NCBI GenBank assembly: GCA_030425645.1
Contig: JAUHZK010000007.1
Coordinates: forward strand, 91,116-155,115
Reading direction: 5' to 3'
From: Gammaproteobacteria bacterium
GTDB taxonomy: Bacteria > Pseudomonadota > Gammaproteobacteria > JAPPPA01
DNA: 64,000 nucleotides
Shown here: positions 1 to 64,000 of the stretch, piece by piece
Numbering within the stretch: the first letter of the stretch is position 1
How the letters are laid out: each line of letters begins with the position of its first letter
Notes under the pieces: generated by a model
What the model was told of the DNA's origin: nothing
Seen by the model: only the letters and a program-made list of their open reading frames with translations
Databases searched by the model: none
Program-made: the position numbers and the translations under genes

Positions 1-1
1 C

Positions 2-733
2 GACCAGTGGATTACCACACCGCTAGCGAGCATGGACTGCGGCTTTGCCGGCATAGAACAACGTGGCGATGTGCTTTACGCCAATGGCTGCAACCAGTTA
101 TTTGCTGGCGAACTAAGCGACACTCCAGTGATGGAACCGATCCATAGCTACAGCGGCTTCCAACTCGCCAATGGCTTAACCGCAGACGCCGATGGCAAGC
201 TCTACGCGGTAAATGGCCCCATCTCTACCAGCGGTTTGGTTGACGCCAAAATAGCCCGTATCACGCTCAATCCCAATAATCCGTTTGAGGTCATCGAAGA
301 AATCACTTGGGCCGCCGACGGACTCGAATTCCCCAATGGCATCGACTACTTTGACGGCACTATGTACGTCACCGATTCCAGCGTGTCACAAGTGCAACTA
401 GGTTCGGTAAAAACCATCCCCATCAATAGCGATGGTAGTGCTGGCACCGTCGCCACTTTAAGCACTTGGCCGGGCATATTGGACGATTTAACCGTAGTAG
501 ATGGCAGCTATATTCTAGTGGCCGATTACGGTAGCGGCATGATTGGCCAAATAGATCTCAACGGCGACATCCTACAAGCCACGTTGCCGCTCACCTTTCA
601 AAATGCCAGCGCCGTGCTACCGGGTGAACCACCCATGTTTAGCCGTGAAGAAATCTTAGTGACAGAAAAAGGCCTGCTGGGCGACACTGTGTCTCCGATT
701 GGCAATCAGCTATCAGTTTTCCGCCCTAACTAG
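2..733 (+). CDS. SMP-30/gluconolactonase-like beta-propeller protein (5'-truncated by window edge)
   Basis: Frame is open from position 2. Repeated blade motifs (LANGLTADADGKLY, FPNGIDYFDGTMYVTDS, LDDLTV...ILVADY). Confidence 0.6.
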   Translation, partial: DQWITTPLASMDCGFAGIEQRGDVLYANGCNQLFAGELSDTPVMEPIHSYSGFQLANGLTADADGKLYAVNGPISTSGLVDAKIARITLNPNNPFEVIEEITWAADGLEFPNGIDYFDGTMYVTDSSVSQVQLGSVKTIPINSDGSAGTVATLSTWPGILDDLTVVDGSYILVADYGSGMIGQIDLNGDILQATLPLTFQNASAVLPGEPPMFSREEILVTEKGLLGDTVSPIGNQLSVFRPN

Positions 734-2423
734 ACTTAGCAAACTCATCAAGCAAGTCTGCTAGCGCCATTGGTTTAGCTAAGCAAAAACCCTGCAGCTC
801 ATCGCAACCAAGCGACTTGACCACGTCGAGCTGCTGGGTGGTTTCCACGCCTTCACACACCACCTGCATACCTAAATCGTGACACATGCTAATGGTGGTT
901 CTAACCACGTGGCGATAACGCTCATCGTGATCGATCTTGGCAATAAAACTGCGATCCAGCTTGACCTTATCAATCGGCAGCTGCGCCAAATAATTCAGCG
1001 ACGAGTAGCCAGTGCCGAAATCATCCAACACGATCACAAAGCCAGCCTGTCGAAGCTGATGCAATACAGCGATGGTGTTCTCAATATTTCCAAACACCAC
1101 CGTCTCTGTTATTTCTAGATGCACTAGCTCAGGTGGCAGCTGATATTTTTTCACCACTGCCAACACCTGCTCTACAAACCCGGCGGCCGACAACTGCGCC
1201 GGACTGACATTGATCGCAACGAACTGTGAAGCTGACTGTTGCTTAGCTGCCAGCGCACGACGCCATTTAACAAAGTCACGACAAGCCAACTCCAAGGCCA
1301 ACTGTCCTAGGGCGTGAATACATTCAGCACGCTCCGCTACTGCAATAAACTCAGCTGGTCGCACTAACACACCGTCGTGCTGCCAACGCAACAGCGCTTC
1401 AACGCCCAGCAACTGTCCGGAAACTGAGAATTGCGGCTGGTAATGCATCAAAAATTCGCGTGCAGCCAAACCCTCGTCAATATCTCGCAGCAGCGCCATT
1501 TCCGCATCAGCCACGTAATGCGCCTCGGGGTCGTAGAGGGTTACCGCGCCTCGACCCGATATTTTCGACTGATACATTGCCAAGTCTGCACAACGCAGAC
1601 AGGTCTCTACGTCGTCATTCGGTTGCGCAATATAAACCCCAGCACTAGCGCCCAAGTTAATCGGCCGCGAAGCCACAATTAGCGGCTGCCGTATTAACTC
1701 AACCAACTTACCTGCCACAAGCCGTGATTCGTTTTCTAGGGCGGCATGCTCCGGCCCCTGCCAGAGCAAAAGAAACTCATCTCCACCCAAACGAGCTACT
1801 AACCAGTTGTCCGGAACCTTCAGCTGTAAACGCTGGCTAAGCGCCATTAACACCTGGTCACCAAATGCGTGGCCATAAAGATCATTCACATCTTTAAAGC
1901 CATCTAGATCAATGTAAATCACACTCGCGCCGGCGCCCGTTTTTAAGGCGCAAGAAAGCTCCTGCTCAACCGCACGGCGGTTTGCCAACCCGGTTAGGGC
2001 ATCATGCGTGGCCTCGAAATTGAGTCGTGCTTCTGCAGTTTTACGCTCGGTGATATCGCTGTAGGTCCCCATCACGCCGACAACCTCACCATCGGCATTA
2101 CGCAATGGAACCTTGTTGGTGACCAGCCAGTGCTGTTCGCCATCCCCCTGCGTCTGCGGCTCTTCAATATTCAGCTTCGACTCACCAGAGCTCATCACCT
2201 CCTGATCATCCTGACGAAAAGCCTCGGCTTGCTCGGGCGTCCACGCCAATTCGAAATCTGTCTTGCCTATTAGCTCGTCGACGTGACTCAGGCCAGCATC
2301 TTGAACAAAGGCCGCATTGCCGCCCAGATATACAGAATCGCGGTCTTTATAGAATATTCGCAAGGGTAGGCAATCAACGACCTGCTGAAAAAGCGCTAAC
2401 GGCGGTAAGTTGTTATCAACCAC
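726..2423 (-). CDS. PAS-GGDEF-EAL c-di-GMP cyclase/phosphodiesterase
   Basis: N-terminal PAS/PAC (KDRDSVYLGGN...DITERK), HDALTGLANR, intact GGDEF, EALLRW and DDFGTGYSSL motifs. Confidence 0.95.
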   Translation of the reverse strand: MVDNNLPPLALFQQVVDCLPLRIFYKDRDSVYLGGNAAFVQDAGLSHVDELIGKTDFELAWTPEQAEAFRQDDQEVMSSGESKLNIEEPQTQGDGEQHWLVTNKVPLRNADGEVVGVMGTYSDITERKTAEARLNFEATHDALTGLANRRAVEQELSCALKTGAGASVIYIDLDGFKDVNDLYGHAFGDQVLMALSQRLQLKVPDNWLVARLGGDEFLLLWQGPEHAALENESRLVAGKLVELIRQPLIVASRPINLGASAGVYIAQPNDDVETCLRCADLAMYQSKISGRGAVTLYDPEAHYVADAEMALLRDIDEGLAAREFLMHYQPQFSVSGQLLGVEALLRWQHDGVLVRPAEFIAVAERAECIHALGQLALELACRDFVKWRRALAAKQQSASQFVAINVSPAQLSAAGFVEQVLAVVKKYQLPPELVHLEITETVVFGNIENTIAVLHQLRQAGFVIVLDDFGTGYSSLNYLAQLPIDKVKLDRSFIAKIDHDERYRHVVRTTISMCHDLGMQVVCEGVETTQQLDVVKSLGCDELQGFCLAKPMALADLLDEFAKSS

Positions 2424-2466
2424 TCGAGCCTACCAAGCAACACGAATTAGAAAACAATATAGCAAA

Positions 2467-3447
2467 TTAACGCGCAGGGCCGCCCACCAGAGCGGCCGCA
2501 TCCGCTAGCACCTGGCTACCGGCATCGGCTTTCCAGGCGTTTTCAGACAGAAACCGTTTGAAAGCTTTGGCACCATTCTGGGCTTGGAACAGCCCCATCA
2601 TATGGCGGGTACTGTAAAAAAGACGCTGGCCAGCGGCTAGCTCGGCATCAATGAAAGGCAACATTTTGGCAACGGCGTCCTGCCGGCTTTGCAGCGGATC
2701 TGCTTGCCCAAAATAACGGCTATCGACTTCCGCCATTAGCCACGGGTTGTGATACGCCTCTCGCCCTAGCATGACGCCGTCAACATGCTGCAAATGCAGC
2801 TCACATTCTTGATGCGTTTTAATGCCGCCGTTAATAATAATGTTGAGCTGCGGCAACTCACGTTTTAAGCGATACACATACTCGTATTTTAACGGCGGCA
2901 CTTCGCGGTTTTGCTTAGGCGAAAGCCCACCTAATACCGCCTTACGCGCATGCACAATAAACGTATCACAACCGCTTTCAGCCACGGTAACAACAAAATT
3001 AAGCATATCTTCATAGCGATCAGCATCATCAATCCCGATACGATGTTTAACCGTAACCGGTATCGCCACGGCGTCTTGCATTGCCTTAATGCAATCCCTA
3101 ACCAACTCAGGCTGCGCCATTAGGCAAGCACCAAACTGGCCGTTTTGGACCCGGTCGCTGGGACAGCCACAGTTCAAGTTAACTTCGTCATAACCCCACT
3201 GCTCGGCTAATTTTGTCGCCTTGGCTAAATCCGCTGGATCGCTGCCACCCAACTGCAGCGCTAACGGATGCTCAGCATCATCAAAACGCAGATGGCGTTC
3301 AACGTCGCCAAACAGCAAGGCGCCGGTGGTTACCATTTCGGTGTACAGCAGCGCCTGCTGCGTCAACTGGCGATGGAAGTAACGGCACTCGCGTGTCGTC
3401 CAATCCATCATCGGTGCGACAGAAAATCGGTGGTAAGCAGCAGCCAT
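2467..3447 (-). CDS. dusA: tRNA dihydrouridine(20/20a) synthase
   Basis: FSVAPMMDWT, EVNLNCGCPSDRVQNG, HARKA..GLSPKQNREVPPL are DusA signatures. Confidence 0.95.
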   Translation of the reverse strand: MAAAYHRFSVAPMMDWTTRECRYFHRQLTQQALLYTEMVTTGALLFGDVERHLRFDDAEHPLALQLGGSDPADLAKATKLAEQWGYDEVNLNCGCPSDRVQNGQFGACLMAQPELVRDCIKAMQDAVAIPVTVKHRIGIDDADRYEDMLNFVVTVAESGCDTFIVHARKAVLGGLSPKQNREVPPLKYEYVYRLKRELPQLNIIINGGIKTHQECELHLQHVDGVMLGREAYHNPWLMAEVDSRYFGQADPLQSRQDAVAKMLPFIDAELAAGQRLFYSTRHMMGLFQAQNGAKAFKRFLSENAWKADAGSQVLADAAALVGGPAR

Positions 3448-3459
3448 AACGCGTTACAT

Positions 3460-3492
3460 AAAAAAAGGGGCGCTATTGTAGCGCCCCTTTTT
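3460..3492. terminator. Bidirectional intrinsic terminator
   Basis: AAAAAAGGGGCGCTA-TTG-TAGCGCCCCTTTTT hairpin flanked by A and T tracts, just after the 3509 stop. Confidence 0.8.
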
Positions 3493-3508
3493 ACAACTAG
3501 CCTTAATT

Positions 3509-4534
3509 CTAGAAGGCGTACTGATAACCAATTGTTGCTGTGCTATCCACTTCCAACTGAGGGCCGTTCAGGTTTTGCTGAACTGGAACGCCGTATTCCA
3601 GCGCCAAACGATGACCGCCACTAGACAGCCAGTTAACGCCCAAGTGTAAATCGGTGCGACGACCGGCGCGACGCTCTGGATCAGCCGTTGGCACCATCAT
3701 TGGGTTAACCGAAGGCGCCGGATCCGCACCTTCGATATTCTGCCAAGACTGCCATTGCAAACGGCTAGACACACTAATCGCACTGCTTAGATTCCAAGCT
3801 ACCCAGCTTTGCACATCAAGCGCATTGCCTAGGCGGTAATCACGGTCGTTATCGCCACCAAGACGAATAGTTGCGGTGGTTTGTGCGCCCCAAGACCAAC
3901 CTTGGTTGAGTTTGCTCCAAGTAATGGCCGGACGTAGGTCATAAGTACCAGAACCCAACTGCATTGGGTAAGGCAAGATCACTTCGTTACCCATCGACGC
4001 TGGCGTCTGGTCTTTTTCTTCAATCGAACCCGTCGGCAAGCTCAGCGCCATAGTGGCGTGCATCTTGCCTCCTTGGTAATCATATAGTGGCAACAAAGCC
4101 GCTACGCGAATATCGCCTAGACCTTCAGTTTTAGTTATGAAGCGACCACCCGACGCCGTTTCATGGTCCATTTCGGTTTCTAGGTAAGGCACCATCAACA
4201 TCAATGTGACCTTGTCACTAGGGGCATACATCGCGCCAAACATATGCATTTGCATATCCATTTTCAGTGGCGCCACCATGTAACCCATCGGGCCTGGGCC
4301 AGCGGCTAGGGTTTCCGCAGTAGACAAGCGGCGATCGCCGTCGCGGTTGCCTTCCATTGCCATATGCATGTAGCGGTAGGAGAACATCCATTCGCCCTCT
4401 TTGTGCATGTGGTCCGCCATTACGCCAATCGGCGCATGACTATCAGCACGTGCGGCATGATTTTCGTGGGCGTTAAGTACAGAACAGGTAAAAGAGGCAG
4501 CGCAAGCGCCAGCCAAAACAAAAGCATTTTTCAT
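3509..4534 (-). CDS. Met/His-rich outer-membrane beta-barrel 'transporter' family protein, probable metal uptake
   Basis: Signal peptide, HAPIGVMADHMH and MSYRYMHM-like N-terminus, LPYPMQLGSGT motif, C-terminal YQYAF barrel signal. Confidence 0.7.
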   Translation of the reverse strand: MKNAFVLAGACAASFTCSVLNAHENHAARADSHAPIGVMADHMHKEGEWMFSYRYMHMAMEGNRDGDRRLSTAETLAAGPGPMGYMVAPLKMDMQMHMFGAMYAPSDKVTLMLMVPYLETEMDHETASGGRFITKTEGLGDIRVAALLPLYDYQGGKMHATMALSLPTGSIEEKDQTPASMGNEVILPYPMQLGSGTYDLRPAITWSKLNQGWSWGAQTTATIRLGGDNDRDYRLGNALDVQSWVAWNLSSAISVSSRLQWQSWQNIEGADPAPSVNPMMVPTADPERRAGRRTDLHLGVNWLSSGGHRLALEYGVPVQQNLNGPQLEVDSTATIGYQYAF

Positions 4535-4607
4535 TGGTTTTAATCTTCAAATAATCAAGCACAAGCCACGGACTTGTCCGCAGCCATTAAATATAAGTAA
4601 GCGTTGA

Positions 4608-5027
4608 TTATTGAGGTGGTGCGCGCGCTGAGTAGCGGCTAAAAAAAGCGCTTTGTGGCTCTACCGCTTGTAGAGCCAGTTGTTCGCGAAACAGCTCAAA
4701 CTTAGGCTCTTCAAGCTCAGCTGCATTAGCAATGGCGAATAAGCCGGCCGCGCAAAGCTCACAGTCGTTGCCGTCGGCCATCGCGCTGGCCGGCAATAGC
4801 TGCTGCAGCAACTCCGCCGGCAAATCCATAGCCCGTAGCTGCTGCGACAACTGCGGCGACATTTGGCCACAGTAATAGGGGCTAGACACATCCGCAGAGC
4901 GCATCGCCGCCTGTGCCGCCATTGGCAGCAAGGCTTGAAATAAAGCGGCGCATAACAACAGCAAGCGCAATGCGCGGCCGCCCAAAAGGCTGCGTGCATG
5001 GCCACGTTGGCGGAATGAATTCAGCAT
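4608..5027 (-). CDS. DUF2946-family (CruR/CutF-like) leader protein with CxxC and C-terminal RAPP arrest motif
   Basis: Hydrophobic signal-like N-terminus, DCELC, ends YSARAPPQ-stop, 73 bp upstream of the metal-type OMP gene. Confidence 0.75.
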   Translation of the reverse strand: MLNSFRQRGHARSLLGGRALRLLLLCAALFQALLPMAAQAAMRSADVSSPYYCGQMSPQLSQQLRAMDLPAELLQQLLPASAMADGNDCELCAAGLFAIANAAELEEPKFELFREQLALQAVEPQSAFFSRYSARAPPQ

Positions 5028-5031
5028 GTGC

Positions 5032-6435
5032 CTATTTTAACAGGGGCGCACAATGCTCCGCTACAAAGGCTTGCAAACGCTGCCACTGTTTTTCAGTCAC
5101 CCGCGTTTTGGCAATGACTTCGGTCGGCACCTGCTGACGGTCAAACCACAGCTTGCCGCTAGGTAACTGCGCCGAAGCACTGGCCAACCAAACCATAGTG
5201 TCGGCACCCATTTGGCTATCGCGTAGGCGTTTTTGCATTTTCTTATTAAAGCCAGGCAAGGACTTTTCCACGCCCGGGGTAGCAGCCCAGCCCGGATGCA
5301 TAGCGCTGATGCACAAGTCGGAGCGCTGCTCGGCCCAATGCTGGGTATAGGCCATTAGCGCCCGTTTGGCGCGGGCGTAGGATTTGCTGCCATCGTACTT
5401 TTCGTTTTCAAACTGCCAGTCACTTGGCTTTAAAGCTTGCAAATACATGCCACCGCTGACCACGTTGATCACGCGTGCGCCGTCGGTCAGCCTCGGCAAC
5501 AACGCTTCGGTTAGCAGATAAGGTGCCATAAAATTCACCGCAAAACCGAGCTCGCAACCATCCGCCGTAGTTTCGCGCTTGGCGAACAAGGCACCGGCAT
5601 TGTTGATCACCACGTCAATTGACGGCCACTGTTCGGCAATGTTTTCCGCCACCACGTTAATACTAGGCAACTCTAATAAGTCAGCCTGATAACAATGCAG
5701 CCGACTTCCATCCACTCCGGCAAAATCTTGGATGCTTTGCTTAGCCGCTGCCAGCTTTCCTTGGCCACGCCCCAGCAACAGCAAGGTCGCGCCTAAACGC
5801 GCCATTTCACATGCGGCTGCCAAACCCAAACCCGCTGTAGGACCGGTAATTAACACCACTTTGCCGTCCATGCGCTCACTTAAACCGCGATTGGGCATAT
5901 TCCAATAACCACGCTCAGTAAACGACCATGCCGCTGGCAAAATGGCGCGGTAGTTAAACCGCTGTTTGACCGATAGCGGCTGGGGAGCGGCGGGAGTCAG
6001 TGCCGTCGCCATGCCATCCACAGCTTTTTTGCCGACACCATTCAGCCACGGTTGCAAAGCGGATTCCATCCGCGCAACGCCGCCTGAAAAGGTTAAGTCG
6101 GCTTTGTAATGAATCTCGGTTTGGTCGTCGCCACGCGCCGCCAAACTAATCACGTCGTAGGCACCAAAACTGCTGCCTTCGCCACTGAGTACAATCTGTG
6201 CTTTGCCGTTCGCGGGCGGCTCTAAAGCCTCGGTCACATAACGCATGGGTACGCGGCGTCCGGCACTATTCAACATCAAATCGTATTCGGTACCAACCGC
6301 GGGCCCACCAGCGGTGAACTTATTGGCGCGGTATACGCCCGGATCCCACTGCTGGATGGTGGAAAAGTCGGCAAGGTAGCGATAGACGTCTTCTAAGCTG
6401 CGTGGCACCACGCGCTTTTCTTCTAGAGTAACCAT
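5032..6435 (-). CDS. SRPBCC (START-like) domain fused to DHRS12-like short-chain dehydrogenase
   Basis: N-terminal VYRYLADFSTIQQWDPG (SRPBCC). SDR motifs TGPTAGLG, NNAG, YARAK, HPGWAATPG. Confidence 0.8.
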   Translation of the reverse strand: MVTLEEKRVVPRSLEDVYRYLADFSTIQQWDPGVYRANKFTAGGPAVGTEYDLMLNSAGRRVPMRYVTEALEPPANGKAQIVLSGEGSSFGAYDVISLAARGDDQTEIHYKADLTFSGGVARMESALQPWLNGVGKKAVDGMATALTPAAPQPLSVKQRFNYRAILPAAWSFTERGYWNMPNRGLSERMDGKVVLITGPTAGLGLAAACEMARLGATLLLLGRGQGKLAAAKQSIQDFAGVDGSRLHCYQADLLELPSINVVAENIAEQWPSIDVVINNAGALFAKRETTADGCELGFAVNFMAPYLLTEALLPRLTDGARVINVVSGGMYLQALKPSDWQFENEKYDGSKSYARAKRALMAYTQHWAEQRSDLCISAMHPGWAATPGVEKSLPGFNKKMQKRLRDSQMGADTMVWLASASAQLPSGKLWFDRQQVPTEVIAKTRVTEKQWQRLQAFVAEHCAPLLK

Positions 6436-6535
6436 GAAGTCTTTCTCGAGTTAAATGCTATTAAATATAGTCAATGTACAATATAATGACGGCATTATAC
6501 TTATACAATTCCATTACAACATAAAAATTTTTAGA
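6436..6535. promoter_or_regulatory. AT-rich divergent promoter region with TGTACA/TATACA boxes (putative MerR/LitR operator)
   Basis: TGTACA 6475-6480, TATACA 6502-6507, ATTACA 6513-6518 (last two 11 bp apart), between divergent genes. Confidence 0.45.
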
Positions 6536-7486
6536 ATGAGCCAGAATAACTTATACAAAATAGGAGCCGTATCACGGCTCACCGGCATCCCCACCGTGAC
6601 CATTCGCATGTGGGAACGCCGCTACCAACTAGTGGAGCCACAACGCACCGAAGCCGGCGGACGACTTTACTCGCAAGAGGACTTGCACCGGCTAGGACTA
6701 GTCAAGCAAGCCGTAGACGCTGGCAATGCGATTTCTACCGTCGCTACCCTAAGCAACCAAGAACTGCAAGAACGCCTGGCTAATAGCAGCTTTACGCCAC
6801 AAACCTCGGATCAACCGATTCGTGTGACGGTTGTCGGTGAATTTCTTAGCCGCCGCTTACAGTCTGATGACCAAGCCGATGAACTATTGAACATAGTCCA
6901 GCATTGCGATCGCATTGATGAAGTGCAACAGCAAGAGAGCGGTGTCGACGTTGTCATTTTTGAATGTGACTACCTCAGCAGCGAAGTTGGCCAGCAACTG
7001 CAGCAAGCCCGCCAAGCCAGCAACGCCCGCACCGCTGTTGTAGTGTATAGCTTTGGCTCAAAACAGGCCTTAGAGCAAATCGAAAACCTTGTAGCGTACG
7101 CGATCAAGGGGCCACTCAATCGCCAACAGCTAGCGCGTGCCTGTGTCGCCGCCGTTGGCTTGCCCAACTTAGCCGACATTGAAGCACCAGAAGAGCTACA
7201 ACAGCTTCTCTATCAACCGATTCCGTCGCGTCGCTTCAGCCCAACTCGCTTGGCCGAATTAGCCGAAGCAACCGATGTGGTGAAGTGCGAATGCCCACAG
7301 CACCTCGCTGAATTAATCAAAAGCTTGCACGCTTTCGAACAGTATTCTGCGCACTGCGAAAACCAAAGCAAACAAGATGCCGCCATGCACATGCTGCTGC
7401 ATGTCACCACCGCCAAAGCAAGGCGCCTGATGGAAGACGCCCTCAATCATTTGGTGGAATACGAAGGCACCACAGAAGCCGGTTAG
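6536..7486 (+). CDS. MerR-family transcriptional regulator (LitR/CarH-like DNA-binding domain, CECPxH C-terminal domain)
   Basis: YKIGAVSRLTGIPTVTIRMWERRY...RTEAGGRLYS HTH. Start moved to ATG 6536. Confidence 0.85.
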   Translation: MSQNNLYKIGAVSRLTGIPTVTIRMWERRYQLVEPQRTEAGGRLYSQEDLHRLGLVKQAVDAGNAISTVATLSNQELQERLANSSFTPQTSDQPIRVTVVGEFLSRRLQSDDQADELLNIVQHCDRIDEVQQQESGVDVVIFECDYLSSEVGQQLQQARQASNARTAVVVYSFGSKQALEQIENLVAYAIKGPLNRQQLARACVAAVGLPNLADIEAPEELQQLLYQPIPSRRFSPTRLAELAEATDVVKCECPQHLAELIKSLHAFEQYSAHCENQSKQDAAMHMLLHVTTAKARRLMEDALNHLVEYEGTTEAG

Positions 7487-7492
7487 CGCCAC

Positions 7493-8560
7493 ATGCAGCA
7501 GTCCAGCGTAATCATTATTGGCACCGGGGTCGCAGGCCTCGCCGCAGCAGCTACGCTGGCCTATGCCAACTGGCAAGTTACTCTTCTAGACAAAGCCCGC
7601 AGCGCGGGTGGCCGCTGCGCCACCCGCCGCACCACCAAAGCAGCTGACAGCCCATGGTTTGATTTTGGCGCGCAGTACTTTACCGCTCGCCATACCGACT
7701 TTATTGACCATACCCAACAGGCACTGCAAGCAGGACAATTACAGCATTGGCGACCTGATATTGGCTGCTGGCAAAATGGCAAAGTTCAGGCCTCGCACGA
7801 TGAACAAGTTCGCCTCGTGGCAACGGCTGGACTGTCAAGCTGGCTGAAGCATCAAGCCGCCAGCTTAGCGTCGCAAGCCAACGTAGCGCTGCATTTTCAG
7901 CAACAGGTTTCCCAGCCGACTTACCAAGCCAATAAAAAACGCTGGTCCGTAACTACTCAGCAAGGTCAAAACTTTACTGCTGACTACCTAATCGTGACCG
8001 CACCACCGGAGCAAAGCTCCGTACTTTGCTCAGAGGCCGCAGCTGAACTTAGCAACCGAATCCAAGCATTCAAAAGTGCTGCCTGCTGGTCAGTAGTGAT
8101 GCGCACCACAGTTATGCTGCCCTACCAGGCACTATTCTTCAAAGACCACCCTATTCTCAATTGGGCCGCTAATAACGCATCAAAGCATCCACCACAAAAA
8201 GCACCCAAAAACGCCGAGCTAGGTTTATGGACGTTACACGCCAACCCAGCATGGTCAGCGCAGCACGTCGATAGCGACCCCACCGCCGTTGCTCAGCAAT
8301 TGATCAACGACTTTATCGCCTGCTTTCCTGAATCCAATTCAAGCAATCAAAGCATCCAAAATCCGCCGGAGGCCGTACATACCCATAGATGGTTGTACGC
8401 GCGACCGGCTGATGACTTGAGCACCACGACTGAAAACGCCGCCCCGTTTATCTACCAGCAGCAACAACAAATTGGGCTTGCTGGCGACTGGCTAGCGGGC
8501 GGGCGCGTTGAAGGCGCTTGGGTTTCGGGCAACGCATTAGCCAAGCAACTACTGGCTTAG
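7493..8560 (+). CDS. Renalase-like NAD/FAD-dependent oxidoreductase
   Basis: GTGVAG Rossmann motif, DKARSAGGRCATRR, FDFGAQYFT, HRWLYA, GDWLAGGRVEGAWVSG. Confidence 0.9.
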   Translation: MQQSSVIIIGTGVAGLAAAATLAYANWQVTLLDKARSAGGRCATRRTTKAADSPWFDFGAQYFTARHTDFIDHTQQALQAGQLQHWRPDIGCWQNGKVQASHDEQVRLVATAGLSSWLKHQAASLASQANVALHFQQQVSQPTYQANKKRWSVTTQQGQNFTADYLIVTAPPEQSSVLCSEAAAELSNRIQAFKSAACWSVVMRTTVMLPYQALFFKDHPILNWAANNASKHPPQKAPKNAELGLWTLHANPAWSAQHVDSDPTAVAQQLINDFIACFPESNSSNQSIQNPPEAVHTHRWLYARPADDLSTTTENAAPFIYQQQQQIGLAGDWLAGGRVEGAWVSGNALAKQLLA

Positions 8561-8640
8561 CTCGGGGCGATTAGGCGCGACGCCCTTTTCAAACAGCTTT
8601 GGTACAGCTAGAAATATAAAAATCTTCGGCATTTTCACAA

Positions 8641-8750
8641 AATGTATAACTTTTGTTTGATTTTTATATTTTAATAGCGCTACAATCATCGTATTGTTAT
8701 ACAAAACACAGTTTTGTTACTTACATTCCAAATACAAAGTAAGACAAACG
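8641..8750 (+). promoter_or_regulatory. Promoter region with ~11-bp phased TGT/ACA repeats (putative MerR/LitR operator)
   Basis: TGTATA 8643, TGTTTG 8654, TATACA 8698, and ACA cores at 8723, 8734 and 8744. Confidence 0.45.
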
Positions 8751-10079
8751 ATGAACACAACACAAAACATTGCCATTATTGGCAGCGGTATCTCTGGCCT
8801 CGTTAGCGCCTACGTTCTTAGCAGCCAACACAAGGTCACCGTATTTGAGGCAGGTAGCTACGCTGGCGGCCACACCAACACCATCGACGTCGAAGAAAAC
8901 GGCAAGAACCTTGCCGTGGATACCGGATTTATCGTCTTTAACAACCGTACCTACCCCAACTTTATCCAGCTGCTAGACCAGTTAGGCGTGGGTAGCCAAG
9001 AAACAAACATGAGCTTTTCGGTTGCCGAGCCTCCCGGCAGCCCACGCAGCGGTTTTGAATATGCCAGCCATGTGCGTGGCTTAGTAGCCCGCAAGCGCAA
9101 CCTGATTGACCCGGACTTTCTACGCATGTTGCGTGACAAATTCCGCTTCGACGCCCTATGCAAAAAAGCACTGAAGGAAAACCCAGACGCGCTTAACGAA
9201 CTGACGCTTGGTGAATTCTTAGACCAGCACAAATTTTCTGAGGCTTTTGCGCGTTATTACATCTTGCCAATGGCCGCTGCCGTTTGGTCGGCGCCACTAG
9301 GCGAAATAACCGACTACCCGATGCTGACGCTAACGACCTTCCTCAGCAATCACGGCCTACTTGGCGTTAATGACGCCCCAACTTGGCGTGTCGTTAACGG
9401 CGGCTCGCGCGAGTATGTCCGCGCACTGCTAAAAAGTTTTGACGGCGAACTAAAGCTGAATACGCCGGTGACCGCCGTCAAACGCCATAAGAATAAAGTT
9501 GTTGTTGAGTCTAGTGCCGGCAAGCAAAGCTTTGACCACGTTATCTTCGCCTGTCACAGCGACCAAGCTCTCGACTTGCTGGCCGACGCCAGCAAGACCG
9601 AACGCGAGGTTTTGGGCGATATCGAGTACCAAGCCAATGAAGCGGCGTTACATACCGACACCCGCTTACTGCCAAGCCGTAAAAACGCACACGCAGCTTG
9701 GAACTACCAGCTGCCGCTTGGCGACTCACCACGCGCCACCCTCACCTACAACATGAATGTGCTGCAAAACCTGCAAAGCAAAAAAACCTACTGCGTCACC
9801 CTCAACCAAACTGACGATATCGATCCAGACAGCATTATTCGCCGGATTGACTACGCACACCCCATTTACAACCGCAAAAGTGTTGCCGCGCAGTCACGCT
9901 GGCGCGAAATATCTGGCCTAGAACAGCGCACCCACTTCTGCGGCGCCTACTGGTTTTACGGTTTCCACGAAGATGGCACCCGCAGCGGTCTGCGCGTATG
10001 CCAAGACTTTGGCCTCAGCCTACGAGACCGCGCCGCGGCTGAGCCCTCTAGCCTAATGGCAGACAATCATGCAGCCTAA
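8751..10079 (+). CDS. COG2907 FAD-dependent oxidoreductase (UfaD-like fatty acid desaturase)
   Basis: IAIIGSGISGL, GGHTNT, VDTGFIVFNNRTYPNF, FCGAYWFYGFHEDG. Start moved to ATG 8751. Confidence 0.88.
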   Translation: MNTTQNIAIIGSGISGLVSAYVLSSQHKVTVFEAGSYAGGHTNTIDVEENGKNLAVDTGFIVFNNRTYPNFIQLLDQLGVGSQETNMSFSVAEPPGSPRSGFEYASHVRGLVARKRNLIDPDFLRMLRDKFRFDALCKKALKENPDALNELTLGEFLDQHKFSEAFARYYILPMAAAVWSAPLGEITDYPMLTLTTFLSNHGLLGVNDAPTWRVVNGGSREYVRALLKSFDGELKLNTPVTAVKRHKNKVVVESSAGKQSFDHVIFACHSDQALDLLADASKTEREVLGDIEYQANEAALHTDTRLLPSRKNAHAAWNYQLPLGDSPRATLTYNMNVLQNLQSKKTYCVTLNQTDDIDPDSIIRRIDYAHPIYNRKSVAAQSRWREISGLEQRTHFCGAYWFYGFHEDGTRSGLRVCQDFGLSLRDRAAAEPSSLMADNHAA

Positions 10080-10860
10080 ACTCGGCATCGGCACCGTGCG
10101 ACACCGCCGCGGCAGCGCCCAACCAGACGCGACACAACATGCATTTAGCTATCCGTTGTTTATGCCGCTGCTGGATTTGGACCACGTTGCAGAAACGCTA
10201 TCTGCCAGCTCGTGGTGGTCAGTGGAAAAACCCAATATCGCCAGCCATCGTCGCGCTGACTATTTGGGTGACGAGCGCATACCACTAAAGCAAGCGGTAC
10301 TTGACGAAGTCGAAAAACAGCTCGGCTTTCGTCCTAATGGCCAAGTACTGCAGCTGGCTCACGCCCGTTATTTTGGGCACAACTTTAATCCGATTGCGCT
10401 GTATTTTTGTTTCGATCAGGAACAGCAGTTGCAAGCCTGCTTGGCAGAAGTGAACAACATTCCCTGGCGAGAGCAAACCTGTTACGCCATGCCGGTTAAC
10501 AACGAAACCAATCGCCGCGATCGCTGGACATGGACGCATCGAAACGACAAAAACCTGCATGTCTCGCCATTTATGCCAATGGACATGGAATACCGCTGGC
10601 GCGTCAAATTAAGTGACAACCGCCTCGTGGTGCACATCGAAAATTGGCAGCAGATAGAAGACTCGAAGCGCGAACAAAAACAGTTCGACGCCACTCTGCA
10701 ACTCGAGCTGCATCAGATCACCCCACAACGCCTACGCAGTGTGCTGTGGCGCTACCCCGCCATGACCGCCAAGGTCGTTGGCGCGATCCACTGGCAAGCC
10801 CTAAAGCTATGGCTTAATGGCGTGCCCTATATCCCCAAACCACAGCAGGCGCCGCATTAA
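10069..10860 (+). CDS. DUF1365 family protein (UfaO-like)
   Basis: GTVRHRR, HAFSYP, FNPIALYFC, AEVNN.PW.E, HVSPFM, IHWQALKLW. Overlaps the upstream gene. Confidence 0.88.
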   Translation: MQPKLGIGTVRHRRGSAQPDATQHAFSYPLFMPLLDLDHVAETLSASSWWSVEKPNIASHRRADYLGDERIPLKQAVLDEVEKQLGFRPNGQVLQLAHARYFGHNFNPIALYFCFDQEQQLQACLAEVNNIPWREQTCYAMPVNNETNRRDRWTWTHRNDKNLHVSPFMPMDMEYRWRVKLSDNRLVVHIENWQQIEDSKREQKQFDATLQLELHQITPQRLRSVLWRYPAMTAKVVGAIHWQALKLWLNGVPYIPKPQQAPH

Positions 10861-10896
10861 GCAGCACTGCAATCCATTACTTTACGAGGAACCATT

Positions 10897-12234
10897 ATGG
10901 CCACTCTAGTTAACCCTCAGCAGCACAACAACAAAGTTGCACACAGCAGCGCAAAAGCACAGGCAAAACCTTCCCTGCTGCCCGCCAAACAAGTCCTATT
11001 AAAACGACTAGGCGCAAAACTACGCCAACCTATGAACGCTGCGCTAGAACATATCGAATGGGGCACACTCAGTGTCCTCACACCCAACGGCCAGCATTTC
11101 ACCGCGGGTAACGGCTCACCCGATCAACCGGCCGCCACCGTGCAGATTCACGATGATCGCTTTTACGCTCTACTGGCATTGGAAAAAGACATTGGCGCCG
11201 GCCGTGCCTACGCCAACGGTTACTGGAGCAGTAGCGATTTATATCAAGCACTGCGCATCTTTTTACACAACGAAGATGCCCTAAACCAACTACAGGGACA
11301 GTTCAGCTGGGCCACCAGTGGCCTCTATCGCTTACTGCACAAACTTAACGCGAATAGCCAACGCCAAGCCAAAGACAACATCAGCGCCCATTACGATTTA
11401 GGTAATGATTTTTTTAGCGCCTGGTTAGACCCTCGCATGATGTACAGCTCGGCTGTTTATAGTCATGAAAACGCCTCGCTAGAAACCGCTCAGCTGGAAA
11501 AGATTGATCGCATCTGCCGCAAGCTACGACTAAAGCCCGGCCAAACCGTATTGGAAATTGGCACGGGTTGGGGCGGCTTTGCCATTCATGCGGCACGCAA
11601 ATACGGCGTTCACGTCACCACCACGACCATCTCCAAAGAGCAGCACAGCTATGCCCAGCAAGCCATAAAAGACGCCAAGCTGGAAGACAAAATCACCCTA
11701 CTGCTACAAGACTATCGAGAACTAGAAGGCCAATTTGATGCCGTAGTGTCGATAGAAATGGTCGAAGCCGTTGGCTACGAATACTTTGATAGCTACACCA
11801 GCACCATTAGTCGCTGCCTAAAAGCAGACGGCCAAGCGCTGATTCAAGCCATCACCATTCCAGACAACCGCTTTGACAGCTATAAACGCGACACCGACTT
11901 TATTAAGCACTTTATTTTCCCCGGCGGCTGCCTGCCATCAGTCAGCGCGCTGCTAGAAAGCTTTGCCAAGTCCGGTGATATGCGCAGCTACCACATGGAA
12001 GATTTTGGCCCACATTACGCCACCACCTTATTGGAGTGGAACCGCCGCTTTAAAGACAAACTACCCAGTATGAAACAGCGCTACCAAAGCCCTTGGTTCG
12101 CGCGCATCTGGGAGTTTTACTTAGTGGTCTGCGCAGCGCTATTTACCGAGCACAAATGCGGTCTCGTGCAACTGCACTTACTGAAAGCCGACGCTCGTCC
12201 AGAGCCGGTGTTAATGGAGCAGCTACCCGCTTAA
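10897..12234 (+). CDS. cfa: Cyclopropane-fatty-acyl-phospholipid synthase family methyltransferase (UfaM-like)
   Basis: NISAHYDLGNDFF, MMYSSA, VLEIGTGWGG, SIEMVEAVG, FIFPGGCLPS. Confidence 0.88.
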   Translation: MATLVNPQQHNNKVAHSSAKAQAKPSLLPAKQVLLKRLGAKLRQPMNAALEHIEWGTLSVLTPNGQHFTAGNGSPDQPAATVQIHDDRFYALLALEKDIGAGRAYANGYWSSSDLYQALRIFLHNEDALNQLQGQFSWATSGLYRLLHKLNANSQRQAKDNISAHYDLGNDFFSAWLDPRMMYSSAVYSHENASLETAQLEKIDRICRKLRLKPGQTVLEIGTGWGGFAIHAARKYGVHVTTTTISKEQHSYAQQAIKDAKLEDKITLLLQDYRELEGQFDAVVSIEMVEAVGYEYFDSYTSTISRCLKADGQALIQAITIPDNRFDSYKRDTDFIKHFIFPGGCLPSVSALLESFAKSGDMRSYHMEDFGPHYATTLLEWNRRFKDKLPSMKQRYQSPWFARIWEFYLVVCAALFTEHKCGLVQLHLLKADARPEPVLMEQLPA

Positions 12235-12245
12235 AGGACAGCAAA

Positions 12246-13697
12246 ATGAGTACCACCATTGTTTGGTTCCGGCGCGATCTGCGCCTAACCCATAACCCTG
12301 CGCTCGCAGCTGCCGCAGAACGCGGCAGCGTAGTGCCGGTGTATATCCACGCTCCCGACGAAGAAGCCCCGTGGCAACCCGGCGCCGCTAGCCGCTGGTG
12401 GAACCACCACAGCCTCAGCGCCTTGCAACGCAGCCTTAAGGCGCAAGGCGTCAATCTCACCATTCGCAGCGGCGATAGCTTCGAGCAACTGCAACAAATC
12501 ATTCAGGAAACCGGCGCCACCTCAGTGGTCTGGAACCGCCTTTACGAACCCGCCATTATTGAGCGCGACAGCCGTATTAAAGCCCAGCTTAGCGATAGCG
12601 GCATTCACTGCCAAAGCTTTAACGCCAACCTGTTGTTTGAGCCGTGGCAGATAGAAAACAAAAGCGGCCAACCCTTCAGAGTATTCACGCCCTATTGGAA
12701 AACCTGCCTGGCACGCTTACAAGCCTGCGAAACCCGTATCCAAGCCGCACCAAAGCTGGTAGCACTTGAAGGCAAAGCACTCAAAAGCCAAACGCTAGAC
12801 GAGCTAAAACTGCTTCCAACACTCAACTGGGATGCCAGCTTCTACGACCACTGGCAACCGGGCGAAGCTGGCGCCATGGCAGCGCTGCAAAGTTTTAAGC
12901 AAGACTGTCTTAGCAGCTACAAACGCGATCGTGATTTCCCCGGTTTAGATTGCAGCTCCAAGCTATCACCGCATCTGCATTTCGGCGAGATTAGCCCTTG
13001 GCAAATTTGGGCGGCGATTTCTCAATTACCGCCTACGCACAATGAAAGCGAAGAAAACAGCCGCAAGCACTTTATGTCAGAAATCGGCTGGCGCGAGTTT
13101 GCTCACCACCTGCTATATCACTTCCCCTTTACCACCACAGAACCGCTTAACGCCAAATACAAGGCCATGCCGTGGTGGCGAAGTGGTGCATCCAGCGCCA
13201 TTGAACTACCTCACCAAGTAGACGCAGCCAAGCACCTAAAACGGTGGCAGCAAGGCAACACCGGCGTCAGCCTAGTCGACGCCGGTATGCAACAACTCTG
13301 GCAAAGCGGCTGGATGCATAACCGTGTGCGTATGGTGGTCGCCAGCTTACTCACCAAAAATATGGGCATTCATTGGCTAGAAGGCGCGCATTGGTTTTGG
13401 GACACCTTGGTTGACGCCGATCTCGCCTGCAACAGTCTTGGCTGGCAATGGGCCGCCGGCTGCGGCGCCGATGCCGCGCCCTACTTCCGTATTTTTAACC
13501 CAAATACCCAGGCCGCTCGTTTCGACGAACCCGGCAGCTATCGCAGCCAATGGCTTGGCGCCGACTGGCAACAGCGTGAAAGCTGCATCGACCTCAAAAG
13601 CAGTCGCCAACACGCGCTCGAAGCCTACGAACATATACGCCAGTTAGACGCACCACCGCCAAAGCCGAGAGGTAACTCCAATGCATCCCTGGCTTAG
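12246..13697 (+). CDS. phrB: Deoxyribodipyrimidine photolyase (class I/III CPD photolyase)
   Basis: WFRRDLRL..NPAL, SKLSPHLHFGEIS, GWMHNRVRM, LVDAD..N..GWQW. Start moved to ATG 12246 with AAGGA RBS. Confidence 0.93.
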   Translation: MSTTIVWFRRDLRLTHNPALAAAAERGSVVPVYIHAPDEEAPWQPGAASRWWNHHSLSALQRSLKAQGVNLTIRSGDSFEQLQQIIQETGATSVVWNRLYEPAIIERDSRIKAQLSDSGIHCQSFNANLLFEPWQIENKSGQPFRVFTPYWKTCLARLQACETRIQAAPKLVALEGKALKSQTLDELKLLPTLNWDASFYDHWQPGEAGAMAALQSFKQDCLSSYKRDRDFPGLDCSSKLSPHLHFGEISPWQIWAAISQLPPTHNESEENSRKHFMSEIGWREFAHHLLYHFPFTTTEPLNAKYKAMPWWRSGASSAIELPHQVDAAKHLKRWQQGNTGVSLVDAGMQQLWQSGWMHNRVRMVVASLLTKNMGIHWLEGAHWFWDTLVDADLACNSLGWQWAAGCGADAAPYFRIFNPNTQAARFDEPGSYRSQWLGADWQQRESCIDLKSSRQHALEAYEHIRQLDAPPPKPRGNSNASLA

Positions 13698-13956
13698 ACG
13701 TAAACACCGCTCCAATCAAAAAACGGCAGCACAGCGTGAGTCGTCCCAAAGCGAAACTAGGCAGTCGACAGCGGCGTACCACGCGCCCGGCACCGAGGCC
13801 CCTAGCCATATTAACCAGCAAAAAAAACGCCGACGCGATGTAAAGCAATTACTCACCAATCATTGGGATTTAGACACCCTGACACGCGAGCAACTTGAAG
13901 AAGCTCTCGGCCTCCTCGTTGACCTCAATGACAAACCGTCCAATAGAGAGACATGA
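13681..13956 (+). CDS. Small hypothetical protein
   Basis: ATG overlaps the phrB end with GAGAGG upstream. Followed by a GC hairpin (about 13964-13990). No recognisable motif. Confidence 0.35.
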   Translation: MHPWLRRKHRSNQKTAAQRESSQSETRQSTAAYHAPGTEAPSHINQQKKRRRDVKQLLTNHWDLDTLTREQLEEALGLLVDLNDKPSNRET

Positions 13957-13996
13957 GCACATCGCCGGGCGCAATCGCAGCACGCCCGGCCGCTAT

Positions 13997-14686
13997 TTAG
14001 TAGGCCAACGCCGTACCATCCCAATGCAACAAACGGCCGCTATCGGCGGCTTTTAAAGCATTCGCCACTGCTAACAAACGCCGCGCGCTGCGTTCTGGGC
14101 TGAACAGCCTATCCTCGGGCAGTCGCTTGGTGAATGGCGCCGACAAAGCCGTATCCGTGGTACCCGGGTGCGCCGCGGCAACCGACCAATTAGGTCGCGT
14201 ACGCGACCATTCAATAGCAACGTTTTTTATACCCATATTCAAGGCCGCTTTCGACATGCGGTAGCTATACCAGCCACCAATACGGTTGTCGTTAATCGAG
14301 CCCACCATGGCCGACAAGGCCAACACCTTAAGCTTTATTTGCGGCGACATCGCTTGTTCCAATTGCTGCAACAAATACAGATGCGCGGTGCAGTTCAGGG
14401 CTAAGTTCTGCGCTAGATATTCAGCGTCAAATTCCCCCAAACGCTTCTCCGGTTCCATCTGCGAGTTATGCAACACGCCGCTGCAGCTAATAACCGTGTC
14501 GATATTTCTTACTGACAACCAATCGCCGACCGATTGCGGCTCTTGCAACAGGCTAGCGTGCAGCGTTTCCACACCGGCAATTTCTCGCTGTGAGCTAATG
14601 GCATATACCTGATGGCCTTCGCTTCTGGCCTCATTCACAAGCGCCGAACCAATGCCGCCGGCGGCACCTACTACTAATAATTTCAT
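13997..14686 (-). CDS. CsgA/C-factor-like short-chain dehydrogenase
   Basis: GAAGGIG, PEKRL, SAMVGSINDNRIGGWYSYRMSKAALNM, HPGTTDTALS.PF. Confidence 0.9.
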   Translation of the reverse strand: MKLLVVGAAGGIGSALVNEARSEGHQVYAISSQREIAGVETLHASLLQEPQSVGDWLSVRNIDTVISCSGVLHNSQMEPEKRLGEFDAEYLAQNLALNCTAHLYLLQQLEQAMSPQIKLKVLALSAMVGSINDNRIGGWYSYRMSKAALNMGIKNVAIEWSRTRPNWSVAAAHPGTTDTALSAPFTKRLPEDRLFSPERSARRLLAVANALKAADSGRLLHWDGTALAY

Positions 14687-14695
14687 CGTTTTCCT

Positions 14696-14842
14696 CTAAG
14701 GCTGACAACTGGGCGCGGCTGAGCGCCGCCCACGGCAACGCTTTGAACAATATTTAACGGCCTCCCAGTCACGACGCCATTTCTTGCGCCAGCTAAAAGA
14801 CCGCTTGCAAATCACACAGGTTTTTATTGGCTTCCGTTTCAT
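14696..14842 (-). CDS. DUF2256-family small Cys-rich protein (48 aa, not in ORF track)
   Basis: Manual translation [48 protein letters not shown] shows the KxCxxCxRxFxWRKKW..W..VKYCSxRC signature. Confidence 0.85.
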
Positions 14843-14990
14843 TTACAGCCCCAAAAACCCCAAAAATATATACATATTCATTTCAAAACGTCAGTTTGTT
14901 GAAATAAATTGCCACAAAAACTGGACTAAGTCTAATTTTTGTATAAAAATCTCGGTAAATTAATTGCAAATACTTACACAAGGATTAGAC

Positions 14991-17360
14991 ATGAATAGCG
15001 TTTTAGTCGTAACCATCGTTTCAATCGTGATTTTGTTGAGCGCGATCTGCTTAATACGCCCATTGCGCCAACAACTAATCACCCGCCCAATATTCAACGG
15101 CTTCAAAGCAGTGCTACCACCCATGAGCAGCACTGAGCGCGAAGCCCTAGAAGCTGGCGACGTCTGGTGGGAAGCCGAGCTCTTTGCCGGCAAGCCCAAT
15201 TGGAAGCGCTTCAGCCAGCTAACCCCACCAACACTGACGGAAGAAGAGCAGCGCTTTTTAGACCACGAAACCGAGCAGCTTTGCGCCATGCTCGACGAGT
15301 GGGAGATCACTCATGACCGTAACGATCTGCCCCCTACCGTGTGGCAATTTATTCGCGACAAGGGTTTCTTTTCACTGATCATCCCTAAGGAATTCGGCGG
15401 CAAAGCTTTTTCGCCTTACGCACAAAGCTGCATCGTTACCAAAATTGCTACGCAAAGCATTAACGCCGCCGTTACCGTCATGGTGCCTAACTCATTAGGG
15501 CCCGGCGAACTGCTGATGCATTACGGCACCCCAGAACAGCAACAACGCTGGCTGCCAGGCCTAGCTGCTGGTAAAGAGATTCCTTGTTTTGGCCTCACCA
15601 GCCCCGAAGCCGGCTCGGATGCGGGCGCCATTCCCGACATTGGCACCGTATGCATGGGCAGCCACGGCGGCAAACGCCAACTCGGTATTCGCCTAAACTT
15701 TGCTAAGCGTTGGATTACCCTAGCGCCAGTCGCCACAGTAGTTGGTTTAGCCTTTAAGTTGCGCGACCCAGATGGGCTGCTGGGCGACAGCGACAAGGTG
15801 GATTACGACATCACCTGCGCTTTAATTCCTGCCAACCATCGCGGCGTAGAAATTGGCCGCCGACATTATCCGGGCGCGTTTATGAACGGCCCCATTAACG
15901 GCAAAGACGTATTTATCCCTATTGATTGGATTATTGGCGGCCGCGACAACGCTGGCAAAGGCTGGCGCATGCTCATGGAATGCCTGTCGGTTGGCCGCGG
16001 TATTTCGCTGCCTGCGCTGGGTGCAGCGGCTTCTAAAGTCAGCTACCGCACCACCGGTGCTTACAGCCGCATTCGTCGCCAGTTCAATACTTCTATTGGC
16101 CAGTTTGAAGGCGTCAAAGAAGCCACCGCGCGTATCGCTGGCCTCAGCTACACGCTGGAGGCCATGCGCCAGATGGTCTGCAGCGGTTTAGAAGAATGTT
16201 CACCGCCAGTGGTCTCAGCCATTGCCAAATACCATATGACTGAAATGATGCGCACCGTGATGAATGACGCCATGGATGTTCACGGCGGACGCGCCATTCA
16301 ACTTGGGCCACGCAATTATTTGGCCGCGGCTTACCAAGCCATTCCGATTGCCATTACTGTTGAAGGCGCCAACATTCTCACCCGTTCATTGATGATCTTT
16401 GGCCAGGGCGCGGTGCGCTGCCACCCTTATGTATTCGATGAAATGGAAGCAGCTCGCAACCCTGACAGCAAACAGGGCTTGCGGGACTTTGACCGCGTAT
16501 TTTGGCGCCATATCGGCTATAGCATTGCTAGAACCGTGCGCGCCTTCGGCCTAGGAATCAGCGCTGCGCGCTTTAGCAAAACCGCTGATTTCTCTAATCA
16601 GCAAGCATTTAAGCGACACTATCAACGCATTAACCAGCTGAGCGCAAGTCTCGCCTTTACCGCCGATTTAGCCATGGCTTTACTAGGCGGCGACCTTAAA
16701 CGCCGAGAGTTACTCTCTGCGCGCCTAGGCGATATGCTTTCACAGCTCTTTATCGCGACTGCGGTATTGCGCCACCATGCGCACGCAAAAGCACAAGGCG
16801 AGACTAACGACCAACATGCCGAATGGGCCGTTAACCATGCCTTGTTCCAGGCACAAGAAGCCTTTATCGCTTTCTGTGACAACTTTCCTAAGGCCGCTAT
16901 TGGCCGCATTATCAAACGCATTGGTCTGCCACTTGGACGTTTTGCCAAAGCCCCTAGCGACGAGCTCACCAATCGAGTCGGCAACAGCATTATGCAAGCC
17001 ACCCCGGTACGCGACGAAGTTAGCTTCCCGGCCTATATCACCGAGAACCGCAATGACGCCAGAGGCCGTGTAGAACATACCTTTCGCAACCTATTGGCGA
17101 CAGAGCCGACTTATCTGCGCGTATTGGCAGCAGTGCGTCGCGGCGATTTAAACGGCGAAAACTTTGACATACAACTCAAACAAGCCCTCGCCGCCAACCT
17201 CATTAGCGCCGATGAGGCTTTGCAACTGTCGCACTACGACCGCGTCCGTCAGGACTGCCTGCTAACCGATGCCTTTGACCCCGCCGCTATCAGCGGCAGG
17301 CGGCAAATACCGTCTAGCGCCCAAACCAAACTCAGACAGCGCGCTGAACAAGCCGCCTAA
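14991..17360 (+). CDS. fadE: Acyl-CoA dehydrogenase, FadE type
   Basis: LPPMSSTEREALEAGDVWWE, VMVPNSLGPGELL, CFGLTSPEAGSDA, ITVEGANILTR. Start ATG 14991 with AAGGA RBS. Confidence 0.9.
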   Translation: MNSVLVVTIVSIVILLSAICLIRPLRQQLITRPIFNGFKAVLPPMSSTEREALEAGDVWWEAELFAGKPNWKRFSQLTPPTLTEEEQRFLDHETEQLCAMLDEWEITHDRNDLPPTVWQFIRDKGFFSLIIPKEFGGKAFSPYAQSCIVTKIATQSINAAVTVMVPNSLGPGELLMHYGTPEQQQRWLPGLAAGKEIPCFGLTSPEAGSDAGAIPDIGTVCMGSHGGKRQLGIRLNFAKRWITLAPVATVVGLAFKLRDPDGLLGDSDKVDYDITCALIPANHRGVEIGRRHYPGAFMNGPINGKDVFIPIDWIIGGRDNAGKGWRMLMECLSVGRGISLPALGAAASKVSYRTTGAYSRIRRQFNTSIGQFEGVKEATARIAGLSYTLEAMRQMVCSGLEECSPPVVSAIAKYHMTEMMRTVMNDAMDVHGGRAIQLGPRNYLAAAYQAIPIAITVEGANILTRSLMIFGQGAVRCHPYVFDEMEAARNPDSKQGLRDFDRVFWRHIGYSIARTVRAFGLGISAARFSKTADFSNQQAFKRHYQRINQLSASLAFTADLAMALLGGDLKRRELLSARLGDMLSQLFIATAVLRHHAHAKAQGETNDQHAEWAVNHALFQAQEAFIAFCDNFPKAAIGRIIKRIGLPLGRFAKAPSDELTNRVGNSIMQATPVRDEVSFPAYITENRNDARGRVEHTFRNLLATEPTYLRVLAAVRRGDLNGENFDIQLKQALAANLISADEALQLSHYDRVRQDCLLTDAFDPAAISGRRQIPSSAQTKLRQRAEQAA

Positions 17361-17419
17361 ACCCAACACTTTTTAATCAACCCGCTCCGCGCAAGCGGCG
17401 CGGGGCATTGAGAAATAGC

Positions 17420-18472
17420 ATGAAACATCTTTTAAAACCGCCACAACAGAAAACACGCAACACAGTCCGCCTAGCTGAGACTGTTGTTGTCGCGGGCGGC
17501 TCTGGCTACCTAGGCCGCGCCTTAGTGCGCGAGTTATTAGCCCACGGCCATAGCGTGATGATCGCCACCCGCAACCCAAGCAAAACACTGCGACAGCCTG
17601 GCTTTCCCGTGCACCCGCGATTAGCCGTATTTGACCTACACAAGCAACCACCACATCAACCCACCGTGGTTATCAACCTATGTGGCGAAAACATTGCCGC
17701 CAAACGCTGGAGCAGCAAACGCAAACAAGTACTGATAGATTCACGCATCGACCCTACGCTACTACTGGTTAATCGCTGCAACCGCGACTGGCCACAAGTC
17801 CATAGCTTTATTAACGCCTCCGCTATCGGTTTGTATGGCGACCATGGCGATGCCTGGATTGATGAAGACAGTCGCTGCGGCAACGACTTTGCCGCCCAAC
17901 TATGTCAGCAATGGGAATTATGCTTACAACCGCTGCGGCCGGACATACGCCGCGTCCATAGCCGCCTAGGTGTGGTAATAGGCGAAGCCCGATCAGGCTC
18001 CTTTCTCGGCCGCCTGCTGCCAGCCTATCGTTTTTGCATGGGCGCCCAACTTGGCAATGGTCAGCACTGGTTCAGCTGGATACACCGACAAGACGCCGCC
18101 GCCGCGCTTTGTTTTTTAATGGAAAACTATCGCTGCCAAGGCAGCTACAACCTCTGCGCGCCGCAAGCAGTACGCCACCAACGGCTACATTACCTGATAG
18201 CCAAGGTACTCAAGCGCCCCAGTAAACTGCGCTTACCCGCGGCCGCCATTAGGCTACTGTTTGGAGAAATGGCGCAACTACTACTTTGCTCACAACGCGT
18301 CACCCCTAGACGCTTAGCCAAAGCTGGCTTTGAGTTTCAATACCCCAATCTACATGGCGCGCTGTATCACGCCATCACCGGCCGGCAGCCCATTAACGGG
18401 CTGCCGTTGCCCAAGCTTGCGCGCTTGGCAACTCAGCACAGACCTCATCATCCCGCCGCTGGAAGGCGATAG
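17420..18472 (+). CDS. TIGR01777/YfcH-family NAD-dependent epimerase-like oxidoreductase
   Basis: GGSGYLG, VINLCGENIAAKRWS...K..L.DSR, LGNGQHWFSWIH, GFEFQYP. Confidence 0.85.
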   Translation: MKHLLKPPQQKTRNTVRLAETVVVAGGSGYLGRALVRELLAHGHSVMIATRNPSKTLRQPGFPVHPRLAVFDLHKQPPHQPTVVINLCGENIAAKRWSSKRKQVLIDSRIDPTLLLVNRCNRDWPQVHSFINASAIGLYGDHGDAWIDEDSRCGNDFAAQLCQQWELCLQPLRPDIRRVHSRLGVVIGEARSGSFLGRLLPAYRFCMGAQLGNGQHWFSWIHRQDAAAALCFLMENYRCQGSYNLCAPQAVRHQRLHYLIAKVLKRPSKLRLPAAAIRLLFGEMAQLLLCSQRVTPRRLAKAGFEFQYPNLHGALYHAITGRQPINGLPLPKLARLATQHRPHHPAAGRR

Positions 18473-18995
18473 ATACTTTGCCAACCGTTATTCCAAACTT
18501 TTTTAGCAAACTGTAATTAAGCAACACGCCATCTGGCTGCAATCGCAGCCAGTCGTCTACGGTAAGCACAATATCTGAGCCTCCCCGCGGCACGCGTAGG
18601 CGGTATTTCCAGCGCAAGGTATTACCAATCACCTCGCCGCTGGCTTCGCCCTCCACATCAGCGGCAGTACCGCGGTATTGGTTTGGACTGGTTTCCTGAA
18701 TACGCCATACCCGCGTCGAGCGGCTAGCATCGTCGTAGACAAACTGCTCATCCAGAGTGAGTACGCCTCGGTCATCAATGGAGCCGTCGATATGCACTTT
18801 AAATCGCGAAGCTGGCTCACCGCGCCAGTTATCGATCACGCCCCAACCCACCACGCAGCCATCAAAATAATTGCTTAGCTCAAAGGCCGGCAATGCGCCT
18901 TCAAAGCTGGCGTGGCGCGTACTAAAGCAAGCGCTTAGTGTCGTTGCGGCCAACGCGACCAAAGCAATACGACGAACAGGGAATATTGAGAACAT
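18393..18995 (-). CDS. DUF3833 family lipoprotein
   Basis: Lipobox LSAC, YFDG...GWG, LTLDEQFVYDD..R.WRI, Y.GTAADV.GEA.G, DDW...KFGI.VG. Confidence 0.85.
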   Translation of the reverse strand: MFSIFPVRRIALVALAATTLSACFSTRHASFEGALPAFELSNYFDGCVVGWGVIDNWRGEPASRFKVHIDGSIDDRGVLTLDEQFVYDDASRSTRVWRIQETSPNQYRGTAADVEGEASGEVIGNTLRWKYRLRVPRGGSDIVLTVDDWLRLQPDGVLLNYSLLKKFGITVGKVSIAFQRRDDEVCAELPSAQAWATAAR

Positions 18996-18999
18996 GAGT

Positions 19000-19569
19000 T
19001 TATCCTTCACTAGCAAGCTGCTGCTGATACGCCAGCCAGTGGGCATACAACAAACTGCGTTGTTTAAGACTAATAGGCTGCTCGCCCATCCATACTGACA
19101 GCAGCATCTTTGCCACTTGCGGGTTATTTAAGCGGTGCAGTGGTTGCCGATTAAGGCTCAGCAGTAGCTCAGCCCCAGTCCACTGCAACTGGTAGTGGTC
19201 GCCCTTTTCCACATCTTCAAATGCGTTCACAAAGGCTTCGATCGGGGCTCTCTGACCTAATAGATCCTTGCCGTAGTTGGCCTCAATGGTGTCCATAAAT
19301 AAACCCGACAAGCGCTCGGCGGAAACTGCGATGCCGTAATCAATACGCAAACGTTTTGGATATGCGGGTGACAGCCAATCGTCGACTTCAAGCTCGGCGG
19401 GCACTGCCAGCGAAGCGGTGGTTAGGGTTTTAAACAGAAAACGATATTTGGCGCTACCGACATCTACCCACTGGGCAGCCTGGGTTGGCAAACTGAGCAG
19501 CAAGAAAATGCAACAGCTTAGTAATGACGTTCTGAGCTTAGCCATGCGGAAGCACCTTAGTGTTTTCAT
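19000..19569 (-). CDS. Chalcone-isomerase-like periplasmic lipid-binding protein
   Basis: Signal peptide, VGSAKYRFLF, DV.KGD, LLSVWMGEQP. Sits between MFS and DUF3833 genes as in related clusters. Start may be 19545. Confidence 0.6.
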   Translation of the reverse strand: MKTLRCFRMAKLRTSLLSCCIFLLLSLPTQAAQWVDVGSAKYRFLFKTLTTASLAVPAELEVDDWLSPAYPKRLRIDYGIAVSAERLSGLFMDTIEANYGKDLLGQRAPIEAFVNAFEDVEKGDHYQLQWTGAELLLSLNRQPLHRLNNPQVAKMLLSVWMGEQPISLKQRSLLYAHWLAYQQQLASEG

Positions 19570-20797
19570 CAGTAGAAACCGAGGAACTAGATAAGGCCAT
19601 TAACGGCCGCACCATGAGCGGCGAAAACATCAACAAGGCAACGATGGACTTAAGCGCCACCGGCACCCAAACATATACCGCCGTGACAAGGCTAGAAGGC
19701 AATATCGCAGCGCCTTGAGCAACCGTTGGCGACGGCCCTAGGGCACCAAACAACGCGAATGCGACCACTACTGCCAACCCCAAAGCCAGCTTCTGCGCCA
19801 TACCCCAAAAGCCAAAACTGGCGCCGACGTTTTCCGCGCCGGCCTGCAAACGCAGCGATACCCATCGGGTTTGCAAGGTCACTGGGGCAACACTATCAAT
19901 ACCGGCACAAAAGCCAGTAACCACACAGCAAAGCAAAAACCACAACACATCACCCTGGCCAAGCAAGGCCACTGGCGCAAAGGCCAAAATCGAGACCAGC
20001 ACGGCGGTTCGCCACAGGCGCAGCAGGCCCAACTGAGGAGCAAAACGCTTGTAGATGAGAACCGCAGCAATAGCCGACAAGAAGTAGGCTATTAACAGCG
20101 CCGGCAACCACTGCTCTGCACCTAACACGTCGCGACAGAACACCAGCAAGACCACACCCGGGACAGCGTTAGCAGTCGAATTCAGCAACCATAACCACCA
20201 TAGGCGCAGGCCAGCCTTGTCCTGCCATAGCACTACCAAATCCTGCTTAACCGAATTTCGCGAACTCGCAGCATTGACGCTTGGCTGCAACCACACCGAA
20301 ACCGCCATCAACAGCAGCATCAACAGCAGCAACCACCAAGCAAAACCAAACAGCGCCGGCAATAACAAACCTAAGATGGTGCCAACTAGCAGCAACGCCT
20401 CTCGACCAGCGTTCCAGCTCAACTGCTCTAGCGGCGCCCGCGTTGTTGGCGCCGCCAACCACGGTACGGCGAGCAATGTCCATCCGAAAAACAACAGTGC
20501 AATCGCCGCGGCAGCAACGAATGGGGTATAGGCCGAGAACAACAATGCCGCAGCCAACAACAGCACCAGCAGCCCCAGTTGCATAACACGGTCACGGCGA
20601 GCGACCCGATCCACCCACACTCCGACCGGCAGGTCGGTGCAGACATCAATAAAACGCGCCAACAGAAACAACCATGCGACCTCGCCAAAACCAAAGCCGC
20701 GCTGCTCTACCAACCACGTGGGCACATATAGATAGAACGGCAGCCCAAGCGCCGCCAAAGGCAAAGCCAGCAAAGAATATCGGATTATGTACAACAT
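19538..20797 (-). CDS. MFS transporter (GPH/MFS_2-like)
   Basis: About 12 hydrophobic segments, LPLAALGLPFYLYVP, ARFIDVCTDLPVGVWVDR, FGFWGMAQKLALGLA. Start moved to ATG 20797. Confidence 0.85.
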   Translation of the reverse strand: MLYIIRYSLLALPLAALGLPFYLYVPTWLVEQRGFGFGEVAWLFLLARFIDVCTDLPVGVWVDRVARRDRVMQLGLLVLLLAAALLFSAYTPFVAAAAIALLFFGWTLLAVPWLAAPTTRAPLEQLSWNAGREALLLVGTILGLLLPALFGFAWWLLLLMLLLMAVSVWLQPSVNAASSRNSVKQDLVVLWQDKAGLRLWWLWLLNSTANAVPGVVLLVFCRDVLGAEQWLPALLIAYFLSAIAAVLIYKRFAPQLGLLRLWRTAVLVSILAFAPVALLGQGDVLWFLLCCVVTGFCAGIDSVAPVTLQTRWVSLRLQAGAENVGASFGFWGMAQKLALGLAVVVAFALFGALGPSPTVAQGAAILPSSLVTAVYVWVPVALKSIVALLMFSPLMVRPLMALSSSSVSTDENTKVLPHG

Positions 20798-20845
20798 ATT
20801 TTTAAATAATAATATGTTGTACTGTTTTTGTATATGTTTTATTAT
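20788..20845 (+). promoter_or_regulatory. sigma70 promoter (-35 TTGTAC, 17 bp, -10 TATTAT) overlapped by a 12-bp inverted repeat and TGTAY boxes
   Basis: -35 at 20817-20822, -10 at 20840-20845. IR GTACAACATATT (20789-20800) / AATATGTTGTAC (20811-20822). TGTACT 20818 and TGTATA 20829 are 11 bp apart. Confidence 0.6.
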
Positions 20846-20851
20846 CTTGTT

Positions 20852-20954
20852 TCGCGCAAGCGAGTCACTTCCCTCTAGTCTCCTCCAGGAAGTGAGGCCA
20901 CGCCAGTGGTCAACAGCAAAACTTGAGGCCGCCATTTGGCGGCCTCTTTTTTTT
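20852..20954 (+). ncRNA. Candidate small regulatory RNA (three hairpins, CU-rich anti-SD loop, intrinsic terminator)
   Basis: Stem TCACTTCC/GGAAGTGA with loop CTCTAGTCTCCTCCA. Stem GGCCAC/GTGGTC. Terminator GAGGCCGCCA-TT-TGGCGGCCTC+T8. Promoter immediately upstream, no credible ORF. Confidence 0.6.
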
Positions 20955-21025
20955 GCACAACCACATGCGTATACAACTTTGCAGCAAAGCCATCTAGCCG
21001 AAACAATCGAAACCAATATGCAGGC

Positions 21026-21057
21026 AAAAAAAAACCAGCCCGAGGGCTGGTTTTTTT
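21026..21057 (-). terminator. Intrinsic terminator originally downstream of tRNA-Lys
   Basis: A9-CCAGCC-CGAG-GGCTGG-T7, directly beyond the duplicated tRNA 3' end. Confidence 0.8.
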
Positions 21058-21061
21058 GAAG

Positions 21062-21112
21062 ATGGTGGGTCGTGTAGGATTCGAACCTACGACCAATTGG
21101 TTAAAAGCCAAC
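21062..21112. repeat. att site: 51-bp direct repeat of the tRNA-Lys 3' part
   Basis: ATGGTGGGTCGTGTAGGATTCGAACCTACGACCAATTGGTTAAAAGCCAAC is identical to 28441-28491. Confidence 0.95.
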
Positions 21113-21270
21113 AACGGTATTTTAAAAAAAATTATCTAATTCAATGGGATACGAAGTTTATACTATCCCTCCAACTTCAGAATGACACAACTGTAAGCCT
21201 TTGTTTTTTATATCTTTGGCATATAGAGTGGGATAAGCTCTTATTACGTTTATTAGCTGACCAGCACTTC

Positions 21271-21552
21271 CTATCTATGGCTCGTATCTTCTCGTATGGG
21301 AAATGTTGCTGAGTACTGTTTTGCTATCGCACCCATAGCAAGCGAAAGCTCAGGTGGAAGCATAAACCACATAGGATTTCCGAAAGCATTTGGGTAGCCA
21401 ATATCTTCGTCACCATCTTCCCCATTCCACCGCATTGCCAGCTGAATATCTCCGTGCTCATACCGCCCCCACGCAACTGAAAAACCATTCAAGTCATACA
21501 AGACTTCTACAACTTGAAAGTTTTTAGGATTTACACGACTTGGATTGACCAT
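21271..21552 (-). CDS. Hypothetical cargo protein (RWNG...GYP...G.P.WF.LP motif)
   Basis: ATG with AAGGAAG RBS. Compact globular-looking sequence with W/G/P motifs. Confidence 0.7.
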   Translation of the reverse strand: MVNPSRVNPKNFQVVEVLYDLNGFSVAWGRYEHGDIQLAMRWNGEDGDEDIGYPNAFGNPMWFMLPPELSLAMGAIAKQYSATFPIREDTSHR

Positions 21553-21666
21553 TTTCTTCCTTATTTATCCTTATTTTCAGCGCAAATTAACAATCGCACC
21601 CCAGTAGATTGATAGCAAACTCAAAACGGGTTATCAAACCGCGAAAGGTCTTACCAATAACCATAG

Positions 21667-22719
21667 CTACCTGAATATCGCATCATACTTACGCAAAGTC
21701 CTATCGTCCCGAATAAGCTCGTCAACAAAATCTTCATTGGAATAAATACCTGACAACATATCTCTTACACGAAGCGGCAAATCCACAGCCTCCTCCGCGA
21801 TGACAAACTGCAAATAAGCCTTGTTAGCTTCAAACCGTTCATTTGTCATATCAAAAATTACATAAGCCGAGAGTTTTTTAAGGTCTTCATAATTTTTAAG
21901 TGCCGTGTAACGCTTAACTTCCTCCTGATAATCCAACAGGCGTTTGATAGGTATGTATCCGCTTCCCTCATCAGCTAGGATCATGCGCTGACCATCGGGA
22001 CGAGGAAACTCATTTACACACTCCATTAGCCTCTGTTGGATACCTTTGTAGGAAGTATCGGTATAAGGCTGATTCATTTTGTTTCGTGGTTCTATTGGCT
22101 CGTCAGCGTGCGTATCAAAAAAGTCAGGGGCGGAATATTGCAAGTAAATCTTGTTGGACAGCTCACTACGTCTATTGGAAGTGTTTTTAGCATATTCAAG
22201 AGTAATCTCATCTCCCCGTTCGACCTTCATTAATATCTCTTGAGCCAACTTGTTGCTCTCGCTCACAAAGGCTTTCAACTCGCTAAAGATATAATCACTT
22301 TCGGCGCTTACCTCGACCCAACCATTCTCAAACTTATCAGCTAATAATTGAGATTCGCATGCCCCAAATTTAATCAAGTGTTTGTTGAAGTGAATATCTT
22401 TCTTGAGTTTCCGCAGTTTAATTTTGTTGGCCTCATTTATTGCGGTTTGCTTCTTTACAAGCGCATCAACAAGCTCCGATACGCCACTCATTTCACATTC
22501 GTACCTAACCTCAGCAAAGCCTTCACTTTCATTTAGAACGTCCCATTTAGTTGCGTCACAGCTTTGCCATGCATCGAACACCAAACCAATAGGTTTGATT
22601 CCGAAGCTGCTAATGCTCTGTTCTTTTAGATCCGTGATCCAATCTTTTTTTCCGCAGCCTGATATACCAACAACCAATAGACAACAAAGGAAAACCATCA
22701 ATTTTTTAAGGTCAAACAT
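21667..22719 (-). CDS. Hypothetical cargo lipoprotein
   Basis: Long ORF, GGAG RBS, KK + hydrophobic stretch + ISGC lipobox. Confidence 0.75.
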   Translation of the reverse strand: MFDLKKLMVFLCCLLVVGISGCGKKDWITDLKEQSISSFGIKPIGLVFDAWQSCDATKWDVLNESEGFAEVRYECEMSGVSELVDALVKKQTAINEANKIKLRKLKKDIHFNKHLIKFGACESQLLADKFENGWVEVSAESDYIFSELKAFVSESNKLAQEILMKVERGDEITLEYAKNTSNRRSELSNKIYLQYSAPDFFDTHADEPIEPRNKMNQPYTDTSYKGIQQRLMECVNEFPRPDGQRMILADEGSGYIPIKRLLDYQEEVKRYTALKNYEDLKKLSAYVIFDMTNERFEANKAYLQFVIAEEAVDLPLRVRDMLSGIYSNEDFVDELIRDDRTLRKYDAIFR

Positions 22720-23097
22720 CTAAGACACTCCCGCCAGTCAAGCCTAATAACAACTTCGTTAGATACAAACCAATCTATGGCCGCATCTACATAATTAAAA
22801 CTACCGCCCAATTGCAAGTAGCTAATTAGATTAAAATTTTATCCACAGTAACAAGCCTTTACTAAGTGTCAACCTATTTTGTAGTGTGCGAAGGCACTAC
22901 GGCACGTGCTCTACTTACAACACGCTTTACCCACAAAAGCCCGCTACAGCCTACCATAGAATCGGCCCTCCTTTTGTATTGGATGCAAACAGATAAAACG
23001 TATCTAAACACCGGATGCAATCAAACCTGTTAACCGTATTAAAGGCCTTTTGCTTCTGCCGAAAAGGCTCCATAGCCATTTACTTGTCTTGTGGTAG

Positions 23098-23146
23098 CAC
23101 GTTATTAGCAAAACTAATTGAGTCGTCACGGTGAGCTTCATATCCT
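23098..23146 (+). promoter_or_regulatory. Repeated element promoter module, copy 1 (upstream of rep-like gene)
   Basis: CACGTTATTAGCAAAACTAATTGAGTC, with -35 TTGAGT 23118-23123, 17 bp spacer, -10 TATCCT 23141-23146. Confidence 0.75.
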
Positions 23147-23173
23147 GACCTTCTATGTAAGGAAAAAAAGGAA

Positions 23174-23611
23174 ATGAACCAATTTGATTTAATCGACAGA
23201 GAAACAGGCGAAGTCTTAGATGCAAAACACATTGTTGCGCCTAAGAAGATACCTTCAGCCTTCCACGAAGGCTTCAATATGATTGGCCTATTCGGCTGTG
23301 AATACCTGACTAAATTAGGTGCTGAAGGAAAACTCACGCTGACCGATTTCGTAGTCTTGTGTAAGTTACTCACGGATAACAACTACGAGAACAGCCAAGG
23401 CTTAAACATAGCTAAGCTGGCAAGAGACATTGGGAAAGACCGATCTCAAGTCAGCAAAGCAATCAAGCATTTGCAAAGCCACGATTTATTCATTCGACAA
23501 AAAGATAAAGACGGCCTGCCTGAGTTGCTCTTCAACCCCAACTACTTTTGGCGTGGCAGGCCAGCGCTCCATAAGCAAGCTATTCGCCACTACAAAAAAG
23601 ACAAGTCTTAA
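23174..23611 (+). CDS. RepL-like winged-helix replication/maintenance protein
   Basis: IDRETGEV N-terminal motif, HTH IAKLARDIGKDRSQVSKAIKHL, FNPNYFWRG C-terminal motif. Confidence 0.6.
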   Translation: MNQFDLIDRETGEVLDAKHIVAPKKIPSAFHEGFNMIGLFGCEYLTKLGAEGKLTLTDFVVLCKLLTDNNYENSQGLNIAKLARDIGKDRSQVSKAIKHLQSHDLFIRQKDKDGLPELLFNPNYFWRGRPALHKQAIRHYKKDKS

Positions 23612-25356
23612 AGCCCTAAGTCACGGCTATTATCTTGCTCTCTACGCTTCAACTCACGATACAGCTTGTTACTGATTGTCATTTTCGGTTTGGGTTGCGG
23701 TGCTTCTTTATCAGCAACCATTTTTTTCACCAAACCTAATGCCTTTTCACAGCAAAGAGCCGACAGGTGCAATATCTTGGTCAGGAAGTTGCCGTAATGC
23801 CTAAAGCCGGACAAGTGGTAACCCTGTTGTATTTCTCCGCCTATGTGATTGGCAAAATTTTCCGCAAAATCATTCAGCGATTCTTGGCTTAGTTCTAAGC
23901 CATAAAGCGGAACACTAAACACCACCTCAAAATCATTTGTGGCTAGTTGTTGAGTCAGACTAGGCATATAGCCTTGCGCTTCCAGTTTGTCGATTTGGCG
24001 TTGCGACAAATCACCAATGCAAAACTGAAAATAGCCCTCGCGGCGCGGGGCAATCTGCAAGACATAACCCTTGCTCGACAACTGCATTAAGCCAGCCATT
24101 TTGTCGCTGAGTTGCTCCTCTGAATAAACATGACGCTTAGGTGCTTGGTAGTTGTTTGGGTTTGAGATTATTAGCTCGTATTTATCAGCCTGAATAGCGT
24201 CGAACTGCTTTTGCAGTTCCTTCATTTTGTATTGATAACTCATGCTGCTTACAACGCCTCCTTGATTGGAGAGAAGCTCATCAAGAGCACGCCAGCGACG
24301 ATACCCAGCACGAAGGCTGAGGTTATGGTCCACAGCGTGCTTCTCAAAGTCGCCAGCTCGTGCTTCTGCATTATCTGAAGCTGGAGCTTCCTGTTGCGGT
24401 CCAGGGTTTTGCTGAACTTCTGGTATTGCTTGGTTAGACTTTGGCTCGCCTGAGTGCTCTGCTTTGTAACCCGTGTCATTTGCTCGTTGATGTTCAACAA
24501 GGTTTGTTGCAGAACTTTCTGAGTTTCTGCTTCTGTTCTGACTAAGTGCTTTTTTGATTTGGTTTGTGCAGCGGATAAGTTCTCCGCTTTCTGTGGCTTG
24601 TTCATAGCTAACTCCTTTTTCTAATAATTGTTTTAAGCTGTAGCCTTTCCCTAGTTGGGAACCCTTGAACGTAATGCCTTCCAGTTGAAAGGCCATTCCG
24701 TTGAGTCGTCCGGTGCTTGCCACATTAGGTATGGCAATCACTCCTGACGCTTTTAATCGCTCTATAAAAGCGAAAACTGATTGAGGCTCATTCAATGCCT
24801 CGTCTATGAGCTGTTGTAGCTGTTGGCGGATTGGGGCGCGCCCTTCACGCAACGCTTTTTCCATCTCGTTTTTAGTTGCTTGTTTCTTGTCGCGTTGGGC
24901 TTCTTCAAACGTCTTTGTAATCGTCAAACCGAACTGCTTTTCTAAATCGCTAGCGACGCGCATGGCAGAAAAGTATTCCCAGCGCCCATTCCATAACTGC
25001 CCGTTTAAACCGATACGGCTGGCAACGATGTGAATATGTTGTCCGTTGGTGTCGCTATGCGATACGGCAACCCATTGGTGAGCGTCGCTAAACCCCATGC
25101 GCTCCACATAGGCATTGGCCACCTCGGAAAACTTCTCTGCTGGGATGGTTTCGTTATCGGGCAGTCTTAGCCACGAGTGGCTGACTGGCTTAATGATTGA
25201 AGGGCGTTTATTTCGGCTAATGCCGAACTCTGCCGATAACTGTAGCGGGTTAGTGCCTGACATATTCCCAGCGACGATTTCAGCACCCTTGCTGTCGCCG
25301 AATACATACGACAGCGCACCGTAAAAACCGTTGCCTCTTATTGCTCCGGCTTTCAT
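23608..25356 (-). CDS. Relaxase (MOBP-like mobilisation nuclease) with C-terminal RepB'-primase-like domain
   Basis: GNGFYGALSY (catalytic Tyr region), PVSHSWLRL, HSDTNGQHIHIVASRI HUH motif, FKGSQLGKGYS. ATGA overlap with mobC. Confidence 0.88.
   Translation of the reverse strand: MKAGAIRGNGFYGALSYVFGDSKGAEIVAGNMSGTNPLQLSAEFGISRNKRPSIIKPVSHSWLRLPDNETIPAEKFSEVANAYVERMGFSDAHQWVAVSHSDTNGQHIHIVASRIGLNGQLWNGRWEYFSAMRVASDLEKQFGLTITKTFEEAQRDKKQATKNEMEKALREGRAPIRQQLQQLIDEALNEPQSVFAFIERLKASGVIAIPNVASTGRLNGMAFQLEGITFKGSQLGKGYSLKQLLEKGVSYEQATESGELIRCTNQIKKALSQNRSRNSESSATNLVEHQRANDTGYKAEHSGEPKSNQAIPEVQQNPGPQQEAPASDNAEARAGDFEKHAVDHNLSLRAGYRRWRALDELLSNQGGVVSSMSYQYKMKELQKQFDAIQADKYELIISNPNNYQAPKRHVYSEEQLSDKMAGLMQLSSKGYVLQIAPRREGYFQFCIGDLSQRQIDKLEAQGYMPSLTQQLATNDFEVVFSVPLYGLELSQESLNDFAENFANHIGGEIQQGYHLSGFRHYGNFLTKILHLSALCCEKALGLVKKMVADKEAPQPKPKMTISNKLYRELKRREQDNSRDLGL
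24249..24605 (-). CDS. MobB-like accessory protein nested out-of-frame inside the relaxase gene
   Basis: Strong AAGGAG RBS before ATG 24605, coiled coil plus one C-terminal TM helix. Same layout as nested mobB/mbeB genes. Confidence 0.65.
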   Translation of the reverse strand: MNKPQKAENLSAAQTKSKKHLVRTEAETQKVLQQTLLNINEQMTRVTKQSTQASQSLTKQYQKFSKTLDRNRKLQLQIMQKHELATLRSTLWTITSAFVLGIVAGVLLMSFSPIKEAL

Positions 25357-25691
25357 TGCGCTTTCACCCCGATTAAAGCGTTGCGGGTATCGGCTAAGAC
25401 GTTTTGCGTCCGCTCAACATCTTCGATTACGCCAGCAATGTTGGCGCGGCGCGCCAACTGATTAAGCAAGCCTGACAGCTTATTGAGCTGGGACCATGCT
25501 TTGAAATTAACAGGTGGGATATGTTGCACTTGGGCGGTAAACGCCAAGGTGCGCAAGTATTCGCCACGGGCAGCATGCCCGCGTAAATCGTCGAGTTGAT
25601 TTAGTTCTAAATCCGTTAGTCGGCACCCTATGCGGTGCGACCTTTTAAGGTCTGCGGGCAGTCTTTTTCTGCCTCTTCTTCTGTGCTCCAT
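25353..25691 (-). CDS. mobC: MobC-like ribbon-helix-helix relaxosome accessory protein
   Basis: RGRKRLP..LKRSHRIGCRLTD.E, RGEYLR, LNKLSGLLNQLARRAN. Directly upstream of the relaxase. Start ATG 25691. Confidence 0.8.
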   Translation of the reverse strand: MEHRRRGRKRLPADLKRSHRIGCRLTDLELNQLDDLRGHAARGEYLRTLAFTAQVQHIPPVNFKAWSQLNKLSGLLNQLARRANIAGVIEDVERTQNVLADTRNALIGVKAQ

Positions 25692-25724
25692 GTTTGTTGT
25701 TCTTCTAATGTCTTGCCGTCGTAA

Positions 25725-25800
25725 GCAAAGCGCCACAAGGGCACCCGTTAACGGGCAAGCAAGGATATTTGGCCAGCCAAATTACTCCTTGCTACTTCTC
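25725..25800. other. Candidate oriT
   Basis: Palindrome CCCGTTAACGGG (25744-25755) and nested IR AGCAAGGA/ATTTGGC..GCCAAAT/TCCTTGCT (25758-25793), upstream of mobC. Confidence 0.4.
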
Positions 25801-25839
25801 ACAGTAAACTATTTTACGATCTATATCAATAACTTATAT

Positions 25840-25886
25840 CGTTATTAGTAAAACTAATTGAGTCAAGCAGGAGAGATCCATAAGCT
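25840..25886 (+). promoter_or_regulatory. Repeated element promoter module, copy 2
   Basis: CGTTATTAGTAAAACTAATTGAGTCA, with -35 TTGAGT 25858-25863, 17 bp spacer, -10 TAAGCT 25881-25886. Confidence 0.75.
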
Positions 25887-25915
25887 GAAATAGTCAATTC
25901 AATAAGGAGTTATAT

Positions 25916-26305
25916 ATGACAAGAAGAAAATTAGTAAGTAGCCACAGCCCGCGCGAATACCTCACCAAGTGCAATAAAGCCATCAACATATATTGGGATT
26001 TCTACACCGTGCTAGACAAACCAGAAAAAAGAGGTTTTGTAGTCACAAATTTCACTTTAAACAATAGGTTCTTATGCTTTAAACCCGAGTTCCCTACAAG
26101 GGGCCGTTTTAACACCACGGCATTCCCCGATGAATTGAGAAGGGAGCTCCAAGTGTTTTTTTATACGAAATGTGATTTCTCTAAGGAAAATTTTGAAAAA
26201 TTGGGGTTCATAATTGAGCTAGCAATTATGCTGATTAAGCACAGTAAGCACTTCGAGAATCATTGCATGAGCTTTTATGAAATGGCTGTAAGAACCGGGT
26301 CATAA
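25916..26305 (+). CDS. Hypothetical protein
   Basis: Strong TAAGGAG RBS, located right behind promoter module copy 2. Confidence 0.65.
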   Translation: MTRRKLVSSHSPREYLTKCNKAINIYWDFYTVLDKPEKRGFVVTNFTLNNRFLCFKPEFPTRGRFNTTAFPDELRRELQVFFYTKCDFSKENFEKLGFIIELAIMLIKHSKHFENHCMSFYEMAVRTGS

Positions 26306-26367
26306 CCCTTTTAATTTTAACTTTGGTCACAGCCAGAACAGTATATGACGCAGTCACCCATAGGCCT

Positions 26368-26904
26368 TTATAAAACACTCTCTATCTCTGAGCTTATGTG
26401 TCTGGCCTGTGTGACTTGCTTCCGCCTCATTTCGTCAGAGGCTTTCAAAATATCCCATAGCTCGGTGCGCTTTGTTCCACCGTCGCTATCATTCTCTGCC
26501 TTGCCAAGGCCCGCTATTTGGCTGTGTAGACGAGCAACTTGTCTTTCTAAACGCTCGTTGTCAGAAGTCAAAAATTGAAGCCTTGCAGTCATAGCATTAA
26601 GGCGGTTGGCTTCTTGTGTTTGTTTCATTTGCAACCATAGTGCCTTGGCTTGCTCGGCGTTTGCGTCGGTGCTGGCCTTTAGCTCTCGTCCCTGTAGCAA
26701 GATAGCAATAAGCCCAAGCGTAATTGCCATTGTGGTGAAAATTCCGTCAGTGATCGCTAAGGCATCACCCAGCCCCGCTAAAGTTGTGGGTAGCTCCATA
26801 CCCTCCAAAAACGTTGGCAGCGGAGCTAATCCCGTCGCCACCAAAAGTACTGCTCCCCAAGTCGAAAGAACTAGCGCTACTAGCAGTGCAACATTCGCAT
26901 TCAT
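26368..26904 (-). CDS. Hypothetical membrane protein (two TM helices + coiled coil)
   Basis: Two hydrophobic segments (..GLGDALAITDGIF..LIAILLQGREL) followed by a heptad-rich region. Start moved to ATG 26904. Confidence 0.7.
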   Translation of the reverse strand: MNANVALLVALVLSTWGAVLLVATGLAPLPTFLEGMELPTTLAGLGDALAITDGIFTTMAITLGLIAILLQGRELKASTDANAEQAKALWLQMKQTQEANRLNAMTARLQFLTSDNERLERQVARLHSQIAGLGKAENDSDGGTKRTELWDILKASDEMRRKQVTQARHISSEIESVL

Positions 26905-26959
26905 ATTGATTACCTGTGCTTTTTGACAATTATTTTTAACCAACGCATAAGGCCTAACC

Positions 26960-27008
26960 CACGTTATTAGTAAAACTAATTGAGTCACTATTGCACGCTC
27001 AATAGTAT
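26960..27008 (+). promoter_or_regulatory. Repeated element promoter module, copy 3 (upstream of sORF-xis-int)
   Basis: CACGTTATTAGTAAAACTAATTGAGTCA, with -35 TTGAGT 26980-26985, 17 bp spacer, -10 TAGTAT 27003-27008. Confidence 0.75.
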
Positions 27009-27032
27009 GGGCGCCTCTAATAAGGAAGAGGC

Positions 27033-27131
27033 ATGAACCAATACGAAAAAACTATATATAACAGGCGAGTAGAGTGGCGCCAAGCGCACGTAAAAAATAC
27101 AGACTCAAGTGAAACCGGAGGTGACTCATGA
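27033..27131 (+). CDS. 32-aa small ORF coupled to the xis-like gene (not in ORF track)
   Basis: TAAGGAAGAGG RBS. MNQYEKTIYNRRVEWRQAHVKNTDSSETGGDS*, with an ATGA stop/start overlap at 27128-27131. Confidence 0.5.
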   Translation: MNQYEKTIYNRRVEWRQAHVKNTDSSETGGDS

Positions 27132-27352
27132 AACCTTCTGATCAACTTGGATCAACATATTCACGATTTTTATCGAAGCAGGAGCTAATAGATTTAACAG
27201 GCAAGAGGGCTGCTTCAGCCCAACGCCGTGCGTTAGATTTTATGAAACTGCCCTACATAAGGAGACCCGACGGCACACCAGTTGTCACGTCTGGAATCTT
27301 TGAAAGCAGAGGCAATAGGAAAAACTCACCTAACTGGGAGAGCTTGTCATGA
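27128..27352 (+). CDS. DUF4224-like protein, probable excisionase/RDF
   Basis: FLSKQELIDLTG....AQRRAL.......RPDGTPVV...PNW pattern. ATGA overlap with the integrase. Confidence 0.75.
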   Translation: MKPSDQLGSTYSRFLSKQELIDLTGKRAASAQRRALDFMKLPYIRRPDGTPVVTSGIFESRGNRKNSPNWESLS

Positions 27353-28374
27353 AATCATTTGCGCAAGGAGTCCGCTGGAAGTGCGGCGCATATCGTTATC
27401 GCGTACCCCGCTGGGTAGAGCAAAGCACCGTGGATAGCGTATTCAACGGGAAAAGAGAATATAAATTAGGTAAAACCCAATATGAAGCGGCGGTCGAGTA
27501 TGCCCGCGTTATGCGTGAGCTTGAGGGACCAATTAGTACCATAGTAACCATGGGCGACTTAATGACCCGTTATAGGTCGGAAGTCGTCCCTCTGAAGCAC
27601 CCCAAGACTCAAACAAGCAATATCATTAGCTTAAACAGGCTTTACAGTGTTTTTGCCAATATTCAACCAATTAACTTTGAGACCACTTTTGTCTTCCAAT
27701 ACCGAGACAAGCTAAAGGACACACGAACTAGCGCCAACAGAGACTTAGAAGTTTTAAGCCATCTTTTTAGCAAAGCGATTGAGTGGGGGGTTATAAAAAA
27801 CGAAGCACACCCAATGAGGGGATTGAACTATAAATATAGCAATCCCCCACGAGACAGGTACGTGAGCGACACAGAAGTCGAAGAAGCCCTTAAGGTGGCT
27901 TCTCCATTCCTATACGCCTATATCCAGCTCAAGCTCTCTCTGGGGTTGCGCAAAGGCGACATGCTACGCATTAAGCTCTCTGATTTGACTCCCGAGGGCA
28001 TACAAGCGACCAATACTAAAACAGGCAAAAAAACTTTATATACGCTGACTCCAGAGAGAAAAACGGCATGGGACTTATGCCTTAAAGCTCGACCAAGGAG
28101 TCGCACTCACTTCAATCTTTTGTTCTGCACAAGAGACGGCAAACCCTATATTGACGAGCAAGGCACAACCTCTGGTTTCGATAGTGTATGGCAACGCTTT
28201 ATGAAAAAAGCTTTGGCAGAAACCAATCTAGAAGAAAGATTTACGGAACACGATCTAAGGGCAAAAGTTGCTAGCGACAGCAAAGACAGCGAACAAGCGC
28301 GCAAGCGTATGGGCCACACCAGCTCTGCCGTAACAGAACGCGTATATAGGAGAAAAGCTGAGAGAGCAGACTAA
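27349..28374 (+). CDS. int: Tyrosine recombinase/integrase
   Basis: ANRDLEVLSHLFSKAIEWG, GLRKGD (Arg), KTGK, HDLRAK, MGH, VY catalytic set. Adjacent to the att site. Confidence 0.93.
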   Translation: MKSFAQGVRWKCGAYRYRVPRWVEQSTVDSVFNGKREYKLGKTQYEAAVEYARVMRELEGPISTIVTMGDLMTRYRSEVVPLKHPKTQTSNIISLNRLYSVFANIQPINFETTFVFQYRDKLKDTRTSANRDLEVLSHLFSKAIEWGVIKNEAHPMRGLNYKYSNPPRDRYVSDTEVEEALKVASPFLYAYIQLKLSLGLRKGDMLRIKLSDLTPEGIQATNTKTGKKTLYTLTPERKTAWDLCLKARPRSRTHFNLLFCTRDGKPYIDEQGTTSGFDSVWQRFMKKALAETNLEERFTEHDLRAKVASDSKDSEQARKRMGHTSSAVTERVYRRKAERAD

Positions 28375-28378
28375 CTCC

Positions 28379-28411
28379 GTGGGATAAACCACGGTTTGTG
28401 GGATAAGCTCT
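28379..28411 (+). repeat. Putative integrase arm-type sites (GTGGGATAA)
   Basis: GTGGGATAA 28379-28387 and GTGGGATAAGCTCT 28398-28411. The same 14-mer occurs at 21228-21241 near the other att. Confidence 0.6.
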
Positions 28412-28441
28412 CCGGCCCGAAGGCCGGAAACCCTTATAAAA

Positions 28442-28517
28442 TGGTGGGTCGTGTAGGATTCGAACCTACGACCAATTGGTTAAAAGCCAACTGCTCTACC
28501 AACTGAGCTAACGACCC
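28442..28517 (-). tRNA. tRNA-Lys (anticodon UUU)
   Basis: Reverse complement GGGTCGTTAGCTCAGTTGGTAGAGCAGTTGGCTTTTAACCAATTGGTCGTAGGTTCGAATCCTACACGACCCACCA, 76 nt with encoded CCA. Confidence 0.98.
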
Positions 28518-28604
28518 AAAACGCTGTTTGTAGCTTAACTACTTGCAAGCTGGTTGGTACAGCATGCTAGCGAGGCGCGAATTCTACGAATTTATGCAAA
28601 AAAC

Positions 28605-29324
28605 TCAAGTGTTTTTTTCATCCGTTGCTAGGTATTGAGTCGGATCATCAACACCAGCCTCAGAAAAACCAGCTTGCCGTATACGGCAAGAGTCACAACG
28701 ACCGCAGGCTTTACCTTCGGCATTGGCCTGATAACAGGAAACCGTTTGCCCGTAATCAACACCCAGAGCTAGGCCTTGGCGAATAATGTCTGCCTTAGTT
28801 AAATCAATTAGCGGCGTTTCGATCGCAATCGTGTCACCTTCGACACCGGCCTTGGTTGCCAAGTTAGCCATGGTTTGAAAAGCACTGATGTACTGCGGAC
28901 GACAGTCGGGGTAGCCGGAGTAATCAACCGCATTAACGCCGGCAAAAATGGCCTGCGCTCCCAGCACCTCTGCGCAACCCAGAGCAACGCTGAGCATAAT
29001 CGTATTCCGCGCCGGCACATAGGTAACCGGGATACCGCTCTCAAGCGGCTCATCGGCCTCATGCTCTGGCACAGCAATATCGTCGGTTAACGCTGAGCCA
29101 CCGATGGCACGCATATCCACATCAACAATCCGGTGCTCAATGGCACCCAGTTGCTGGGCAACTCGCTTGGCGGCGTTTAGCTCTGCAATATGGCGCTGGC
29201 CATAAGAAACACTTAGGGCGTAACAGGCGTAGCCCTGAGCTTTAGCCATCGCCAAGGCGGTGGCAGAGTCCAAGCCACCCGAGAGCAGCACCACCGCGCG
29301 CTTATTGACAGCATAACTACACAC
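28605..29324 (-). CDS. queC: 7-cyano-7-deazaguanine synthase
   Basis: [30 protein letters not shown]...CGRCDSC. Probable GTG start overlapping the queE stop. Confidence 0.95.
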
Positions 29325-29991
29325 CGGGCTTATTTCCCCATAGCAATTTGTGTAACTGCATTTGCAGCCGCACTGGAAGCTTGTCGTCCAAAATCCATTG
29401 CGCCAGCTCAGCAGCATCAAGCTGTTCGTGACTGGGCGAAAACAATACCGTACAGACGTCGGCTAACGACTTTTCCTGCAGCAGCTGTTTGGCCCAGTCA
29501 TAGTCCGCCCGCGAACAAAGCACGATTTTAATTTGATCCTGTGGCGTTAAATGCGACAAGTTTTCCCATAAGTTTTTGTCGCATTCAGCCGAATCTGGAG
29601 TTTTTAAATCCAACACTCGGATCACCCTTGGATCGGTAACCGAGATATCCATAGCGCCACTGGTCTCGAGTGAAACACTCAGGCCTTCATCCAATAAGCG
29701 CGATAGAAACTGGGAGCAATTCTTTTGCGCCAGAGGCTCTCCCCCTGTGACACAAACATGAGGCGTACCGTGACTTTTAATTTCAGCCACTAGCTCATCA
29801 AAACTGCGCCAATCGCCACCATGAAATGAATAAGTGGTATCGCAATAAAGACAACGCAACGGGCAACCCGTTAGGCGCACAAACACAGTCGGCAAGCCAA
29901 CTTGTAAGGCCTCACCCTGTAGCGAATAAAAGACTTCGGTAATTTTCAGGCGCTCGGCACGTTCGGCCAAGCGCCCTTTACTATCTGACAT
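29317..29991 (-). CDS. queE: 7-carboxy-7-deazaguanine synthase (radical SAM)
   Basis: [37 protein letters not shown]. Confidence 0.95.
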
Positions 29992-29996
29992 ATGAG

Positions 29997-30725
29997 TTAG
30001 AAGCTAGCGAGCTTTTGCTGCGCGAGTTTAGCCTGCGTAGTGCCGGCATAGTCGGTTACTACTTGTTGCAGCAACTTACGCGCTTCGTCTTTATGCCCTT
30101 GAGCCAAACGGGTATAGCCTAGCTTTAACATCGCATCACGGCCCTTTTTGCTGCCCGGGTATTGAGTCAACACCGCCTCAAAGGCTGTAGCCGCTTTAGC
30201 AAAGGACTGCCCCACATACAAACTTTCACCCAACCAATACTGGGCATTAGGTGCCAAATCATGCTGCGGGTATTGCTTCAAGAACTGCGTAAAGCCAACG
30301 TTGGCTTGGTCATAACGGCCTTTTTTCAATAAGCCGAAGGCCTGGTCATAGGCTAGCTTGGCATTATCCGTTGCTACCGGCGAAGCGCCACCAGTGCTAG
30401 CACCGTTGGATTCCAACGCTTGCAAACGGCTATCCAAATCAACATAGAGATTTTTCTGCTGGGTGCGCAACTGGGTTAACTCAAAACTCATGCGCTCTAA
30501 CTCACCACGTAACTCTCGTTCACGGGCCTGCAACTCTTGCAGGTCGGTAAACAGGTTCACTTGGTTTTGCCCCTGCGCACGACGCTCCAGATCAGCAAGC
30601 CTAGAGCTCATCTCGTTAAGTTTTACTTCCGTAGGGCTAGGCTGCCCCGGTTGCCCATTTAACGGCACACAGGCAGCAGCGCCAAGCACTAGCGAAGCAA
30701 CACCAAGGCAACGGAAAAAACGCAT
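29997..30725 (-). CDS. cpoB: Tol-Pal system protein YbgF/CpoB
   Basis: Coiled coil + TPR (NAQYWLGE, DAMLKLG). Lies downstream of pal. Confidence 0.9.
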   Translation of the reverse strand: MRFFRCLGVASLVLGAAACVPLNGQPGQPSPTEVKLNEMSSRLADLERRAQGQNQVNLFTDLQELQARERELRGELERMSFELTQLRTQQKNLYVDLDSRLQALESNGASTGGASPVATDNAKLAYDQAFGLLKKGRYDQANVGFTQFLKQYPQHDLAPNAQYWLGESLYVGQSFAKAATAFEAVLTQYPGSKKGRDAMLKLGYTRLAQGHKDEARKLLQQVVTDYAGTTQAKLAQQKLASF

Positions 30726-30733
30726 GATAAACA

Positions 30734-30773
30734 CCTATGGGTTAGGCCCTATGAGTTAGGCCTATGAGTTAGG
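30734..30773. repeat. Three tandem 13-bp repeats CCTATG(A/G)GTTAGG
   Basis: Copies at 30734-30746, 30748-30760 and 30761-30773 in the pal-cpoB spacer. Confidence 0.8.
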
Positions 30774-30780
30774 ACAACAA

Positions 30781-31314
30781 TTAGTAACGCAATTCAACAC
30801 GGCGGTTCAAAGACCAGCTGCGCTCGTCATGACCCAACGCTGCCGGTTTTTCTTCACCATAGCTAAGGATACGAATCTGAGCTGGGGTCACGCCGTAAAG
30901 CAACATCATGCGACGCACTGATTCTGCCCGCTGTTGCCCCAAAGCAATATTGTATTCACGAGTACCACGCTCATCGGCATGGCCTTCTAGCACGACACTC
31001 TCAGACGGCGTAGCCGCCAAGTACTTAGCGTGCGCCTCTACCAACTGGCGACCTTCAGCACTGAGGCTAGAGTCGTCAAAGGCAAAATAGATAACACGAC
31101 TCTGCAGTGGCGAGTCGGGATGATTTAACGGGTCTACCTGCCAAGCCGGGCCACGCTCAATCGTAGTCACCTGGGCACCAGAGCCATTACTACCGTTGCT
31201 AGCAGCCGGGTCAAAACCACCATTTTCATCGGTTTTCACTACATCTTGACCACCACAAGCAGCCAACAGTGCAATTCCAGAAACCAGTAAACCGTTACGT
31301 AATATCTTGTTCAT
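30781..31314 (-). CDS. pal: Peptidoglycan-associated lipoprotein
   Basis: Lipobox LAAC, IYFAFD, EGHADERGTREYNIALGQQRA, SYGEEKP. Confidence 0.96.
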   Translation of the reverse strand: MNKILRNGLLVSGIALLAACGGQDVVKTDENGGFDPAASNGSNGSGAQVTTIERGPAWQVDPLNHPDSPLQSRVIYFAFDDSSLSAEGRQLVEAHAKYLAATPSESVVLEGHADERGTREYNIALGQQRAESVRRMMLLYGVTPAQIRILSYGEEKPAALGHDERSWSLNRRVELRY

Positions 31315-31352
31315 TGTTAATTCCTAGCTGTACAAGCAATAGAAGAATAGGT

Positions 31353-32648
31353 CTATTTTACAAAAGGTGACCAAATAGGTTCACGAATATCACCAAAAGA
31401 GTCGCTAAGCCGTTGATGCACTTGGCCGTCAACCGACACCGCCGCCAACTCCGCGCGATTTCCGCGCTGCGTGGCGTAGACAATAATGGCACCGTTCGGC
31501 GAAAAGCTTGGCGACTCATCCAAAGCACCGTCAGTCAACGTCAGCTGGCTACGGCTAGCAATATCAAATACGGCAATTTTATAACTACCGCGGTCATTGG
31601 TAACCAAGGTGAGTTTTTTGCCATCCGGCGAATAACGCGCGCGCAGATTTTCTTTACCTTCAAACGTTAAGCGCTGGATACGATTGCTGGATAAATCCAT
31701 TTCGTAAATTTGTGCACCGCCGCCACGGTTCGAGGTAAATACCAATTTGTCGCCATTCGGAGAAAACGCCGGCTCGGTATCAATCGAAGGATTACGCGTA
31801 AGGCGCTGTTTGCGCCCACTGGCAATATGGTGCAGCCAAATATCAATATTGCCGCCCTTTGAAAGCGTCAAAGCTATGCGGGAACCGTCTGGCGAAAATA
31901 CCGGCGCGCCGTTAATGCCATCTTGGCTCGACACCTTAGTCCGCTGCCCCGTACGCAGGTCTTGAATATAAATAGCCGAGCGGCCCTTCTCAAAACTCAC
32001 GTACGCAAGCTGCTGACCGTCTGGCGACCAAGTCGGTGACATTAATGGCTCAGCCGAACGGGTTACTGGGCGCGGATTGGCACCGTCAATATCTGCCACA
32101 TTCAAGACATATTGCAGGCCACCATCACGCTGAGTAAGAGAGACATAGGCGATATTGGTATTAAATGCGCCTCGCTCACCCAAAATTTTCTCGTAAATCA
32201 GGTCGCTAATGTAGTGCGCACCGGCGCGCTCCTGCCCTTTAGCCACAGGAATGTTATAGGCCGACAGGCGCTCCTGCTTAAACACGTCCAGCAGTTCAAA
32301 TTGGTAGATATAGCCGCCATTTCCGGCCGGCTTAATATTGCCCACCACCAGAAAATCCATATCGAGAATGCGCCAGTTCGGATAGTCCACGGCCGCCGAC
32401 GTGCTAGGTTTCTCTAACATATCGCCACGCGCCATCGCCTTAAAGCGCCCGGTGAGCTGTAAGTCGGTTTCAATAATGCGAGCGACGTCATTATCGCCGG
32501 TGCTGGCGCCCTCCAACATCTCAAATGGCACCACCGCAATCGGTAAAGCGCCGACTGCACCTTGTGTAATTTCAACCTTAAGCACAGCCTGCGCTGGCAA
32601 CCAGCAAGAGGCTAAAACAAGGATGGCAACTCGGAAAAACGATTTCAT
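31353..32648 (-). CDS. tolB: Tol-Pal beta-propeller protein
   Basis: [38 protein letters not shown]40 repeats. Confidence 0.95.
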
Positions 32649-32678
32649 AATCAGCAATTCACTATTCAAACAGGCACG

Positions 32679-33695
32679 CTACTGCGGCCTAAATAAAAAT
32701 TCTATCTCGCGCTCAAACACATCAGGGTTTGGCGGCGCAGGCAACGGCGACGCATCCTCAACGGCTTTCACAACCGAGCGTTGAAACAAGGCGTTGCCAC
32801 CGCAACGAGACGTTTGCGGCTCTACTCGCACCACTTCACCACCGGGAATCTGGGTCACGCGCAATACGCATTCCGCCACCTCAGCAGTATCAGGACGAAT
32901 CCATTGCCGCTGTACCGCCTGCGCGATTAGGCCGCGATAGATTTCCCGGTCACGCGCTGCTTCATCACTATTCTCTTCAGCCGCAATCGCCGCTGCCAAT
33001 TCACTTTCTAGCGCCGCTCGACGGCGCGCCTCTTCGGCACGCTTTTTAGCCGCGGCTTCCTCTTTAGCCTTACGTTCTGCGGCCGCCTTCTGACGCGCCG
33101 CCTCCTCAGCTTTCGCCTTGCGCTCAGCTTCTGCTTGCTGCGCAGCTAACTTGGCCTGCTCTTCGGCAATGCGCTTATTCTCGGCCTCCAACTTAGCTTT
33201 GGCCTCGGCTTCTTTCTTTTTCTGAGCTGCAACTTCTTTCAAACGTTGCTCTTCGGCAATTCGTTGTTTTTCAACTTCTGCTTTGCGGCGTTCTTCAGCC
33301 TTGCGCTTTTCGGCTAAGGCCGCCAAACGCTGCTGCTCTTTTTCACGTTCCGCTTTAGCCTTCTGCGCTTCGGCTTTGCGTTTTTTCTCTAAGGCTTGCA
33401 GGCGCTTTTCTTCTTCTTGGCGCTTCTTTTTAGCCTCAGCCGCGGCGGCCTTAAGTTTATTCTGGCGGTCTTCTTCAGCCTGTTTCTTTTGATCTTCCAA
33501 GGCCTGTAGACGCGCCACTTCCTGCTCAACCTGATTGGCATCCAACACTTCGGCCAGCACCGGCTCGGGCAGGTTGTTACTAGGCGGTGGCAGTACGGTT
33601 TTACCACTATCTAAATTAAAGGTAATTAACAGCGAGCCAAGCAGCACAACGTGTAAACCGACCGAGCTAAAAAAAGCTTTAATGGTAGTGAGCAT
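32679..33695 (-). CDS. tolA: Cell envelope integrity protein
   Basis: TM with S..LH motif, long Ala/Lys/Glu helix, C-terminal TonB-like domain. Confidence 0.9.
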   Translation of the reverse strand: MLTTIKAFFSSVGLHVVLLGSLLITFNLDSGKTVLPPPSNNLPEPVLAEVLDANQVEQEVARLQALEDQKKQAEEDRQNKLKAAAAEAKKKRQEEEKRLQALEKKRKAEAQKAKAEREKEQQRLAALAEKRKAEERRKAEVEKQRIAEEQRLKEVAAQKKKEAEAKAKLEAENKRIAEEQAKLAAQQAEAERKAKAEEAARQKAAAERKAKEEAAAKKRAEEARRRAALESELAAAIAAEENSDEAARDREIYRGLIAQAVQRQWIRPDTAEVAECVLRVTQIPGGEVVRVEPQTSRCGGNALFQRSVVKAVEDASPLPAPPNPDVFEREIEFLFRPQ

Positions 33696-33696
33696 G

Positions 33697-34149
33697 CTAC
33701 TGCGCAGCCTCTAGGTTACGGATTGCTGGCGGCGGGTCCGTAATCAAACCGACCTTTGGTGCACCGGCCTTTTGCAGTAGCGCCATCGCCGACACAACAC
33801 GACCATAGTTGACGCCACGGTCACCTTTCACCATTACTGGGGTATTTGGCTTTAGTCGCAATACCGCGGCAGCTCTAGCCATCAATATCTGTGGCGCAAC
33901 CGGTTGATCCGGCTCGTCACCGACGTTTAAAAAGAATTGGCCGTCAGCATCAACACTCACCACTAGGGGTTCCTGACCTTCCGCCTCACTCGGATCCAAG
34001 GCCTTAGCATCCGCCTTCGGCAGATCCACCGTCACCCCCTGGGTTAACAAAGGCGCGGTAATCATAAAGATCACCAGTAGCACCAACATCACATCGATAT
34101 AGGGCACTACGTTCATTTCCGCCATTACGCGACGTTTTTGCTTAGCCAT
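33697..34149 (-). CDS. tolR: TolR
   Basis: AEMNVVPYIDVMLVLLVIFMITAPL. Confidence 0.95.
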   Translation of the reverse strand: MAKQKRRVMAEMNVVPYIDVMLVLLVIFMITAPLLTQGVTVDLPKADAKALDPSEAEGQEPLVVSVDADGQFFLNVGDEPDQPVAPQILMARAAAVLRLKPNTPVMVKGDRGVNYGRVVSAMALLQKAGAPKVGLITDPPPAIRNLEAAQ

Positions 34150-34176
34150 AAGTTATTCCCGAACGAGCTGGCCGCC

Positions 34177-34869
34177 TTACGCCTTGTCTGCAGGGCCTTG
34201 TAGGTGGCGCAACAAGATCTGCGTCAACTCTTCAGCAAAGGTTTCATAGCGCGTATCCAGTCGTTCTACCCGATTAGACAAACCGTTGTAGGCCACCACC
34301 GCCGGAATCGCTGCAAACAAACCCATGGCTGTAGCCACCAAGGCTTCTGCAATACCTGGTGCAACCATCGACAGCGTTGCCTGCTGCACGCCGCCTAAGG
34401 CTCTGAACGAGTTCATGATGCCCCAAACAGTACCGAACAAGCCGACATAGGGAGAGGTGGAGCCAATCGTCGCCAGCATTGTCAATTCGGCTTCTAAGCT
34501 GTCGATTTCGCGGGTAGTGTGGACTTTCATCGCGCGCGTAATGGCCTCATCCGGCGCAAAACCATGACGCGGTTTGTCCTCATCCTGAGCAACCCGCAAA
34601 TACTCTTTAAAGCCCGCCAAAAAGATTGCCGCCAAACCCTGCTGTTGACCGCTTTCGCGGACCTGGTGGTACAACTGCGTGAGATCGTCAGCTTTCCAAA
34701 ACTGCTGCTCAAAGTTCTGTGCCGCCTTTTGGGCCACGGCCAGCTGGCGACGTTTTTTCAGAATAATCGTCCAAGACGCCACTGAAGCTAACAGCAGCAT
34801 TAGCATCACTAACTGCACCAGCAAGCTAGCGCCAGTAATAAGCCCCAAAATCGACATATCGTGGTTCAT
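34177..34869 (-). CDS. tolQ: TolQ
   Basis: LATIGSTSPYVGLFGTVWGIM, VAPGIAEALVATAMGLFAAIPAV. Confidence 0.96.
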   Translation of the reverse strand: MNHDMSILGLITGASLLVQLVMLMLLLASVASWTIILKKRRQLAVAQKAAQNFEQQFWKADDLTQLYHQVRESGQQQGLAAIFLAGFKEYLRVAQDEDKPRHGFAPDEAITRAMKVHTTREIDSLEAELTMLATIGSTSPYVGLFGTVWGIMNSFRALGGVQQATLSMVAPGIAEALVATAMGLFAAIPAVVAYNGLSNRVERLDTRYETFAEELTQILLRHLQGPADKA

Positions 34870-34877
34870 GTTTCTTC

Positions 34878-35333
34878 CTATTCAGCCGCGCCTAATGCCG
34901 CCGCTCCTTGAATAAATTTTTGTTGCACTTCGGCTGGTATCCGCACCGGCTTCAAGCTAACCGCATCAACGGCCGCGGCGCGCACGTTACCACTCAGCAA
35001 AACCGCTTCCGGTGTCTCTCCCGCGCGCCATATTCGCTGTTCAAAGCTCAGGCTGGCCTTGCCTATTTGCACATTTTCTACTGACACTAGCAGCTCGTCG
35101 TTATAACGCGCTGGTTTGATCCAATTTAACTGGCTCGCGGTCACCACAAAGACGACGCCGCTGTTGTCACGCACTTGATCCTGTTCAATACCAATGGAGC
35201 GTAACCATTCACTGCGCGCACGCTCCATAAAGTGGAGGTAGCGGGCGTGATAAACAATTTGTCCAGCATCGGTATCTTCCCAATAGACCCGAATTGGCCA
35301 AGTAAACACGGCTAGCCCAACCTCGCTATACAA
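34878..35333 (-). CDS. ybgC: Tol-Pal-associated acyl-CoA thioesterase
   Basis: RVYWEDTDAGQIVYHARYLHFMERARSEWLR. Exact start uncertain. Confidence 0.92.
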   Translation of the reverse strand: MYSEVGLAVFTWPIRVYWEDTDAGQIVYHARYLHFMERARSEWLRSIGIEQDQVRDNSGVVFVVTASQLNWIKPARYNDELLVSVENVQIGKASLSFEQRIWRAGETPEAVLLSGNVRAAAVDAVSLKPVRIPAEVQQKFIQGAAALGAAE

Positions 35334-35368
35334 GCACAGACCATTGCTAGGCGCTTCTGTTCCATCCG

Positions 35369-36406
35369 CTAGCCTTCAAATAATCCGTTTTGCACCGACG
35401 GTGCTGATAAACCGAAATGCGCCCAAGCTTGATTAGTCACCACCCGCCCTCGCGGCGTGCGCGTTAAAAACCCTTGTTGGATCAAATACGGTTCAATCAC
35501 ATCTTCCAAAGTACCGCGTTCTTCACCAATGGCGGCGGCTAAACTCTCAAGCCCGGCAGGGCCGCCGTTAAACCGTTCCATTAGCGCTTTCAGCAGGCGG
35601 CGATCCATATGATCTAGGCCTTTAGCATCGACATTCAGCATATCTAATGCCGCTGATGAGACCGACTGCGAGATATTGCCGTCAGCCTTAACCTCAGCAT
35701 AGTCACGAACACGGCGCAGCAAGCGATTAGCAATCCGAGGCGTGCCGCGGGAACGGCCTGCAATTTCAGCGGCACCCTCGTCGGCTATATCTAAATTCAA
35801 TAAGCGCCCAGAGCGGGCGACAATGGATGACAGGTCAGCAACCGAGTAAAACTCTAAGCGTTGCACAATGCCGAAACGGTCTCGCAGCGGCGATGTTAGT
35901 GCACCGGCACGTGTGGTCGCACCAACCAGGGTAAACGGTGGCAGATCGAGCTTGATAGAGCGCGCGGCGGGGCCCTCACCAATCATGATATCGATTTGGT
36001 AATCTTCCATGGCCGGATAAAGGACTTCTTCAACAACCGGGCTAAGGCGATGAATTTCATCCACAAACAGCACGTCATTGGGTTCTAAACTGGTCAGAAT
36101 CGCCGCCAAATCGCCGGGGCGCTCCAATACTGGGCCCGAGGTTTGGCGCAAATTAGACTGCATCTCATTGGCCAAAATAAAGGCCAGCGTTGTCTTACCT
36201 AAACCGGGCGGCCCATGAATCAAGACATGATCTAAGGCATCTTCGCGACGCCGTGCCGCCTGCACAAAGATTTGCAGTTGTTCGCATACCGTTGGCTGCC
36301 CCACATAGTCAGCAAAGGTTTTAGGGCGGATCGCACGATCAACCGCTTCGTCCTCGCCCTGGACGTGCATATCGATGATGCGATTTGCGGCTTGGTCAGC
36401 TTCCAT
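35369..36406 (-). CDS. ruvB: Holliday junction branch migration helicase
   Basis: [40 protein letters not shown]. Confidence 0.98.
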
Positions 36407-36453
36407 GAAATCGACTATGTGGTTAACGATAACGCCAGTTTATCGGCTTGCGC

Positions 36454-37050
36454 CTAGCGGCGCATGGCATTCTGCAATGCGGCCTTAATTAACGCCGCAC
36501 TATCTAAATCTTCTTGCTCAACCGCACCTAACAATTTGTTCACCTCAGCTTCTTTATAGCCAAGGGCCGCCAGCGCTTCTTGAGCTTCTTTCAGTGCTGG
36601 ATTAGCCGAAACGCCGCCAGTGCTTGCGCCAACACCCGCAATCCCTAAACCGTCTAAGCGGTCGCCGATTTCTACCAATAGGCGCTCAGCGGTTTTTTTC
36701 CCAACCCCGGGAATTTTAGTCAGCGCGGTCACATCTTTAGCGGCCACACAGTCAGCAAATTCGGGCGGAGCCATATTCGAAAGAATGGCAACCGCCATCT
36801 TCGCACCCACACCGTTAACCTTAAGCAAAGCCCTGAAAAGCTTGCGCTCAACTGCCGTAGCAAACCCAAACAAAATATGCGCGTCATCACGTACCACGAG
36901 ATGAGTCTTCAGAGTCACCACTTGCCCCACATCGGGCAAGGCAAACAACGTCGACATCGGCACTTCCAGTTCATAGCCAACGCCGGCTACATCCAATAAC
37001 AATTCGTTCGGTTGTTTTGTTAACAGCGTCCCTGTTAGCTGACCAATCAC
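36454..37050 (-). CDS. ruvA: Holliday junction branch migration protein
   Basis: DVAGVGYE, LLKVNGVGAK, KIPGVGKKTAER. Confidence 0.97.
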   Translation of the reverse strand: MIGQLTGTLLTKQPNELLLDVAGVGYELEVPMSTLFALPDVGQVVTLKTHLVVRDDAHILFGFATAVERKLFRALLKVNGVGAKMAVAILSNMAPPEFADCVAAKDVTALTKIPGVGKKTAERLLVEIGDRLDGLGIAGVGASTGGVSANPALKEAQEALAALGYKEAEVNKLLGAVEQEDLDSAALIKAALQNAMRR

Positions 37051-37087
37051 TTCGCTTTCCTATTGATATTGCGCCCCTTCTAGGAGC

Positions 37088-37684
37088 TTATTCCTTGGCG
37101 TAACTACGCCACGCCGACCAACCGCGAGCTTGCTTACCGCTGCGCCCTTTGCGTAATTGCACTGCCTGAGTCGCATCGACCAGTGGACCAAGCTGGCGGT
37201 AATGGGCATGACATAGGGCCACAGCAATGGCGTCGGCCTGATCAGCTTGCAGTGAGTCCAGCGGCAACGCCAGCAAGCTCGCCACCATTTGCTGGACCTG
37301 CGTCTTATTAGCGGCACCGCTACCGGCCACCGACTGCTTAACAGCACGCGGGGCGTACTCAGCCACCGGCAATTCAGCCATAGCAGCGGCGCAAATCGCG
37401 GCGCCTCGTGCTTGGCCAAGCTTCAAGGCCGAGTCAGCGTTCTTGCTCATAAAGGCTTGCTCGATCGCAAATTCTTGTGGCTGGTGCTGCACACAAAGCT
37501 CACTAATCCCCTCAAATATACCTTTGAGGCGGCCCGCCACATCACCGGCTCCAAGCCTTAAGGTACCGCTGGCGACATGGCTGTAACGATTGCCCTGCAG
37601 GTCAACCACCGCCCAGCCAGTGTTACGCGAACCCGGGTCAATTCCGAGCACGCGTACCGTCTTAGCCGCCGATGGTTGAGCCAT
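37088..37684 (-). CDS. ruvC: Crossover junction endodeoxyribonuclease
   Basis: LGIDPGS, AIEQAF..NADSALKLGQARG, DQADAIAVALCH. Confidence 0.97.
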   Translation of the reverse strand: MAQPSAAKTVRVLGIDPGSRNTGWAVVDLQGNRYSHVASGTLRLGAGDVAGRLKGIFEGISELCVQHQPQEFAIEQAFMSKNADSALKLGQARGAAICAAAMAELPVAEYAPRAVKQSVAGSGAANKTQVQQMVASLLALPLDSLQADQADAIAVALCHAHYRQLGPLVDATQAVQLRKGRSGKQARGWSAWRSYAKE

Positions 37685-37711
37685 TACAAAGTCGTTAGTA
37701 ATAGCGGCTAA

Positions 37712-38308
37712 CTAGAAACCGAACTTAATACCAACATGAAAACCGGTGTCAGCTGTAACGGTGCCAGCGGCTTGTTTTGGATCAAACGTCACACGACGGT
37801 AGCCCAAGAAGACCTCGCCATTGCGCAATACTTGATAGCCCGCGCTAGCGCCGAACTCGAAAAACTCTTCAGCGTCGCCAAACGACAGAATTTTAGGTGC
37901 GTAGTAACCGTAGCCAGCAAAGACCAAGCGATCCATACCCTGAAGACGCGCCGATACTTCACCACCCACGCCTAGTGCCTGAGCGTCAAAACCACGGCCA
38001 TTCAGCCACGATGCACGCAGGCCAAGCGCCGCGTTAACTTGGTGGTTAGCGACACCGGCGTCACCCACAGAGCGCAAGGTACCAGTGAAAAGTTTACGGT
38101 CACTATCGCCGTTGTCGCCTTCCACCAATAGGAAACCAGCATCCCACTCAAATTCAGAATCAGCCGACATAGACACGGTGCTTGCATACTGCAGCCTTAC
38201 CGCATCATCAGACAGATCCAATGACAACGAAGACGCATGGGCTGGAGCCAGCAACGTAGCCATTAGCAAAGTGGCGCCTGATACGGCAGCGCGTAAATTT
38301 AAATGCAT
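37712..38308 (-). CDS. YfaZ-like outer-membrane beta-barrel protein
   Basis: Signal peptide, SLDLSDDAVR, YYAPKILSFGD, C-terminal Phe. Confidence 0.7.
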   Translation of the reverse strand: MHLNLRAAVSGATLLMATLLAPAHASSLSLDLSDDAVRLQYASTVSMSADSEFEWDAGFLLVEGDNGDSDRKLFTGTLRSVGDAGVANHQVNAALGLRASWLNGRGFDAQALGVGGEVSARLQGMDRLVFAGYGYYAPKILSFGDAEEFFEFGASAGYQVLRNGEVFLGYRRVTFDPKQAAGTVTADTGFHVGIKFGF

Positions 38309-38459
38309 AATTCCGGTTTCCTCTCAGAGTATGTAATCAATACGTAAAATAGACTGGCCTTATAATAACGGTTCGCGACTAACGGCACAGTATTTGCGTT
38401 AACAAAGACAAATAAACCGCGGGCTTTATCCCGCCAATCGACTTTCAATGTAACGAGTC

Positions 38460-40589
38460 ATGCCAACTGCAGCGCCAATTTCAGATCAGAACACCGAACT
38501 CGCCGTCGCTACGGCGGTTAAGCAAAGCTACGAACTGGTTGGCCGTTTGCTGGGGCCTGCATCAAAACAAAAACAAGCCGATTCGCTTGAAACCACGCAA
38601 ATTACGACCCGCTTCACCACGGATGAAAACGCCCTCAAAGCGGCGGCGTTATTGCCCTATTTGCAAGATAGCCCGCAGCATTGGCTGGCGGCTCAGAAAG
38701 CTGTTCCTGGCGAACTTGCCAAGCTACTGCAAAACTTGGCCGATCTAGCGCTGATCGACCAGCTACACGCGCCTAATCAATCGGGCACTGAACAAGAGCC
38801 CCTACGACGCATGCTATTAGCAATGGTTAACGACCTGCGCTGCGTTGTCATTAAATTAGCCCAGCACTTACAGCAACTCCGCCACGCCAAGTCACTCTCT
38901 AAAGACGCGCAAAAACAACTCGCACAACGCAGTTTTGCGCTCTATGCGCCACTAGCCAACCGGCTCGGCATTTGGCAGCTGAAATGGGAAATAGAAGACT
39001 TAGGATTCAGATACAGCGAGCCACGCCGTTACAAACAACTGGCAAAACAGCTAAAAGACAAACGCCTTGACCGCGAGCGCTATATCGAAAAGGCCATCGA
39101 ACAAGTCAAAAGCAAACTCGAACAGCAAGGGATTGACGCCACCGTATTGGGCCGGCCCAAACATATCTACAGCATTCACCGCAAAATGCAGCAGAAGCAA
39201 CTGCGCTTTGAGCAGCTTTTTGATATTCGTGCATTGCGGATATTGGTAGCTAACGAAGCCCAGTGTTATATGGCTTTGGGCGTTGTACACAGCCTGTGGT
39301 CGCCGATATCAGGCGAGTTCGATGATTACCTCGCCAACCCCAAGAGCAATGGCTACCGCTCTATTCATACCGCTGTTTATGCTGAAGCTGGCAAAACCTT
39401 AGAGGTACAAATTCGTACCGAAGAGATGCACAAGCAGGCAGAACTGGGCGTGGCGGCGCATTGGCGCTATAAAGAAGGTAGCGCAGAAGACGAAGACTTC
39501 AACCGCAAAATTGGCTGGTTGCGCGAGCTACTAGAAACTAGCCAAGACACCGACGAGGATCTGATCCCAAGCCTCACTAATCAGGTGTTTGAAGACCGCA
39601 TCTACGTGGTCACACCAGCGGGTGACATTATTGATCTGGCTGCCGGTGCTACACCTTTAGATTTTGCCTTTGAGATTCATACGCAAGTGGGCTATCGCTG
39701 TCGCGGCGCGCGGATTAACGGCAATATCGTGCCACTTAACACGCGCCTGAATAATAGCGACCAAGTGGAAGTGTTGACGGCCAAAACCAGCCAACCAAGC
39801 CGCGATTGGTTAAACCCTCAACTCGCCTACGTTACCACCGCCAAATCTAGAGCCAGATTGCGGAGTTGGTTTAGAGCCCAAGACAAAGACGACAACATTA
39901 CCGCTGGCCGCGATATTTTGGAGCGCGAACTAAAACGCCTAGGACAAGCGGAACGTAATTACGACACTCTGGCGAAGCTGTTTAAGAAGAAAGACGCTGA
40001 CGAACTACTCGCCGCCATCGGCGCCGGCGATATCTCGCCCAGCCAAATTGCCGGTCAGCTGCAACCACAGGCACCTGCCAGCTTACGCATTTTGGCTCGC
40101 AAACCTCCCTCGCAGCAAGCCAGCACCCGCGTTAACGTACAGGGCATCGGTCAACTGATGAGCAGCTTAGCCAGATGTTGCCGCCCGGTACCGGGAGACA
40201 GCATTGCCGGCTTCGTAACCCGTGGCCGCGGCGTGTCCATTCATCGCCAAGACTGCCAAAAGTTTCTAAACCTGCGTGGTCAACACACAGCCCGCGTGAT
40301 TGATGTCAGCTGGGGGCAAGCGCAGGGCCGCGTACTGCCGGTCAACATCAACATTGAAGCCTGGGACCGGTACGGGCTGCTGCGCGACATTAGCTCAGTG
40401 TTAGCAAACGACCACGTCAATGTGCTCGGCATTCAATCCACCACGGATGTCAAAGCCCACAAAGCCTATATTGATGTCAGTGTTGAAGTGGAGAGCCTGG
40501 CGGCACTGAGCGTAGTCTGTAACCGCGTTGCCCAAGTCCCTAATGTGATTGACGTAAAACGCGCCCAAGAGAGTCGAGCACGCGATTAG
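38460..40589 (+). CDS. relA: GTP pyrophosphokinase, (p)ppGpp synthetase I
   Basis: Degenerate HD domain, APLANRLGIWQLKWE, GRPKHIYSI, EFDD synthetase motif, TGS, ZFD and ACT domains. Confidence 0.92.
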   Translation: MPTAAPISDQNTELAVATAVKQSYELVGRLLGPASKQKQADSLETTQITTRFTTDENALKAAALLPYLQDSPQHWLAAQKAVPGELAKLLQNLADLALIDQLHAPNQSGTEQEPLRRMLLAMVNDLRCVVIKLAQHLQQLRHAKSLSKDAQKQLAQRSFALYAPLANRLGIWQLKWEIEDLGFRYSEPRRYKQLAKQLKDKRLDRERYIEKAIEQVKSKLEQQGIDATVLGRPKHIYSIHRKMQQKQLRFEQLFDIRALRILVANEAQCYMALGVVHSLWSPISGEFDDYLANPKSNGYRSIHTAVYAEAGKTLEVQIRTEEMHKQAELGVAAHWRYKEGSAEDEDFNRKIGWLRELLETSQDTDEDLIPSLTNQVFEDRIYVVTPAGDIIDLAAGATPLDFAFEIHTQVGYRCRGARINGNIVPLNTRLNNSDQVEVLTAKTSQPSRDWLNPQLAYVTTAKSRARLRSWFRAQDKDDNITAGRDILERELKRLGQAERNYDTLAKLFKKKDADELLAAIGAGDISPSQIAGQLQPQAPASLRILARKPPSQQASTRVNVQGIGQLMSSLARCCRPVPGDSIAGFVTRGRGVSIHRQDCQKFLNLRGQHTARVIDVSWGQAQGRVLPVNINIEAWDRYGLLRDISSVLANDHVNVLGIQSTTDVKAHKAYIDVSVEVESLAALSVVCNRVAQVPNVIDVKRAQESRARD

Positions 40590-40606
40590 CGACTGGGCCG
40601 AAAGCG

Positions 40607-41287
40607 CTAATTAAAGCGCCAACGAAAGCCTAGATTAACGATAGGATACAACTCAAAGCGTTCAGCATCTTCTTGCAGCTCACGCTCCTCGTTCTCGGCT
40701 TCGCTGTCACACAGCGCCTGCACACTCGGCCCACCAGTGCAGTCGGCCACTACCGTTACCTGCGGGGTGCCCTGAAGCATGACACCGATATCCACGAACA
40801 CCCCAAGCGGAATACCTTTGGCTACCAAATTACCCCAACCAATGCCGAGGTACGGATGGGTACCAGACAGGTCAACATCAACATCAGCGCGGCTACCGTT
40901 AGGAATCAGGTTATTACCAAACTCGCAGGCGGTTTGTTCGCAGGTGGCGGTAGCACGCAAACGATTATCACTATTTTGCAGGCCCGCACTCAAACGAAAG
41001 CCGCCACCGAAGACATGATAATCGAGCCCCAAACCGATATTGCCGAGATCCAAATCACCTTGATAAGTCATCTGGTTACCCGAACCTTCGGCGTCCAACT
41101 CAGTGGAATAATCCAAACCACGGTAACTGGCGCGCACATTCAGGCGGTCGCTAATGCCATAAACGCCGTCAAGCCCGAGGCCCAAGCTCCCTGCCGACAG
41201 CCCCAAGCCAACACTGCCAGACTGTGCGAATACAGCCGTACTCAAGAATACTAACGAGCTAGTTACCAAGACTTTTATTGAGCGCAT
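40607..41287 (-). CDS. Outer-membrane beta-barrel hypothetical protein
   Basis: Signal peptide, GSLGLGLD, PYLGIGWGN, LYPIVNLGFRWRF. Confidence 0.7.
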   Translation of the reverse strand: MRSIKVLVTSSLVFLSTAVFAQSGSVGLGLSAGSLGLGLDGVYGISDRLNVRASYRGLDYSTELDAEGSGNQMTYQGDLDLGNIGLGLDYHVFGGGFRLSAGLQNSDNRLRATATCEQTACEFGNNLIPNGSRADVDVDLSGTHPYLGIGWGNLVAKGIPLGVFVDIGVMLQGTPQVTVVADCTGGPSVQALCDSEAENEERELQEDAERFELYPIVNLGFRWRFN

Positions 41288-41341
41288 ATAACCTCCGCTA
41301 CAACTACTATTTATATGGTTCTAAGTAACTGCAATTAAAAC

Positions 41342-41368
41342 AAAAAAGCCGCCTCAATGGCGGCTTTT
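41342..41368 (-). terminator. Intrinsic terminator after lpdA
   Basis: AAAAAAGCCGCC-TCAAT-GGCGGCTTTT. Confidence 0.8.
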
Positions 41369-41386
41369 CTGAATGCTAATAACAGG

Positions 41387-42820
41387 CTAGCGCTTTTTCT
41401 TTGCCAAACCATGCAACGGCCGTTCATCAACCGCCAAGGAAGCTTCATGCACTACCTCAGATAGGGTTGGATGAGCGTGCATAGTGCGGGCGATGTCCTC
41501 GCTGCTACCTTGGAACTCCATCACTGACACCGACTCCTGAATCAGCTCCGAGGCATTGGGGCCGATGATATGCACACCCAGCACCTCATCGGTTTCTTCA
41601 TGCGCAATGATTTTCACAGTACCTTGCGCGGCTTCCATCGCCTTGGCGCGACCATTTGCCATGAAGCTAGCCGCTCCAACGCGATAAGGAATCGCCTCAT
41701 CTTTGACCTGCTGCTCAGTTTTACCAACCCAGGCAATTTCAGGCCAGGTGTAAATCACTGAAGGAATGGTGTCGTAATTCACATGCCCTGGCTTACCAGC
41801 CATAATTTCAGCAACCTTGACGCCCTCTTCCATGCCTTTATGGGCCAACATCGGACCCCGTGTCACATCGCCAATGGCATACACGCCCGGCAGGTTAGTG
41901 CGATTTTCGCCGTCAACGACAACAAATCCGCGTTCATCTAATTCCAGCTCAGCCGAGCCAATTAAGCCATCGGTATTCGGGCGGCGACCGACGCAGACTA
42001 CTAGGCGTTCTACTCGAATATGATCGGCGCCATCTTTGGTCTCAAAGTTAACCGCAACATCTTTCTTGCCAGCTTTAGCACCGGTCACTCGCGCACCTAA
42101 CTTAATGTCCATACCTTGCTTTTTAAAGGTACGCTGGGCCTCGCGTTGAATTTGCTGATCAGCGATAAAAAGGAAATCGTCCATCGCTTCGATTACGGTC
42201 ACCTCAGCACCCAAACGGCGCCATACCGAACCCAGCTCTAGACCAATCACGCCGCCACCAATCACCCCAAGGGTTTTCGGCACTTCATCAAAGGCTAGCG
42301 CACCTTCGTTATCAACAATGCGATCACCATCAACCGGTGCCACTGGGATATCTACTGGTTTGGAACCGGTGGCGACAACAATTTGTTTCGCCTCCAGTGT
42401 TTCTACGCTGCCATCAACGCCAGCAAACTCAACCCGGTTACCGGCGTTAAGCTTTGCAGTACCGTGGTAAAAGGCAATGTTATTACCCTTTAGCAACTGC
42501 AAGACACCACCGGTTAGATTCTTGACGATGTCATTCTTACGCTGGTGCATTTGGCCGACATCAAAACTGGCACCTTCGACTGAAATGCCGTGTTTCTGAT
42601 ACTCGTGATGCAGTTTTTCCCAAGCCTCCGAAGACTCTAATAAGGCCTTCGACGGAATACAGCCAACGTTGACACAGGTGCCCCCCAAGGAGGGTTTGCC
42701 AGCGGCATTTTGCCAAGCGTCAATACAAGCCGTTTTCAGCCCAAGCTGCGCGGCTCTAATGGCACAAACGTAACCCGCCGGGCCACCACCAATCACAATT
42801 ACATCAAACTGTTCGCTCAT
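41387..42820 (-). CDS. lpdA: Dihydrolipoyl dehydrogenase (E3)
   Basis: GGGPAGY, GGTCVNVGCIPSK, HAHPTLSE. Confidence 0.97.
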   Translation of the reverse strand: MSEQFDVIVIGGGPAGYVCAIRAAQLGLKTACIDAWQNAAGKPSLGGTCVNVGCIPSKALLESSEAWEKLHHEYQKHGISVEGASFDVGQMHQRKNDIVKNLTGGVLQLLKGNNIAFYHGTAKLNAGNRVEFAGVDGSVETLEAKQIVVATGSKPVDIPVAPVDGDRIVDNEGALAFDEVPKTLGVIGGGVIGLELGSVWRRLGAEVTVIEAMDDFLFIADQQIQREAQRTFKKQGMDIKLGARVTGAKAGKKDVAVNFETKDGADHIRVERLVVCVGRRPNTDGLIGSAELELDERGFVVVDGENRTNLPGVYAIGDVTRGPMLAHKGMEEGVKVAEIMAGKPGHVNYDTIPSVIYTWPEIAWVGKTEQQVKDEAIPYRVGAASFMANGRAKAMEAAQGTVKIIAHEETDEVLGVHIIGPNASELIQESVSVMEFQGSSEDIARTMHAHPTLSEVVHEASLAVDERPLHGLAKKKR

Positions 42821-42829
42821 TATCTTTTC

Positions 42830-44341
42830 CTAGAGCTGCAGTAATAAGCGGGCTGGGTCTTCCAGCGCTTCTTTCACTGTCTTCAAAAACTGTACTGAGT
42901 CTTTGCCATCAATAATGCGGTGGTCATATGACACTGCCAAATACATCATCGGCGCGGTAACGACTTCACCATCGCGCACAACTGGACGCTCATTGATGGC
43001 ATGCATACCTAAAATAGCGGACTGTGGCGGGTTAATAATGGGCGTACTCATCATCGAGCCAAAGACACCGCCATTGGTAATGGAGAAGGTGCCGCCAATC
43101 AATTCTTCCATTTTAATTTTGCCGGTTTGTGCGCGTGCGCCGTAATCGGCGATGGTCTGCTCAATTTGGCCAAAATTCTGTTCGTCGGCATTCCGCAATA
43201 CAGGCACTACCAAGCCATTGTCGCTGGCTACGGCAACGCCGATATCGAAATAGCTGTGATAGACAATTTCGTCGCCATCAACCGCGGCATTCATTACCGG
43301 ATAGCGACGCAAGCCTTCGACCACGGCTTTAACGAAGAAAGACATATAACCCAAGCGAACGCCATATTCGCTCTCGAACTGACCGCGGTATTTTTCGCGT
43401 AAGCGTTTTACCTCAGTTAGATCAACCTCATTAAAGGTAGTCAAAATCGCTGCGGTTTGTTGCGACTCTACTAAGCGCTCAGCAATACGCTGACGCACGC
43501 GCGTCATCGGCACACGTTGCTCGCTGCGGTTTTCACCTTGCGGCGGCAAGGCTGGCTCTGGCGTCGCCACGGGTGGTGGCGTAGGAGCCGCTGCCGCCGA
43601 AGTCATCGTAGTCTTAGGCATATCAGCAGCGGCTTTGCTACGCGCAGCCAAATACGCCTGCACGTCTGACTTGAGTAAACGCCCTTCCTTGCCGCTGCCG
43701 GCAATATCGGCTGCGTCCAAGCTATTTTCTTCAAGCATTCGGCGCACAGCCGGACTTAATGCCGCGTTAGACTCGGCAGCCGCTGGAGTTTCCACAACCG
43801 CCACTGCTGGTTCTTCAGCTGCGCCAGCCGTCATTAGTCCAAGGGTCATACCATTGGTGACCACAGCACCTTCGCCCTGCTGAATTTCAGTCAGCACACC
43901 GTCGGCCGGAGCCGGCACTTCTAAAACCACTTTATCGGTTTCAAGGTCGAGTAAGTTTTCGTCGCGGCGCACCACATCGCCGACCTTTTTATGCCAACCG
44001 GTAATGGTGGCATCAGCGACCGACTCAGGCAGTGACGGCACATTAACGCTCAGCACTTCAGCACTCAAGTCAGCTGCTTGTTCAGTTGCGGCAGCGGCAA
44101 CCGCTCCCTCTTCAATCAAACCCAATACGTCACCATTGGTAACCGTATCACCTTCATTGAACTTGACCTCGGCCAAAACGCCAGCACTCGGTGCGGGCAC
44201 TTCGAGCACAACTTTGTCTGTTTCCAGCTCCAGTAACACTTCATCACGCGCCACCGCTTCACCTGGTTTTTTAGTCCACCGGGTAATAGTAGCGTCGGAT
44301 ACTGATTCAGGTAGTTGAGGTACTTGAATTTCGATACTCAT
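42830..44341 (-). CDS. sucB: 2-oxoglutarate dehydrogenase E2 (two lipoyl domains)
   Basis: Two [12 protein letters not shown] motifs, E3-binding domain, YDHRIIDG. Confidence 0.96.
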
Positions 44342-44359
44342 TGCTTTTATTCCTTACCC

Positions 44360-47233
44360 TTATGCTTTCTTCTTGGTGGTTTTTTTGCTGGTTTTTGCTG
44401 CCGCACTGGCACCTAAGCCCAGCGCATCACTAACCAGTTGTTGTTGCTCTTGCACATGCAAACTGTGATAGCCCGCAGCGGTAGATGCTGCCCCTTTACG
44501 CCCGGCGTAATCCAAGCTTTGACCTTTTAGTAAGCCACTCGTTAAACGGTGGCGAATTTGATACCAGGCGCCTTGGTTTTGCGGCTCTTCCTGGCACCAA
44601 ATGATTTCCTTAGCCTTGCTCCAATGCCCCAGCACTTTTGCGTATTCCTCTTCTGGGAATGGGTAGAGCTGTTCTAGGCGAACAATCGCAACGTCGTCGA
44701 TATTTTCCTCACGACGTTTTTCGAGAAGGTCGAAATAAACCTTGCCAGAACACACCACTACGCGTTTGACCTTAGTAGCCGAGAGTTCATCAATTTCCTG
44801 AATCACCGGCTGGAAGCGACCGCCTACCAAATCTTCTAAGGAAGACGTCGACAGACGATGGCGCAGCAACGACTTAGGTGTCATCACGACTAGCGGTTTG
44901 CGGAAGCTACGTAACATTTGCCGACGAATCATATGGAACTGTTGCGCCGGTGTAGATGGCACACAGACTTGAATATTGTGTTCCGCACAAAGCTGCAAAT
45001 AGCGTTCTAAACGTGCCGAGGAGTGCTCCGGCCCTTGACCTTCATAACCATGCGGCAAGAACATCGACAAGCCACATAGGCGGCCCCACTTAGCCTCACC
45101 AGCGGCAATAAATTGATCGATGACTACTTGAGCGCCGTTGGCAAAATCACCGAACTGAGCTTCCCAAATCACCATAGTTTCGGGCTCAGCGGTGGCATAG
45201 CCGTATTCAAAGCCTAGTACCGCTTCCTCTGACAGCAGCGAGTCAATAACCACAAAGTCATCGTGCTCATGCACATTCTGCAACGGCACTAGGTTGCTGC
45301 CATCATTTTGATTGTGGAAAACCGCATGGCGGTGGAAGAAGGTACCGCGGCCAGCGTCCTGACCACATAAACGGATCTTGTTCCCGCCATCAATCAACCC
45401 AGCGTAGGCCATGGTCTCGGCAAAACCCCAGTCAATGGGCATGCCGCCGGCGGCCATTTTCTTGCGATTAGCAACGATTTGCTTAACCCGAGAATGCAAA
45501 CCAAATCCTTCCGGTACCGTAGTGATGGTATCGGCATAGCTGCGAATTTTATCTAGCGTTAAGCCGGTATCGACGTCCTCGTCCCATCCAGCGCGGTTGT
45601 ATTTACTCCAATCAACGGTGTGTTTGTTGCCAACCAAACCTAGGGTTTTAACGGCTATATTTTTGCCGGCGTCTAGACCGTCACGGTATTCGGCAATCAT
45701 TTGCGCGTCTTCAGACGCTGATAAAACACCTTCTTGTTGCAGGCGCTTACCGTATAGCGTGCGGGTGGTATCCCGGTCACTAATAATTTTGTACATACGC
45801 GGCTGCGTGGCACGCGGTTCGTCGGCCTCATTGTGTCCATGGCGGCGATAACAAACGAGGTCAATAAAGACGTCTTTTTTGAATTCAGTGCGATAGTCCA
45901 TCGCAATCTGCGTCACATAGGCTACCGCCTCAGGATCATCACCATTAACGTGAAACACTGGGCAACCAGCAAACTTAGCGACATCTGAACAATACTCGGT
46001 AGAACGCGTATCGTCGGGGCGGCTGGTAGTAAAGCCGACTTGGTTGTTAATGATGATATGCAAGGTGCCGCCAGTTTTAAAACCACGCACCTGTGATAGT
46101 TGCAGCGTTTCAAAGACCACGCCCTGTCCAGCGACCGCCGAATCACCATGCACTACGATAGGCAGAATGGTTTTGCCGTCACGATCTTTACGGCGGTCTT
46201 GACGAGCCCTAACAGACCCCTCCACCACTGGATTTACGATTTCCAAATGCGAAGGGTTAAAGGCCAGCACCAAATGCATTTGCTGCTCTTCGACTTCAAC
46301 GTCTGTAGAAAAGCCCATGTGGTACTTAACGTCACCCGAACCGCCGATTTTCTCATCTTGATCGAGCTTGCCTTCAAACTCTTTGAACAACATCGCTGGC
46401 GATTTACCCATCACGTTCACGAGCACATTTAAACGCCCACGGTGAGCCATGCCGATCACCACTTCTTCAACGTGATGACGACCCGCTTGTGCAATGGCGG
46501 CATTCATACTGGTAATAAAGCTTTCGCCACCCTCGAGAGAGAAGCGTTTTTGGCCTACATATTTGGTATGCAGGTATTTCTCAATACCCTCTGCCGCAGT
46601 TAAACCACGCAATAACTCTTTACGTTGGTCAGCGCTAAAATGCTGCTGCCCAAACTCGCCTTCCAAACGCCCCTGAATCCAACGTTTTTCGCGAGTATCA
46701 GTAATATGCATGTACTCAGCGCCAATGGTGCCGGTGTACACGCCACGTACAAAATCAATAATCTCAGCTAAGGTCATCTGGTCAGCAGCAGCCAGAGAAC
46801 CAGTGTTAAAGGTTGTTTCTAAATCAGTGCTCGTTAGACCGTGAAACGCTGGGTCTAAATCAGCCACTGGAGAGCGGTCACGAAAACCCAAAGGGTCGAT
46901 ATGCGCATTTTGATGTCCGCGTACACGGTAAGCATTAATTAAGCGCAAAACCGAGGCTTGCTTTTCGGCCGCCTCAGGCGCTAACGCATGACTGCCCTGA
47001 TAACCGGCATGCAGCTTATTGATCGCCTGCTGACGGAAAGTTTTTTGAATGGGCGAATGCGCGACATCCGCGCGCCCCGTTTCATTGCCACCCAGCGAGT
47101 TAAAGTAGTCCCGCCATTCCGGTGGCACTGCGTCCGGGTTATGTAGGTACTGCTCATAAAACGCTTCAATATAGGGCGCGTTGCTACTATAAAGGTGCGC
47201 GGTTTGTTGGCGACGCTGCAAATCTGCTGACAT
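44360..47233 (-). CDS. sucA: 2-oxoglutarate dehydrogenase E1
   Basis: GQKRFSLEG, GMAHRGRLN, GHNEADEP, HGYEGQGPEHSSAR. Start moved to ATG 47233. Confidence 0.97.
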   Translation of the reverse strand: MSADLQRRQQTAHLYSSNAPYIEAFYEQYLHNPDAVPPEWRDYFNSLGGNETGRADVAHSPIQKTFRQQAINKLHAGYQGSHALAPEAAEKQASVLRLINAYRVRGHQNAHIDPLGFRDRSPVADLDPAFHGLTSTDLETTFNTGSLAAADQMTLAEIIDFVRGVYTGTIGAEYMHITDTREKRWIQGRLEGEFGQQHFSADQRKELLRGLTAAEGIEKYLHTKYVGQKRFSLEGGESFITSMNAAIAQAGRHHVEEVVIGMAHRGRLNVLVNVMGKSPAMLFKEFEGKLDQDEKIGGSGDVKYHMGFSTDVEVEEQQMHLVLAFNPSHLEIVNPVVEGSVRARQDRRKDRDGKTILPIVVHGDSAVAGQGVVFETLQLSQVRGFKTGGTLHIIINNQVGFTTSRPDDTRSTEYCSDVAKFAGCPVFHVNGDDPEAVAYVTQIAMDYRTEFKKDVFIDLVCYRRHGHNEADEPRATQPRMYKIISDRDTTRTLYGKRLQQEGVLSASEDAQMIAEYRDGLDAGKNIAVKTLGLVGNKHTVDWSKYNRAGWDEDVDTGLTLDKIRSYADTITTVPEGFGLHSRVKQIVANRKKMAAGGMPIDWGFAETMAYAGLIDGGNKIRLCGQDAGRGTFFHRHAVFHNQNDGSNLVPLQNVHEHDDFVVIDSLLSEEAVLGFEYGYATAEPETMVIWEAQFGDFANGAQVVIDQFIAAGEAKWGRLCGLSMFLPHGYEGQGPEHSSARLERYLQLCAEHNIQVCVPSTPAQQFHMIRRQMLRSFRKPLVVMTPKSLLRHRLSTSSLEDLVGGRFQPVIQEIDELSATKVKRVVVCSGKVYFDLLEKRREENIDDVAIVRLEQLYPFPEEEYAKVLGHWSKAKEIIWCQEEPQNQGAWYQIRHRLTSGLLKGQSLDYAGRKGAASTAAGYHSLHVQEQQQLVSDALGLGASAAAKTSKKTTKKKA

Positions 47234-47590
47234 TTGCCTGTTTCCTGTCAGTGTTGTTCTTTTCTCGGCCCATTGCTGGGAAAACCTCCTGCGACCTGCA
47301 GAAGCCAAGCTGCCTTATAGCAAGTTCCAAGCCAACCTTCGCGGTCTTGCCTCACGGCCCTCCAAGCACGAAACTCACTAGCTAGAGTCTACTCTTGGTC
47401 AGGCGTCGTGCAAACCACTAATACGGCAATATGGCATTGAGGTTCAGTTAATACCGGAAGAGTTGACGGAATGGCTCGTTGACTAGCGCTTACTAGCCGC
47501 AGTTAGCACTAATGACTATAAAAATTTGATTTAGTGCCTAATGGCAGGCCGCGCAGTCAACGACACCCCAAAACGCTGCCCAACGCCGCA

Positions 47591-48271
47591 CTATTGAGCT
47601 TGCTCGGCGAGCCAATCATCCAAACAGAAAACACCCGCATCATTGCCCCGCCATAGGCCACAATCGGTATACACCACGTTACCAACAACGGTGGGGCGGT
47701 CGACCGGTGAATGCCCCACAAAAACCCAGTCCACTCCAGCAACAGGTTGCACTTGGCTTGCCGACAAACCGCTGCCAATCACAGCCTTCCAACGCCAGCG
47801 AGACCACAACGCCATCTCACGAGCATCGGCGTCACCAGCCTGCAACTGGGCACAATAATCATCCCAACTTAGGCCTTCATAAATATCGGCATGAACAATG
47901 CCAATACGTTGCCCTTGGCAAGTGAATGTGCGTGCATAGGGAAGGCTATCGAGCCCATTAGCCACTTGTGTTTGCTGCTGAGCAGACAGGCGGAACCACC
48001 AGTCGCCATTCAGCGAACGCAATAACGCCGTGTTTTTTTCATCGCTTGGATTAGCGTGAGCTTGCAACACAATATGCTCATGATTGCCACGCACTGGTTT
48101 AAACCACGGTTTTTGCAACCATTCAGCCACATAGCAAGACTCTTCGCCACGATTAACCAAGTCCCCTAGCGAATAGACAACATCCTTGCTTGGATCGAAG
48201 TTTAGCGCCTGCAACCGCCGCCAAAGGCGCGAGAAGCTGCCATGTATGTCGGCCGATATATAAGTCGCCAT
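47591..48271 (-). CDS. Calcineurin-like metallophosphoesterase (PphA/ApaH-like)
   Basis: DIHG, GDLVNRG, RGNHE, VHA and VGH motifs. Confidence 0.85.
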   Translation of the reverse strand: MATYISADIHGSFSRLWRRLQALNFDPSKDVVYSLGDLVNRGEESCYVAEWLQKPWFKPVRGNHEHIVLQAHANPSDEKNTALLRSLNGDWWFRLSAQQQTQVANGLDSLPYARTFTCQGQRIGIVHADIYEGLSWDDYCAQLQAGDADAREMALWSRWRWKAVIGSGLSASQVQPVAGVDWVFVGHSPVDRPTVVGNVVYTDCGLWRGNDAGVFCLDDWLAEQAQ

Positions 48272-48328
48272 GGCTTATCGGTTTAGCTCTTTCAAAGTCA
48301 TTGCATTAAGCCTACCGCAAGCGGACAA

Positions 48329-49726
48329 CTAGTAGGCATTGGTCTGATTCCAAGCTCTAAACGCCGTTTTTAGGATGATCTTAAAGTCCAACCAAAGCGA
48401 CCAGTGCTCAATATAGTAGAGGTCGTACTCAATGCGCTTCTTAAGCTTTTCGTCGGTATCAATTTCACCGCGATAGCCGTTCACCTGAGCCCAACCGGTA
48501 ACGCCGGGTTTAACCTTGTAACGGTAGCTCCAGTTTGGCGCCACTGCTTCAAACTGCTGCCGCTGAGAAATTGGGTGCGGGCGCGGCCCAACAATGGACA
48601 TACGCCCCTGCAGCACATTGAGAAACTGCGGCAGCTCGTCAAGGCTGGTATTGCGCAGGAAGCGCCCGACCTTGGTGACTCGCATATCACCCCGCGTGGC
48701 CGCTTCAATAACACCATCGCGCTCTTTATGCTCAACCATAGTGCGGAATTTATAGACCTTAATACTACGGCCATTCCAGCCATGCCGGACCTGCTTAAAA
48801 ATAGCTGGGCCAGGCGAGTCTAACTTTACCGCCAAGGCGATCAACAGGCCTAACGGCAACAGCGCCAACACCAGCATCAAGGCTAAAAGCCTATCCTCAG
48901 CCGCCTTAGCCACGGCCCGATGACCCACCAACGGGTTTTTCTGCATATGTAGAACCGGCATACCAGCAACAATACGCATACTTTTTTGTACCAGCTCAAC
49001 GCCAATAAAGTCAGGCACCCAATACACTTGGGTTGAAAAGGTTTCTAAAGAACGTTGCAAATCACGGACTTTTTCAAAGTCTTGAGCGGGGCGCGCGATC
49101 CATACTTGATCCACATCCGCCGTAGACAACAATTGGTTCAGCGAATCCGCCAGCTCGGCCTCATTCATCGAGTCAACATCAAACTCGGCCACCAGCTCAA
49201 AACCGGATTCCAATGAACGCTCGACACCCGCTTTTACCGAAGCCATACCGCTGGCCGTGCCCACCAATACTAGGTAACGACGATTACGGCCTGTACGCCG
49301 TAACCACGCCAACACGCTCCGCACCAGCAATCGGCTCGTCAACATAAAGCCAACGGACAACAGGAAAGAGCTTCCCACCCATACCCGTGAGTAGGACGCG
49401 CCAGACTTGGTAAATAGAGCTAATAACGCAAACGCGCCATAAAGGGTACAGAGCGCCAACAACAACCGCCCAAGCTCAGGCCAAACAGACTCGCCACGCC
49501 GAGGCCGATACAAACCGAAACGCGCAAACCAAGCAGGCACCACCAACGGCATCACCAAAAACATTAGGCGATATTGCAGGCCTGACTCGGAATCAAAACC
49601 CAAATACGCCCAATAGGCAATGAGTGCCGCAGCCACCGCGGAAATAACGTCTACCAACGGCAACGCATAGGTAATTTGCTTATCAAACTGGCGTAGAAAG
49701 CCACTGCGCATAGCGCTCGTCTCCAA
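48329..49726 (-). CDS. Undecaprenyl-phosphate sugar phosphotransferase (WcaJ-like priming glycosyltransferase)
   Basis: N-terminal TMs, [45 protein letters not shown]. Confidence 0.92.
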
Positions 49727-49868
49727 TACACATCACTGACACCTCACCTTTCTTCGCGAGTGCATGCAGTGGTTCTTCGGTTCTACTATTTTATGTTGAC
49801 TCGAAAGAGTCGCGACCGATTATACTGATGACCTTCCCTTTACAGCATTTATTATTAGACAACATAAG

Positions 49869-50996
49869 ATGACAAACAACAAAGTAGCGCTAATAACCGG
49901 CATTACCGGTCAAGATGGCTCTTATTTAGCGGAACTACTACTGGAGAAAGGCTACGAGGTTCACGGTATTAAGCGTCGCTCCTCTCAATTCAACACCCAA
50001 CGTATTGACCATATTTATCAAGACCCTCATCTTGACGATAAGAATCTACACCTGCATTACGGCGACTTGTCGGACAGCTCAAACCTAACCCGCATTCTCG
50101 CCGAAGTACAACCTGATGAGGTCTACAACCTAGCGGCACAATCACATGTCGCCGTTAGCTTTGAAAGCCCTGAATACACCGCTGATGTCGACGCGCTTGG
50201 CACCTTGCGCCTATTGGAAGCAATCCGTTTTCTAGGCTTGGTAGACAAAACACGTTTTTATCAAGCCTCAACATCCGAACTATACGGCCTAGTACAAGAA
50301 GTACCGCAGAAAGAAACCACACCGTTTTATCCGCGCTCACCCTACGCCGTTGCCAAAATGTACGCCTATTGGATCTGCGTGAATTACCGCGAAGCCTATG
50401 GCATGTATACCTGTAACGGCATTCTGTTTAACCACGAATCGCCGCGTCGCGGAGAAACGTTTGTAACCCGAAAAATTACGCGAGGCCTAGCCAATATTGC
50501 GCAAGGCTTAGAAGGCTGTCTCTATTTAGGCAACCTCAACGCGTTACGTGACTGGGGCCATGCTAAAGATTACGTACAAATGCAGTGGCTAATGCTGCAG
50601 CAAGACAAACCACAGGACTTTGTTATCGCCACCGGCGAGCAATATAGTGTGCGTGATTTCGTCAATATGTCAGCCGCGGCGCTGGGGCTAACTCTAACTT
50701 GGCATGGCAGCGAAAAGAACGAATACGCCACCGTCGAAGAGATCAGTGGTGACGATGCGCCGGCACTAGAAAAAGGCCAAGTCATAGTGCGCGTAGATCC
50801 GCGTTACTACCGACCAACAGAAGTAGAGACCCTACTCGGCGACCCTAGCAAAGCCAAACGTGAGCTTGGCTGGACACCCACTACCAGCACTGCAGAAATG
50901 ACACGAGAAATGGTGGCGGCCGATTTAGCTAAGGCCAAGCAAAACGCGCTACTTACAGCACATGGCTACGCGCCAGATCACACCGTAGAGCACTAA
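49869..50996 (+). CDS. gmd: GDP-mannose 4,6-dehydratase
   Basis: [50 protein letters not shown]. Confidence 0.97.
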
Positions 50997-51000
50997 AAAT

Positions 51001-51024
51001 TTGGCCCGCCGAAAGGCGGGCCAA
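51001..51024. terminator. Hairpin between convergent gmd and epimerase genes
   Basis: TTGGCCCGCC-GAAA-GGCGGGCCAA. Confidence 0.65.
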
Positions 51025-51041
51025 TAAACATCGGGCCGGAG

Positions 51042-52091
51042 CTAGGCTTCGCGCCAAGCCTGCCAAATTTCAGTAAAGATATCTTCTAGCGACTTGCTCA
51101 ACTCCCACTCAGGGTAGTGAGCTTTGATCTTGCTTAAATCTGAGATATAGCAAATGTGATCGCCAATGCGGTTGGTTTCGTCGTAGTCATATTCCATCGG
51201 TACGCCGGAGATGGTCTCAATCAACTTGAACGACTCTAGAATAGAAATTGAGTTGTCGCGCCCACCACCTAAGTTGTAGACCTCTGCCACCCGCGGCGCC
51301 GCAATAAAGGCATCAATAAAACTCGCAACGTCATAGGCGTGAATATTGTCACGGACCTGTTTGCCCTTGTAACCAAACACGGTGTATTTGCGCCGCTGCA
51401 CATTACATTTAATTAGATAACTCAAGAAACCATGCAACTCAACGCCGCTATGGTTGGGGCCAGTTAAACAGCCACCACGCAAGCAGCAGGTTGGCATACC
51501 AAAGTAGCGCCCATACTCCTGTACCAGCACATCACCAGCCAGCTTAGAAGCGCCAAACAAGGAATGCGTGCACTGGTCAACAGAGAAGTCCTCACGAATG
51601 CCGTTTTGGTAAGCCTCGTCGCCGTACTCCCAACGCGTGTCTAACTCCACTAGATTCAACGCATTAGGGCCATCGCCATAAACCTTATTGGTCGACATGT
51701 GCACAAACGGCGTTTCCGGATTATGCAAACGATTGGCTTCCAACAGGTTTAATGTGCCATTGGCATTAACATCAAAGTCGTCAAATGGACGCGACGCAGC
51801 CAGGTCATGACTCGGTTGCGCAGCGGTGTGCACAATGGCATCTGGCGCAATCGTAGCGACGGTTTCTAGGGCTTTACTGCGATCACGAATATCTAGCTCA
51901 ACATGCACAAAGCGCTCGCCGTAACGCTCGCTTAAACGATGTTGGTTTTTGCGCGTGTCGCCTTGGGGGCCAAAAAAGTCAGCCCGCATATTGTTATCTA
52001 CGCCATACACCGTCCAACCCTGATCACAGAAGTAAGCAACTACTTCGCTACCAATCAGGCCGCTAGACCCAGTGACTAAAATCTTTCTCAC
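51042..52091 (-). CDS. NAD-dependent nucleotide-sugar epimerase (CDP-paratose 2-epimerase-like)
   Basis: [41 protein letters not shown]. Confidence 0.8.
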
Positions 52092-52127
52092 GTTCGCCTC
52101 TCAATATTCTAATTTGCTTCAGTCACG

Positions 52128-52880
52128 TTAACGCCGTCGCAACAATGCGAGCACGGCATACGCGATAAAGCGGCTATTACACACTAGGTAACGCCGCCAT
52201 AGGCGCCTAGGTTCTTTTATAAATCGGTGAAACCATTCCAGGCCAGCCACTTGCATCCAACGAGGCGCGGCTTTGATTTCACCTGCCACCAAGTCCAATG
52301 CGCCACCAACGCCAATCATCACGGCCTGTATCTGATGCTGCTGTCGAATCATCCACTTTTCTTGCCGCGGACAGCCAAGACCCACAAACAACACATCAGG
52401 CGCGGCGGCGTTAACATCGGCTGCAATCGCAGCCATGTCTGCATCGCTCTGCTCGGCAAATGAGCCCGGCTGGGCATAACTCAGTGTCAGATTGGGATAA
52501 TCTTTTTTTATCAACGCAACCAGCAGCGCCAACATTTCCGGGCGACCACCGTAAATACCTACGGAACGTCGATGACGATTAGCGTGATCCAGCACTCGTA
52601 AGGTTAAGCCGTGACCACGAACATGTTGAGCATGCTTGCGGCCCAACAAACGCAGCAGCCAAAACAGCGGCCGTCCGTCAGGCACTACCGCCATCGACTG
52701 ATTGATACCGGCCAATAAAGCCGGATCATCCTGACTTTCAACAAACAAATGCGTGGCAGAAACCACAACAAACCCACGCTCTCCGCGCTCGGCGCGGGCA
52801 AAGGCTTCTTCAGTCACGGCTTGAGGGGAAGTAGCGGCAACGTGAACACCGCGAATTTCACAAAAGTCGAATTCGGCCAT
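52128..52880 (-). CDS. WecB/TagA/CpsF glycosyltransferase (GT26)
   Basis: VPDGRP, FVGLGCPRQEKW, GVGG, GLEWFHR..EPRRLWRRY. Confidence 0.92.
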   Translation of the reverse strand: MAEFDFCEIRGVHVAATSPQAVTEEAFARAERGERGFVVVSATHLFVESQDDPALLAGINQSMAVVPDGRPLFWLLRLLGRKHAQHVRGHGLTLRVLDHANRHRRSVGIYGGRPEMLALLVALIKKDYPNLTLSYAQPGSFAEQSDADMAAIAADVNAAAPDVLFVGLGCPRQEKWMIRQQHQIQAVMIGVGGALDLVAGEIKAAPRWMQVAGLEWFHRFIKEPRRLWRRYLVCNSRFIAYAVLALLRRR

Positions 52881-53092
52881 TAATTTTTCTAATTATCCCG
52901 GGGCGAAAATTAAGGACTTGGACAGGCAGCCAAGGCTATCAATTACAGCGGCAAAGACTAACATAACTTACCGTCATAACTAGCCAATTCGTTAAGACAC
53001 TTGGCCGCTAGCGAGCTAGACTAGGCACTGAAATCAGAATTCAATAATGCCAATTGTTTGGTTCACAACCTGGCGCAGATATTTAGTCTCTT

Positions 53093-54139
53093 ATGCACCG
53101 CAGCCCCACTACCCAGCAAGCACTAATGATCGTCTCACGAGAGTTTGGAGACGGCTTGTTGGCACTACGCAGCATCGAATCTATTAGCGAGGCCAACCCC
53201 GAGATTAAATGGACTGTGTGGTGCCGCCCTAAAACTGCAGCACTGTTTAAACAACATCAGCATATTGATTGCGTGATCGAGAACGAATTCCCAATGGGAG
53301 CTAAATGGAACTTCGGCTTTCGCCAGGCTGTACAGCTATTGAAAAACATCGTTCGCATGCGCTTCCGACGGCGTTTTCTATTTTCTATGGATTTATTAGG
53401 AGACTTTCGAGAAGCCTCACTTGGTATTGCCACTAACGGCCGCCAACACTACAGCCCGAGCTGGAGCCAACAACACGAATTATCAGGGCTAATCCGGACA
53501 GCACCGCGCTGGATGCTTAGCAATGCTGTCCCGATGACGACGACAGGACAATCGGTCTACCAACAATACCAACAGCTAGCAACACAAGTATGCAACCAGC
53601 AAGGGCTGAGACCTCCTGTCAATATTGATTCGCAACCACAGCCCAACAGCAGTAAGCGTGTTGGCATCCACCCAACCGGCACCTGCCCTTCTAAGTCCTG
53701 GCCGCTTGAGCACTGGTTGAGCCTGATCGATCAACTCCACGAAAAGGGCTACCGCGTAGCCATCTTCGGCGCGCCAGCAGAACGGCCGCAGCTAGTGACC
53801 CAATTCTCACAACACGTAAACAGCGACGATATTATTACCGGCTCATTAGCCGAGTTTGAAGAAGCCACCGAGGGCTTAGATCTACTGGTCGGCTTGGACA
53901 GCTTCTCGGTGCATATGGCGTATCGCAAAGGCACGCCATCGGTGGTACTTAATAGTGCCAACTATCCACTACTGTGGACGCCACCCAATAGCGCTATCTG
54001 CCGCACAGAGGGCTTATGCAATATGCAACCCTGCCTGCACAAAGCACCCTGCGCCGACAGTGACGACGCCTATATATGCATGACCCAATTAAAGCCCGAA
54101 AAAGTACTGACTGAAACGCTGAAACAACTGAGCGGCTAG
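53093..54139 (+). CDS. Glycosyltransferase family 9 (heptosyltransferase-like)
   Basis: FGDGLL, IHPTG..SKSWP..W, VGLDSFSVHMA, C.PC. Confidence 0.8.
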   Translation: MHRSPTTQQALMIVSREFGDGLLALRSIESISEANPEIKWTVWCRPKTAALFKQHQHIDCVIENEFPMGAKWNFGFRQAVQLLKNIVRMRFRRRFLFSMDLLGDFREASLGIATNGRQHYSPSWSQQHELSGLIRTAPRWMLSNAVPMTTTGQSVYQQYQQLATQVCNQQGLRPPVNIDSQPQPNSSKRVGIHPTGTCPSKSWPLEHWLSLIDQLHEKGYRVAIFGAPAERPQLVTQFSQHVNSDDIITGSLAEFEEATEGLDLLVGLDSFSVHMAYRKGTPSVVLNSANYPLLWTPPNSAICRTEGLCNMQPCLHKAPCADSDDAYICMTQLKPEKVLTETLKQLSG

Positions 54140-54840
54140 AACTTAATCCTAGCGACGATGTTTGCGGCGCAAAACCGAGGGCCGAATTGTGGAAACAACA
54201 ACATGGCAGTCAGGCCCACTAATCCACGCAGCGGTAGTGTGCAGCAACGATAAAGACTGGTGGTTAACTTGCCCGCCCTTAGTGGCCGCGCCTCGCCTTT
54301 TAGGCTAACCAATTCAGCGCCAGCGGCCTCAACGTAGTAGCGAATTTTCTCGGCACCAATCGCATTAACATGAGTCGGGTCACCATTTTGATTGGGCAAG
54401 CCAATAGGAGAATCGCCATTAGGGAAACGCGCAAGAATCTCGCCATTAGGGCTTAATAGCGTAGACAGCAAAGCCAGCAGCTCACCAATCTGCTGATGGG
54501 TCATATGCTCAAACACATCAAATGCGACCACTAGATCAAAACTAGCAGGCTCTAGCTCGGCATAGCGCTCAACATTGCCCACATCAAAGCCGGCTTCACG
54601 CCCAATTGCCACCAACTCATCATTTAGCTCAATACCAACACATTGCCAACCCTGTTGTTTAGCAAACGACAAAAAGCCACCTCGGCCATAGCCGATCTCA
54701 AGCACGCGGGCACCGGTGGGCAATTTAAAACAAGCCATCTCCGCCTCGTAGCGACGAGCTTCTATAGCCGTTAGCAGTCCAAACTCATTGTCCTGCCAAG
54801 ACTTCCAGCTCATGTACTCTTGGCCAACTTGCTTTTCCAT
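54136..54840 (-). CDS. Class I SAM-dependent methyltransferase
   Basis: VLEIGYGRG, FDLVVAFDVFEH. Confidence 0.88.
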   Translation of the reverse strand: MEKQVGQEYMSWKSWQDNEFGLLTAIEARRYEAEMACFKLPTGARVLEIGYGRGGFLSFAKQQGWQCVGIELNDELVAIGREAGFDVGNVERYAELEPASFDLVVAFDVFEHMTHQQIGELLALLSTLLSPNGEILARFPNGDSPIGLPNQNGDPTHVNAIGAEKIRYYVEAAGAELVSLKGEARPLRAGKLTTSLYRCCTLPLRGLVGLTAMLLFPQFGPRFCAANIVARIKF

Positions 54841-54903
54841 TAAACCTTACCTAGCAATTCTTTACTGTTCTTGTACATACAGACGTCACTGGCTGCCTAT
54901 TGG

Positions 54904-55572
54904 CTATACCAACAAGCGACGGCCGGAATACATGGCGTGCGCCGTATAACCAAAACCAGCGAGTAATAACATCAACGCCAGCGCGACCGGAAAATCACGG
55001 AACAAGCATACCCAGAATAACAGCGCAGGCTTGTCGAACACCCCTGTCCCTAACTGGCGCACAATGCTTAAAAAGCCTGAGGTTTGGATACGCTCATCGG
55101 TACTACTACGCACCCGTGTCGAGGTGAAATGCAGAATCCCATGCCCCAGCATAAAAATCCAAAGCGCAGCCGCCACCAACATCACCGGCAAATCGGCAGA
55201 CCACAATTGATAAAAACAGACATAACCCAATGCACAGGTAATAGTGATGTCCGCCAAATTATCAAACCAAGCCCCCTGTTCCGAGCTTGTTTTCGTCGCC
55301 CTAGCGACTTGCCCATCGGCGCAATCCAACACATAGCCAAACTGCAAAATAATCAGGCTAATCACCGCGCTCGCCACCCCGGCCGGCGCGAGGCCATAAA
55401 ACAACAAACCCGACAACGACACCAGCAACGCCAACAGGGTAGTCATATTAGCGCTCACACCCCAGCGGCAAAAATAGTAAGCCACGTGCCCGGCCAAATA
55501 CTGCGAAATCCACCAAGTAACCGGCGGACCACCGGCGGCAAACTGACGTTTCAAAAAGGCTTCGCGGTTCAT
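54904..55572 (-). CDS. CDP-alcohol phosphatidyltransferase family protein
   Basis: ANMTT, LDCADGQVARAT..SS.QGAWFD..AD signature. Confidence 0.88.
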   Translation of the reverse strand: MNREAFLKRQFAAGGPPVTWWISQYLAGHVAYYFCRWGVSANMTTLLALLVSLSGLLFYGLAPAGVASAVISLIILQFGYVLDCADGQVARATKTSSEQGAWFDNLADITITCALGYVCFYQLWSADLPVMLVAAALWIFMLGHGILHFTSTRVRSSTDERIQTSGFLSIVRQLGTGVFDKPALLFWVCLFRDFPVALALMLLLAGFGYTAHAMYSGRRLLV

Positions 55573-55591
55573 TAACTACCTCGGTTACGGA

Positions 55592-56929
55592 CTAGCTATT
55601 GGAGATGTGTTGCTGATTAATTCGGCGCTGGGCAAGCGTCATGGCCACCACAAAACAGGTAAAGCCAAACGCATGACCTCCGGGAATCACCATGTCCGAC
55701 TGCACAATTGATTGCGCCGAAAAAATAATCAGACAGGGGATATATAAAGGGTGAAGCTGGATGACGGCCGGGTTCATCAACTTCTTGAATATTGGCGTCA
55801 CTAACATTTTCAGAAAAATGGCATAAATCAGAATGGTGCCTGCCCAGCCGCAGGCAATGAGGATTTCGTAGAACGATCCATGCGTATTACCAATACGATC
55901 AACGTGCAAGCCCTGGTGACGGAGACTACCGATTTCGACCAAAGGTAAGTTCTGAAAGTGCACTTTAAAACCGGAGATGTAACCCAAACCTAGCGGGTAT
56001 TGCTCGACGGTTTCCTTCACCCAGTTCCAAATCAAGGTGCGTTGCGACAACGTTGACAAGGAAACGTCTGAATCCCGAGTCAAATAGGAAATCATCTGAT
56101 CAGAATAGAATGTCACCACCAAAATAGCTGCCGGTGCCGCCACCAACATCAAGGCAGCCAAAAAACCGACATTAATGCGCCGCAGGCGATAAGCATGCGC
56201 CGCAAACACAAAGTAAGCCGCCAACATAAAGGCGATAACAAAGTCCGTCCTAAGCTCGGCGATTTTGATGCAGAACATGGCATAGGTTGCCAAGGCCACA
56301 CCAATCACTAAACGATTTTTGTTAATCCCAAGATGTAGCGCGTACATCAACATAATAGAGCCAGCCAAGGACATTTGACCGATGTTATTACCCCGAATAC
56401 GCAGCATGCCTTGGCTATAAACCGAAGCCGCCTTGGGATCTATCGAATAAGCGATAAGCACCAAGAGCGAGATGGCAAAGTTAATAAAAAACAGCATTTT
56501 GAATAACTCGTCCATGCCATTCGGATGCCTAGCAGCGTAGCGAGAGGCCCAGACTCCGCAAGCAAAACCCACGCTCATCATTGACGCAAACGCCAACGTC
56601 ACCTGCGCGCTCGGGGCATATAAAAATGTCAGCCCCAATAGCAACGGAATCATAAACAAAGCAACAACGGAGGCACTCATGCGATCTAGCACCAAACGCC
56701 CACGCTGCATGCTAAAAAACGCCCACAACACCAAAGCAAAGGCGGCGCCATATGCCCCAAGCTTTAGGAAAGTACCGCCATCGTAAGACCCTTGAATAAC
56801 CGACAAGGTGCTGCGGTGGTAACCCCAGCGCCACACCGGCGGCCCACTCATAATAATAAGCAACGGAAAATACGGGCTCTTAAGAAAGTTCACCACTTTC
56901 TCTTTGCTTAGCCCATGTCTAATAATCAT
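55592..56929 (-). CDS. O-antigen polymerase/ligase (Wzy_C) family membrane protein
   Basis: Many TMs, TLSQR..IW, PLGLG, THGSFYEIL...GWAG. Confidence 0.75.
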   Translation of the reverse strand: MIIRHGLSKEKVVNFLKSPYFPLLIIMSGPPVWRWGYHRSTLSVIQGSYDGGTFLKLGAYGAAFALVLWAFFSMQRGRLVLDRMSASVVALFMIPLLLGLTFLYAPSAQVTLAFASMMSVGFACGVWASRYAARHPNGMDELFKMLFFINFAISLLVLIAYSIDPKAASVYSQGMLRIRGNNIGQMSLAGSIMLMYALHLGINKNRLVIGVALATYAMFCIKIAELRTDFVIAFMLAAYFVFAAHAYRLRRINVGFLAALMLVAAPAAILVVTFYSDQMISYLTRDSDVSLSTLSQRTLIWNWVKETVEQYPLGLGYISGFKVHFQNLPLVEIGSLRHQGLHVDRIGNTHGSFYEILIACGWAGTILIYAIFLKMLVTPIFKKLMNPAVIQLHPLYIPCLIIFSAQSIVQSDMVIPGGHAFGFTCFVVAMTLAQRRINQQHISNS

Positions 56930-56951
56930 CTAGCAATCCCCACCTGCTAAT

Positions 56952-58073
56952 TTATTGCACTTGCCGTTGATCTAGTTTTGCCGCAATGCGTTTACCCAGC
57001 CGCATGCCTGGCATTTCCACCCAGCGGTATGTCACCGCGGAAAATAACAACACCCCAACCAACATCAAGACCGCGAATAGGTTATTGATTAGCAGCGCAC
57101 CAAAGTCAAAATAACGCTGCTCTTCTAGCATTTTGGTAAACCCCAACCCGAGCCATTTTTCCGCCACCAGAAACGTCGATGTGACAATCAAAATAACCGA
57201 GTAATGGGTCAGATAAATAGAGTAAGACAGCTGTCCAAGGCGGGCAAAAAATGGCGTTTTCAGAAGCCTAGATACGCTGCCACCTTCAAACGATAACACC
57301 AGCACCACAAGACAGAAAACGAATACCCAATAAGCAGCCACGGTCTTCTCTTGGTCAACTCGAGACATCAGCCCAATAGCTAATGCCACAACCACCAACT
57401 CCAACCAAGGCAACAACCGCTTTCTTTGCGAGAACCACGTCGCAACATAGCGATAGGCTGCATAAGCTAAGGCACCCGAGAAGAAACATAGTCCACCTCG
57501 ATTCACAGAATGTGGAAGTGAGCGATGCGTGGTTAATAGCCAATACATCATCAAAACCGCCACCAAGGCCCACAGCCAAACCCGCAGCTTAGACGGCAGT
57601 AGCAAGGTCACCGCAAACATTAAGTAAATGTAGTACTCAACGCTGATACTCCACGCCGGGAAATTAAACGACAACGAATCGAACTGCGGCTGCCATGTTT
57701 GCACTAGAAAGAGATTGGGCAATATCTGCGAATAATCATTGCGACCAGTAAATGGCGGATTATTGAAATCTATACCACGGTGATAAGCCCATAATTTGGC
57801 CAGCTCAATGGCTAACACCACTCCTAACATCGTGGCGTGCAGCGGCCACAAGCGGAAAGTTCTTGCCAACCAAAATCGAGAAACCCGAAATTGTTGCCGA
57901 TAAGCGTAACCGTGCGCGATGACAAAACCGCTGAGCACAAAAAACAACTCTACAAATAGGTAGCTATTGGCAAAAAATGTCCACTCGGTAAAACCGTTGA
58001 CCACATTTAAATGATGCACCACCACGCAAAGCGCACTCACACCTCTGAGTCCATCAAGTGCGTCAAAGCGCAT
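56952..58073 (-). CDS. Acyltransferase-3 (OafA/YrhL-like) polysaccharide O-acyltransferase
   Basis: RFDALDGLRG, VELFFVLSGFVI, WSISVE, LGQLSYSIYLTH. Start may be 58073 or 58133. Confidence 0.9.
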   Translation of the reverse strand: MRFDALDGLRGVSALCVVVHHLNVVNGFTEWTFFANSYLFVELFFVLSGFVIAHGYAYRQQFRVSRFWLARTFRLWPLHATMLGVVLAIELAKLWAYHRGIDFNNPPFTGRNDYSQILPNLFLVQTWQPQFDSLSFNFPAWSISVEYYIYLMFAVTLLLPSKLRVWLWALVAVLMMYWLLTTHRSLPHSVNRGGLCFFSGALAYAAYRYVATWFSQRKRLLPWLELVVVALAIGLMSRVDQEKTVAAYWVFVFCLVVLVLSFEGGSVSRLLKTPFFARLGQLSYSIYLTHYSVILIVTSTFLVAEKWLGLGFTKMLEEQRYFDFGALLINNLFAVLMLVGVLLFSAVTYRWVEMPGMRLGKRIAAKLDQRQVQ

Positions 58074-58281
58074 CGCCGGAGATGCGCCAGCAGTACTCGC
58101 TAGCGAATGATTTATTGGAAGTTCCTCACGCAAAACCTGATGTAGAGAGTTACATCAGGCGAATTGCCAACCCGCTCAAAGAGCTTTCTCTACGGCGGCC
58201 AGTTTATTATTGACTGCGCTTATCTTAGCTCAAAAGAGCCTATAATAGGCATTCGAAAAAGACCAAAAACAGGCGGCGAAA

Positions 58282-59472
58282 TTGAGACATATCACTCCCT
58301 TGCTAGTGACGCTAGCGAAGCTCATCGACGTCGTACTGAAATTGCTTATTCCTCCCGCGCAACGCCAAATCTGCTACAACTCGTCACCTGACTACAGCGA
58401 CAACAGCTACCACCTTTATCAGTACTGCCTGACACATCGCAGCGACATCAAACACGTCTGGATAGTCGACAACGTCGCAATTGCCGAGCGTATTCAGCGC
58501 GAGTTCAAAGCCGGAAACTATCCTTCACATCAACTTCAGGTGGTGCGCAAAGCTAGCGTGGCTGGCTATTTGGCCTACTTGCGTAGCCGCGTCTGCGTAC
58601 ATACGCACGGACTCTATTACTTTTCACGCTGGGCCTTTCGTCGCCAAACCATCAGCCTTTGGCACGGCATGCCGATTAAAGTAGTAGGCCAGCTTAACCT
58701 TGACCGACCCAACAAAAAGCCCACCTTCGGCAGCAGTTTTATCGCCTCATCCAGTTTTTTCCAACCGATTATTGCCTGCTGTTTTGGCGCAGCAGCCAAG
58801 CAAGTTTTGAACTGCTACCAACCCCGTTGCGACCTACTCCACTCACCCGAGTTAAGGGAATATAGCGACCAACGGATCCGCCAGAAAATCGGCCTCAATG
58901 CCGACCAACGCTTCCTGCTATGGATGCCGACATACCGCACCGAGATCGAACACCAGCTAGCCCCCGGCGAGACCGCTAGAACGTTTCTCGACGACCTACC
59001 AACGGGCCTATTCGACGCCCTGCTTGAGTCCGCTGCACAGCAGCGTTATAGCGTAGTCCTGAAACTCCACCCTTACGATCGCCTCAATCAAGTCGACTTC
59101 CCTATCCAACACCCCAATCTGACGGTAATTACTGCCAGCGAGTGGGCCGCAATGGAAACACCACTATACGAACTTGTGGCCAGCTCAAGCGCATTGATGA
59201 CTGATGTTTCGTCGGTGATGATCGATTACCTAATCAGCAACAAGCCCATCGGAGTGATTGGGTTTGACCCGCAAAGCTACACGCGTGATGTCATTTTTCC
59301 ACCGCAGTGGCTACTCGGCTGCGAGCAGGTCTTTGCCATTAATGAGGGGAGTGATTGCGAAAACCTATTCAGCGCGGATAGCAACACAGAAACAGATCGC
59401 TTTGCAGCTATCTTCAATGCCAAGCACAGCATTGCTGGATCCGAGCAGATACTGACGCACTGCGAGCTATAA
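58282..59472 (+). CDS. CDP-glycerol glycerophosphotransferase (TagF/TagB-like)
   Basis: YSDN, LWHGMPIK, PRCD, LWMPTYR, KLHP, LMTDVSSV.IDY. Confidence 0.85.
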   Translation: MRHITPLLVTLAKLIDVVLKLLIPPAQRQICYNSSPDYSDNSYHLYQYCLTHRSDIKHVWIVDNVAIAERIQREFKAGNYPSHQLQVVRKASVAGYLAYLRSRVCVHTHGLYYFSRWAFRRQTISLWHGMPIKVVGQLNLDRPNKKPTFGSSFIASSSFFQPIIACCFGAAAKQVLNCYQPRCDLLHSPELREYSDQRIRQKIGLNADQRFLLWMPTYRTEIEHQLAPGETARTFLDDLPTGLFDALLESAAQQRYSVVLKLHPYDRLNQVDFPIQHPNLTVITASEWAAMETPLYELVASSSALMTDVSSVMIDYLISNKPIGVIGFDPQSYTRDVIFPPQWLLGCEQVFAINEGSDCENLFSADSNTETDRFAAIFNAKHSIAGSEQILTHCEL

Positions 59473-59476
59473 GCGC

Positions 59477-60475
59477 CTAGGGATGTCGCTTGATTGGGCG
59501 CCAGCGCGGCCACAAATGCCAGCCCCAAGTTAGCCAAACTCGCAATAACAAAACAACGGCCTTAGGCTGAGCGGCGCGCGTTGCCAATAAACGCGGCAAC
59601 ACGGGCACTCGGCGCTTTATCCAACCCATCAGCGTTTTCTGTGGGTACTCCGGTTGCTCCCAACCAGCCGCACGGCGATAGGCTAAGTACGCGCGCTTAT
59701 AGGGATGGCAACTTTCATATAACCACGGCTTCATACGCGTGAAATGAACAACACGCGGCCGACGAAACGCATCTCGGAACGCGTCGTAGCCGTGCACCCG
59801 AACCGCCTCTTCAAAATTAAAGTAGGCACCGGTGGTCATATTCCATTCAAGCTTTAGCGGCAGATAGTTACCGGCGAACGCGGGGTTAAACACATCTTGG
59901 TCAGCAAACATGATGGTATCGCCGTGTTCAGCAATAAGCGCTTGAAAACGAGCCTCGACCTGCTCCGCGCGCATCTGCGCTAGGTTCAACAACATCACAC
60001 CGGTATTAAAATATTGGCCGCGGTCGCCCTGCATACCTAGCGCCGCCGGGTGCTGCCATTGCGACGGCGTTAAGGCATTCGGTATCGCCGCCAGCGGCTT
60101 ACCAGCTAGGTCTTGCTTCCAAATCGGTAACAGCGAATCGAGTACCAACAAGTCAGCATCAAGCCATAACACGCGCTCAACATTTGGTAACAGCGAGGGC
60201 AAAAATAAACGGTACCAAGCTTCTTCACAGTAGGTATCGGATAGTGGTAATTCCGCCACCCGCTCCGCCGCCACCCTGACCGGGAAAAACTCAGCTCCAT
60301 ATTTCTCGCACTGCCGCCTTAAAGGTTGCAATGCCTCGGCATTAAGCCGCTGCGAGTGCACAAAATAGAACTCGATCTTTATGTCGCTATGATTGGCAAA
60401 CAGCGATTCAAGCATGGCGCCAACATGCGGTAGGTATCGCTCATCGGCTGAACTTACAACTGCCAGCGTGGTCAT
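59477..60475 (-). CDS. Glycosyltransferase family 8
   Basis: WYRL, RVLWLDAD, YFNTGVMLLN, DQDVFN, VHF..KPW. Start ATG 60475. Confidence 0.9.
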   Translation of the reverse strand: MTTLAVVSSADERYLPHVGAMLESLFANHSDIKIEFYFVHSQRLNAEALQPLRRQCEKYGAEFFPVRVAAERVAELPLSDTYCEEAWYRLFLPSLLPNVERVLWLDADLLVLDSLLPIWKQDLAGKPLAAIPNALTPSQWQHPAALGMQGDRGQYFNTGVMLLNLAQMRAEQVEARFQALIAEHGDTIMFADQDVFNPAFAGNYLPLKLEWNMTTGAYFNFEEAVRVHGYDAFRDAFRRPRVVHFTRMKPWLYESCHPYKRAYLAYRRAAGWEQPEYPQKTLMGWIKRRVPVLPRLLATRAAQPKAVVLLLRVWLTWGWHLWPRWRPIKRHP

Positions 60476-60483
60476 GCTGCCAA

Positions 60484-61440
60484 CTACCAACGAATCCAAT
60501 AAGACTTGGCGACAGCCCATTGCCGCTTCGCCAGCGCTCTTAAAAACTCACGCAGCCGCAGCGGCAAGTGCCGAATAACACTATGCTTAAACGGTTTACT
60601 GTCATAGTTTGGAAGACCAAAGCCAGCCGCTTGCCGATGCTGTAAATACACATCGCGATAAGGGTGACTACACTGATAGGACCAAGGTTTCTTAGCGGCC
60701 CGGCCAGTGAAATGCACGATGGCTGGTTGCTGCCGTGCCTCGCGATACTCATCAAGGCCGTGAACGCGTTTTGTTTCCGGCACGTTGATATATGAGTGGG
60801 TTAGGAAATTCCACTTTAACGGCAGGCGCTTATAGCTTTGGTGATAAACGCAATTGAGCACATCTTGGTCAGCAAAATGAATCCACTGTTGATAAGTCAG
60901 AGCCGCTTGGCGCAAGCTTTTGTCTGACTCTTGCTCACGCATTTTCTTCATGTTCATGAGCAAGACACCGGTATTAAAATACTTGTGTCGCTCACTAACG
61001 CCTAATTGCGCCACGTCGTCTTTGGCGCTGTATAGCAATGCGTTAGGGCAAGCAGCCAAACTATATTCGCCCAACTCAGTTTGCCAAAGCGGTTCGATGT
61101 CTTGCAGCACGATGGTATCGGCGTCGAGCCACAAGGCGCGATCAACATCCGCCATGACTTGGGCTAAAACCAATCGGTACCAAGCTTCTTCGATATACCA
61201 GCCCCCCACCGGCAAACCTTCAAGGAATCCGGTTTGTACGGCCGCCGGACGAAATTCAGCGGCGTGCTGCTCGCAGAGTAGCCGCAACGGTTGCAGCTCT
61301 TCTACTGGCAAGCTAGTGCGGTGCATAAAGTGCACCACAAAGGGCGACTTAGGCGAAGCGCTAAATAACGAGTGCAGCATGGCGCCGACATGGGGAATAT
61401 AGGCCCCATTAGCCGCGGTAACGACGTGAATAGCGCTCAT
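60484..61440 (-). CDS. Glycosyltransferase family 8
   Basis: WYRL, RALWLDAD, YFNTGVLLMN, DQDVLN, IVHFTG..KPW. Confidence 0.9.
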   Translation of the reverse strand: MSAIHVVTAANGAYIPHVGAMLHSLFSASPKSPFVVHFMHRTSLPVEELQPLRLLCEQHAAEFRPAAVQTGFLEGLPVGGWYIEEAWYRLVLAQVMADVDRALWLDADTIVLQDIEPLWQTELGEYSLAACPNALLYSAKDDVAQLGVSERHKYFNTGVLLMNMKKMREQESDKSLRQAALTYQQWIHFADQDVLNCVYHQSYKRLPLKWNFLTHSYINVPETKRVHGLDEYREARQQPAIVHFTGRAAKKPWSYQCSHPYRDVYLQHRQAAGFGLPNYDSKPFKHSVIRHLPLRLREFLRALAKRQWAVAKSYWIRW

Positions 61441-61615
61441 ATAATTCCCTCGCGCGATGTTACTTGGGACAACGCAGCCGCGACTAACACCGTCACGACC
61501 GGCTCCACACCCAGGAAAACATTCCTACGGCACGATGTAAAAAAGAGATTACCGAAGTCCATAATTCCCCGAACGTCAGACACGCACCCAGACAGCCGAT
61601 CTGAGGTTCGACAAC

Positions 61616-62011
61616 CTAACTAGCCTTGATTTTTTCAATGGTCACAGTGGTAGAGATCGCCGGAGTACGCGGCAAATAAATGACCTCGCAGATGTCACTT
61701 AACTCATCAAAACGGCCACGCCAGTCGTCGCCCATCACCAGCAAATCAGCCTTGTGCTCTCGCAAGTAGTCCGCTTTTTTCTCTAATGAGTCTTCATCGA
61801 AGACATGATCAACACAGCGCAAAGACTCGACAATCGCTTTGCGCTCATTCTCAGGGAAAATCGGCGCACGACCTTTTTTGGAAATATTCAAAGCGTCTGT
61901 CGAGACCCCAACCACTAGCCGATCACCGCATCCTTTGGCCCGCTGTAACAGCATTAGGTGGCCATAATGGAACACATCATAAGTGCCAAACGTAATCACA
62001 GTTTTCGCCAT
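61616..62011 (-). CDS. tagD: Glycerol-3-phosphate cytidylyltransferase-like
   Basis: TFGTYDVFHYGH, MGDDW.G.FD, RTPAISTT. Confidence 0.85.
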   Translation of the reverse strand: MAKTVITFGTYDVFHYGHLMLLQRAKGCGDRLVVGVSTDALNISKKGRAPIFPENERKAIVESLRCVDHVFDEDSLEKKADYLREHKADLLVMGDDWRGRFDELSDICEVIYLPRTPAISTTVTIEKIKAS

Positions 62012-62013
62012 GA

Positions 62014-62784
62014 TTAAGCCGCCTGTTGATTTCTAAAGGCGATCGTATCTCCACCGATTTGCTGCACGCGATACCCATGGCCTTGCAACATATCAAACGC
62101 CGATTTTAACTCTTCTTCATTTAGGTGTTTGTGTTCGAACAGCACGACGCTAGGTGCGTAACGCTCTAGGTCAACCTGTTTCAGCACATGGTAATCAAAG
62201 CCCTCGGTATCAATGTGAACCAGATCAATCTGCTCAACATTGTTCTTGTCAAAGATGTGCTGCAACGGCACACAGTCGATATCCACTTCTTGGATATACG
62301 GCTCCAGCACACCGTCCAAATGTTTGAGAATGTGGTTACGATCAAAAGAAGCTAGTTGGTCATACCACGTAGGCAGCTGGTCACCCAAGGCCTTCTTGGC
62401 ATCTTCAGCAACGTAGTAAAAGGTCTTGGTTTCAAAGTCTTCGCCAATCGCGAGTTGCTCAAAACGGAACTTGTCAGATAGTCCGTAGTTGTCCTGCAAA
62501 CGCGCAAACGCATAAGGCACTGGTTCAACAAACACGCCACTCCAGTTACCACGCTGTTTGATTAGCATATTGATCGGATCACCGGAGCGACCATCATTAG
62601 AGCCAACCTGCACAAACCTTACCGGACGAGTATGTGGAAACACCGTCTCAATATGCTCAGTAGGACTCAGCGGTTTGTTAGCTCGTTTCTTACGAGCAAT
62701 ACGAATACGACGTTGCGCTTCATATAAGGCCGGAAATTTTAAAAGAAGCGCCTTCAATACAGACTTAACAGATGAGGGAATCAA
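62014..62784 (-). CDS. FkbM-family methyltransferase
   Basis: FVQVGSNDG..GDP, VFVEP, IDLVHIDTEGFDY.VL. Confidence 0.88.
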   Translation of the reverse strand: MIPSSVKSVLKALLLKFPALYEAQRRIRIARKKRANKPLSPTEHIETVFPHTRPVRFVQVGSNDGRSGDPINMLIKQRGNWSGVFVEPVPYAFARLQDNYGLSDKFRFEQLAIGEDFETKTFYYVAEDAKKALGDQLPTWYDQLASFDRNHILKHLDGVLEPYIQEVDIDCVPLQHIFDKNNVEQIDLVHIDTEGFDYHVLKQVDLERYAPSVVLFEHKHLNEEELKSAFDMLQGHGYRVQQIGGDTIAFRNQQAA

Positions 62785-62952
62785 TGTGCCTCCGCGGCTG
62801 CTTGTGAAACCAAGCGATAGTAGTAATTGGTAAGCTAAGCATAATACTGAGCAACGGGCACGGGCTCAAGGAGGCGTTGCACAGACTTTGCAGCCCTATG
62901 CGTAATGTGCATACTTGCTCCCCCATATATTCGCCAAGCTACACGCCGACAA

Positions 62953-64000
62953 ATGTTCCAAACACTAAAACAACTAAACTTTTTGTTCTTTCAAGGAAAA
63001 AAAAAAGAACTAGTCAGCTTAGTTGCGATAATAACGCTCATGGCGTTGACACAGGTCGTCAGCATTGGCCTGATCATGCCATTCGTCACGTTAATTTTTA
63101 ATCCTGAGCCACTTGCCACGTCCCCCATAATAGCCGAGCTTTACTCCCAGTTAGGCTTCAAGAATATTCAACTTTTTACTCTCGCCCTCGGCCTGTGTGT
63201 TCTTAGCATACTGTTGCTTGGCAACCTATTTGTAGCAACTTCCACGTGGCTAATTTCTAGATACACATGGCGTGCCCAGACTAAAATTTCCACGCGCACT
63301 CTAGAACGTTATTTAACGTTACCGTTTGACGAGTTTTCCCAGTTAAACACTGCCGTCATTCAGAAAAATGTCCTTTTCGAAACTGCTCAGGTGACCACCG
63401 GGGTTCTCTTGCCAGTATTGAACATCTTCGCGTTCGGTATCGTGGCAGCATTAATTGCCAGTTTTTTGGTATGGATAAACCCACTAGTAACACTCACTCT
63501 TGCAGCAACTCTTGGCTGCGGCTACCTTGTCTCATATTTAATAGTCCAACGACCAATGCAAAGGTCCGGAACAGAGCGTATTGCAGCCAACACCGAGCGC
63601 TACAAGGCCGTCAACGAGGCATTCGGCAGCATCAAAGAAGTTAAACTGCTAGAACTTGAACAAGCATTTTCTGATCGCTACACCCCGGCGGCAACTAAGT
63701 TTTCCAGTGCAAATACACTCTATACAACACTGTCCGAAGTACCTAAATATGCAATCGAAGCTATCGCCTTTGGGTTATTGATTGCCACCTTGCTTACATT
63801 GGTCTATCAACAATACGATATGCAGTCAGCACTTCCGATTGCCACCGCTTTTGCGGTCGGCGCTTTTCGCTTATTACCTGCATTACAGAAAATTTTTCAC
63901 TCGGTTAGCGCCACCCGGTTTAACAATGCCGCACTTGTGGCACTCTACGATGCCGTTAAAAACGACCGAGGCCACACGTCAGCACCCAAACAAGAAAGTC
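62953..64000 (+). CDS. ABC transporter (PglK-like polysaccharide flippase), 3'-truncated by window edge, not in ORF track
   Basis: Manual translation MFQTLKQLNFLFFQGKKKELVSLVAII...SIGLIMPF; later EAFGSIKEVKL, PKYAIE, AFRLLPALQ typical of this TMD family. Confidence 0.8.
   Translation, partial: MFQTLKQLNFLFFQGKKKELVSLVAIITLMALTQVVSIGLIMPFVTLIFNPEPLATSPIIAELYSQLGFKNIQLFTLALGLCVLSILLLGNLFVATSTWLISRYTWRAQTKISTRTLERYLTLPFDEFSQLNTAVIQKNVLFETAQVTTGVLLPVLNIFAFGIVAALIASFLVWINPLVTLTLAATLGCGYLVSYLIVQRPMQRSGTERIAANTERYKAVNEAFGSIKEVKLLELEQAFSDRYTPAATKFSSANTLYTTLSEVPKYAIEAIAFGLLIATLLTLVYQQYDMQSALPIATAFAVGAFRLLPALQKIFHSVSATRFNNAALVALYDAVKNDRGHTSAPKQES

Follow-up and report, generated by a model that had tools for sequence, protein, structure and literature searches.

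The 102 nt at positions 20853–20954, which lie between an MFS transporter operon and a tRNA-Lys gene, are built like an independent plus-strand small RNA gene, and the sequence features described below make them a plausible although unproven candidate for a lineage-specific gene of this kind. The full explanation that we favor, in which a stand-alone, lineage-specific plus-strand gene under the control of a repressor would yield a trans-acting small RNA, is tentative, and we give it a probability of roughly 0.45. The region belongs to a window of 64,000 nucleotides from a gammaproteobacterial contig, in which an initial annotation had described a canonical promoter with an inverted repeat and, behind it, three hairpins ending in a terminator, and had interpreted these as an anti-Shine-Dalgarno RNA akin to the cuckoo/CcsR family and controlled by a local MerR-family regulator. 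The hairpins, the terminator and the inverted repeat are there as described, although "canonical" overstates the promoter; likewise, the interpretation as an independent plus-strand small RNA gene agrees with the anatomy, whereas kinship with cuckoo/CcsR does not hold and the link to the regulator is modest. The features on which this rests are as follows, in window coordinates.

6455–7486, plus strand: MerR-family regulator with a CarH/LitR/MlrA-like HTH, likely true start at ATG 6536 (domain, structure and box searches)
19538–20797, minus strand: MFS_2 transporter gene (Pfam), first of an MFS / chalcone-isomerase-like / DUF3833 operon
20789–20822, no strand assigned: 34-bp near-perfect palindrome, putative repressor operator (inverted-repeat analysis)
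20817–20845, plus strand: putative sigma-70-type promoter TTGTAC-17-TATTAT, read from the sequence (−35 at 20817–20822, −10 at 20840–20845)
20832–20841, no strand assigned: third, degenerate box copy ATATGTTTTA, which overlaps the −10 hexamer of each divergent promoter
20853–20954, plus strand: predicted small RNA of ~100 nt (fold, absence of an ORF, single copy, substitution listing)
20865–20895, plus strand: hairpin 1, the proposed seed, with an 8-bp stem TCACTTCC/GGAAGTGA (arms 20865–20872 and 20888–20895; fold)
20873–20887, plus strand: loop of hairpin 1, 15 nt, pyrimidine-rich, CTCTAGTCTCCTCCA (also written CUCUAGUCUCCUCCA; fold)
20896–20911, plus strand: hairpin 2, GGCCAC/GTGGTC, a 6-bp stem with one G-U pair and the loop GCCA (fold)
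20912–20924, plus strand: A-rich linker AACAGCAAAACUU, 5′ of the terminator and single-stranded (no pairs in either the MFE or the centroid structure)
20925–20954, plus strand: intrinsic terminator with a 9-bp stem (8 G-C), a 4-nt loop and a T8 tail (terminator scan, tail score)
21027–21058, both strands: bidirectional tRNA-Lys terminator (tail scores 4.73 on plus, 5.59 on minus)
21059–21109, minus strand: ~50-nt copy of the tRNA-Lys 3′ end, an attachment-site repeat (alignment with the full tRNA at 28442–28517)

Anatomy and proposed action of the candidate RNA

The 102-nt stretch folds with an energy of −43.9 kcal/mol, compared with −28.0 ± 3.5 for shuffled sequences (z −4.56, with none of 200 shuffles equal), and the RNA body without its terminator gives a z of −2.59 (2 of 200 shuffles equal). 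Both the fold and the terminator scan place the three hairpins, including the terminator with its T8, where they had been placed before. The strand of the candidate RNA cannot be read from the fold, because the opposite strand folds with nearly the same stability (z −4.03). The terminator is more informative: its T-tail scores 5.13 on the plus strand versus 0.76 on the minus strand and thus acts in the plus direction only, so that it appears to serve a plus-strand transcript. The origin of such a transcript would be confined to 20798–20925, since the nearest upstream plus-strand gene ends at 18472 and three minus-strand genes lie between. The terminator at 21027–21058 would provide a backup stop.

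The earlier statement that no credible ORF separates the promoter from the terminator holds, in that 20853–20954 contains none and the plus-strand ORFs of at least 20 aa begin 5′ of the promoter or within the terminator and cross terminators. The candidate is single-copy in the genome and is not part of a repeat family, and a REP-like repeat was rejected on this ground. A leader or riboswitch was also rejected because no gene lies downstream of the RNA; rather, the tRNA-Lys gene, together with its terminator, is convergent to it. Pyrimidines make up 19 of the 24 nt at 20865–20888, a density matched by 0.2% of genome windows, and a pyrimidine-rich stretch bearing CCTCC occurs within 90 nt upstream of only 4 of the 214 strong terminators in the genome, the candidate included; the remaining three belong to a tRNA-Ser, the tmRNA and the 3′ end of one gene. 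The genome encodes Hfq (PF17209 match of 102 bits versus a cut-off of 27), and the A-rich linker, unpaired in the predicted structures, is a possible contact for it.

In the explanation that we favor, transcription would start ~7–9 nt after TATTAT and end in the U8 tail, giving a ~100-nt RNA, U-rich at its 3′ end, in which hairpin 1, hairpin 2, the A-rich linker and the strong one-directional terminator follow one another. The 15-nt loop, with its UCUCCUCC core, would pair in trans with purine-rich ribosome-binding sites and lower their translation, with the help of Hfq, for which the linker and the U tail would be the binding sites. Target prediction with the loop as seed, which had been proposed as a check, performed no better than shuffled seeds: with duplex energies computed over 2,454 crude gene starts, the minimum for the real seed was −33.8 kcal/mol versus −27.8 to −35.5 for 20 shuffled seeds. 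The longest matches at start regions, from a complementary search for 9-mer seed matches, were in enzymes that are exported, among them two penicillin-amidase-family lipoproteins and one DUF1329 protein.

Promoter, operator and regulator

The hexamers of the plus-strand promoter match the consensus at 8 of 12 positions in total (TTGTAC versus TTGACA at 3 of 6, TATTAT at 5 of 6). In the promoter scan this site falls below threshold and is unlisted, as is any other plus-strand promoter here, and the promoter-like sites found here, 2 versus 2.2 ± 1.7 in shuffles, are not in excess. A predicted minus-strand promoter, GTGACT-16-GATAAT, runs from 20868 to 20841, and its −10 overlaps that of the plus-strand promoter. 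The inverted repeat exceeds the 12 bp first ascribed to it, with 16-nt arms (20789–20804 and 20807–20822) that are 94% complementary; the left arm spans the MFS ATG and the right arm spans the −35 of the plus-strand promoter.

This palindrome is the sole site in the genome with paired perfect GTACAAYATA boxes. When summed mismatches of up to 2 are allowed, box pairs occur at two genome loci only, the palindrome and the region upstream of the MerR gene, where the boxes lie at 6476–6485 and 6514–6523. Three of the seven perfect boxes in 2.75 Mb fall within these two regions, and one more intergenic perfect box is found upstream of a tadA-like deaminase gene. A genome search revealed no regulon-wide motif beyond the two loci, and the box count across the whole window (7 versus 5.0 by chance) is not in excess. 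As to the MerR protein, CarH is its closest relative of solved structure, with a match confined to the HTH (E 2.6e-9), it scores 42.5 bits against the NCBIfam CarH model with its cut-off of 400, and its C-terminal 240 residues match no Pfam family.

This arrangement can be compared with the class II LitR/CarH regulons of Pseudomonas (PplR1, PmlR2), which have a similar cluster content (photolyase, cyclopropane-fatty-acid synthase, DUF1365), a MerR regulator with a CarH-like HTH, and TGTACA half-sites that overlap a −35 hexamer and a transcript start (PMC9758184). However, the class II operator as published is T(G/A)TACA-N12-TGTA(C/T)A (PMC9758184), whereas the site here is a 34-bp palindrome with TGTAC cores 24 nt apart; the N12 operator has no exact occurrence genome-wide and two with one mismatch. 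Control by the local MerR protein, as originally suggested, is consistent with the paired boxes common to the palindrome and the regulator's own upstream region and with an HTH nearest to that of CarH, although the published LitR N12 spacing is absent. An operator shared by the RNA and the MFS operon, and perhaps bound by this protein, is modestly supported by these sequence comparisons.

The repressor that we envision would occupy the 34-bp palindrome and the third box, over the −35 and −10 of the RNA promoter and over the start of the MFS operon, and its best candidate is the cluster's CarH/LitR-like MerR protein. Because the operator boxes overlap the RNA promoter and the start of the operon, the two units would switch together. 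One can extend this to a light response, in which release of the CarH/LitR-like repressor would induce the RNA along with the photoprotection cluster and the anti-Shine-Dalgarno loop would damp strongly translated mRNAs in the light, but we consider that extension distinctly unlikely. If it were true, it would provide, for a non-phototrophic bacterium, the first LitR-type light response with a riboregulatory arm; a single literature search for a link between LitR or CarH and a bacterial small RNA listed no such paper. To our knowledge, descriptions of a light or photo-oxidative response of this kind in a non-phototrophic marine bacterium have so far gone no further than repressors and sigma factors. 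Should the RNA prove real, regulation after transcription would join that stress response, and the locus would offer a compact case of one operator that governs both a transporter operon and, divergent from it, a regulatory RNA. At present, it is another well-formed small RNA prediction from an uncultured lineage.

Conservation and the search for homologues

Part of the stretch is carried by 20 of the 24 sequencing runs listed, and the number of RNA runs carrying the locus is zero; the DNA comes from aquaculture, biofloc and macroalgal habitats. Contigs from three metagenome runs (X7, X8 and X10), which represent close relatives, have no listed substitution at 20851–20946 and a single changed T in the tail. 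Past the RNA, X7 has 10 substitutions in 58 nt (Fisher p 0.0012 versus the RNA body, in a worst case that assumes 2 unlisted differences in the 94-nt body) and X8 has 7 in 95 nt (p 0.033), although the two are not independent because three spacer substitutions are common to both. Substitutions are dense at 20964–20993, with 10 in 30 nt. It is worth considering that this spacer lies beside a tRNA integration hot spot and may be unusually variable for reasons of its own. The RNA body is conserved to the level of the neighboring MFS coding sequence and not beyond it (p 0.57), and the conserved block also extends over the region of promoter and operator and over MFS codons 1–27. The sole more divergent relative (run X3, record 10) differs at 38 positions in 261 nt, and its hairpins are unreadable because only 7 of those differences are listed.

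Searches at the level of DNA, protein and covariance model reached no homologue of the RNA beyond the strain level. The DNA search of the genus (one other genome) and of the family and order (the same two other genomes) returned only chance matches of at most 24 nt. Neither the MFS nor the DUF3833 protein turned up in those two genomes, which are incomplete (88% and 75% complete); each has an integrase after tRNA-Lys, and the matching flank is out of sight because the contig ends there. One metagenome scan used the MFS protein and another a 22-nt RNA pattern, and neither gave a match; nor did a scan of genome contigs with the single MFS protein. An alignment-based scan recovered 13 Zhongshania/Spongiibacter MFS loci at 37–40% identity, the nearest named relatives, and in 10 of these the MFS gene stands opposite a gene of 446–455 aa with no RNA unit between. 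At the class level, the MFS gene was found in 2 of 400 genomes (the source genome counted and one genome unscored), the copy in the other genome lying in an operon behind the cyclopropane-fatty-acid synthase gene. A covariance model built from the candidate sequence alone, entered twice, gave only terminator-driven matches of at most 32.6 bits in 20 relatives and none in the two closest genomes.

Other readings and known small RNAs

It is possible, though in our view unlikely, that the region is regulatory or insulating DNA only, with bidirectional promoters and an MFS operator, a terminator that stops a divergent by-product before tRNA-Lys, and an RNA that has no function in trans. The overlapping −10 hexamers of the two divergent promoters would fit this, as would pairing predictions that single out no distinctive targets and the strain-level limit of the homologues. 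Against it, the pyrimidine-rich loop is carried by a stable stem, and no substitution is listed for three contigs from hairpin 1 through hairpin 2 to the linker, loops included, whereas the 58–95 nt that come next vary freely. We regard as improbable the idea that no plus-strand transcript is made and that the hairpins form a structured spacer or fail-safe terminator after the minus-strand tRNA-Lys, shielding the MFS promoter from read-through. The region does lie downstream of tRNA-Lys, ~105 nt from its original 3′ end, the terminator scan also flags the hairpin at 20925–20954 as terminator-like on the minus strand, and the minus-strand fold is of equal stability; but tRNA-Lys has a strong terminator of its own (tail 5.59), the minus-strand tail of the hairpin at 20925–20954 scores 0.76, and a perfect plus-strand T8 would be purposeless. 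Local action within the RNA's own cluster, with the MFS operon or the MerR mRNA as target in place of remote genes, is quite improbable. The divergent position, the shared operator and the common gene cluster invite such a view, yet good pairing with the seed is seen at none of the 13 cluster gene starts, all at percentile 0.405 or worse among genome starts (MFS 0.998), and there is no predicted overlap with the MFS mRNA from either minus-strand promoter.

A coding region, in the form of an N-terminal MFS extension or a plus-strand small protein, is very improbable and was rejected. The minus-strand MFS frame is open up to 21016, a 465-aa version of the protein is present in the collection, and a 90-aa plus-strand ORF spans 20787–21059. 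However, the true MFS start is the ATG at 20797, with relatives at 86, 76 and 70% identity beginning at the same Met, the plus-strand ORF starts 5′ of the promoter and passes two terminators, and the substitutions at 20964–20993 also speak against coding. Membership in the cuckoo/CcsR family (RF02344) is scarcely credible. According to PMC4615179, that family has 2–4 hairpins next to one another, all of which carry the loop motif CCUCCUCCC, and CcsR1–4 are transcribed together with a small upstream gene from an RpoHI/HII promoter. Its members occur in Rhodobacterales or Rhizobiales. The candidate resembles these alphaproteobacterial RNAs (cuckoo, CcsR1–4, RSs0680a–d; PMC4615179) in a C/U-rich loop reminiscent of an anti-Shine-Dalgarno sequence, in a presumed link to stress and in an Hfq encoded in the genome. 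Its loop UCUCCUCCA matches the motif at 7 of 9 letters, but in hairpin 1 only, the loop of hairpin 2 being GCCA. In addition, it has its own sigma-70-like hexamers and no co-transcribed gene upstream, with no ORF between the MFS start and the RNA, and its lineage apparently differs, as its nearest named MFS relatives are gammaproteobacterial. RF02344 is absent from the 34 Rfam matches with E up to 10 in 20700–21100.

The window has no RF02344 match at the gathering score either, and the candidate belongs to no known RNA family. The weak match that best spans the candidate (20866–20953) is Hrs13 (RF02631), which is similar in length and in its terminator end but scores 22.5 bits versus a gathering score of 52, in a range where matches are mostly chance. 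RsaE/RoxS and RNAIII are small RNAs with C-rich loops that mask ribosome-binding sites. Both are like the candidate in the way it is proposed to act, through a pyrimidine-rich loop exposed to Shine-Dalgarno regions, although they come from Firmicutes and have several C-rich regions as well as proven targets, whereas the candidate has one loop and no standout target. The loops of RNAIII are UCCC loops (PMC4615179). With Hfq-type trans-acting small RNAs, the candidate shares a U8-tailed terminator and an hfq gene in the genome.

Two observations concern the flanks. The tRNA-derived repeat at 21059–21109 bounds an inserted mobilisable island. On the other side, the MFS gene as called automatically (465 aa) extends through the RNA region, which is an annotation error.

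Structure and genomic setting of the candidate RNA

The interval 20853-20954 (+) holds a well-formed, lineage-specific small-RNA candidate, with conservation support that is real but shallow. It lies in the source genome (2.75 Mb, 16 contigs) within a 260-nt gap, with the start of an MFS_2 gene to its left and a former tRNA-Lys 3′ end to its right.

Elements of the candidate RNA and its left flank
19538-20797 (-): MFS_2 transporter gene, first gene of its operon
20789-20804 and 20807-20822: arms of an inverted repeat, 16 nt each, 94% complementary
20832-20841: third, degenerate copy of the box (GTACAAYATA core)
20865-20895 (+): hairpin 1, with the 15-nt loop CUCUAGUCUCCUCCA
20896-20911 (+): hairpin 2
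Between hairpin 2 and the terminator (+): A-rich linker, 13 nt
20925-20954 (+): terminator, 9 pairs (8 G-C), then T8

The hairpins and terminator described in the initial annotation were all found in place, and its statement that the unit contains no credible ORF agrees with our search; a 6-codon GUG frame ending at the terminator foot, seen by eye, was given no weight. The 102-nt fold reaches -43.9 kcal/mol versus -28.0 ± 3.5 for shuffled sequences (z -4.56, 0/200 as good), and without the terminator z is -2.59 (2/200). The reverse strand gives a fold of about equal stability (z -4.03), and therefore the strand has to come from other features. The terminator settles it as +: by a scoring rule of the d'Aubenton-Carafa type, its T-tail scores 5.13 on + and 0.76 on -, whereas the terminator of the tRNA-Lys gene is bidirectional (4.73 and 5.59, respectively).

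To the left, the operon runs from MFS_2 to a chalcone-isomerase-like gene and then a DUF3833 gene. The MFS reading frame properly begins with the ATG at 20797. Relatives sharing 86, 76 and 70% identity have this Met as their first residue, and the 465-aa version in the protein collection (19538-20935, -) is therefore rejected as over-extended; translation of its first 46 residues would run across the candidate RNA and operator. A + transcript ending at 20950-20954 can only start within 20798-20925, and downstream there is no gene for which it could be a leader; a stand-alone RNA of ~100 nt would be the simplest reading. We put the probability that cells make a discrete + strand RNA at roughly 0.65.

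The right flank is a mobilisable island of ~7.4 kb inserted in tRNA-Lys(ttt), at 21059-28517, with a lower G+C content (0.36-0.48).

Elements of the tRNA-Lys island
21059-21109: tRNA-Lys 3′-end copy, the ~50-nt direct repeat left by the island
23174-23611: MarR/HTH protein
23608-25356: MobA-type relaxase
25353-25736: NikA-like protein
27349-28374: integrase
28442-28517: intact tRNA-Lys

In both related genomes of the order an integrase likewise adjoins tRNA-Lys, followed by the contig end, and the site is thus an integration hot spot.

Rarity and conservation

The candidate RNA is single-copy in the genome and does not belong to a repeat family. A CCTCC-containing, pyrimidine-rich stretch lies at most 90 nt upstream of 4 of the genome's 214 strong terminators, the candidate included; the other three terminate a tRNA-Ser, the tmRNA and a 915-aa gene (at its 3′ end). 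Downstream of the last (contig C11 of the source genome, 31515-31700, -) is a structured stretch of ~180 nt with a CCUCCC region and a strong T8 terminator; it is neither tRNA nor tmRNA and could be a 3′-UTR-derived RNA.

Strain-level conservation was assessed from metagenome contigs aligned to 20400-21400. Among the sequencing runs listed for the locus, none is an RNA run.

Metagenome contigs, by sequencing run
X10, 20683-20977: 3 substitutions (20690, 20783, 20850)
X8, 20625-21089: 12 substitutions, 11 listed; 7 in 20979-21044
X7, 20572-21021: 18 substitutions, 16 listed; 10 in 20964-20993

Among the listed substitutions, the only one of X8 in the promoter-RNA block is at 20850, and none of X7 falls between 20691 and 20963; the single listed change inside the RNA is a T gained or lost in the tail. 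On the worst-case assumption that every unlisted difference falls in the RNA body, changes there amount to 2/94 positions versus 10/58 in the spacer for X7 (p 0.0012) and to 1/94 versus 7/95 for X8 (p 0.033), two contigs that are not fully separate, having three spacer changes in common. The RNA body is thus more conserved than the spacer even in the worst case, and this is the strongest evidence beyond chance. The conserved block covers operator and promoters as well as the first 27 codons of MFS, and conservation of the RNA body does not exceed that of the MFS coding sequence (p 0.57). Run X3 has a second contig that is more distant, with 38 differences over 20634-20894, of which only 7 are listed.

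Beyond strains, neither the candidate RNA nor the MFS or DUF3833 protein was found in the order's two other genomes of the reference set, both incomplete (88% and 75% complete). No match came from two scans of metagenomes and one of genomes, run with the MFS protein or a 22-nt RNA pattern, and a single-sequence covariance model search returned terminator look-alikes only. More distant MFS genes (37-40% identity in Zhongshania and Spongiibacter, and one class-level match) have other arrangements without such an RNA unit.

Proposed action and known RNA families

The 5′ half of the RNA is pyrimidine-rich (19/24 bases, a density matched by 0.2% of genome windows), the core of its loop, UCUCCUCC, complements strong Shine-Dalgarno sequences, an Hfq gene is present, and the A-rich linker and U8 tail would fit the usual Hfq-binding layout. 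For these reasons we favor a model in which the RNA would act in trans by masking ribosome-binding sites; that it is a functional riboregulator at all we rate at slightly below even odds. Among start regions, those with the longest matches to the seed belong to two genes for penicillin-amidase-family lipoproteins, a DUF1329 gene and an amidohydrolase gene. Both penicillin-amidase-family paralogues (contig C8, 230308-233151, and contig C11, 76674-79433; >900 aa each) have the start region UGGAGGAGA(N2-3)AUG, with the longest matches to the loop. Target prediction with the loop, as initially proposed, gave no target that stands out: across 2,454 crude gene starts the seed's duplex energies did not beat those of shuffled seeds, and no gene of the 13 in the cluster has a high rank by seed pairing.

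Kinship with the Cuckoo/CcsR family does not hold. As defined in PMC4615179, these RNAs have 2-4 hairpins, each with CCUCCUCCC, whereas here one loop fits the motif at 7/9 and the other is GCCA. No Rfam model reached threshold, RF02344 was absent even among weak matches, and the weak match best spanning the predicted RNA was Hrs13 (22.5 bits versus 52). The candidate is not a Cuckoo/CcsR member; it may work like one.

Predicted promoter and operator, and proposed control

The putative + promoter is weaker than the "canonical" one first described: TTGTAC fits the consensus at 3/6 and TATTAT at 5/6, and a scan of the region listed just two - strand candidates, no excess over shuffles (2 versus 2.2 ± 1.7). 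One - strand candidate, TATACA-17-TATTAT (20834 to 20806), would yield an MFS mRNA with little or no leader. Upstream of both the MFS (20797) and MerR-family (6536) starts the sequence is AT-rich without a Shine-Dalgarno motif (AAAAAUAUG and UUUUUAGAAUG).

The inverted repeat is present, with 16-nt imperfect arms in place of the 12 bp initially given. Palindrome and third box overlie the + promoter -35/-10, both - strand candidates and the MFS start codon, so one repressor could switch both the RNA and the MFS operon. Other genes of the cluster code for a photolyase, a cyclopropane-fatty-acid synthase, a DUF1365 protein, FAD oxidoreductases and a 343-aa MerR-family protein; two of the cluster's small ORFs, 4608-5027 (-, 139 aa) and 13681-13956 (+, 91 aa), have no Pfam family. 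For the MerR-family HTH the nearest solved structure is CarH (E 2.6e-9, HTH only), and the protein scores far under the NCBIfam CarH cut-off.

Control by this local MerR regulator, as initially suggested, finds agreement in the boxes: of 7 perfect GTACAAYATA copies in the genome, 3 belong to two places, the 260-nt gap and the region in front of the MerR gene, and box pairs with summed mismatches ≤2 occur only at these two sites. The 12-mer version is paired only at the candidate RNA locus. Over the whole window the box count is not above chance, and the N12 spacing published for class II LitR operators, as described in PMC9758184, was looked for and not found. We regard control of the RNA by the MerR-family protein as a reasonable lead rather than a result, and as less likely than not. 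Among the records listed by a literature search, none connects LitR or CarH with a small RNA in bacteria. The full reading, a light-switched anti-Shine-Dalgarno RNA, is improbable.

At 10 of 13 Zhongshania and Spongiibacter loci the MFS homologue faces a ~450-aa gene. In the intergenic region between the two, ~100 nt upstream of the MFS gene, are TGATC...CGTA elements that resemble RpoE/ChrR-type ECF promoters, so a sigma/anti-sigma switch may govern these genes there, where a MerR-type repressor may do so here.

Follow-up and report, generated by a model that had tools for sequence, protein, structure and literature searches.

A probable helper-dependent integrative mobilizable element with an IncQ-type transfer module in a tRNA-Lys gene

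Main finding

The foreign DNA within the tRNA-Lys gene of the window (the whole 64-kb stretch of DNA analysed) is a 7,379-bp island of low G+C, flanked by perfect 51-bp repeats. This island is very probably (roughly 0.85) an integrative mobilizable element with its own relaxase ('iMOB') and without a mating apparatus, its transfer module having come from an IncQ-type plasmid. It is an example of a known hitch-hiking kind, not a new kind. An earlier note on this DNA had proposed a helper-dependent integrative mobilizable element in which a phage-type int/xis pair is combined with a small-plasmid mob module and which is devoid of type IV secretion system (T4SS), coupling-protein and phage structural genes; the analysis supports both points. 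No T4SS, coupling-protein or virion family was found in any open reading frame of the element, and its own genome (99.5% complete) has 0 matches to the VirB4, AAA_10, TraG/VirD4 and TrwB families (PF03135, PF02534, PF10412, PF12846). The genome has only one relaxase.

Insertion site and boundaries

28442..28517, minus strand: tRNA-Lys(UUU), the sole tRNA of the 64-kb window
21062..21112, minus strand: attR, a 51-bp copy of the 3' part of tRNA-Lys, perfectly identical to 28441-28491
28441..28491, minus strand: attL, the 51-bp repeat, 50 bp of which (28442-28491) lie inside the intact tRNA-Lys(UUU) gene
21026..21057, minus strand: original intrinsic terminator of tRNA-Lys, bidirectional, outside the element and now apart from its gene

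The repeats belong to a longer direct repeat (21059-21112 and 28438-28491) whose single mismatch is at the third base, which leaves 21062-21112 and 28441-28491 as the perfect pair. The positions and identity of the att repeats given in the earlier note are thus borne out. Rfam yields a partial, sub-threshold tRNA match at 21073-21125 in the attR region. Divided into 15 bins of 500 bp, the island has a G+C of 0.40-0.48 in all bins but one, which is at 0.53; the left flank ranges over 0.51-0.58 and the right flank over 0.48-0.56. The island is present in one copy in its own genome.

Two hairpins had been pointed out near the ends. The displaced native terminator stands: its hairpin (-19.4 kcal/mol, z -5.3) is followed by U9 and begins 4 bases past the tRNA remnant; it was not among the hits of a consensus terminator scan. 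The second hairpin, C(UUCG)G at 28411-28428, is likewise real (-20.9 kcal/mol, z -3.7). With no U-tract behind it on the plus or the minus strand, it does not qualify as a canonical terminator.

Recombination module

27349..28374, plus strand: tyrosine integrase; PF00589 at 41.7 bits (cut-off 27.1), phrog_1 at 1.6e-36
27128..27352, plus strand: DUF4224 protein, likely excisionase (recombination directionality factor); PF13986 at 44.4 bits (cut-off 22), phrog_1266 'excisionase' at 1.3e-9
27033..27131, plus strand: orf32, 32 aa, with a ribosome-binding site
21145..21241, no strand assigned: left-arm repeats, candidate arm-type integrase/excisionase sites; TGGGATA at 21145 (plus), AGGGATA at 21164 (minus), GTGGGATAAGCTCT at 21228 (plus)
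28379..28428, plus strand: right-arm repeats and C(UUCG)G hairpin; GTGGGATAA at 28379, GTGGGATAAGCTCT at 28398, hairpin at 28411-28428

Tyrosine integrases carry the consensus R-K-H-R-H-Y. The corresponding residues, read from the sequence, are R201, K224/K227, H301-x-x-R304, H323 and Y333, so that the catalytic set described before as intact is present, with a family match above the cut-off. The proposed coupling of the DUF4224 gene to int is also seen, as an ATGA overlap, and ATGA joins the stop of orf32 to the xis start. An exact copy of the 14-mer GTGGGATAAGCTCT is found at each end of the element, and 5 of the 12 DGGGATA sites in the window lie at most 175 bp from the two att cores. Guided by the GGGATA arm repeats, Int and Xis would excise a 7,379-bp circle.

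Might the element be a PICI or a P4-type phage satellite, spreading in the capsids of a helper phage with the relaxase as a secondary feature? The phage type of int and xis (PHROG matches), the small size and tRNA location, and one IMG/VR contig with a 43% identical integrase point in this direction. The IMG/VR locus has the integrase alone in common, however; no capsid-remodelling, packaging, terminase small-subunit or primase-helicase family is found in any open reading frame, and the relaxosome module is complete and accompanied by a plasmid-type oriT candidate. A phage satellite is therefore highly improbable.

IncQ-type mobilization module

23608..25356, minus strand: relaxase of MobA/VirD2 type, 582 aa; PF03432 at 79.4 bits (cut-off 24.6), 3.9e-22
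25353..25691, minus strand: MobC / NikA-like relaxosome accessory protein; alternative GTG start at 25736
24249..24605, minus strand: 118-aa ORF lying within the relaxase gene in a different frame, mobB-like by position, with a C-terminal hydrophobic helix
25743..25793, minus strand: candidate oriT; an imperfect hairpin with the core AGCAAGGAGTAA in its 5' arm, then a short G+C hairpin

The mobC-relaxase module of the earlier note, which had named a relaxase HMM match as a check, is upheld by the PF03432 score, well above the cut-off, and by the similarity of MobC to annotated plasmid MobC proteins (33-37% identity, pairwise E 2e-13 to 3e-15). MobC also matches the NikA-like family at 26.4 bits, slightly below the cut-off of 27, and its stop overlaps the relaxase start (ATGA). 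The relaxase carries the motif H100-S-D-x4-H107-I-H109. At 45% identity, its N-terminal domain matches plasmids that typing assigns to IncQ1 or IncQ2, with relaxases of class MOBP. Its best full-length relatives are proteins of 714-750 aa with PF03432, PF16793 and PF22448 (33% identity over 93-95% of the query), 714-aa relaxase-RepB fusions among them. In the plasmid collection, just one of 488 matching records spans at least 80% of the relaxase, over 'mobilization protein | IncQ-type MobB | RepB family primase'.

The C-terminus of the relaxase is a fused, degenerate RepB' primase catalytic domain. In PDB 3h20 numbering, G448 takes the place of D77 and G507 that of D134, so that two of the three catalytic aspartates are lost and D78 is kept; H514 stands in for R145 and Q434 for Y62. 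The helix-bundle domain is absent altogether, as it is from a 582-aa relative 91% identical to the relaxase. According to PMC8567376, neither the D77A nor the D134A mutant of RepB' yields any primer, and the catalytic domain alone is inactive. With two aspartates and the whole helix-bundle domain gone, the primase domain looks, from its residues, almost certainly catalytically dead. It would be a leftover of an IncQ-type ancestor, unable to prime DNA synthesis.

The nested 118-aa ORF has a strong ribosome-binding site (AAGGAG, 7 nt upstream of the ATG), and in related IncQ-type plasmids a gene is nested at the corresponding position. Its similarity to the pGXY040 ORF is weak (E 4e-4), and none of significance was found to the annotated Serratia MobB. 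The candidate oriT (DNA fold -13.1 kcal/mol, z -3.4) has the core AGC(A/G)AGG(T/A)GTAA, defined from 4 sequences; core and hairpin are common to three of the four related plasmids compared, where they lie upstream of mobC, ~80-130 bp from its annotated start. This hairpin-type oriT would be the nicking target of MobC and the relaxase, and a co-resident conjugative plasmid or ICE, absent from this genome, would supply the coupling protein and pore; in the recipient, Int would put the circle back into tRNA-Lys.

A winged-helix gene: regulator or replication initiator?

23174..23611, plus strand: 145-aa MarR-like winged-helix protein of a RepL/RepM-related family; HTH_36 and MarR matches slightly below cut-offs
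23100..23146, plus strand: box 1; palindrome ATTAGCAAAACTAAT, -35 TTGAGT, 17-nt spacer, -10 TATCCT; 28 nt before the winged-helix gene
25840..25886, plus strand: box 2; palindrome ATTAGTAAAACTAAT, -35 TTGAGT, 17 nt, -10 TAAGCT; 30 nt before ORF129
26962..27008, plus strand: box 3; the palindrome of box 2, -35 TTGAGT, 17 nt, -10 TAGTAT; 25 nt before orf32
25916..26305, plus strand: ORF129, orphan of 129 aa, with proposed expression from box 2

The earlier note described a convergent, RepL-like gene. It is indeed convergent and encodes a winged-helix protein; kinship with RepL holds at the family level only, the protein itself having no Pfam RepL match at E <= 0.1. Its family comprises 93 representatives (phmmer). 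Among the 50 that were aligned, 35 match PF05732 (RepL), 8 Phage_rep_O and 15 TIGR01610 (phage O N-terminal domain), all at E <= 0.01; the protein is 24-33% identical to 48 more distant aligned members. The AF2 model (pLDDT 92) has MarR-family regulators as its top PDB matches.

The 25-bp promoter/operator box occurs in three identical copies in the window and in none of 100 shuffles, and the distance from the -10 hexamer to the start codon is constant at 25-30 nt. The 15-bp palindrome ATTAGTAAAACTAAT lies ~42 bp upstream of the expected start of a weak TTGAGT-17 nt-TAnnnT promoter. The three proposed promoters agree with only 7-8 of 12 consensus positions; a promoter scan did not list them, box 1 being below threshold. 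At box 2 the opposite strand has TTGACT facing the mob operon. Through the boxes, a single regulator would control the winged-helix gene, ORF129 and orf32-xis-int; the MarR-like protein itself is the most likely candidate and putative binder. In keeping with such regulation, a family member on plasmid pLAO51 has two 18-bp palindromes upstream, adjoining a TTGACG hexamer, and the pHW126-like initiator RepM is an autorepressor of MarR type that binds inverted repeats ahead of its gene, as outlined in a preprint (10.1101/2022.12.05.519187).

Is the element replicative as well as integrative, the excised circle being kept or amplified as a plasmid? The 145-aa protein would then be an initiator of RepL/RepM type, and the origin would lie in the 450-bp gap upstream of its gene (22720-23173). 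The RepL, Phage_rep_O and TIGR01610 matches of the family are consistent with this. So is pLAO51, a 2,043-bp plasmid that holds a family member (hhalign probability 100%, E 1e-43) and MobV, nothing else. The initiators of pHW126-like plasmids are, moreover, MarR-like winged-helix proteins, the winged-helix gene of the element shares its promoter/operator box with xis-int, and the pertinent part of a review notes Rep-like proteins of unstudied role in many IMEs (PMC5704250). Against these stand the missing RepL match of the protein, a family profile that reaches one RepL at just 52% probability (E 1.4e-4), a fold that matches transcription regulators, and one palindrome at each of three promoters, which suits a regulator better than an origin. 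A pair of 11-mers is the nearest thing to iterons in the intergenic regions, which hold no iteron cluster; the sequence of the fused primase marks it as inactive, and a helicase is lacking. Contig depth in the two likely source runs is 24.6 and 24.3 for the element versus 25.4/23.2 and 25.2/23.0 for the flanks, a weak hint, since depth is not copy number. With the RepL link indirect, the 'replicative' of the earlier note is not established; autonomous replication is somewhat doubtful.

Relatives and recent mobility

The integrative mobilizable element looks recently mobile, judging by sequence comparisons. A run from another study (X7) contains six pieces spanning 24500-28255 without base differences, one with a 6-base deletion. 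A run from a further study (X3) has 21083-22987 with 1 difference in 1,905, and 24808-25087 in two variants with 0 and 38 differences in 280. Core pieces in these runs adjoin diverged or unlike sequence. In the sister species G001 an integrase 86.7% identical in DNA and 90% in protein follows the same tRNA-Lys, and five flanking chromosomal genes show 72-77% identity between G001 and the source species. The G001 xis is more diverged (52% protein identity). Since int is less and xis more diverged than the flanks would lead one to expect, the pattern is mosaic and not one of co-divergence. Right-arm repeats and the C(UUCG)G hairpin are identical in G001; the intervening bases differ. 'Recent or still active', as the element had been called, gains support from the near-identical pieces in two other studies and from a G001 integrase less diverged than the chromosome.

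Could it instead be a fixed remnant, vertically inherited in the genus, no longer mobile and merely keeping its ORFs? The related int-xis pair in the G001 tRNA-Lys would fit, as would the lack of a helper in the genome and of junctions in assembled contigs; as the contig index was built on 31-letter words and the repeat is 51 bp, such contigs probably cannot resolve attP/attB junctions. Fixation is nevertheless very unlikely: attR, a copy under no constraint, still matches attL at all 51 positions, the recombination and mobilization ORFs are all intact and coupled, the int, xis and flank identities do not co-diverge, and identical core pieces stand beside diverged or unlike sequence in other studies' runs. 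Close relatives are rare: with the relaxase as query, GTDB species genomes and JGI metagenome contigs gave none, and 399 other genomes sampled from the class gave 3 relaxase matches, to the N-terminal domain only.

Comparison with known systems

The closest parallel to the transfer module is the IncQ family (RSF1010-type MobC, MobA-RepB' fusion, nested MobB), compared here through pGXY040, pBRST7.6 and a Serratia IncQ-like plasmid. The element shares the order of mobC followed by a relaxase fused to a RepB'-type domain, the small ORF nested in another frame, a relaxase domain 44-46% identical, MobC (33-37%), and the oriT-like core and hairpin upstream of mobC. Unlike IncQ plasmids, it is without RepA helicase, RepC initiator and iterons, its primase domain is minus D77, D134, R145 and the whole helix-bundle domain, and its mob module is part of an integrated element alongside int and xis instead of being plasmid-borne.

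NBU1 inserts in the 3' end of a tRNA gene, as does this element. With the canonical IMEs/iMOB NBU1, NBU2 and Tn4555 of Bacteroides, as portrayed in the corresponding parts of PMC5704250 and PMC11389934, it shares an integrase, its own MobP-type relaxase, an oriT, small size, the absence of mating-pair genes and the need for a helper. It differs in phylum, in its unrelated proteins and in the addition of an IncQ-derived MobC, a mobB-like ORF, a primase remnant and a RepL/RepM-related winged-helix gene. The 2017 review, in its account of the canonical IMEs described by then, has none from Proteobacteria (PMC5704250).

Small pHW126-like/RepL-type plasmids (pIGMS31 RepM, pLAO51, pKM19s) similarly have a MarR-like winged-helix protein of 145-200 aa with palindromic operator(s) upstream, its gene sharing a very small replicon with a mobilization gene; the palindrome of the element, in contrast, is single at three dispersed promoters and not arranged as iterons plus a conserved region. 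Islands of GIsul2 type (IncQ-like repA/repC), as tabulated in the review (PMC5704250), also represent IncQ-type plasmid parts captured in an integrase-bearing chromosomal island. In that table GIsul2 keeps replication genes and is without a relaxase; the element is the reverse, mobilization genes kept and replication genes lost.

Orphan genes

21271..21552, minus strand: ORF93, orphan cargo; ribosome-binding site AAGGAAG
21667..22719, minus strand: ORF350, predicted lipoprotein, orphan cargo; signal peptide with lipobox ISGC, read from the translation
26368..26904, minus strand: ORF178, orphan; 206 aa from a GTG at 26988; membrane N-terminus and coiled coil

Four genes had been called orphans, and rightly: the products (93, 350, 129 and 206/178 aa) have nothing above cut-off in Pfam, PHROGs, NCBIfam or PADLOC. 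ORF129, searched against 5.8 billion clusters, retrieved only itself, and its single-sequence AF2 model is unusable (pLDDT 38). ORF178 has sub-threshold coiled-coil matches only. In the Atlas, ORF178 falls with unnamed Pseudomonadota clusters (scores 0.93-0.94) and ORF350 with unnamed clusters only. Additions to the content described in the earlier note are the MobA-RepB' fusion, the nested mobB-like ORF, the three boxes, the arm repeats, the 32-aa ORF and the candidate oriT.

Boundaries and gene content

By the criteria tested, which come from an essay (PMC11389934) and a review (PMC5704250), the 7,379-bp island in tRNA-Lys is an integrative mobilizable element (iMOB) with its own relaxase.

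Features of the element and its flanks (coordinates in the window)
Left flank: MFS transporter gene
21062-21112 and 28441-28491: perfect 51-bp direct repeat (att)
23174-23611, plus: winged-helix protein, 145 aa
23608-25356, minus: relaxase, 582 aa, with mobC upstream
24249-24605, another frame within the relaxase gene: nested ORF, 118 aa, AAGGAG 7 nt before its ATG, hydrophobic C-terminus
25793-25782, mob strand (minus): candidate oriT core AGCAAGGAGTAA, upstream of mobC
27033-27131, plus: orf32, 32 aa, good ribosome-binding site
27128-27352, plus: DUF4224 protein (44.4 bits, where the cut-off is 22; placed by PHROGs with the excisionases, E 1.3e-9)
27349-28374, plus: tyrosine integrase (PF00589 41.7 bits; phrog_1 1.6e-36)
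28442-28517, minus: tRNA-Lys(UUU), the sole tRNA gene in the window
28605-32669: right flank, with queC, queE (radical SAM), a cpoB/ybgF-like gene, pal and tolB

The element has a recombinase (the PF00589 integrase) and att repeats at a defined target, tRNA-Lys. The repeat covers the 3' 50 bases of the tRNA gene and one base more; as called, the repeat family is 54 nt long with one mismatch, at the third base. G+C content between the repeats is 0.40-0.48 in 14 of 15 bins of 500 bp and 0.53 in the remaining bin, and is 0.51-0.58 in the left flank and 0.48-0.56 in the right. The order queC-queE-cpoB-pal-tolB on the right identifies the insertion site as the tRNA-Lys that follows the tol-pal cluster. 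The 7.3-kb interior is single copy in the 2.75-Mb, 99.5%-complete assembly.

ORFs were scanned against four libraries (Pfam, PHROGs, NCBIfam and PADLOC). Together with the sequence, these scans confirm the content listed in the earlier note, i.e. att repeats, integrase, DUF4224 gene, mobC-relaxase, a convergent gene and four orphans. The element encodes neither a mating-pair formation system nor a coupling protein: T4SS, coupling-protein and virion families were found in none of its ORFs. PF03135, PF02534, PF10412 and PF12846 have 0 matches anywhere in the genome, and its single relaxase is that of the element. Any helper must therefore be external or reside on plasmids left out of the bin. 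A phage satellite of the PICI or P4-like kind is ruled out, as Pfam, PHROGs and NCBIfam reveal no capsid-hijack or packaging genes.

Integration and excision

Tyrosine recombinases share the consensus R, K, H-x-x-R, H, Y, and the integrase, read from its sequence, has all of these residues (R201, K224/227, H301, R304, H323 and Y333). Its gene is the last of three, orf32, xis and int, linked in a chain by ATGA overlaps. The DUF4224 protein is assigned to the excisionase family by its family match and its overlap with int, and a role in directionality is predicted; judged by title and abstract, no paper on DUF4224 function was found. In the attachment arms, exact copies of GTGGGATAAGCTCT start at 21228 and 28398, and of the 12 DGGGATA sites of the window five are no more than 175 bp away from the att cores. 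In the sister species genome G001, both right-arm repeats and the hairpin beside them are unchanged and the bases between them differ. The arm repeats are good candidates for arm-type binding sites.

Origin of the transfer module

The earlier note made its account depend on a relaxase HMM match, and there is a clear one: PF03432 scores 79.4 bits (cut-off 24.6), and HxDx4HxH is found at residues 100-109 (H100-S-D-x4-H107-I-H109). An N-terminal tyrosine, Y17, is invariant in an 18-sequence alignment and is the presumed catalytic residue. MobC is NikA-like (26.4 bits against a cut-off of 27) and has 33-37% identity to annotated plasmid MobCs. The two genes overlap by ATGA and lie on the strand opposite to int-xis.

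Where did this module originate? The relaxase matches 488 of 72,556 plasmid records, with at least 80% coverage in just one, a Serratia plasmid, where the match runs over genes annotated as 'mobilization protein', 'IncQ-type MobB' and 'RepB family DNA primase'. The N-terminal 262 residues have 45% identity to relaxases of 4.8-10.9-kb plasmids; the two of these examined in detail, pGXY040 and pBRST7.6, possess repA and repC and are typed IncQ1 or IncQ2, their relaxase being of the MOBP class. Full-length relatives in a collection of 5.8 billion clusters are proteins of 714-750 aa with PF03432, PF16793 (RepB primase) and PF22448 (a helix bundle), 33% identical over 93-95% of the query (95% for the 714-aa protein). 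One further protein, also of 582 aa, is 91% identical. These comparisons indicate that the transfer module derives from an IncQ-type plasmid. An IncQ replicon as such is ruled out, because ORFs for the RepA helicase and RepC initiator are absent from the element, as are iterons.

The core of the candidate oriT forms the 5' arm of an imperfect hairpin, a short G+C hairpin comes next, and the region folds as DNA at -13.1 kcal/mol (z -3.4). A core of the form AGC(A/G)AGG(T/A)GTAA with the same layout is present in pGXY040, pBRST7.6 and a Marinobacter plasmid, approximately 80-130 bp upstream of the annotated mobC start, and is absent from the fourth plasmid compared, that of Serratia. Among the plasmids the hairpin arms vary in sequence and pairing is retained. 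A nested gene is also found at the equivalent place in related plasmids, annotated as IncQ-type MobB in Serratia and as a hypothetical protein in pGXY040. The nested ORF of the element is weakly similar to the pGXY040 ORF (E 4e-4) and has no sequence similarity to the Serratia MobB.

A degenerate primase domain

As the full-length relatives carry relaxase and RepB domains, residues ~385-545 of the relaxase represent a RepB'-type catalytic domain, joined to the relaxase. Pfam RepB_primase is undetected in the element's own protein, where the domain is too diverged for that model; the relaxase family profile matches RepB' 3h20 at 8.3e-33. Residues were mapped onto RepB' of RSF1010 (PDB 3h20) via an 18-sequence alignment. 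Of interest is the loss of the active site: D77 is replaced by G448, D134 by G507, R145 by H514 and Y62 by Q434, and of RepB' D77, D78, D134, R145 and Y62 the sole one retained is D78 (D449). A 4-residue deletion takes out part of the 'GDPxF...FRMAGFxNKK' block. The 91%-identical relative shows the same changes, and in both proteins the helix-bundle domain PF22448 is deleted in the alignment. According to a study of RepB' (PMC8567376), mutants D77A, D78A and D134A yield no primer and the isolated catalytic domain is inactive. With D77, D134 and R145, which are essential in RepB' (PMC8567376), replaced and the helix bundle lost, the domain is almost certainly no active RepB' primase.

The repeated boxes and the winged-helix protein

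A 25-bp box, CGTTATTAG(T/C)AAAACTAATTGAGTC, occurs in three copies, all on the plus strand, compared with 0 in 100 shuffles. The copies stand before the winged-helix gene (box 1), ORF129 (box 2) and orf32-xis-int (box 3). Each contains the palindrome ATTAGTAAAACTAAT (6-3-6), with one change in box 1. The palindrome overlaps TTGAGT, which is followed exactly 17 nt on by TATCCT, TAAGCT or TAGTAT, and the start codons of the winged-helix gene, ORF129 and orf32 lie 28, 30 and 25 nt, respectively, beyond these hexamers. The hexamers agree with the consensus at 7-8 of 12 positions, under the threshold of the promoter scan. Activation would suit promoters that are weak and have a dimer site centred near -42, but repression is equally possible. 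On its opposite strand, box 2 also presents a TTGACT, with the palindrome in the spacer, pointing at the mob operon; an effect on that operon is speculation. Across species genomes totalling 596 billion bases, the 22-nt box pattern has a single exact match, at 10001-10022 of an Aquiflexum sp. contig (L025), taken as chance because no homologue of an element protein is encoded nearby.

Is the winged-helix protein a regulator or a replication initiator? The earlier note called its gene RepL-like. The 145-aa protein has no match to the Pfam RepL model (PF05732) at E <= 0.1, and RepL by that model is ruled out; on its own the protein gives near-threshold matches to HTH_36 and MarR. A full phmmer scan of 1.84 billion representatives yields 93 relatives, and among 50 that were aligned, matches at E <= 0.01 are to RepL in 35, to MarR_2 in 38, to Phage_rep_O in 8 and to the phage O N-terminal domain in 15. 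The family profile aligns with one Bartonella RepL at a probability of 52% (hhalign) and, at 100% (E 1e-43), with the one gene annotated on pLAO51, a plasmid of 2,043 bp. That plasmid otherwise carries just a MobV relaxase. Directly before its 144-aa winged-helix gene, at 1086-1124, are two tandem 18-bp palindromes, GTTATCATTATTGATAAC, adjoining a TTGACG hexamer, a layout that resembles the one described for pIGMS31 RepM. According to a preprint on pHW126-like plasmids (10.1101/2022.12.05.519187), their MarR-like initiator RepM is an autorepressor that binds to inverted repeats upstream of repM. The AF2 model (pLDDT 92) resembles MarR-family regulators; such a fold fits regulator and initiator alike and cannot separate them. 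The protein probably binds the three boxes.

These likenesses to RepL and RepM raise the prospect that the element replicates after excision, with the winged-helix protein as initiator. However, no convincing iterons were found in the element, no helicase is encoded in it and its primase domain looks dead. In both of the runs that are its probable source, the element contig has the same depth as the contigs beside it (24.6 vs 25.4/23.2; 24.3 vs 25.2/23.0), a weak hint in the same direction. Replication after excision is therefore doubtful, though a tentative case for it can be made.

Relatives and mosaicism

Among the contigs of the sequencing runs, the element forms a contig of its own, 7,388 nt long, with the repeats at its ends; this is evidence neither for nor against circles. 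Four runs were compared as assembled contigs, through an index of 31-letter words, shorter than the 51-bp repeat, and these contigs gave no junction at the att positions. In run X7, from another study, six pieces over 24500-28255 have no base differences, one of them with a 6-base deletion, and an adjoining piece, 23435-24266, differs at 63 of 832 positions. Run X3, from a third study, covers 21083-22987 with 1 difference in 1,905 and has two variants of the relaxase segment 24808-25087, with 0 and 38 differences in 280. Holes in the cover prove nothing (X7 over 20300-22707 and almost everything right of 28727; X3 over 26019-26319). The presence of identical and diverged pieces in the same runs means that several mosaic variants of the element circulate. 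Loose ends at 21060, 28439-28456 and 28517 were not used as other insertion contexts and may represent tRNA-Lys genes of other organisms.

The earlier note proposed a search for an empty tRNA-Lys site in relatives; the right flank led to an occupied one. The genus has one other genome, G001 (88% complete), in which this right flank recurs on a 5.6-kb contig, next to an identical tRNA-Lys and then an integrase (int-xis at 4254-5569 of contig C185). Identity is 86.7% in DNA and 90% in protein for this integrase and 72-77% for the five flanking genes; xis, inside which the contig ends, is 52% identical in protein. No further part of the G001 element turned up in that 88%-complete assembly, and neither left-flank DNA nor protein was found in the two nearest genomes (88% and 75% complete). 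On these sequence comparisons, the G001 site holds a related, mosaic element that is younger than the split of the two species.

Elsewhere the element family is rare. The relaxase has no close relative in GTDB species genomes or JGI metagenome contigs and matches three of 399 other genomes of the class, in the N-terminal domain only. For the integrase there is one 43% relative in IMG/VR, with nothing else of the element in common. The 91% relaxase relative lies on a 14-kb Logan contig, together with an 83% winged-helix relative.

Evolutionary significance

Elements with a relaxase of their own and a borrowed mating pore are considered very common; to our knowledge, few have been dissected. Literature searches, judged by title and abstract, yielded no paper on this combination of modules, an IncQ-type MobA-RepB module within an integrative mobilizable element. 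Mosaic elements of this class are nevertheless a known, heterogeneous kind, and nothing is overturned. A 2017 review has none of the canonical type described in Proteobacteria (PMC5704250).

How might such a combination have come about? One proposal, to which we give about one chance in five, is that an IncQ-type plasmid became a chromosomal hitch-hiker by exchanging RepA/RepC for Int/Xis, keeping the dead RepB' domain for a non-catalytic role, with the winged-helix protein as master switch. The dead domain might, for example, bind single-stranded hairpins and pass the incoming strand to the host priming machinery. The RepL/RepM-like protein, acting at three identical operator-promoters, would tie its own production to excision and perhaps also to a surge of replication and transfer.

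The 7.4-kb element is small and complete. It comprises two att sites and their arm repeats, an excision operon of three genes, a relaxosome of IncQ descent, a candidate oriT and one repeated operator. Being compact, and having both a dead primase remnant and a triple operator, it would serve as a good and convenient model for the coupling of excision, regulation and mobilization. In a primase domain that has lost its active site, it also preserves a record of the decay of a plasmid module after integration took over from replication. The interest is mechanistic and evolutionary, because no recognizable resistance, toxin or defence gene is present in the element. Four ORFs (93, 350, 129 and 178/206 aa) have no above-cut-off match in the four libraries; on these, PADLOC gives coiled-coil noise only and Atlas unnamed clusters only. 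The 350-aa ORF is a lipoprotein by its ISGC lipobox, and the 178/206-aa ORF has membrane and coiled-coil segments. ORF129 has zero relatives in the 5.8 billion clusters searched, and its single-sequence structure model is unusable (pLDDT 38).

Hairpins at the boundaries

Four bases past the left repeat is a hairpin of -19.4 kcal/mol followed by U9, which is the former terminator of the tRNA. The earlier note was right that this terminator is displaced, to 21026-21057, and that a C(UUCG)G hairpin now follows the tRNA; the latter (28411-28428, 13 nt past the tRNA, -20.9 kcal/mol, z -3.7) nevertheless has no U-tract on either strand. The consensus terminator scan omitted the hairpin-plus-T7/U9 at 21035-21057, although its stated criteria would seem to include it. 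Rfam gives nothing above threshold except the tRNA. A sub-threshold match to RNAI at 21026-21101 (minus; E 0.011; 31.1 bits, where the gathering score is 47) spans the displaced terminator and the tRNA remnant and is probably due to chance.

Another strong hairpin is found at 20925-20946, within the 5' extension of the longest MFS frame; it has 8 G-C pairs and, on the plus strand, a T-run. The true MFS start is therefore likely to be downstream of this hairpin, and 20861-21061 is probably intergenic.

Follow-up and report, generated by a model that had tools for sequence, protein, structure and literature searches.

The window, by which is meant the whole 64,000-nt stretch of DNA analysed, includes a 7,379-bp integrative mobilizable element (IME) in tRNA-Lys, and three copies of a 25-nt box sit inside that element. 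It encodes an IncQ-like MobA-primase, a NikA-like protein, excisionase and integrase (xis/int) and a 145-aa winged-helix protein, and between the 54-nt repeats at its ends GC content falls from 52-55% to 41-48%. The features, with strand where one applies, are these:

21059-21112: attL, a 54-nt direct repeat that is a copy of the tRNA-Lys 3′ part, 98% identical to 28438-28491
21667-22719, - strand: 350-aa cargo ORF, its N-terminus resembling a lipoprotein signal (lipobox identified by eye from the translation)
23100-23124, + strand: box 1, palindrome ATTAGC-AAA-ACTAAT (23104-23118), -35 TTGAGT at 23118-23123, -10 TATCCT at 23141-23146
23174-23611, + strand: 145-aa winged-helix protein related to RepL, predicted to form a homodimer and proposed to read the box
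23608-25356, - strand: 582-aa relaxase, MobA/VirD2 nuclease domain (PF03432, E 3.9e-22)
24249-24605, - strand: 118-aa ORF out of frame within the relaxase gene, mobB-like by position alone
25353-25736, - strand: NikA-like relaxosome accessory protein (PF21983, 26.4 bits, slightly below the cut-off of 27)
25737-25839: probable oriT region, with inverted repeats CCCGTTAACGGG (25744), ATTTGGCCAGCCAAAT (25767) and GTAAACTATTTTAC (25804)
25840-25864, + strand: box 2, perfect palindrome ATTAGT-AAA-ACTAAT, -35 TTGAGT at 25858-25863, -10 TAAGCT at 25881-25886
25916-26305, + strand: 129-aa orphan gene downstream of box 2, cargo
26368-26904, - strand: 178-aa protein, membrane and coiled-coil, with 50% identity to one from a second IME
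26962-26986, + strand: box 3, perfect palindrome ATTAGT-AAA-ACTAAT, -35 TTGAGT at 26980-26985, -10 TAGTAT at 27003-27008
26987-27006, + strand: a further palindrome, also perfect (ACTATTG-N6-CAATAGT), between the -35 and -10 of the putative xis-int promoter, single copy in the genome
27033-27131, + strand: 32-codon leader ORF overlapping the xis start (ATGA), its ribosome-binding site within a hairpin (27013-27032)
27128-27352, + strand: 74-aa excisionase (DUF4224; PF13986, E 1.6e-11; PHROG excisionase, E 1.3e-9)
27349-28374, + strand: 341-aa tyrosine integrase (PF00589, E 1.4e-10), its start overlapping the xis stop
28438-28491: attR, within an intact tRNA-Lys(UUU) gene (28442-28517, - strand)

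The C-terminal part of the relaxase aligns with the RepB-type primase of an IncQ-like plasmid (H74; 90% of the query covered, 28.5% identity), which is its best full-length plasmid match and is annotated as RepB family primase, IncQ-type MobB or mobilization protein. Genes neighbouring the relaxase in related plasmids carry a MobC annotation, and the true start of the NikA-like gene may be the ATG at 25691. The assignment of 25737-25839 as a probable oriT derives from its position upstream of the relaxase operon. Family searches matched no family for the 350-aa cargo ORF and gave nothing significant for the nested 118-aa ORF, a plasmid search returned no match for the 178-aa protein, and the 129-aa gene had no family and no relative in family and sequence searches. 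This last gene appears to be swappable cargo: in a related element (X11), 25884-26431 is exchanged for 671 other letters (the joint being 25883 to 26432) with box 2 kept.

The window contains exactly three copies of the box, CGTTATTAGYAAAACTAATTGAGTC, all on the + strand, and in 100 dinucleotide-preserving shuffles there was not a single match, even with up to 3 mismatches allowed. In each copy the first T of the -35 hexamer TTGAGT is the final T of the palindrome; box 1 reads ATTAGC, so that its arms are 5 bp (ATTAG-N5-CTAAT). The distance from the -35 to a TAnnnT -10 hexamer is exactly 17 nt in all three, with spacer sequences that are unrelated, and given a TAnnnT frequency of 0.0135 per position in the island the probability of three such occurrences at a fixed offset is ~2.4e-6. 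The three modules are thus real, non-random and promoter-shaped, and the description in the initial annotation, of a palindrome deviating in its first copy, running into a -35 and followed at constant spacing by a -10, has been confirmed. So has the placement of the modules in front of genes of a mobile element, box 1 fronting the rep-like gene, box 2 the 129-aa gene and box 3 the operon of a short ORF, xis and int, with Shine-Dalgarno-bearing ATGs at 23174, 25916 and 27033, 47-52 nt past the end of the box. These putative promoters score 7-8/12 against the sigma-70 consensus, and hence are not listed by a stricter scan with a threshold of at least 9/12 matches. With the usual distance from -10 to start, the centre of the palindrome would be at about -42.

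Elsewhere in the 2.75-Mb genome there is one extra copy, box 4, at C11:99153-99174 (- strand), found when up to 3 mismatches to a 22-nt core were allowed, and the reversed pattern gave no match across the same sequence. Box 4 agrees with the window's boxes at 20 of 22 positions and belongs to a second IME with a different integrase, a relaxase of another family and no DNA word longer than 14 nt in common with the first. It lies behind that element's RepL gene and upstream of an 84-aa ORF, not in front of int, mobA or rep. All four matches at this stringency fall in the two IMEs, and none is at any host promoter. The simpler pattern ATTAG-N5-CTAAT has six sites genome-wide, four in the IMEs, one intragenic and one Pho-box-like upstream of a PhoD gene, so that no regulon of the host itself is apparent.

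Encoded directly downstream of box 1, which is the sole inverted repeat within 120 nt upstream of its start codon, the 145-aa protein is a member of a small family, with 93 representatives out of 1.84 billion at E<=1e-3, and falls under all Pfam cut-offs, reaching 23.7 of the 25 needed for HTH_36 and 22.7 of 24.6 for MarR. On sequence comparison it is related to RepL-type or HTH initiators of cryptic plasmids of 1-4 kb (Enterobacterales, Bartonella, Arsenophonus; Col(MG828)-typed ones included), with alignments that span 90% or more of its length. Its plasmid relatives, in 81 records, are 26-33% identical, 80 of the 81 with a query coverage of 80% or more; some are named RepL by NCBI, and often they are the sole or nearly sole gene on plasmids of 1.0-2.3 kb, one of 2,043 bp consisting of mobV plus the RepL-related gene and nothing else. 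Of 12 relatives chosen to be diverse (one on a genome contig, the others being 11 genes on 10 of the 81 plasmid records), 11 carry a palindrome upstream of the relative's own gene, its arms 6 bp or longer; in 10 it comes after the -35 and before the ribosome-binding site, in one (G379) further upstream, and 10 of those surveyed have two or three copies in tandem. The island, too, has a palindrome in the promoter region of this gene, with the 5-bp arms of box 1. Between paralogues on one plasmid the palindrome differs (GTTACCATTATTGGTAAC versus GTTGGTAAATATACCAAC), a pattern that matches cognate operators. Among the three closest relatives (74-90% identical) the recognition-helix stretch DRSQVSKAIK is unchanged and other parts vary.

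The AlphaFold2 model of the protein is confident (pLDDT 92.7), with MarR/SlyA-type dimeric regulators as the nearest solved folds (best E 7.7e-4, TM 0.40). A symmetric homodimer is predicted, with a score of 0.86 as against 0.00 for the best control. Of 30 proteins whose solved structure is a pair of one chain, 20 attain this mark, as does 1 of 23 solved as single chains; with an own alignment in use these counts apply only approximately, and the pass may stem from resemblance to MarR dimers of known structure. Three runs share at least 92% of contacts, partner pLDDT is at least 85, and the predicted interface comprises residues 3-69 and 122-137, leaving helix 90-102 free.

From these features we infer, with what we would call an even chance of being right, that the box is bound by the 145-aa protein, which would regulate its own gene and, together with it, xis-int and the cargo gene; the protein may also have retained replication initiation. 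The 15-bp palindrome ATTAG-N5-CTAAT, fused to the TTGAGT/17-nt/TAnnnT promoter, would be one operator-promoter cassette on three promoters, read by the protein as a symmetric homodimer, which would thereby control its own gene through box 1, the swappable cargo gene beside the probable oriT through box 2, and the leader-xis-int operon through box 3. Repression is somewhat favoured over activation. It would amount to negative feedback in the resident state, with a burst from boxes 2 and 3 once the element enters a cell devoid of the protein, since both are on the oriT side that would enter first and the regulator gene would come late. If so, a single element-encoded factor would set replication-type functions, recombination and cargo expression. 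Support comes from the placement of box 1, the palindromes at relatives' own genes, the MarR-like fold, the predicted dimer and the conserved recognition helix, together with the finding of neither an external box-bearing element nor a host regulon. The statement in the initial annotation that there was no obvious cognate regulator was not right, and the autoregulation that it listed as an alternative gains comparative and structural support. A precedent for the mechanism is plasmid pIGRK of the pHW126 family, whose RepR/RepR′ are described as homodimers that bind the origin and an operator in their own promoter, and repress that promoter (PMC6854812). The operator described there differs in being composed of direct repeats and an 8-bp inverted repeat, the origin having four 20-bp iterons (PMC6854812).

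Several features go against the 145-aa protein as reader. By sequence, the arrangement departs from that of its relatives, which have two or three tandem palindromes of 18-20 bp downstream of a TTGACA or TTGACG -35, whereas the island has a single one of 15 bp upstream of the -35, at three promoters and in an integrated element with xis/int. In relatives whose whole record was scanned the palindrome was found at the rep gene only, so a three-promoter regulon is without precedent within the family. No Pfam cut-off is reached. The second IME has a near-identical box despite a RepL-type protein only 21-28% identical to the 145-aa protein, and that box is not in front of its RepL gene. An autorepressor alone gives no inducing signal for excision. 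Also pertinent is the centre near -42, the classic class II activator position, AcaCD being reported as a class II activator (PMC4207636).

That position, abutting the -35, also speaks for the inference preferred by the initial annotation, namely helper sensing, in which an activator from a conjugative element or phage would bind the palindrome upon that element's entry and so activate rep and xis-int along with the cargo or accessory gene. We regard this as rather unlikely. It would be in keeping with the weak -10 hexamers (3-4/6 in the window's boxes, 5/6 in box 4), and with the possession of one box by two otherwise unrelated IMEs of one genome, where convergence on one trans factor fits. 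Switching on rep only post-excision makes biological sense, since in SGI1 expression of RepA with a chromosomal oriV is reported to be harmful (PMC7826253). However, the scan for a self-transmissible element with the box lent it no support. Exact searches with 19 specified bases over 185,579 species genomes, metagenome contigs and viral contigs gave 7, 8 and 2 single matches, respectively, which is chance level; no record had more than one exact match, where a tra regulon would be expected to show several, and no protein encoded on the 17 stretches is related to any of the two islands' 19 proteins. Nor did 72,556 plasmids and 50,697 phages, searched by blastn with the module, yield anything better than E = 0.1. 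(A helper box that has diverged would escape these scans, which called for 19 specified bases or near-identity.) The host assembly, 99.5% complete, has no detected VirB4, TraC or coupling protein, and so there is no helper at hand to examine. Further, the relaxase operon is without a box of its own, the second IME's box fronts only the 84-aa ORF, and the -35 and 17-nt spacing are fairly good. Activator-dependent promoters usually have no recognisable -35.

Reading of the box by a host regulator or by another island protein, such as the second IME's RepL protein, Xis or the leader peptide, we consider quite improbable. The two IMEs with a common box do reside in one host, and in view of the second, unique palindrome at the xis-int promoter it is probable that one or more additional factors act at that site. 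Confinement of the box to the IMEs and its absence from two other genomes of the host's family and order (88% and 75% complete) argue against a host reader. Excisionases usually bind otherwise, to direct repeats near att sites, and the 129-aa protein is disfavoured by the replacement of its gene in the related element that keeps box 2. That the boxes are replication or copy-control sites (a dispersed origin or handcuffing), instead of or besides operators and with the promoter-like geometry secondary, is a long shot: the relatives are presumed initiators of 1-2-kb plasmids whose palindromes may be operator plus origin, and the relaxase has its primase-like part, but the sites are unclustered, 2.7 and 1.1 kb apart, and an origin needs none of the shared strand, -35, 17-nt spacing and downstream ribosome-binding site seen at all three.

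Among known systems, the AcaCD and SetCD promoters of SGI1 and the MGIs (with IncC plasmids and SXT/R391 ICEs as helpers) are described as likewise having a conserved box beside the -35, fronting xis and rep in a small integrative mobilizable island, and S004-repA of SGI1 as having a leader ORF coupled to the downstream gene, as in leader-xis here (PMC4207636, PMC7826253). The string 'palindrom' has no occurrence in the main text of the AcaCD paper (PMC4207636). Unlike in those systems, no helper or helper regulon with the island's box was found in the collections searched, and the island encodes its own relaxase and a predicted dimeric winged-helix protein from a family that uses promoter palindromes. 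In the R388 backbone, regulons under negative feedback have element-encoded repressors holding several promoters, as the 145-aa protein may do; R388, however, is a large conjugative plasmid with several regulators, and the island has one candidate regulator for three or four promoters in 7.4 kb. The island is distinguished from the IncQ (RSF1010-type) mobilization module by the low identity given above, by the NikA-like accessory gene upstream in the same operon, and by being integrated and without RepA/RepC-type genes; common to both is a relaxase with a primase-like C-terminal part plus a small out-of-frame nested ORF.

The 25-nt box CGTTATTAGYAAAACTAATTGAGTC occurs in the window at 23100, 25840 and 26962, each time on the + strand, with no further copy in the window at up to 3 mismatches and 0 in 100 shuffles. 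Copies 2 and 3 contain the palindrome ATTAGT-AAA-ACTAAT and copy 1, which reads ATTAGC, has 5-bp arms; the final T of the palindrome is also the first T of a -35 hexamer, TTGAGT. The -10 hexamers, TATCCT, TAAGCT and TAGTAT, each follow after exactly 17 nt across spacers unrelated in sequence and, given a frequency of TAnnnT in the island of 0.0135 per position, three out of three at one fixed offset has a chance expectation of ~2.4e-6. The motif scan, the shuffles and this -35/-10 geometry bear out the initial annotation in its description of three near-identical palindrome and promoter modules. The promoters score 7-8/12 against the sigma-70 consensus and are unlisted by a stricter promoter scan whose cut-off is at least 9/12 matches. 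An ATG with a Shine-Dalgarno sequence is found 47-52 nt past each box (box 1 is at -70 relative to the ATG of a 145-aa protein gene), and with the usual spacing assumed the palindrome centre is at ~-42 from the predicted starts. That is typical of a class II activator site, though the same position can serve repression.

The boxes are within a 7,379-bp island. This is classed as an integrative mobilizable element (IME), one that encodes its own relaxase and lacks a mating apparatus: it has flanking repeats, one of them in a tRNA gene, an adjoining tyrosine integrase and an atypical composition (41-48% GC versus 52-55% outside), and no T4SS genes are present among its ORFs. Its features are as follows.

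21059-21112 and 28438-28491: direct repeats of 54 nt, the second inside tRNA-Lys(UUU)
28442-28517: tRNA-Lys(UUU)
Cargo ORF, 350 aa, lipoprotein-like
23174-23611 (+): 145-aa winged-helix protein, behind box 1
Relaxase, 582 aa, PF03432, convergent with the 145-aa gene
24249-24605: nested ORF, 118 aa, out of frame within the relaxase gene
NikA-like gene
Probable oriT region, with three inverted repeats
Orphan, 129 aa, behind box 2
26368-26904: membrane and coiled-coil protein, convergent
Behind box 3: leader ORF (32 codons), DUF4224 excisionase and tyrosine integrase (27349-28374), with overlapping stop and start codons

The best full-length plasmid match of the relaxase is annotated as RepB primase / IncQ-type MobB / mobilization protein. 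The nested 118-aa ORF, for which no family match was found, has a hydrophobic C-terminal stretch and occupies the position that mobB has in IncQ plasmids. The 129-aa protein has no plasmid match, and an Atlas search gave no usable match for it.

The initial annotation saw no obvious cognate regulator for the boxes. A candidate is, however, encoded in the island itself: the 145-aa protein has the palindrome in its own promoter, is a predicted dimer and belongs with relatives of which 11 of 12 also have palindromes upstream of their own genes. That it would read the box is the favoured interpretation, held at about even odds. Its matches to HTH_36 and MarR are weak, and no Pfam cut-off is reached. 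Close relatives, at 74-90% identity, number only 3 among 5.8 billion clustered proteins, all without DNA context; at E<=1e-3 there are 93 representatives among 1.84 billion proteins, and in a sample of 400 further genomes of the class it was found in 1. No relative of it or of the membrane protein was found in viral contigs. One phage-like contig encodes an integrase 43% identical to that of the island and has no other gene in common with it. In a tblastn search of plasmids 81 records match at 26-33% identity with E down to 1e-8, and all but one (80/81) cover at least 80% of the query. Many of these are plasmids of 1.0-2.3 kb on which the gene is alone or nearly so; one of 2,043 bp carries only mobV and the RepL-type gene, others are of 1,306, 1,459 and 1,526 bp, and some members are named RepL by NCBI. 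By elimination, the family is presumably one of plasmid replication initiators.

AlphaFold2 models the 145-aa protein with a pLDDT of 92.7, and the solved structures nearest to the model are those of MarR/SlyA-type regulators (E 7.7e-4, TM 0.40). Homodimer prediction gave a score of 0.86 against 0.00 for the best control, with contact agreement of at least 92% between runs and partner pLDDT of at least 85. Of 30 proteins with a solved structure of two copies of one chain, 20 attain this score, as does 1 of 23 solved as single chains; the calibration is only rough, since the alignment supplied was one of our own, and likeness to MarR dimers of solved structure may have contributed to the result. 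The predicted symmetric interface leaves helix 90-102 free, and within this helix the stretch DRSQVSKAIK is identical across the three close relatives. As modelled, the protein would be a homodimer suited to reading a site of two-fold symmetry. A side observation is that its residues 13-50 have 12 similar stretches in P0004, a 1,737-aa repeat protein (E 8e-18).

Palindromes at the relatives' own genes were assessed in 12 members chosen for diversity and not at random: one gene is from a genome contig, G379, and the other 11 are plasmid genes, spread over 10 of the 81 records. In 11 members there is an upstream palindrome whose arms are 6 bp or longer, the exception at that threshold being a Bacillus RepL gene. 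In 10 of the 11 it is just behind a TTGACA or TTGACG -35, while G379 has three copies further upstream. Tandem copies, two or three, are present in 10 relatives, although an Arsenophonus paralogue has one imperfect copy among them. The palindrome is not the same throughout: several members have GTTATC-N6-GATAAC, and GTTGACAATAATGTCAAC, AGTTATGTTCAGGCATAACT and others also occur, while two paralogues on one Arsenophonus phage-plasmid have a separate palindrome each. Also conserved in the small-plasmid relatives (loci L033, L034, L039, L041-L044, L047 and L048) is a AGATACAGAAGGG-like motif ~60-100 nt upstream of the rep start, before a TTGAC(A/G)-ATAG promoter; it may be part of the origin of those plasmids, and in the window AGATACAGAAGGG is not above chance.

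Some features speak against a role of the 145-aa protein as reader. A lone palindrome of 15 bp precedes the -35 here, whereas the family pattern is of tandem palindromes of 18-20 bp downstream of the -35. The centre at ~-42, typical of a class II activator, counts against it as well. Furthermore, in relatives for which the whole record was scanned, the palindrome is only at the rep gene. The island lacks the tandem palindromes that RepL-type plasmid initiators have between the -35 and the ribosome-binding site, yet in its own-promoter palindrome and predicted dimer it resembles autoregulated plasmid Rep promoters. An experimentally tested case is RepR of the small plasmid pIGRK, a homodimer whose targets are both the origin and the operator of its own gene, and by which its own promoter is repressed (PMC6854812).

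Were the 145-aa protein to read the box, it would somewhat more probably act as a repressor than as an activator, because the -35 is fairly good, as is its spacing, and the footprint of a protein of MarR size would probably cover the -35 hexamer, whose first base the palindrome overlaps. Negative feedback is also what was tested by experiment for RepR of pIGRK. Relaxase operons are generally transferred last. If that applies here, boxes 2 and 3 would be on the side of the probable oriT that leads, with the regulator gene entering a recipient late; in a naive recipient the cargo gene and xis-int would then be expressed in a burst until repressor builds up. With the alternative sign, positive autoregulation from -42 could create an on/off switch for excision and replication.

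A further copy of the operator-promoter cassette, the only extra one in the host's own genome, is in a second IME. Box 4 (C11:99153-99174, - strand) has 2 mismatches, both in the palindrome spacer (TTATTAGTAATGCTAATTGAGT), and its promoter consists of the -35 TTGAGT, a 16-nt spacer and TATGAT. The second IME is of low GC and ~6 kb (G000:C11 ~94771-100753, or 5772-11754 of the corresponding locus, L005), is flanked by the 12-nt repeat TTTTGGGGCACC and encodes a 426-aa integrase different from that of the island, a MobA/MobL relaxase and a 172-aa RepL-family protein. The last passes the Pfam RepL model PF05732 (24.1 versus a cut-off of 20.3 bits) and is 28% identical to the 145-aa protein (BLAST, E 5e-8). 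Apart from the RepL-type proteins, the two islands have in common only the membrane and coiled-coil protein (L005 7102-7677 in the second IME), 50% identical and with a long coiled coil in both. For this protein no family or plasmid match was found, its genes adjoin the integrase region in each of the two IMEs, and any role in exclusion or defence would be guesswork. The longest DNA words common to the two IMEs do not exceed 14 nt, so that their similarity is confined to the box, and acquisition of box 4 by recent recombination between them was rejected on the same ground.

A box common to unrelated islands is the pattern that one trans-acting factor would be expected to leave. Since RepL relatives only 23-40% identical can share GTTATC-N6-GATAAC, the divergence of the two islands' RepL-type proteins is compatible with a common box. 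The box could be a regulatory signal common to mobile elements, either that of an unsequenced conjugative helper with a new activator family and box, or one through which the RepL-type protein of one IME controls a gene of the other; we consider this rather unlikely. The first would make this a case of helper-IME hijacking beyond the IncC and SXT systems, the second one of regulatory cross-talk or parasitism between IMEs. Upstream of the RepL gene of the second IME there is also a perfect 18-bp palindrome, TTGCTCGCTAGCGAGCAA. An ATTAGT-N5-ACTAA upstream of the same gene was left uncounted, as its spacing differs and ~6 chance matches are expected by our own estimate.

The initial annotation favoured a switch that senses a helper, with the box being read by the activator of an unidentified conjugative element or phage. 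Reckoned from predicted starts, the box geometry would suit a class II activator before xis and rep, and could serve repression too. The island's promoters are comparable to helper-activated IME promoters: AcaCD is reported to act at the xis and S004/rep promoters of SGI1 (PMC4207636, PMC7826253). The same box in two unrelated IMEs of one genome also speaks for such a helper. However, box 4 is behind the RepL gene and its terminator and upstream of an 84-aa orphan, and so fronts neither int, relaxase nor rep, unlike what is expected of a helper switch. Nor was a helper regulon with the box found in the collections searched, by 19 specified bases or by near-identity, and this sets the island apart from the AcaCD/SetCD type, of which such a regulon is the one testable defining feature. 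We regard helper activation as unlikely.

The scan that the initial annotation had proposed, of genome, plasmid and phage collections for helper tra operons, yielded chance-level matches only. It used the exact pattern TTATTAGNAANNCTAATTGAGT, with 19 specified bases, which a diverged box would escape. Across one genome for each of 185,579 species 7 stretches match, and as ~4 matches are expected by chance by our own estimate, this is chance level; there are 8 more in metagenome contigs and 2 in viral contigs. In all 17 stretches the match is single, and none of the 17 codes for anything related to the 19 proteins of the two islands. With blastn, the 35-nt module gave 23 records among 72,556 plasmids (best E = 1) and 78 among 50,697 phages (best E = 0.1), mostly within genes. 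All pattern-scan and blastn matches were judged to be chance, and naming a helper by way of the motif was rejected: in species genomes, metagenomes, viral contigs, plasmids and phages the box was not found at the transfer operons of any helper. The host's family and order comprise 3 genomes in all, the host included, and the box is absent from both others (88% and 75% complete). CagE/TrbE/VirB4, TraG-D_C, T4SS-DNA_transf, TrwB and TraC_F_IV have no match in the host assembly (2.75 Mb, 16 contigs, 99.5% complete, from which a plasmid may be missing). No mention of the motif 'ATTAGTAAAACTAAT' or of the plasmid protein accession WP_004193480 was found in the main texts of the literature searched, and none of the runs on record as RNA holds the island stretch. 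The tyrosine-recombinase family has sixteen matches in the 2.75-Mb genome, which hence carries many integrative elements.

Two other explanations each have a small chance in our estimation: that the boxes serve as replication sites, and that a host or other factor reads them. A host regulon was rejected, the two extra ATTAG-N5-CTAAT sites being attributable to chance; one is intragenic, and the other, ATTAGTCATGCTAAT at G000:C10:54755 (L038), is upstream of a PhoD-like phosphatase gene, has the look of a Pho box and fits the palindrome pattern by chance.

IMEs are very common. To our knowledge only a few have had their regulation worked out in depth, chiefly SGI1 and the MGIs, which hijack the activator of a helper. 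The island is a very small and fully bounded IME in which one cassette links a replication-type protein, recombination and swappable cargo. In it, a RepL-type initiator/autoregulator appears to have been extended to a regulon of three promoters, that of xis-int among them. If the RepL-type protein does read the box, what was a plasmid initiator/autoregulator now serves as master regulator of an integrated element, and the island would be a compact model of how an IME can time its integration, excision and replication with no signal from a helper. If it is not the reader, an unknown helper is suggested by the presence of the box in two unrelated IMEs.

Part of the island is present in 12 sequencing runs from 8 studies, 2 of which runs may be the island's own source, and contigs of four runs, at a likeness of at least 80%, are diverged copies of it. 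In run X11, one contig follows box 2 to 25883, inside the -10, after which 671 other letters replace 25884-26431. As the stretch of the 129-aa gene is thereby replaced, the gene behind box 2 is exchangeable, and the promoter there looks like a docking point for exchangeable cargo. Another X11 contig lacks 23021-23099, its match to the island starting again precisely where box 1 begins.

The xis-int promoter alone has a second, perfect palindrome, ACTATTG-N6-CAATAGT (26987-27006), that fills the spacer and overlaps the -10. It is the sole copy in the 2.75-Mb genome and resembles the operators of the plasmid relatives in length and in position behind the -35. In the predicted 5'UTR a hairpin, GCCTCT-N8-AGAGGC (27013-27032), encloses the ribosome-binding site of the leader ORF and, given this together with the overlap of the leader ORF with the xis start, translational control of xis-int is possible.
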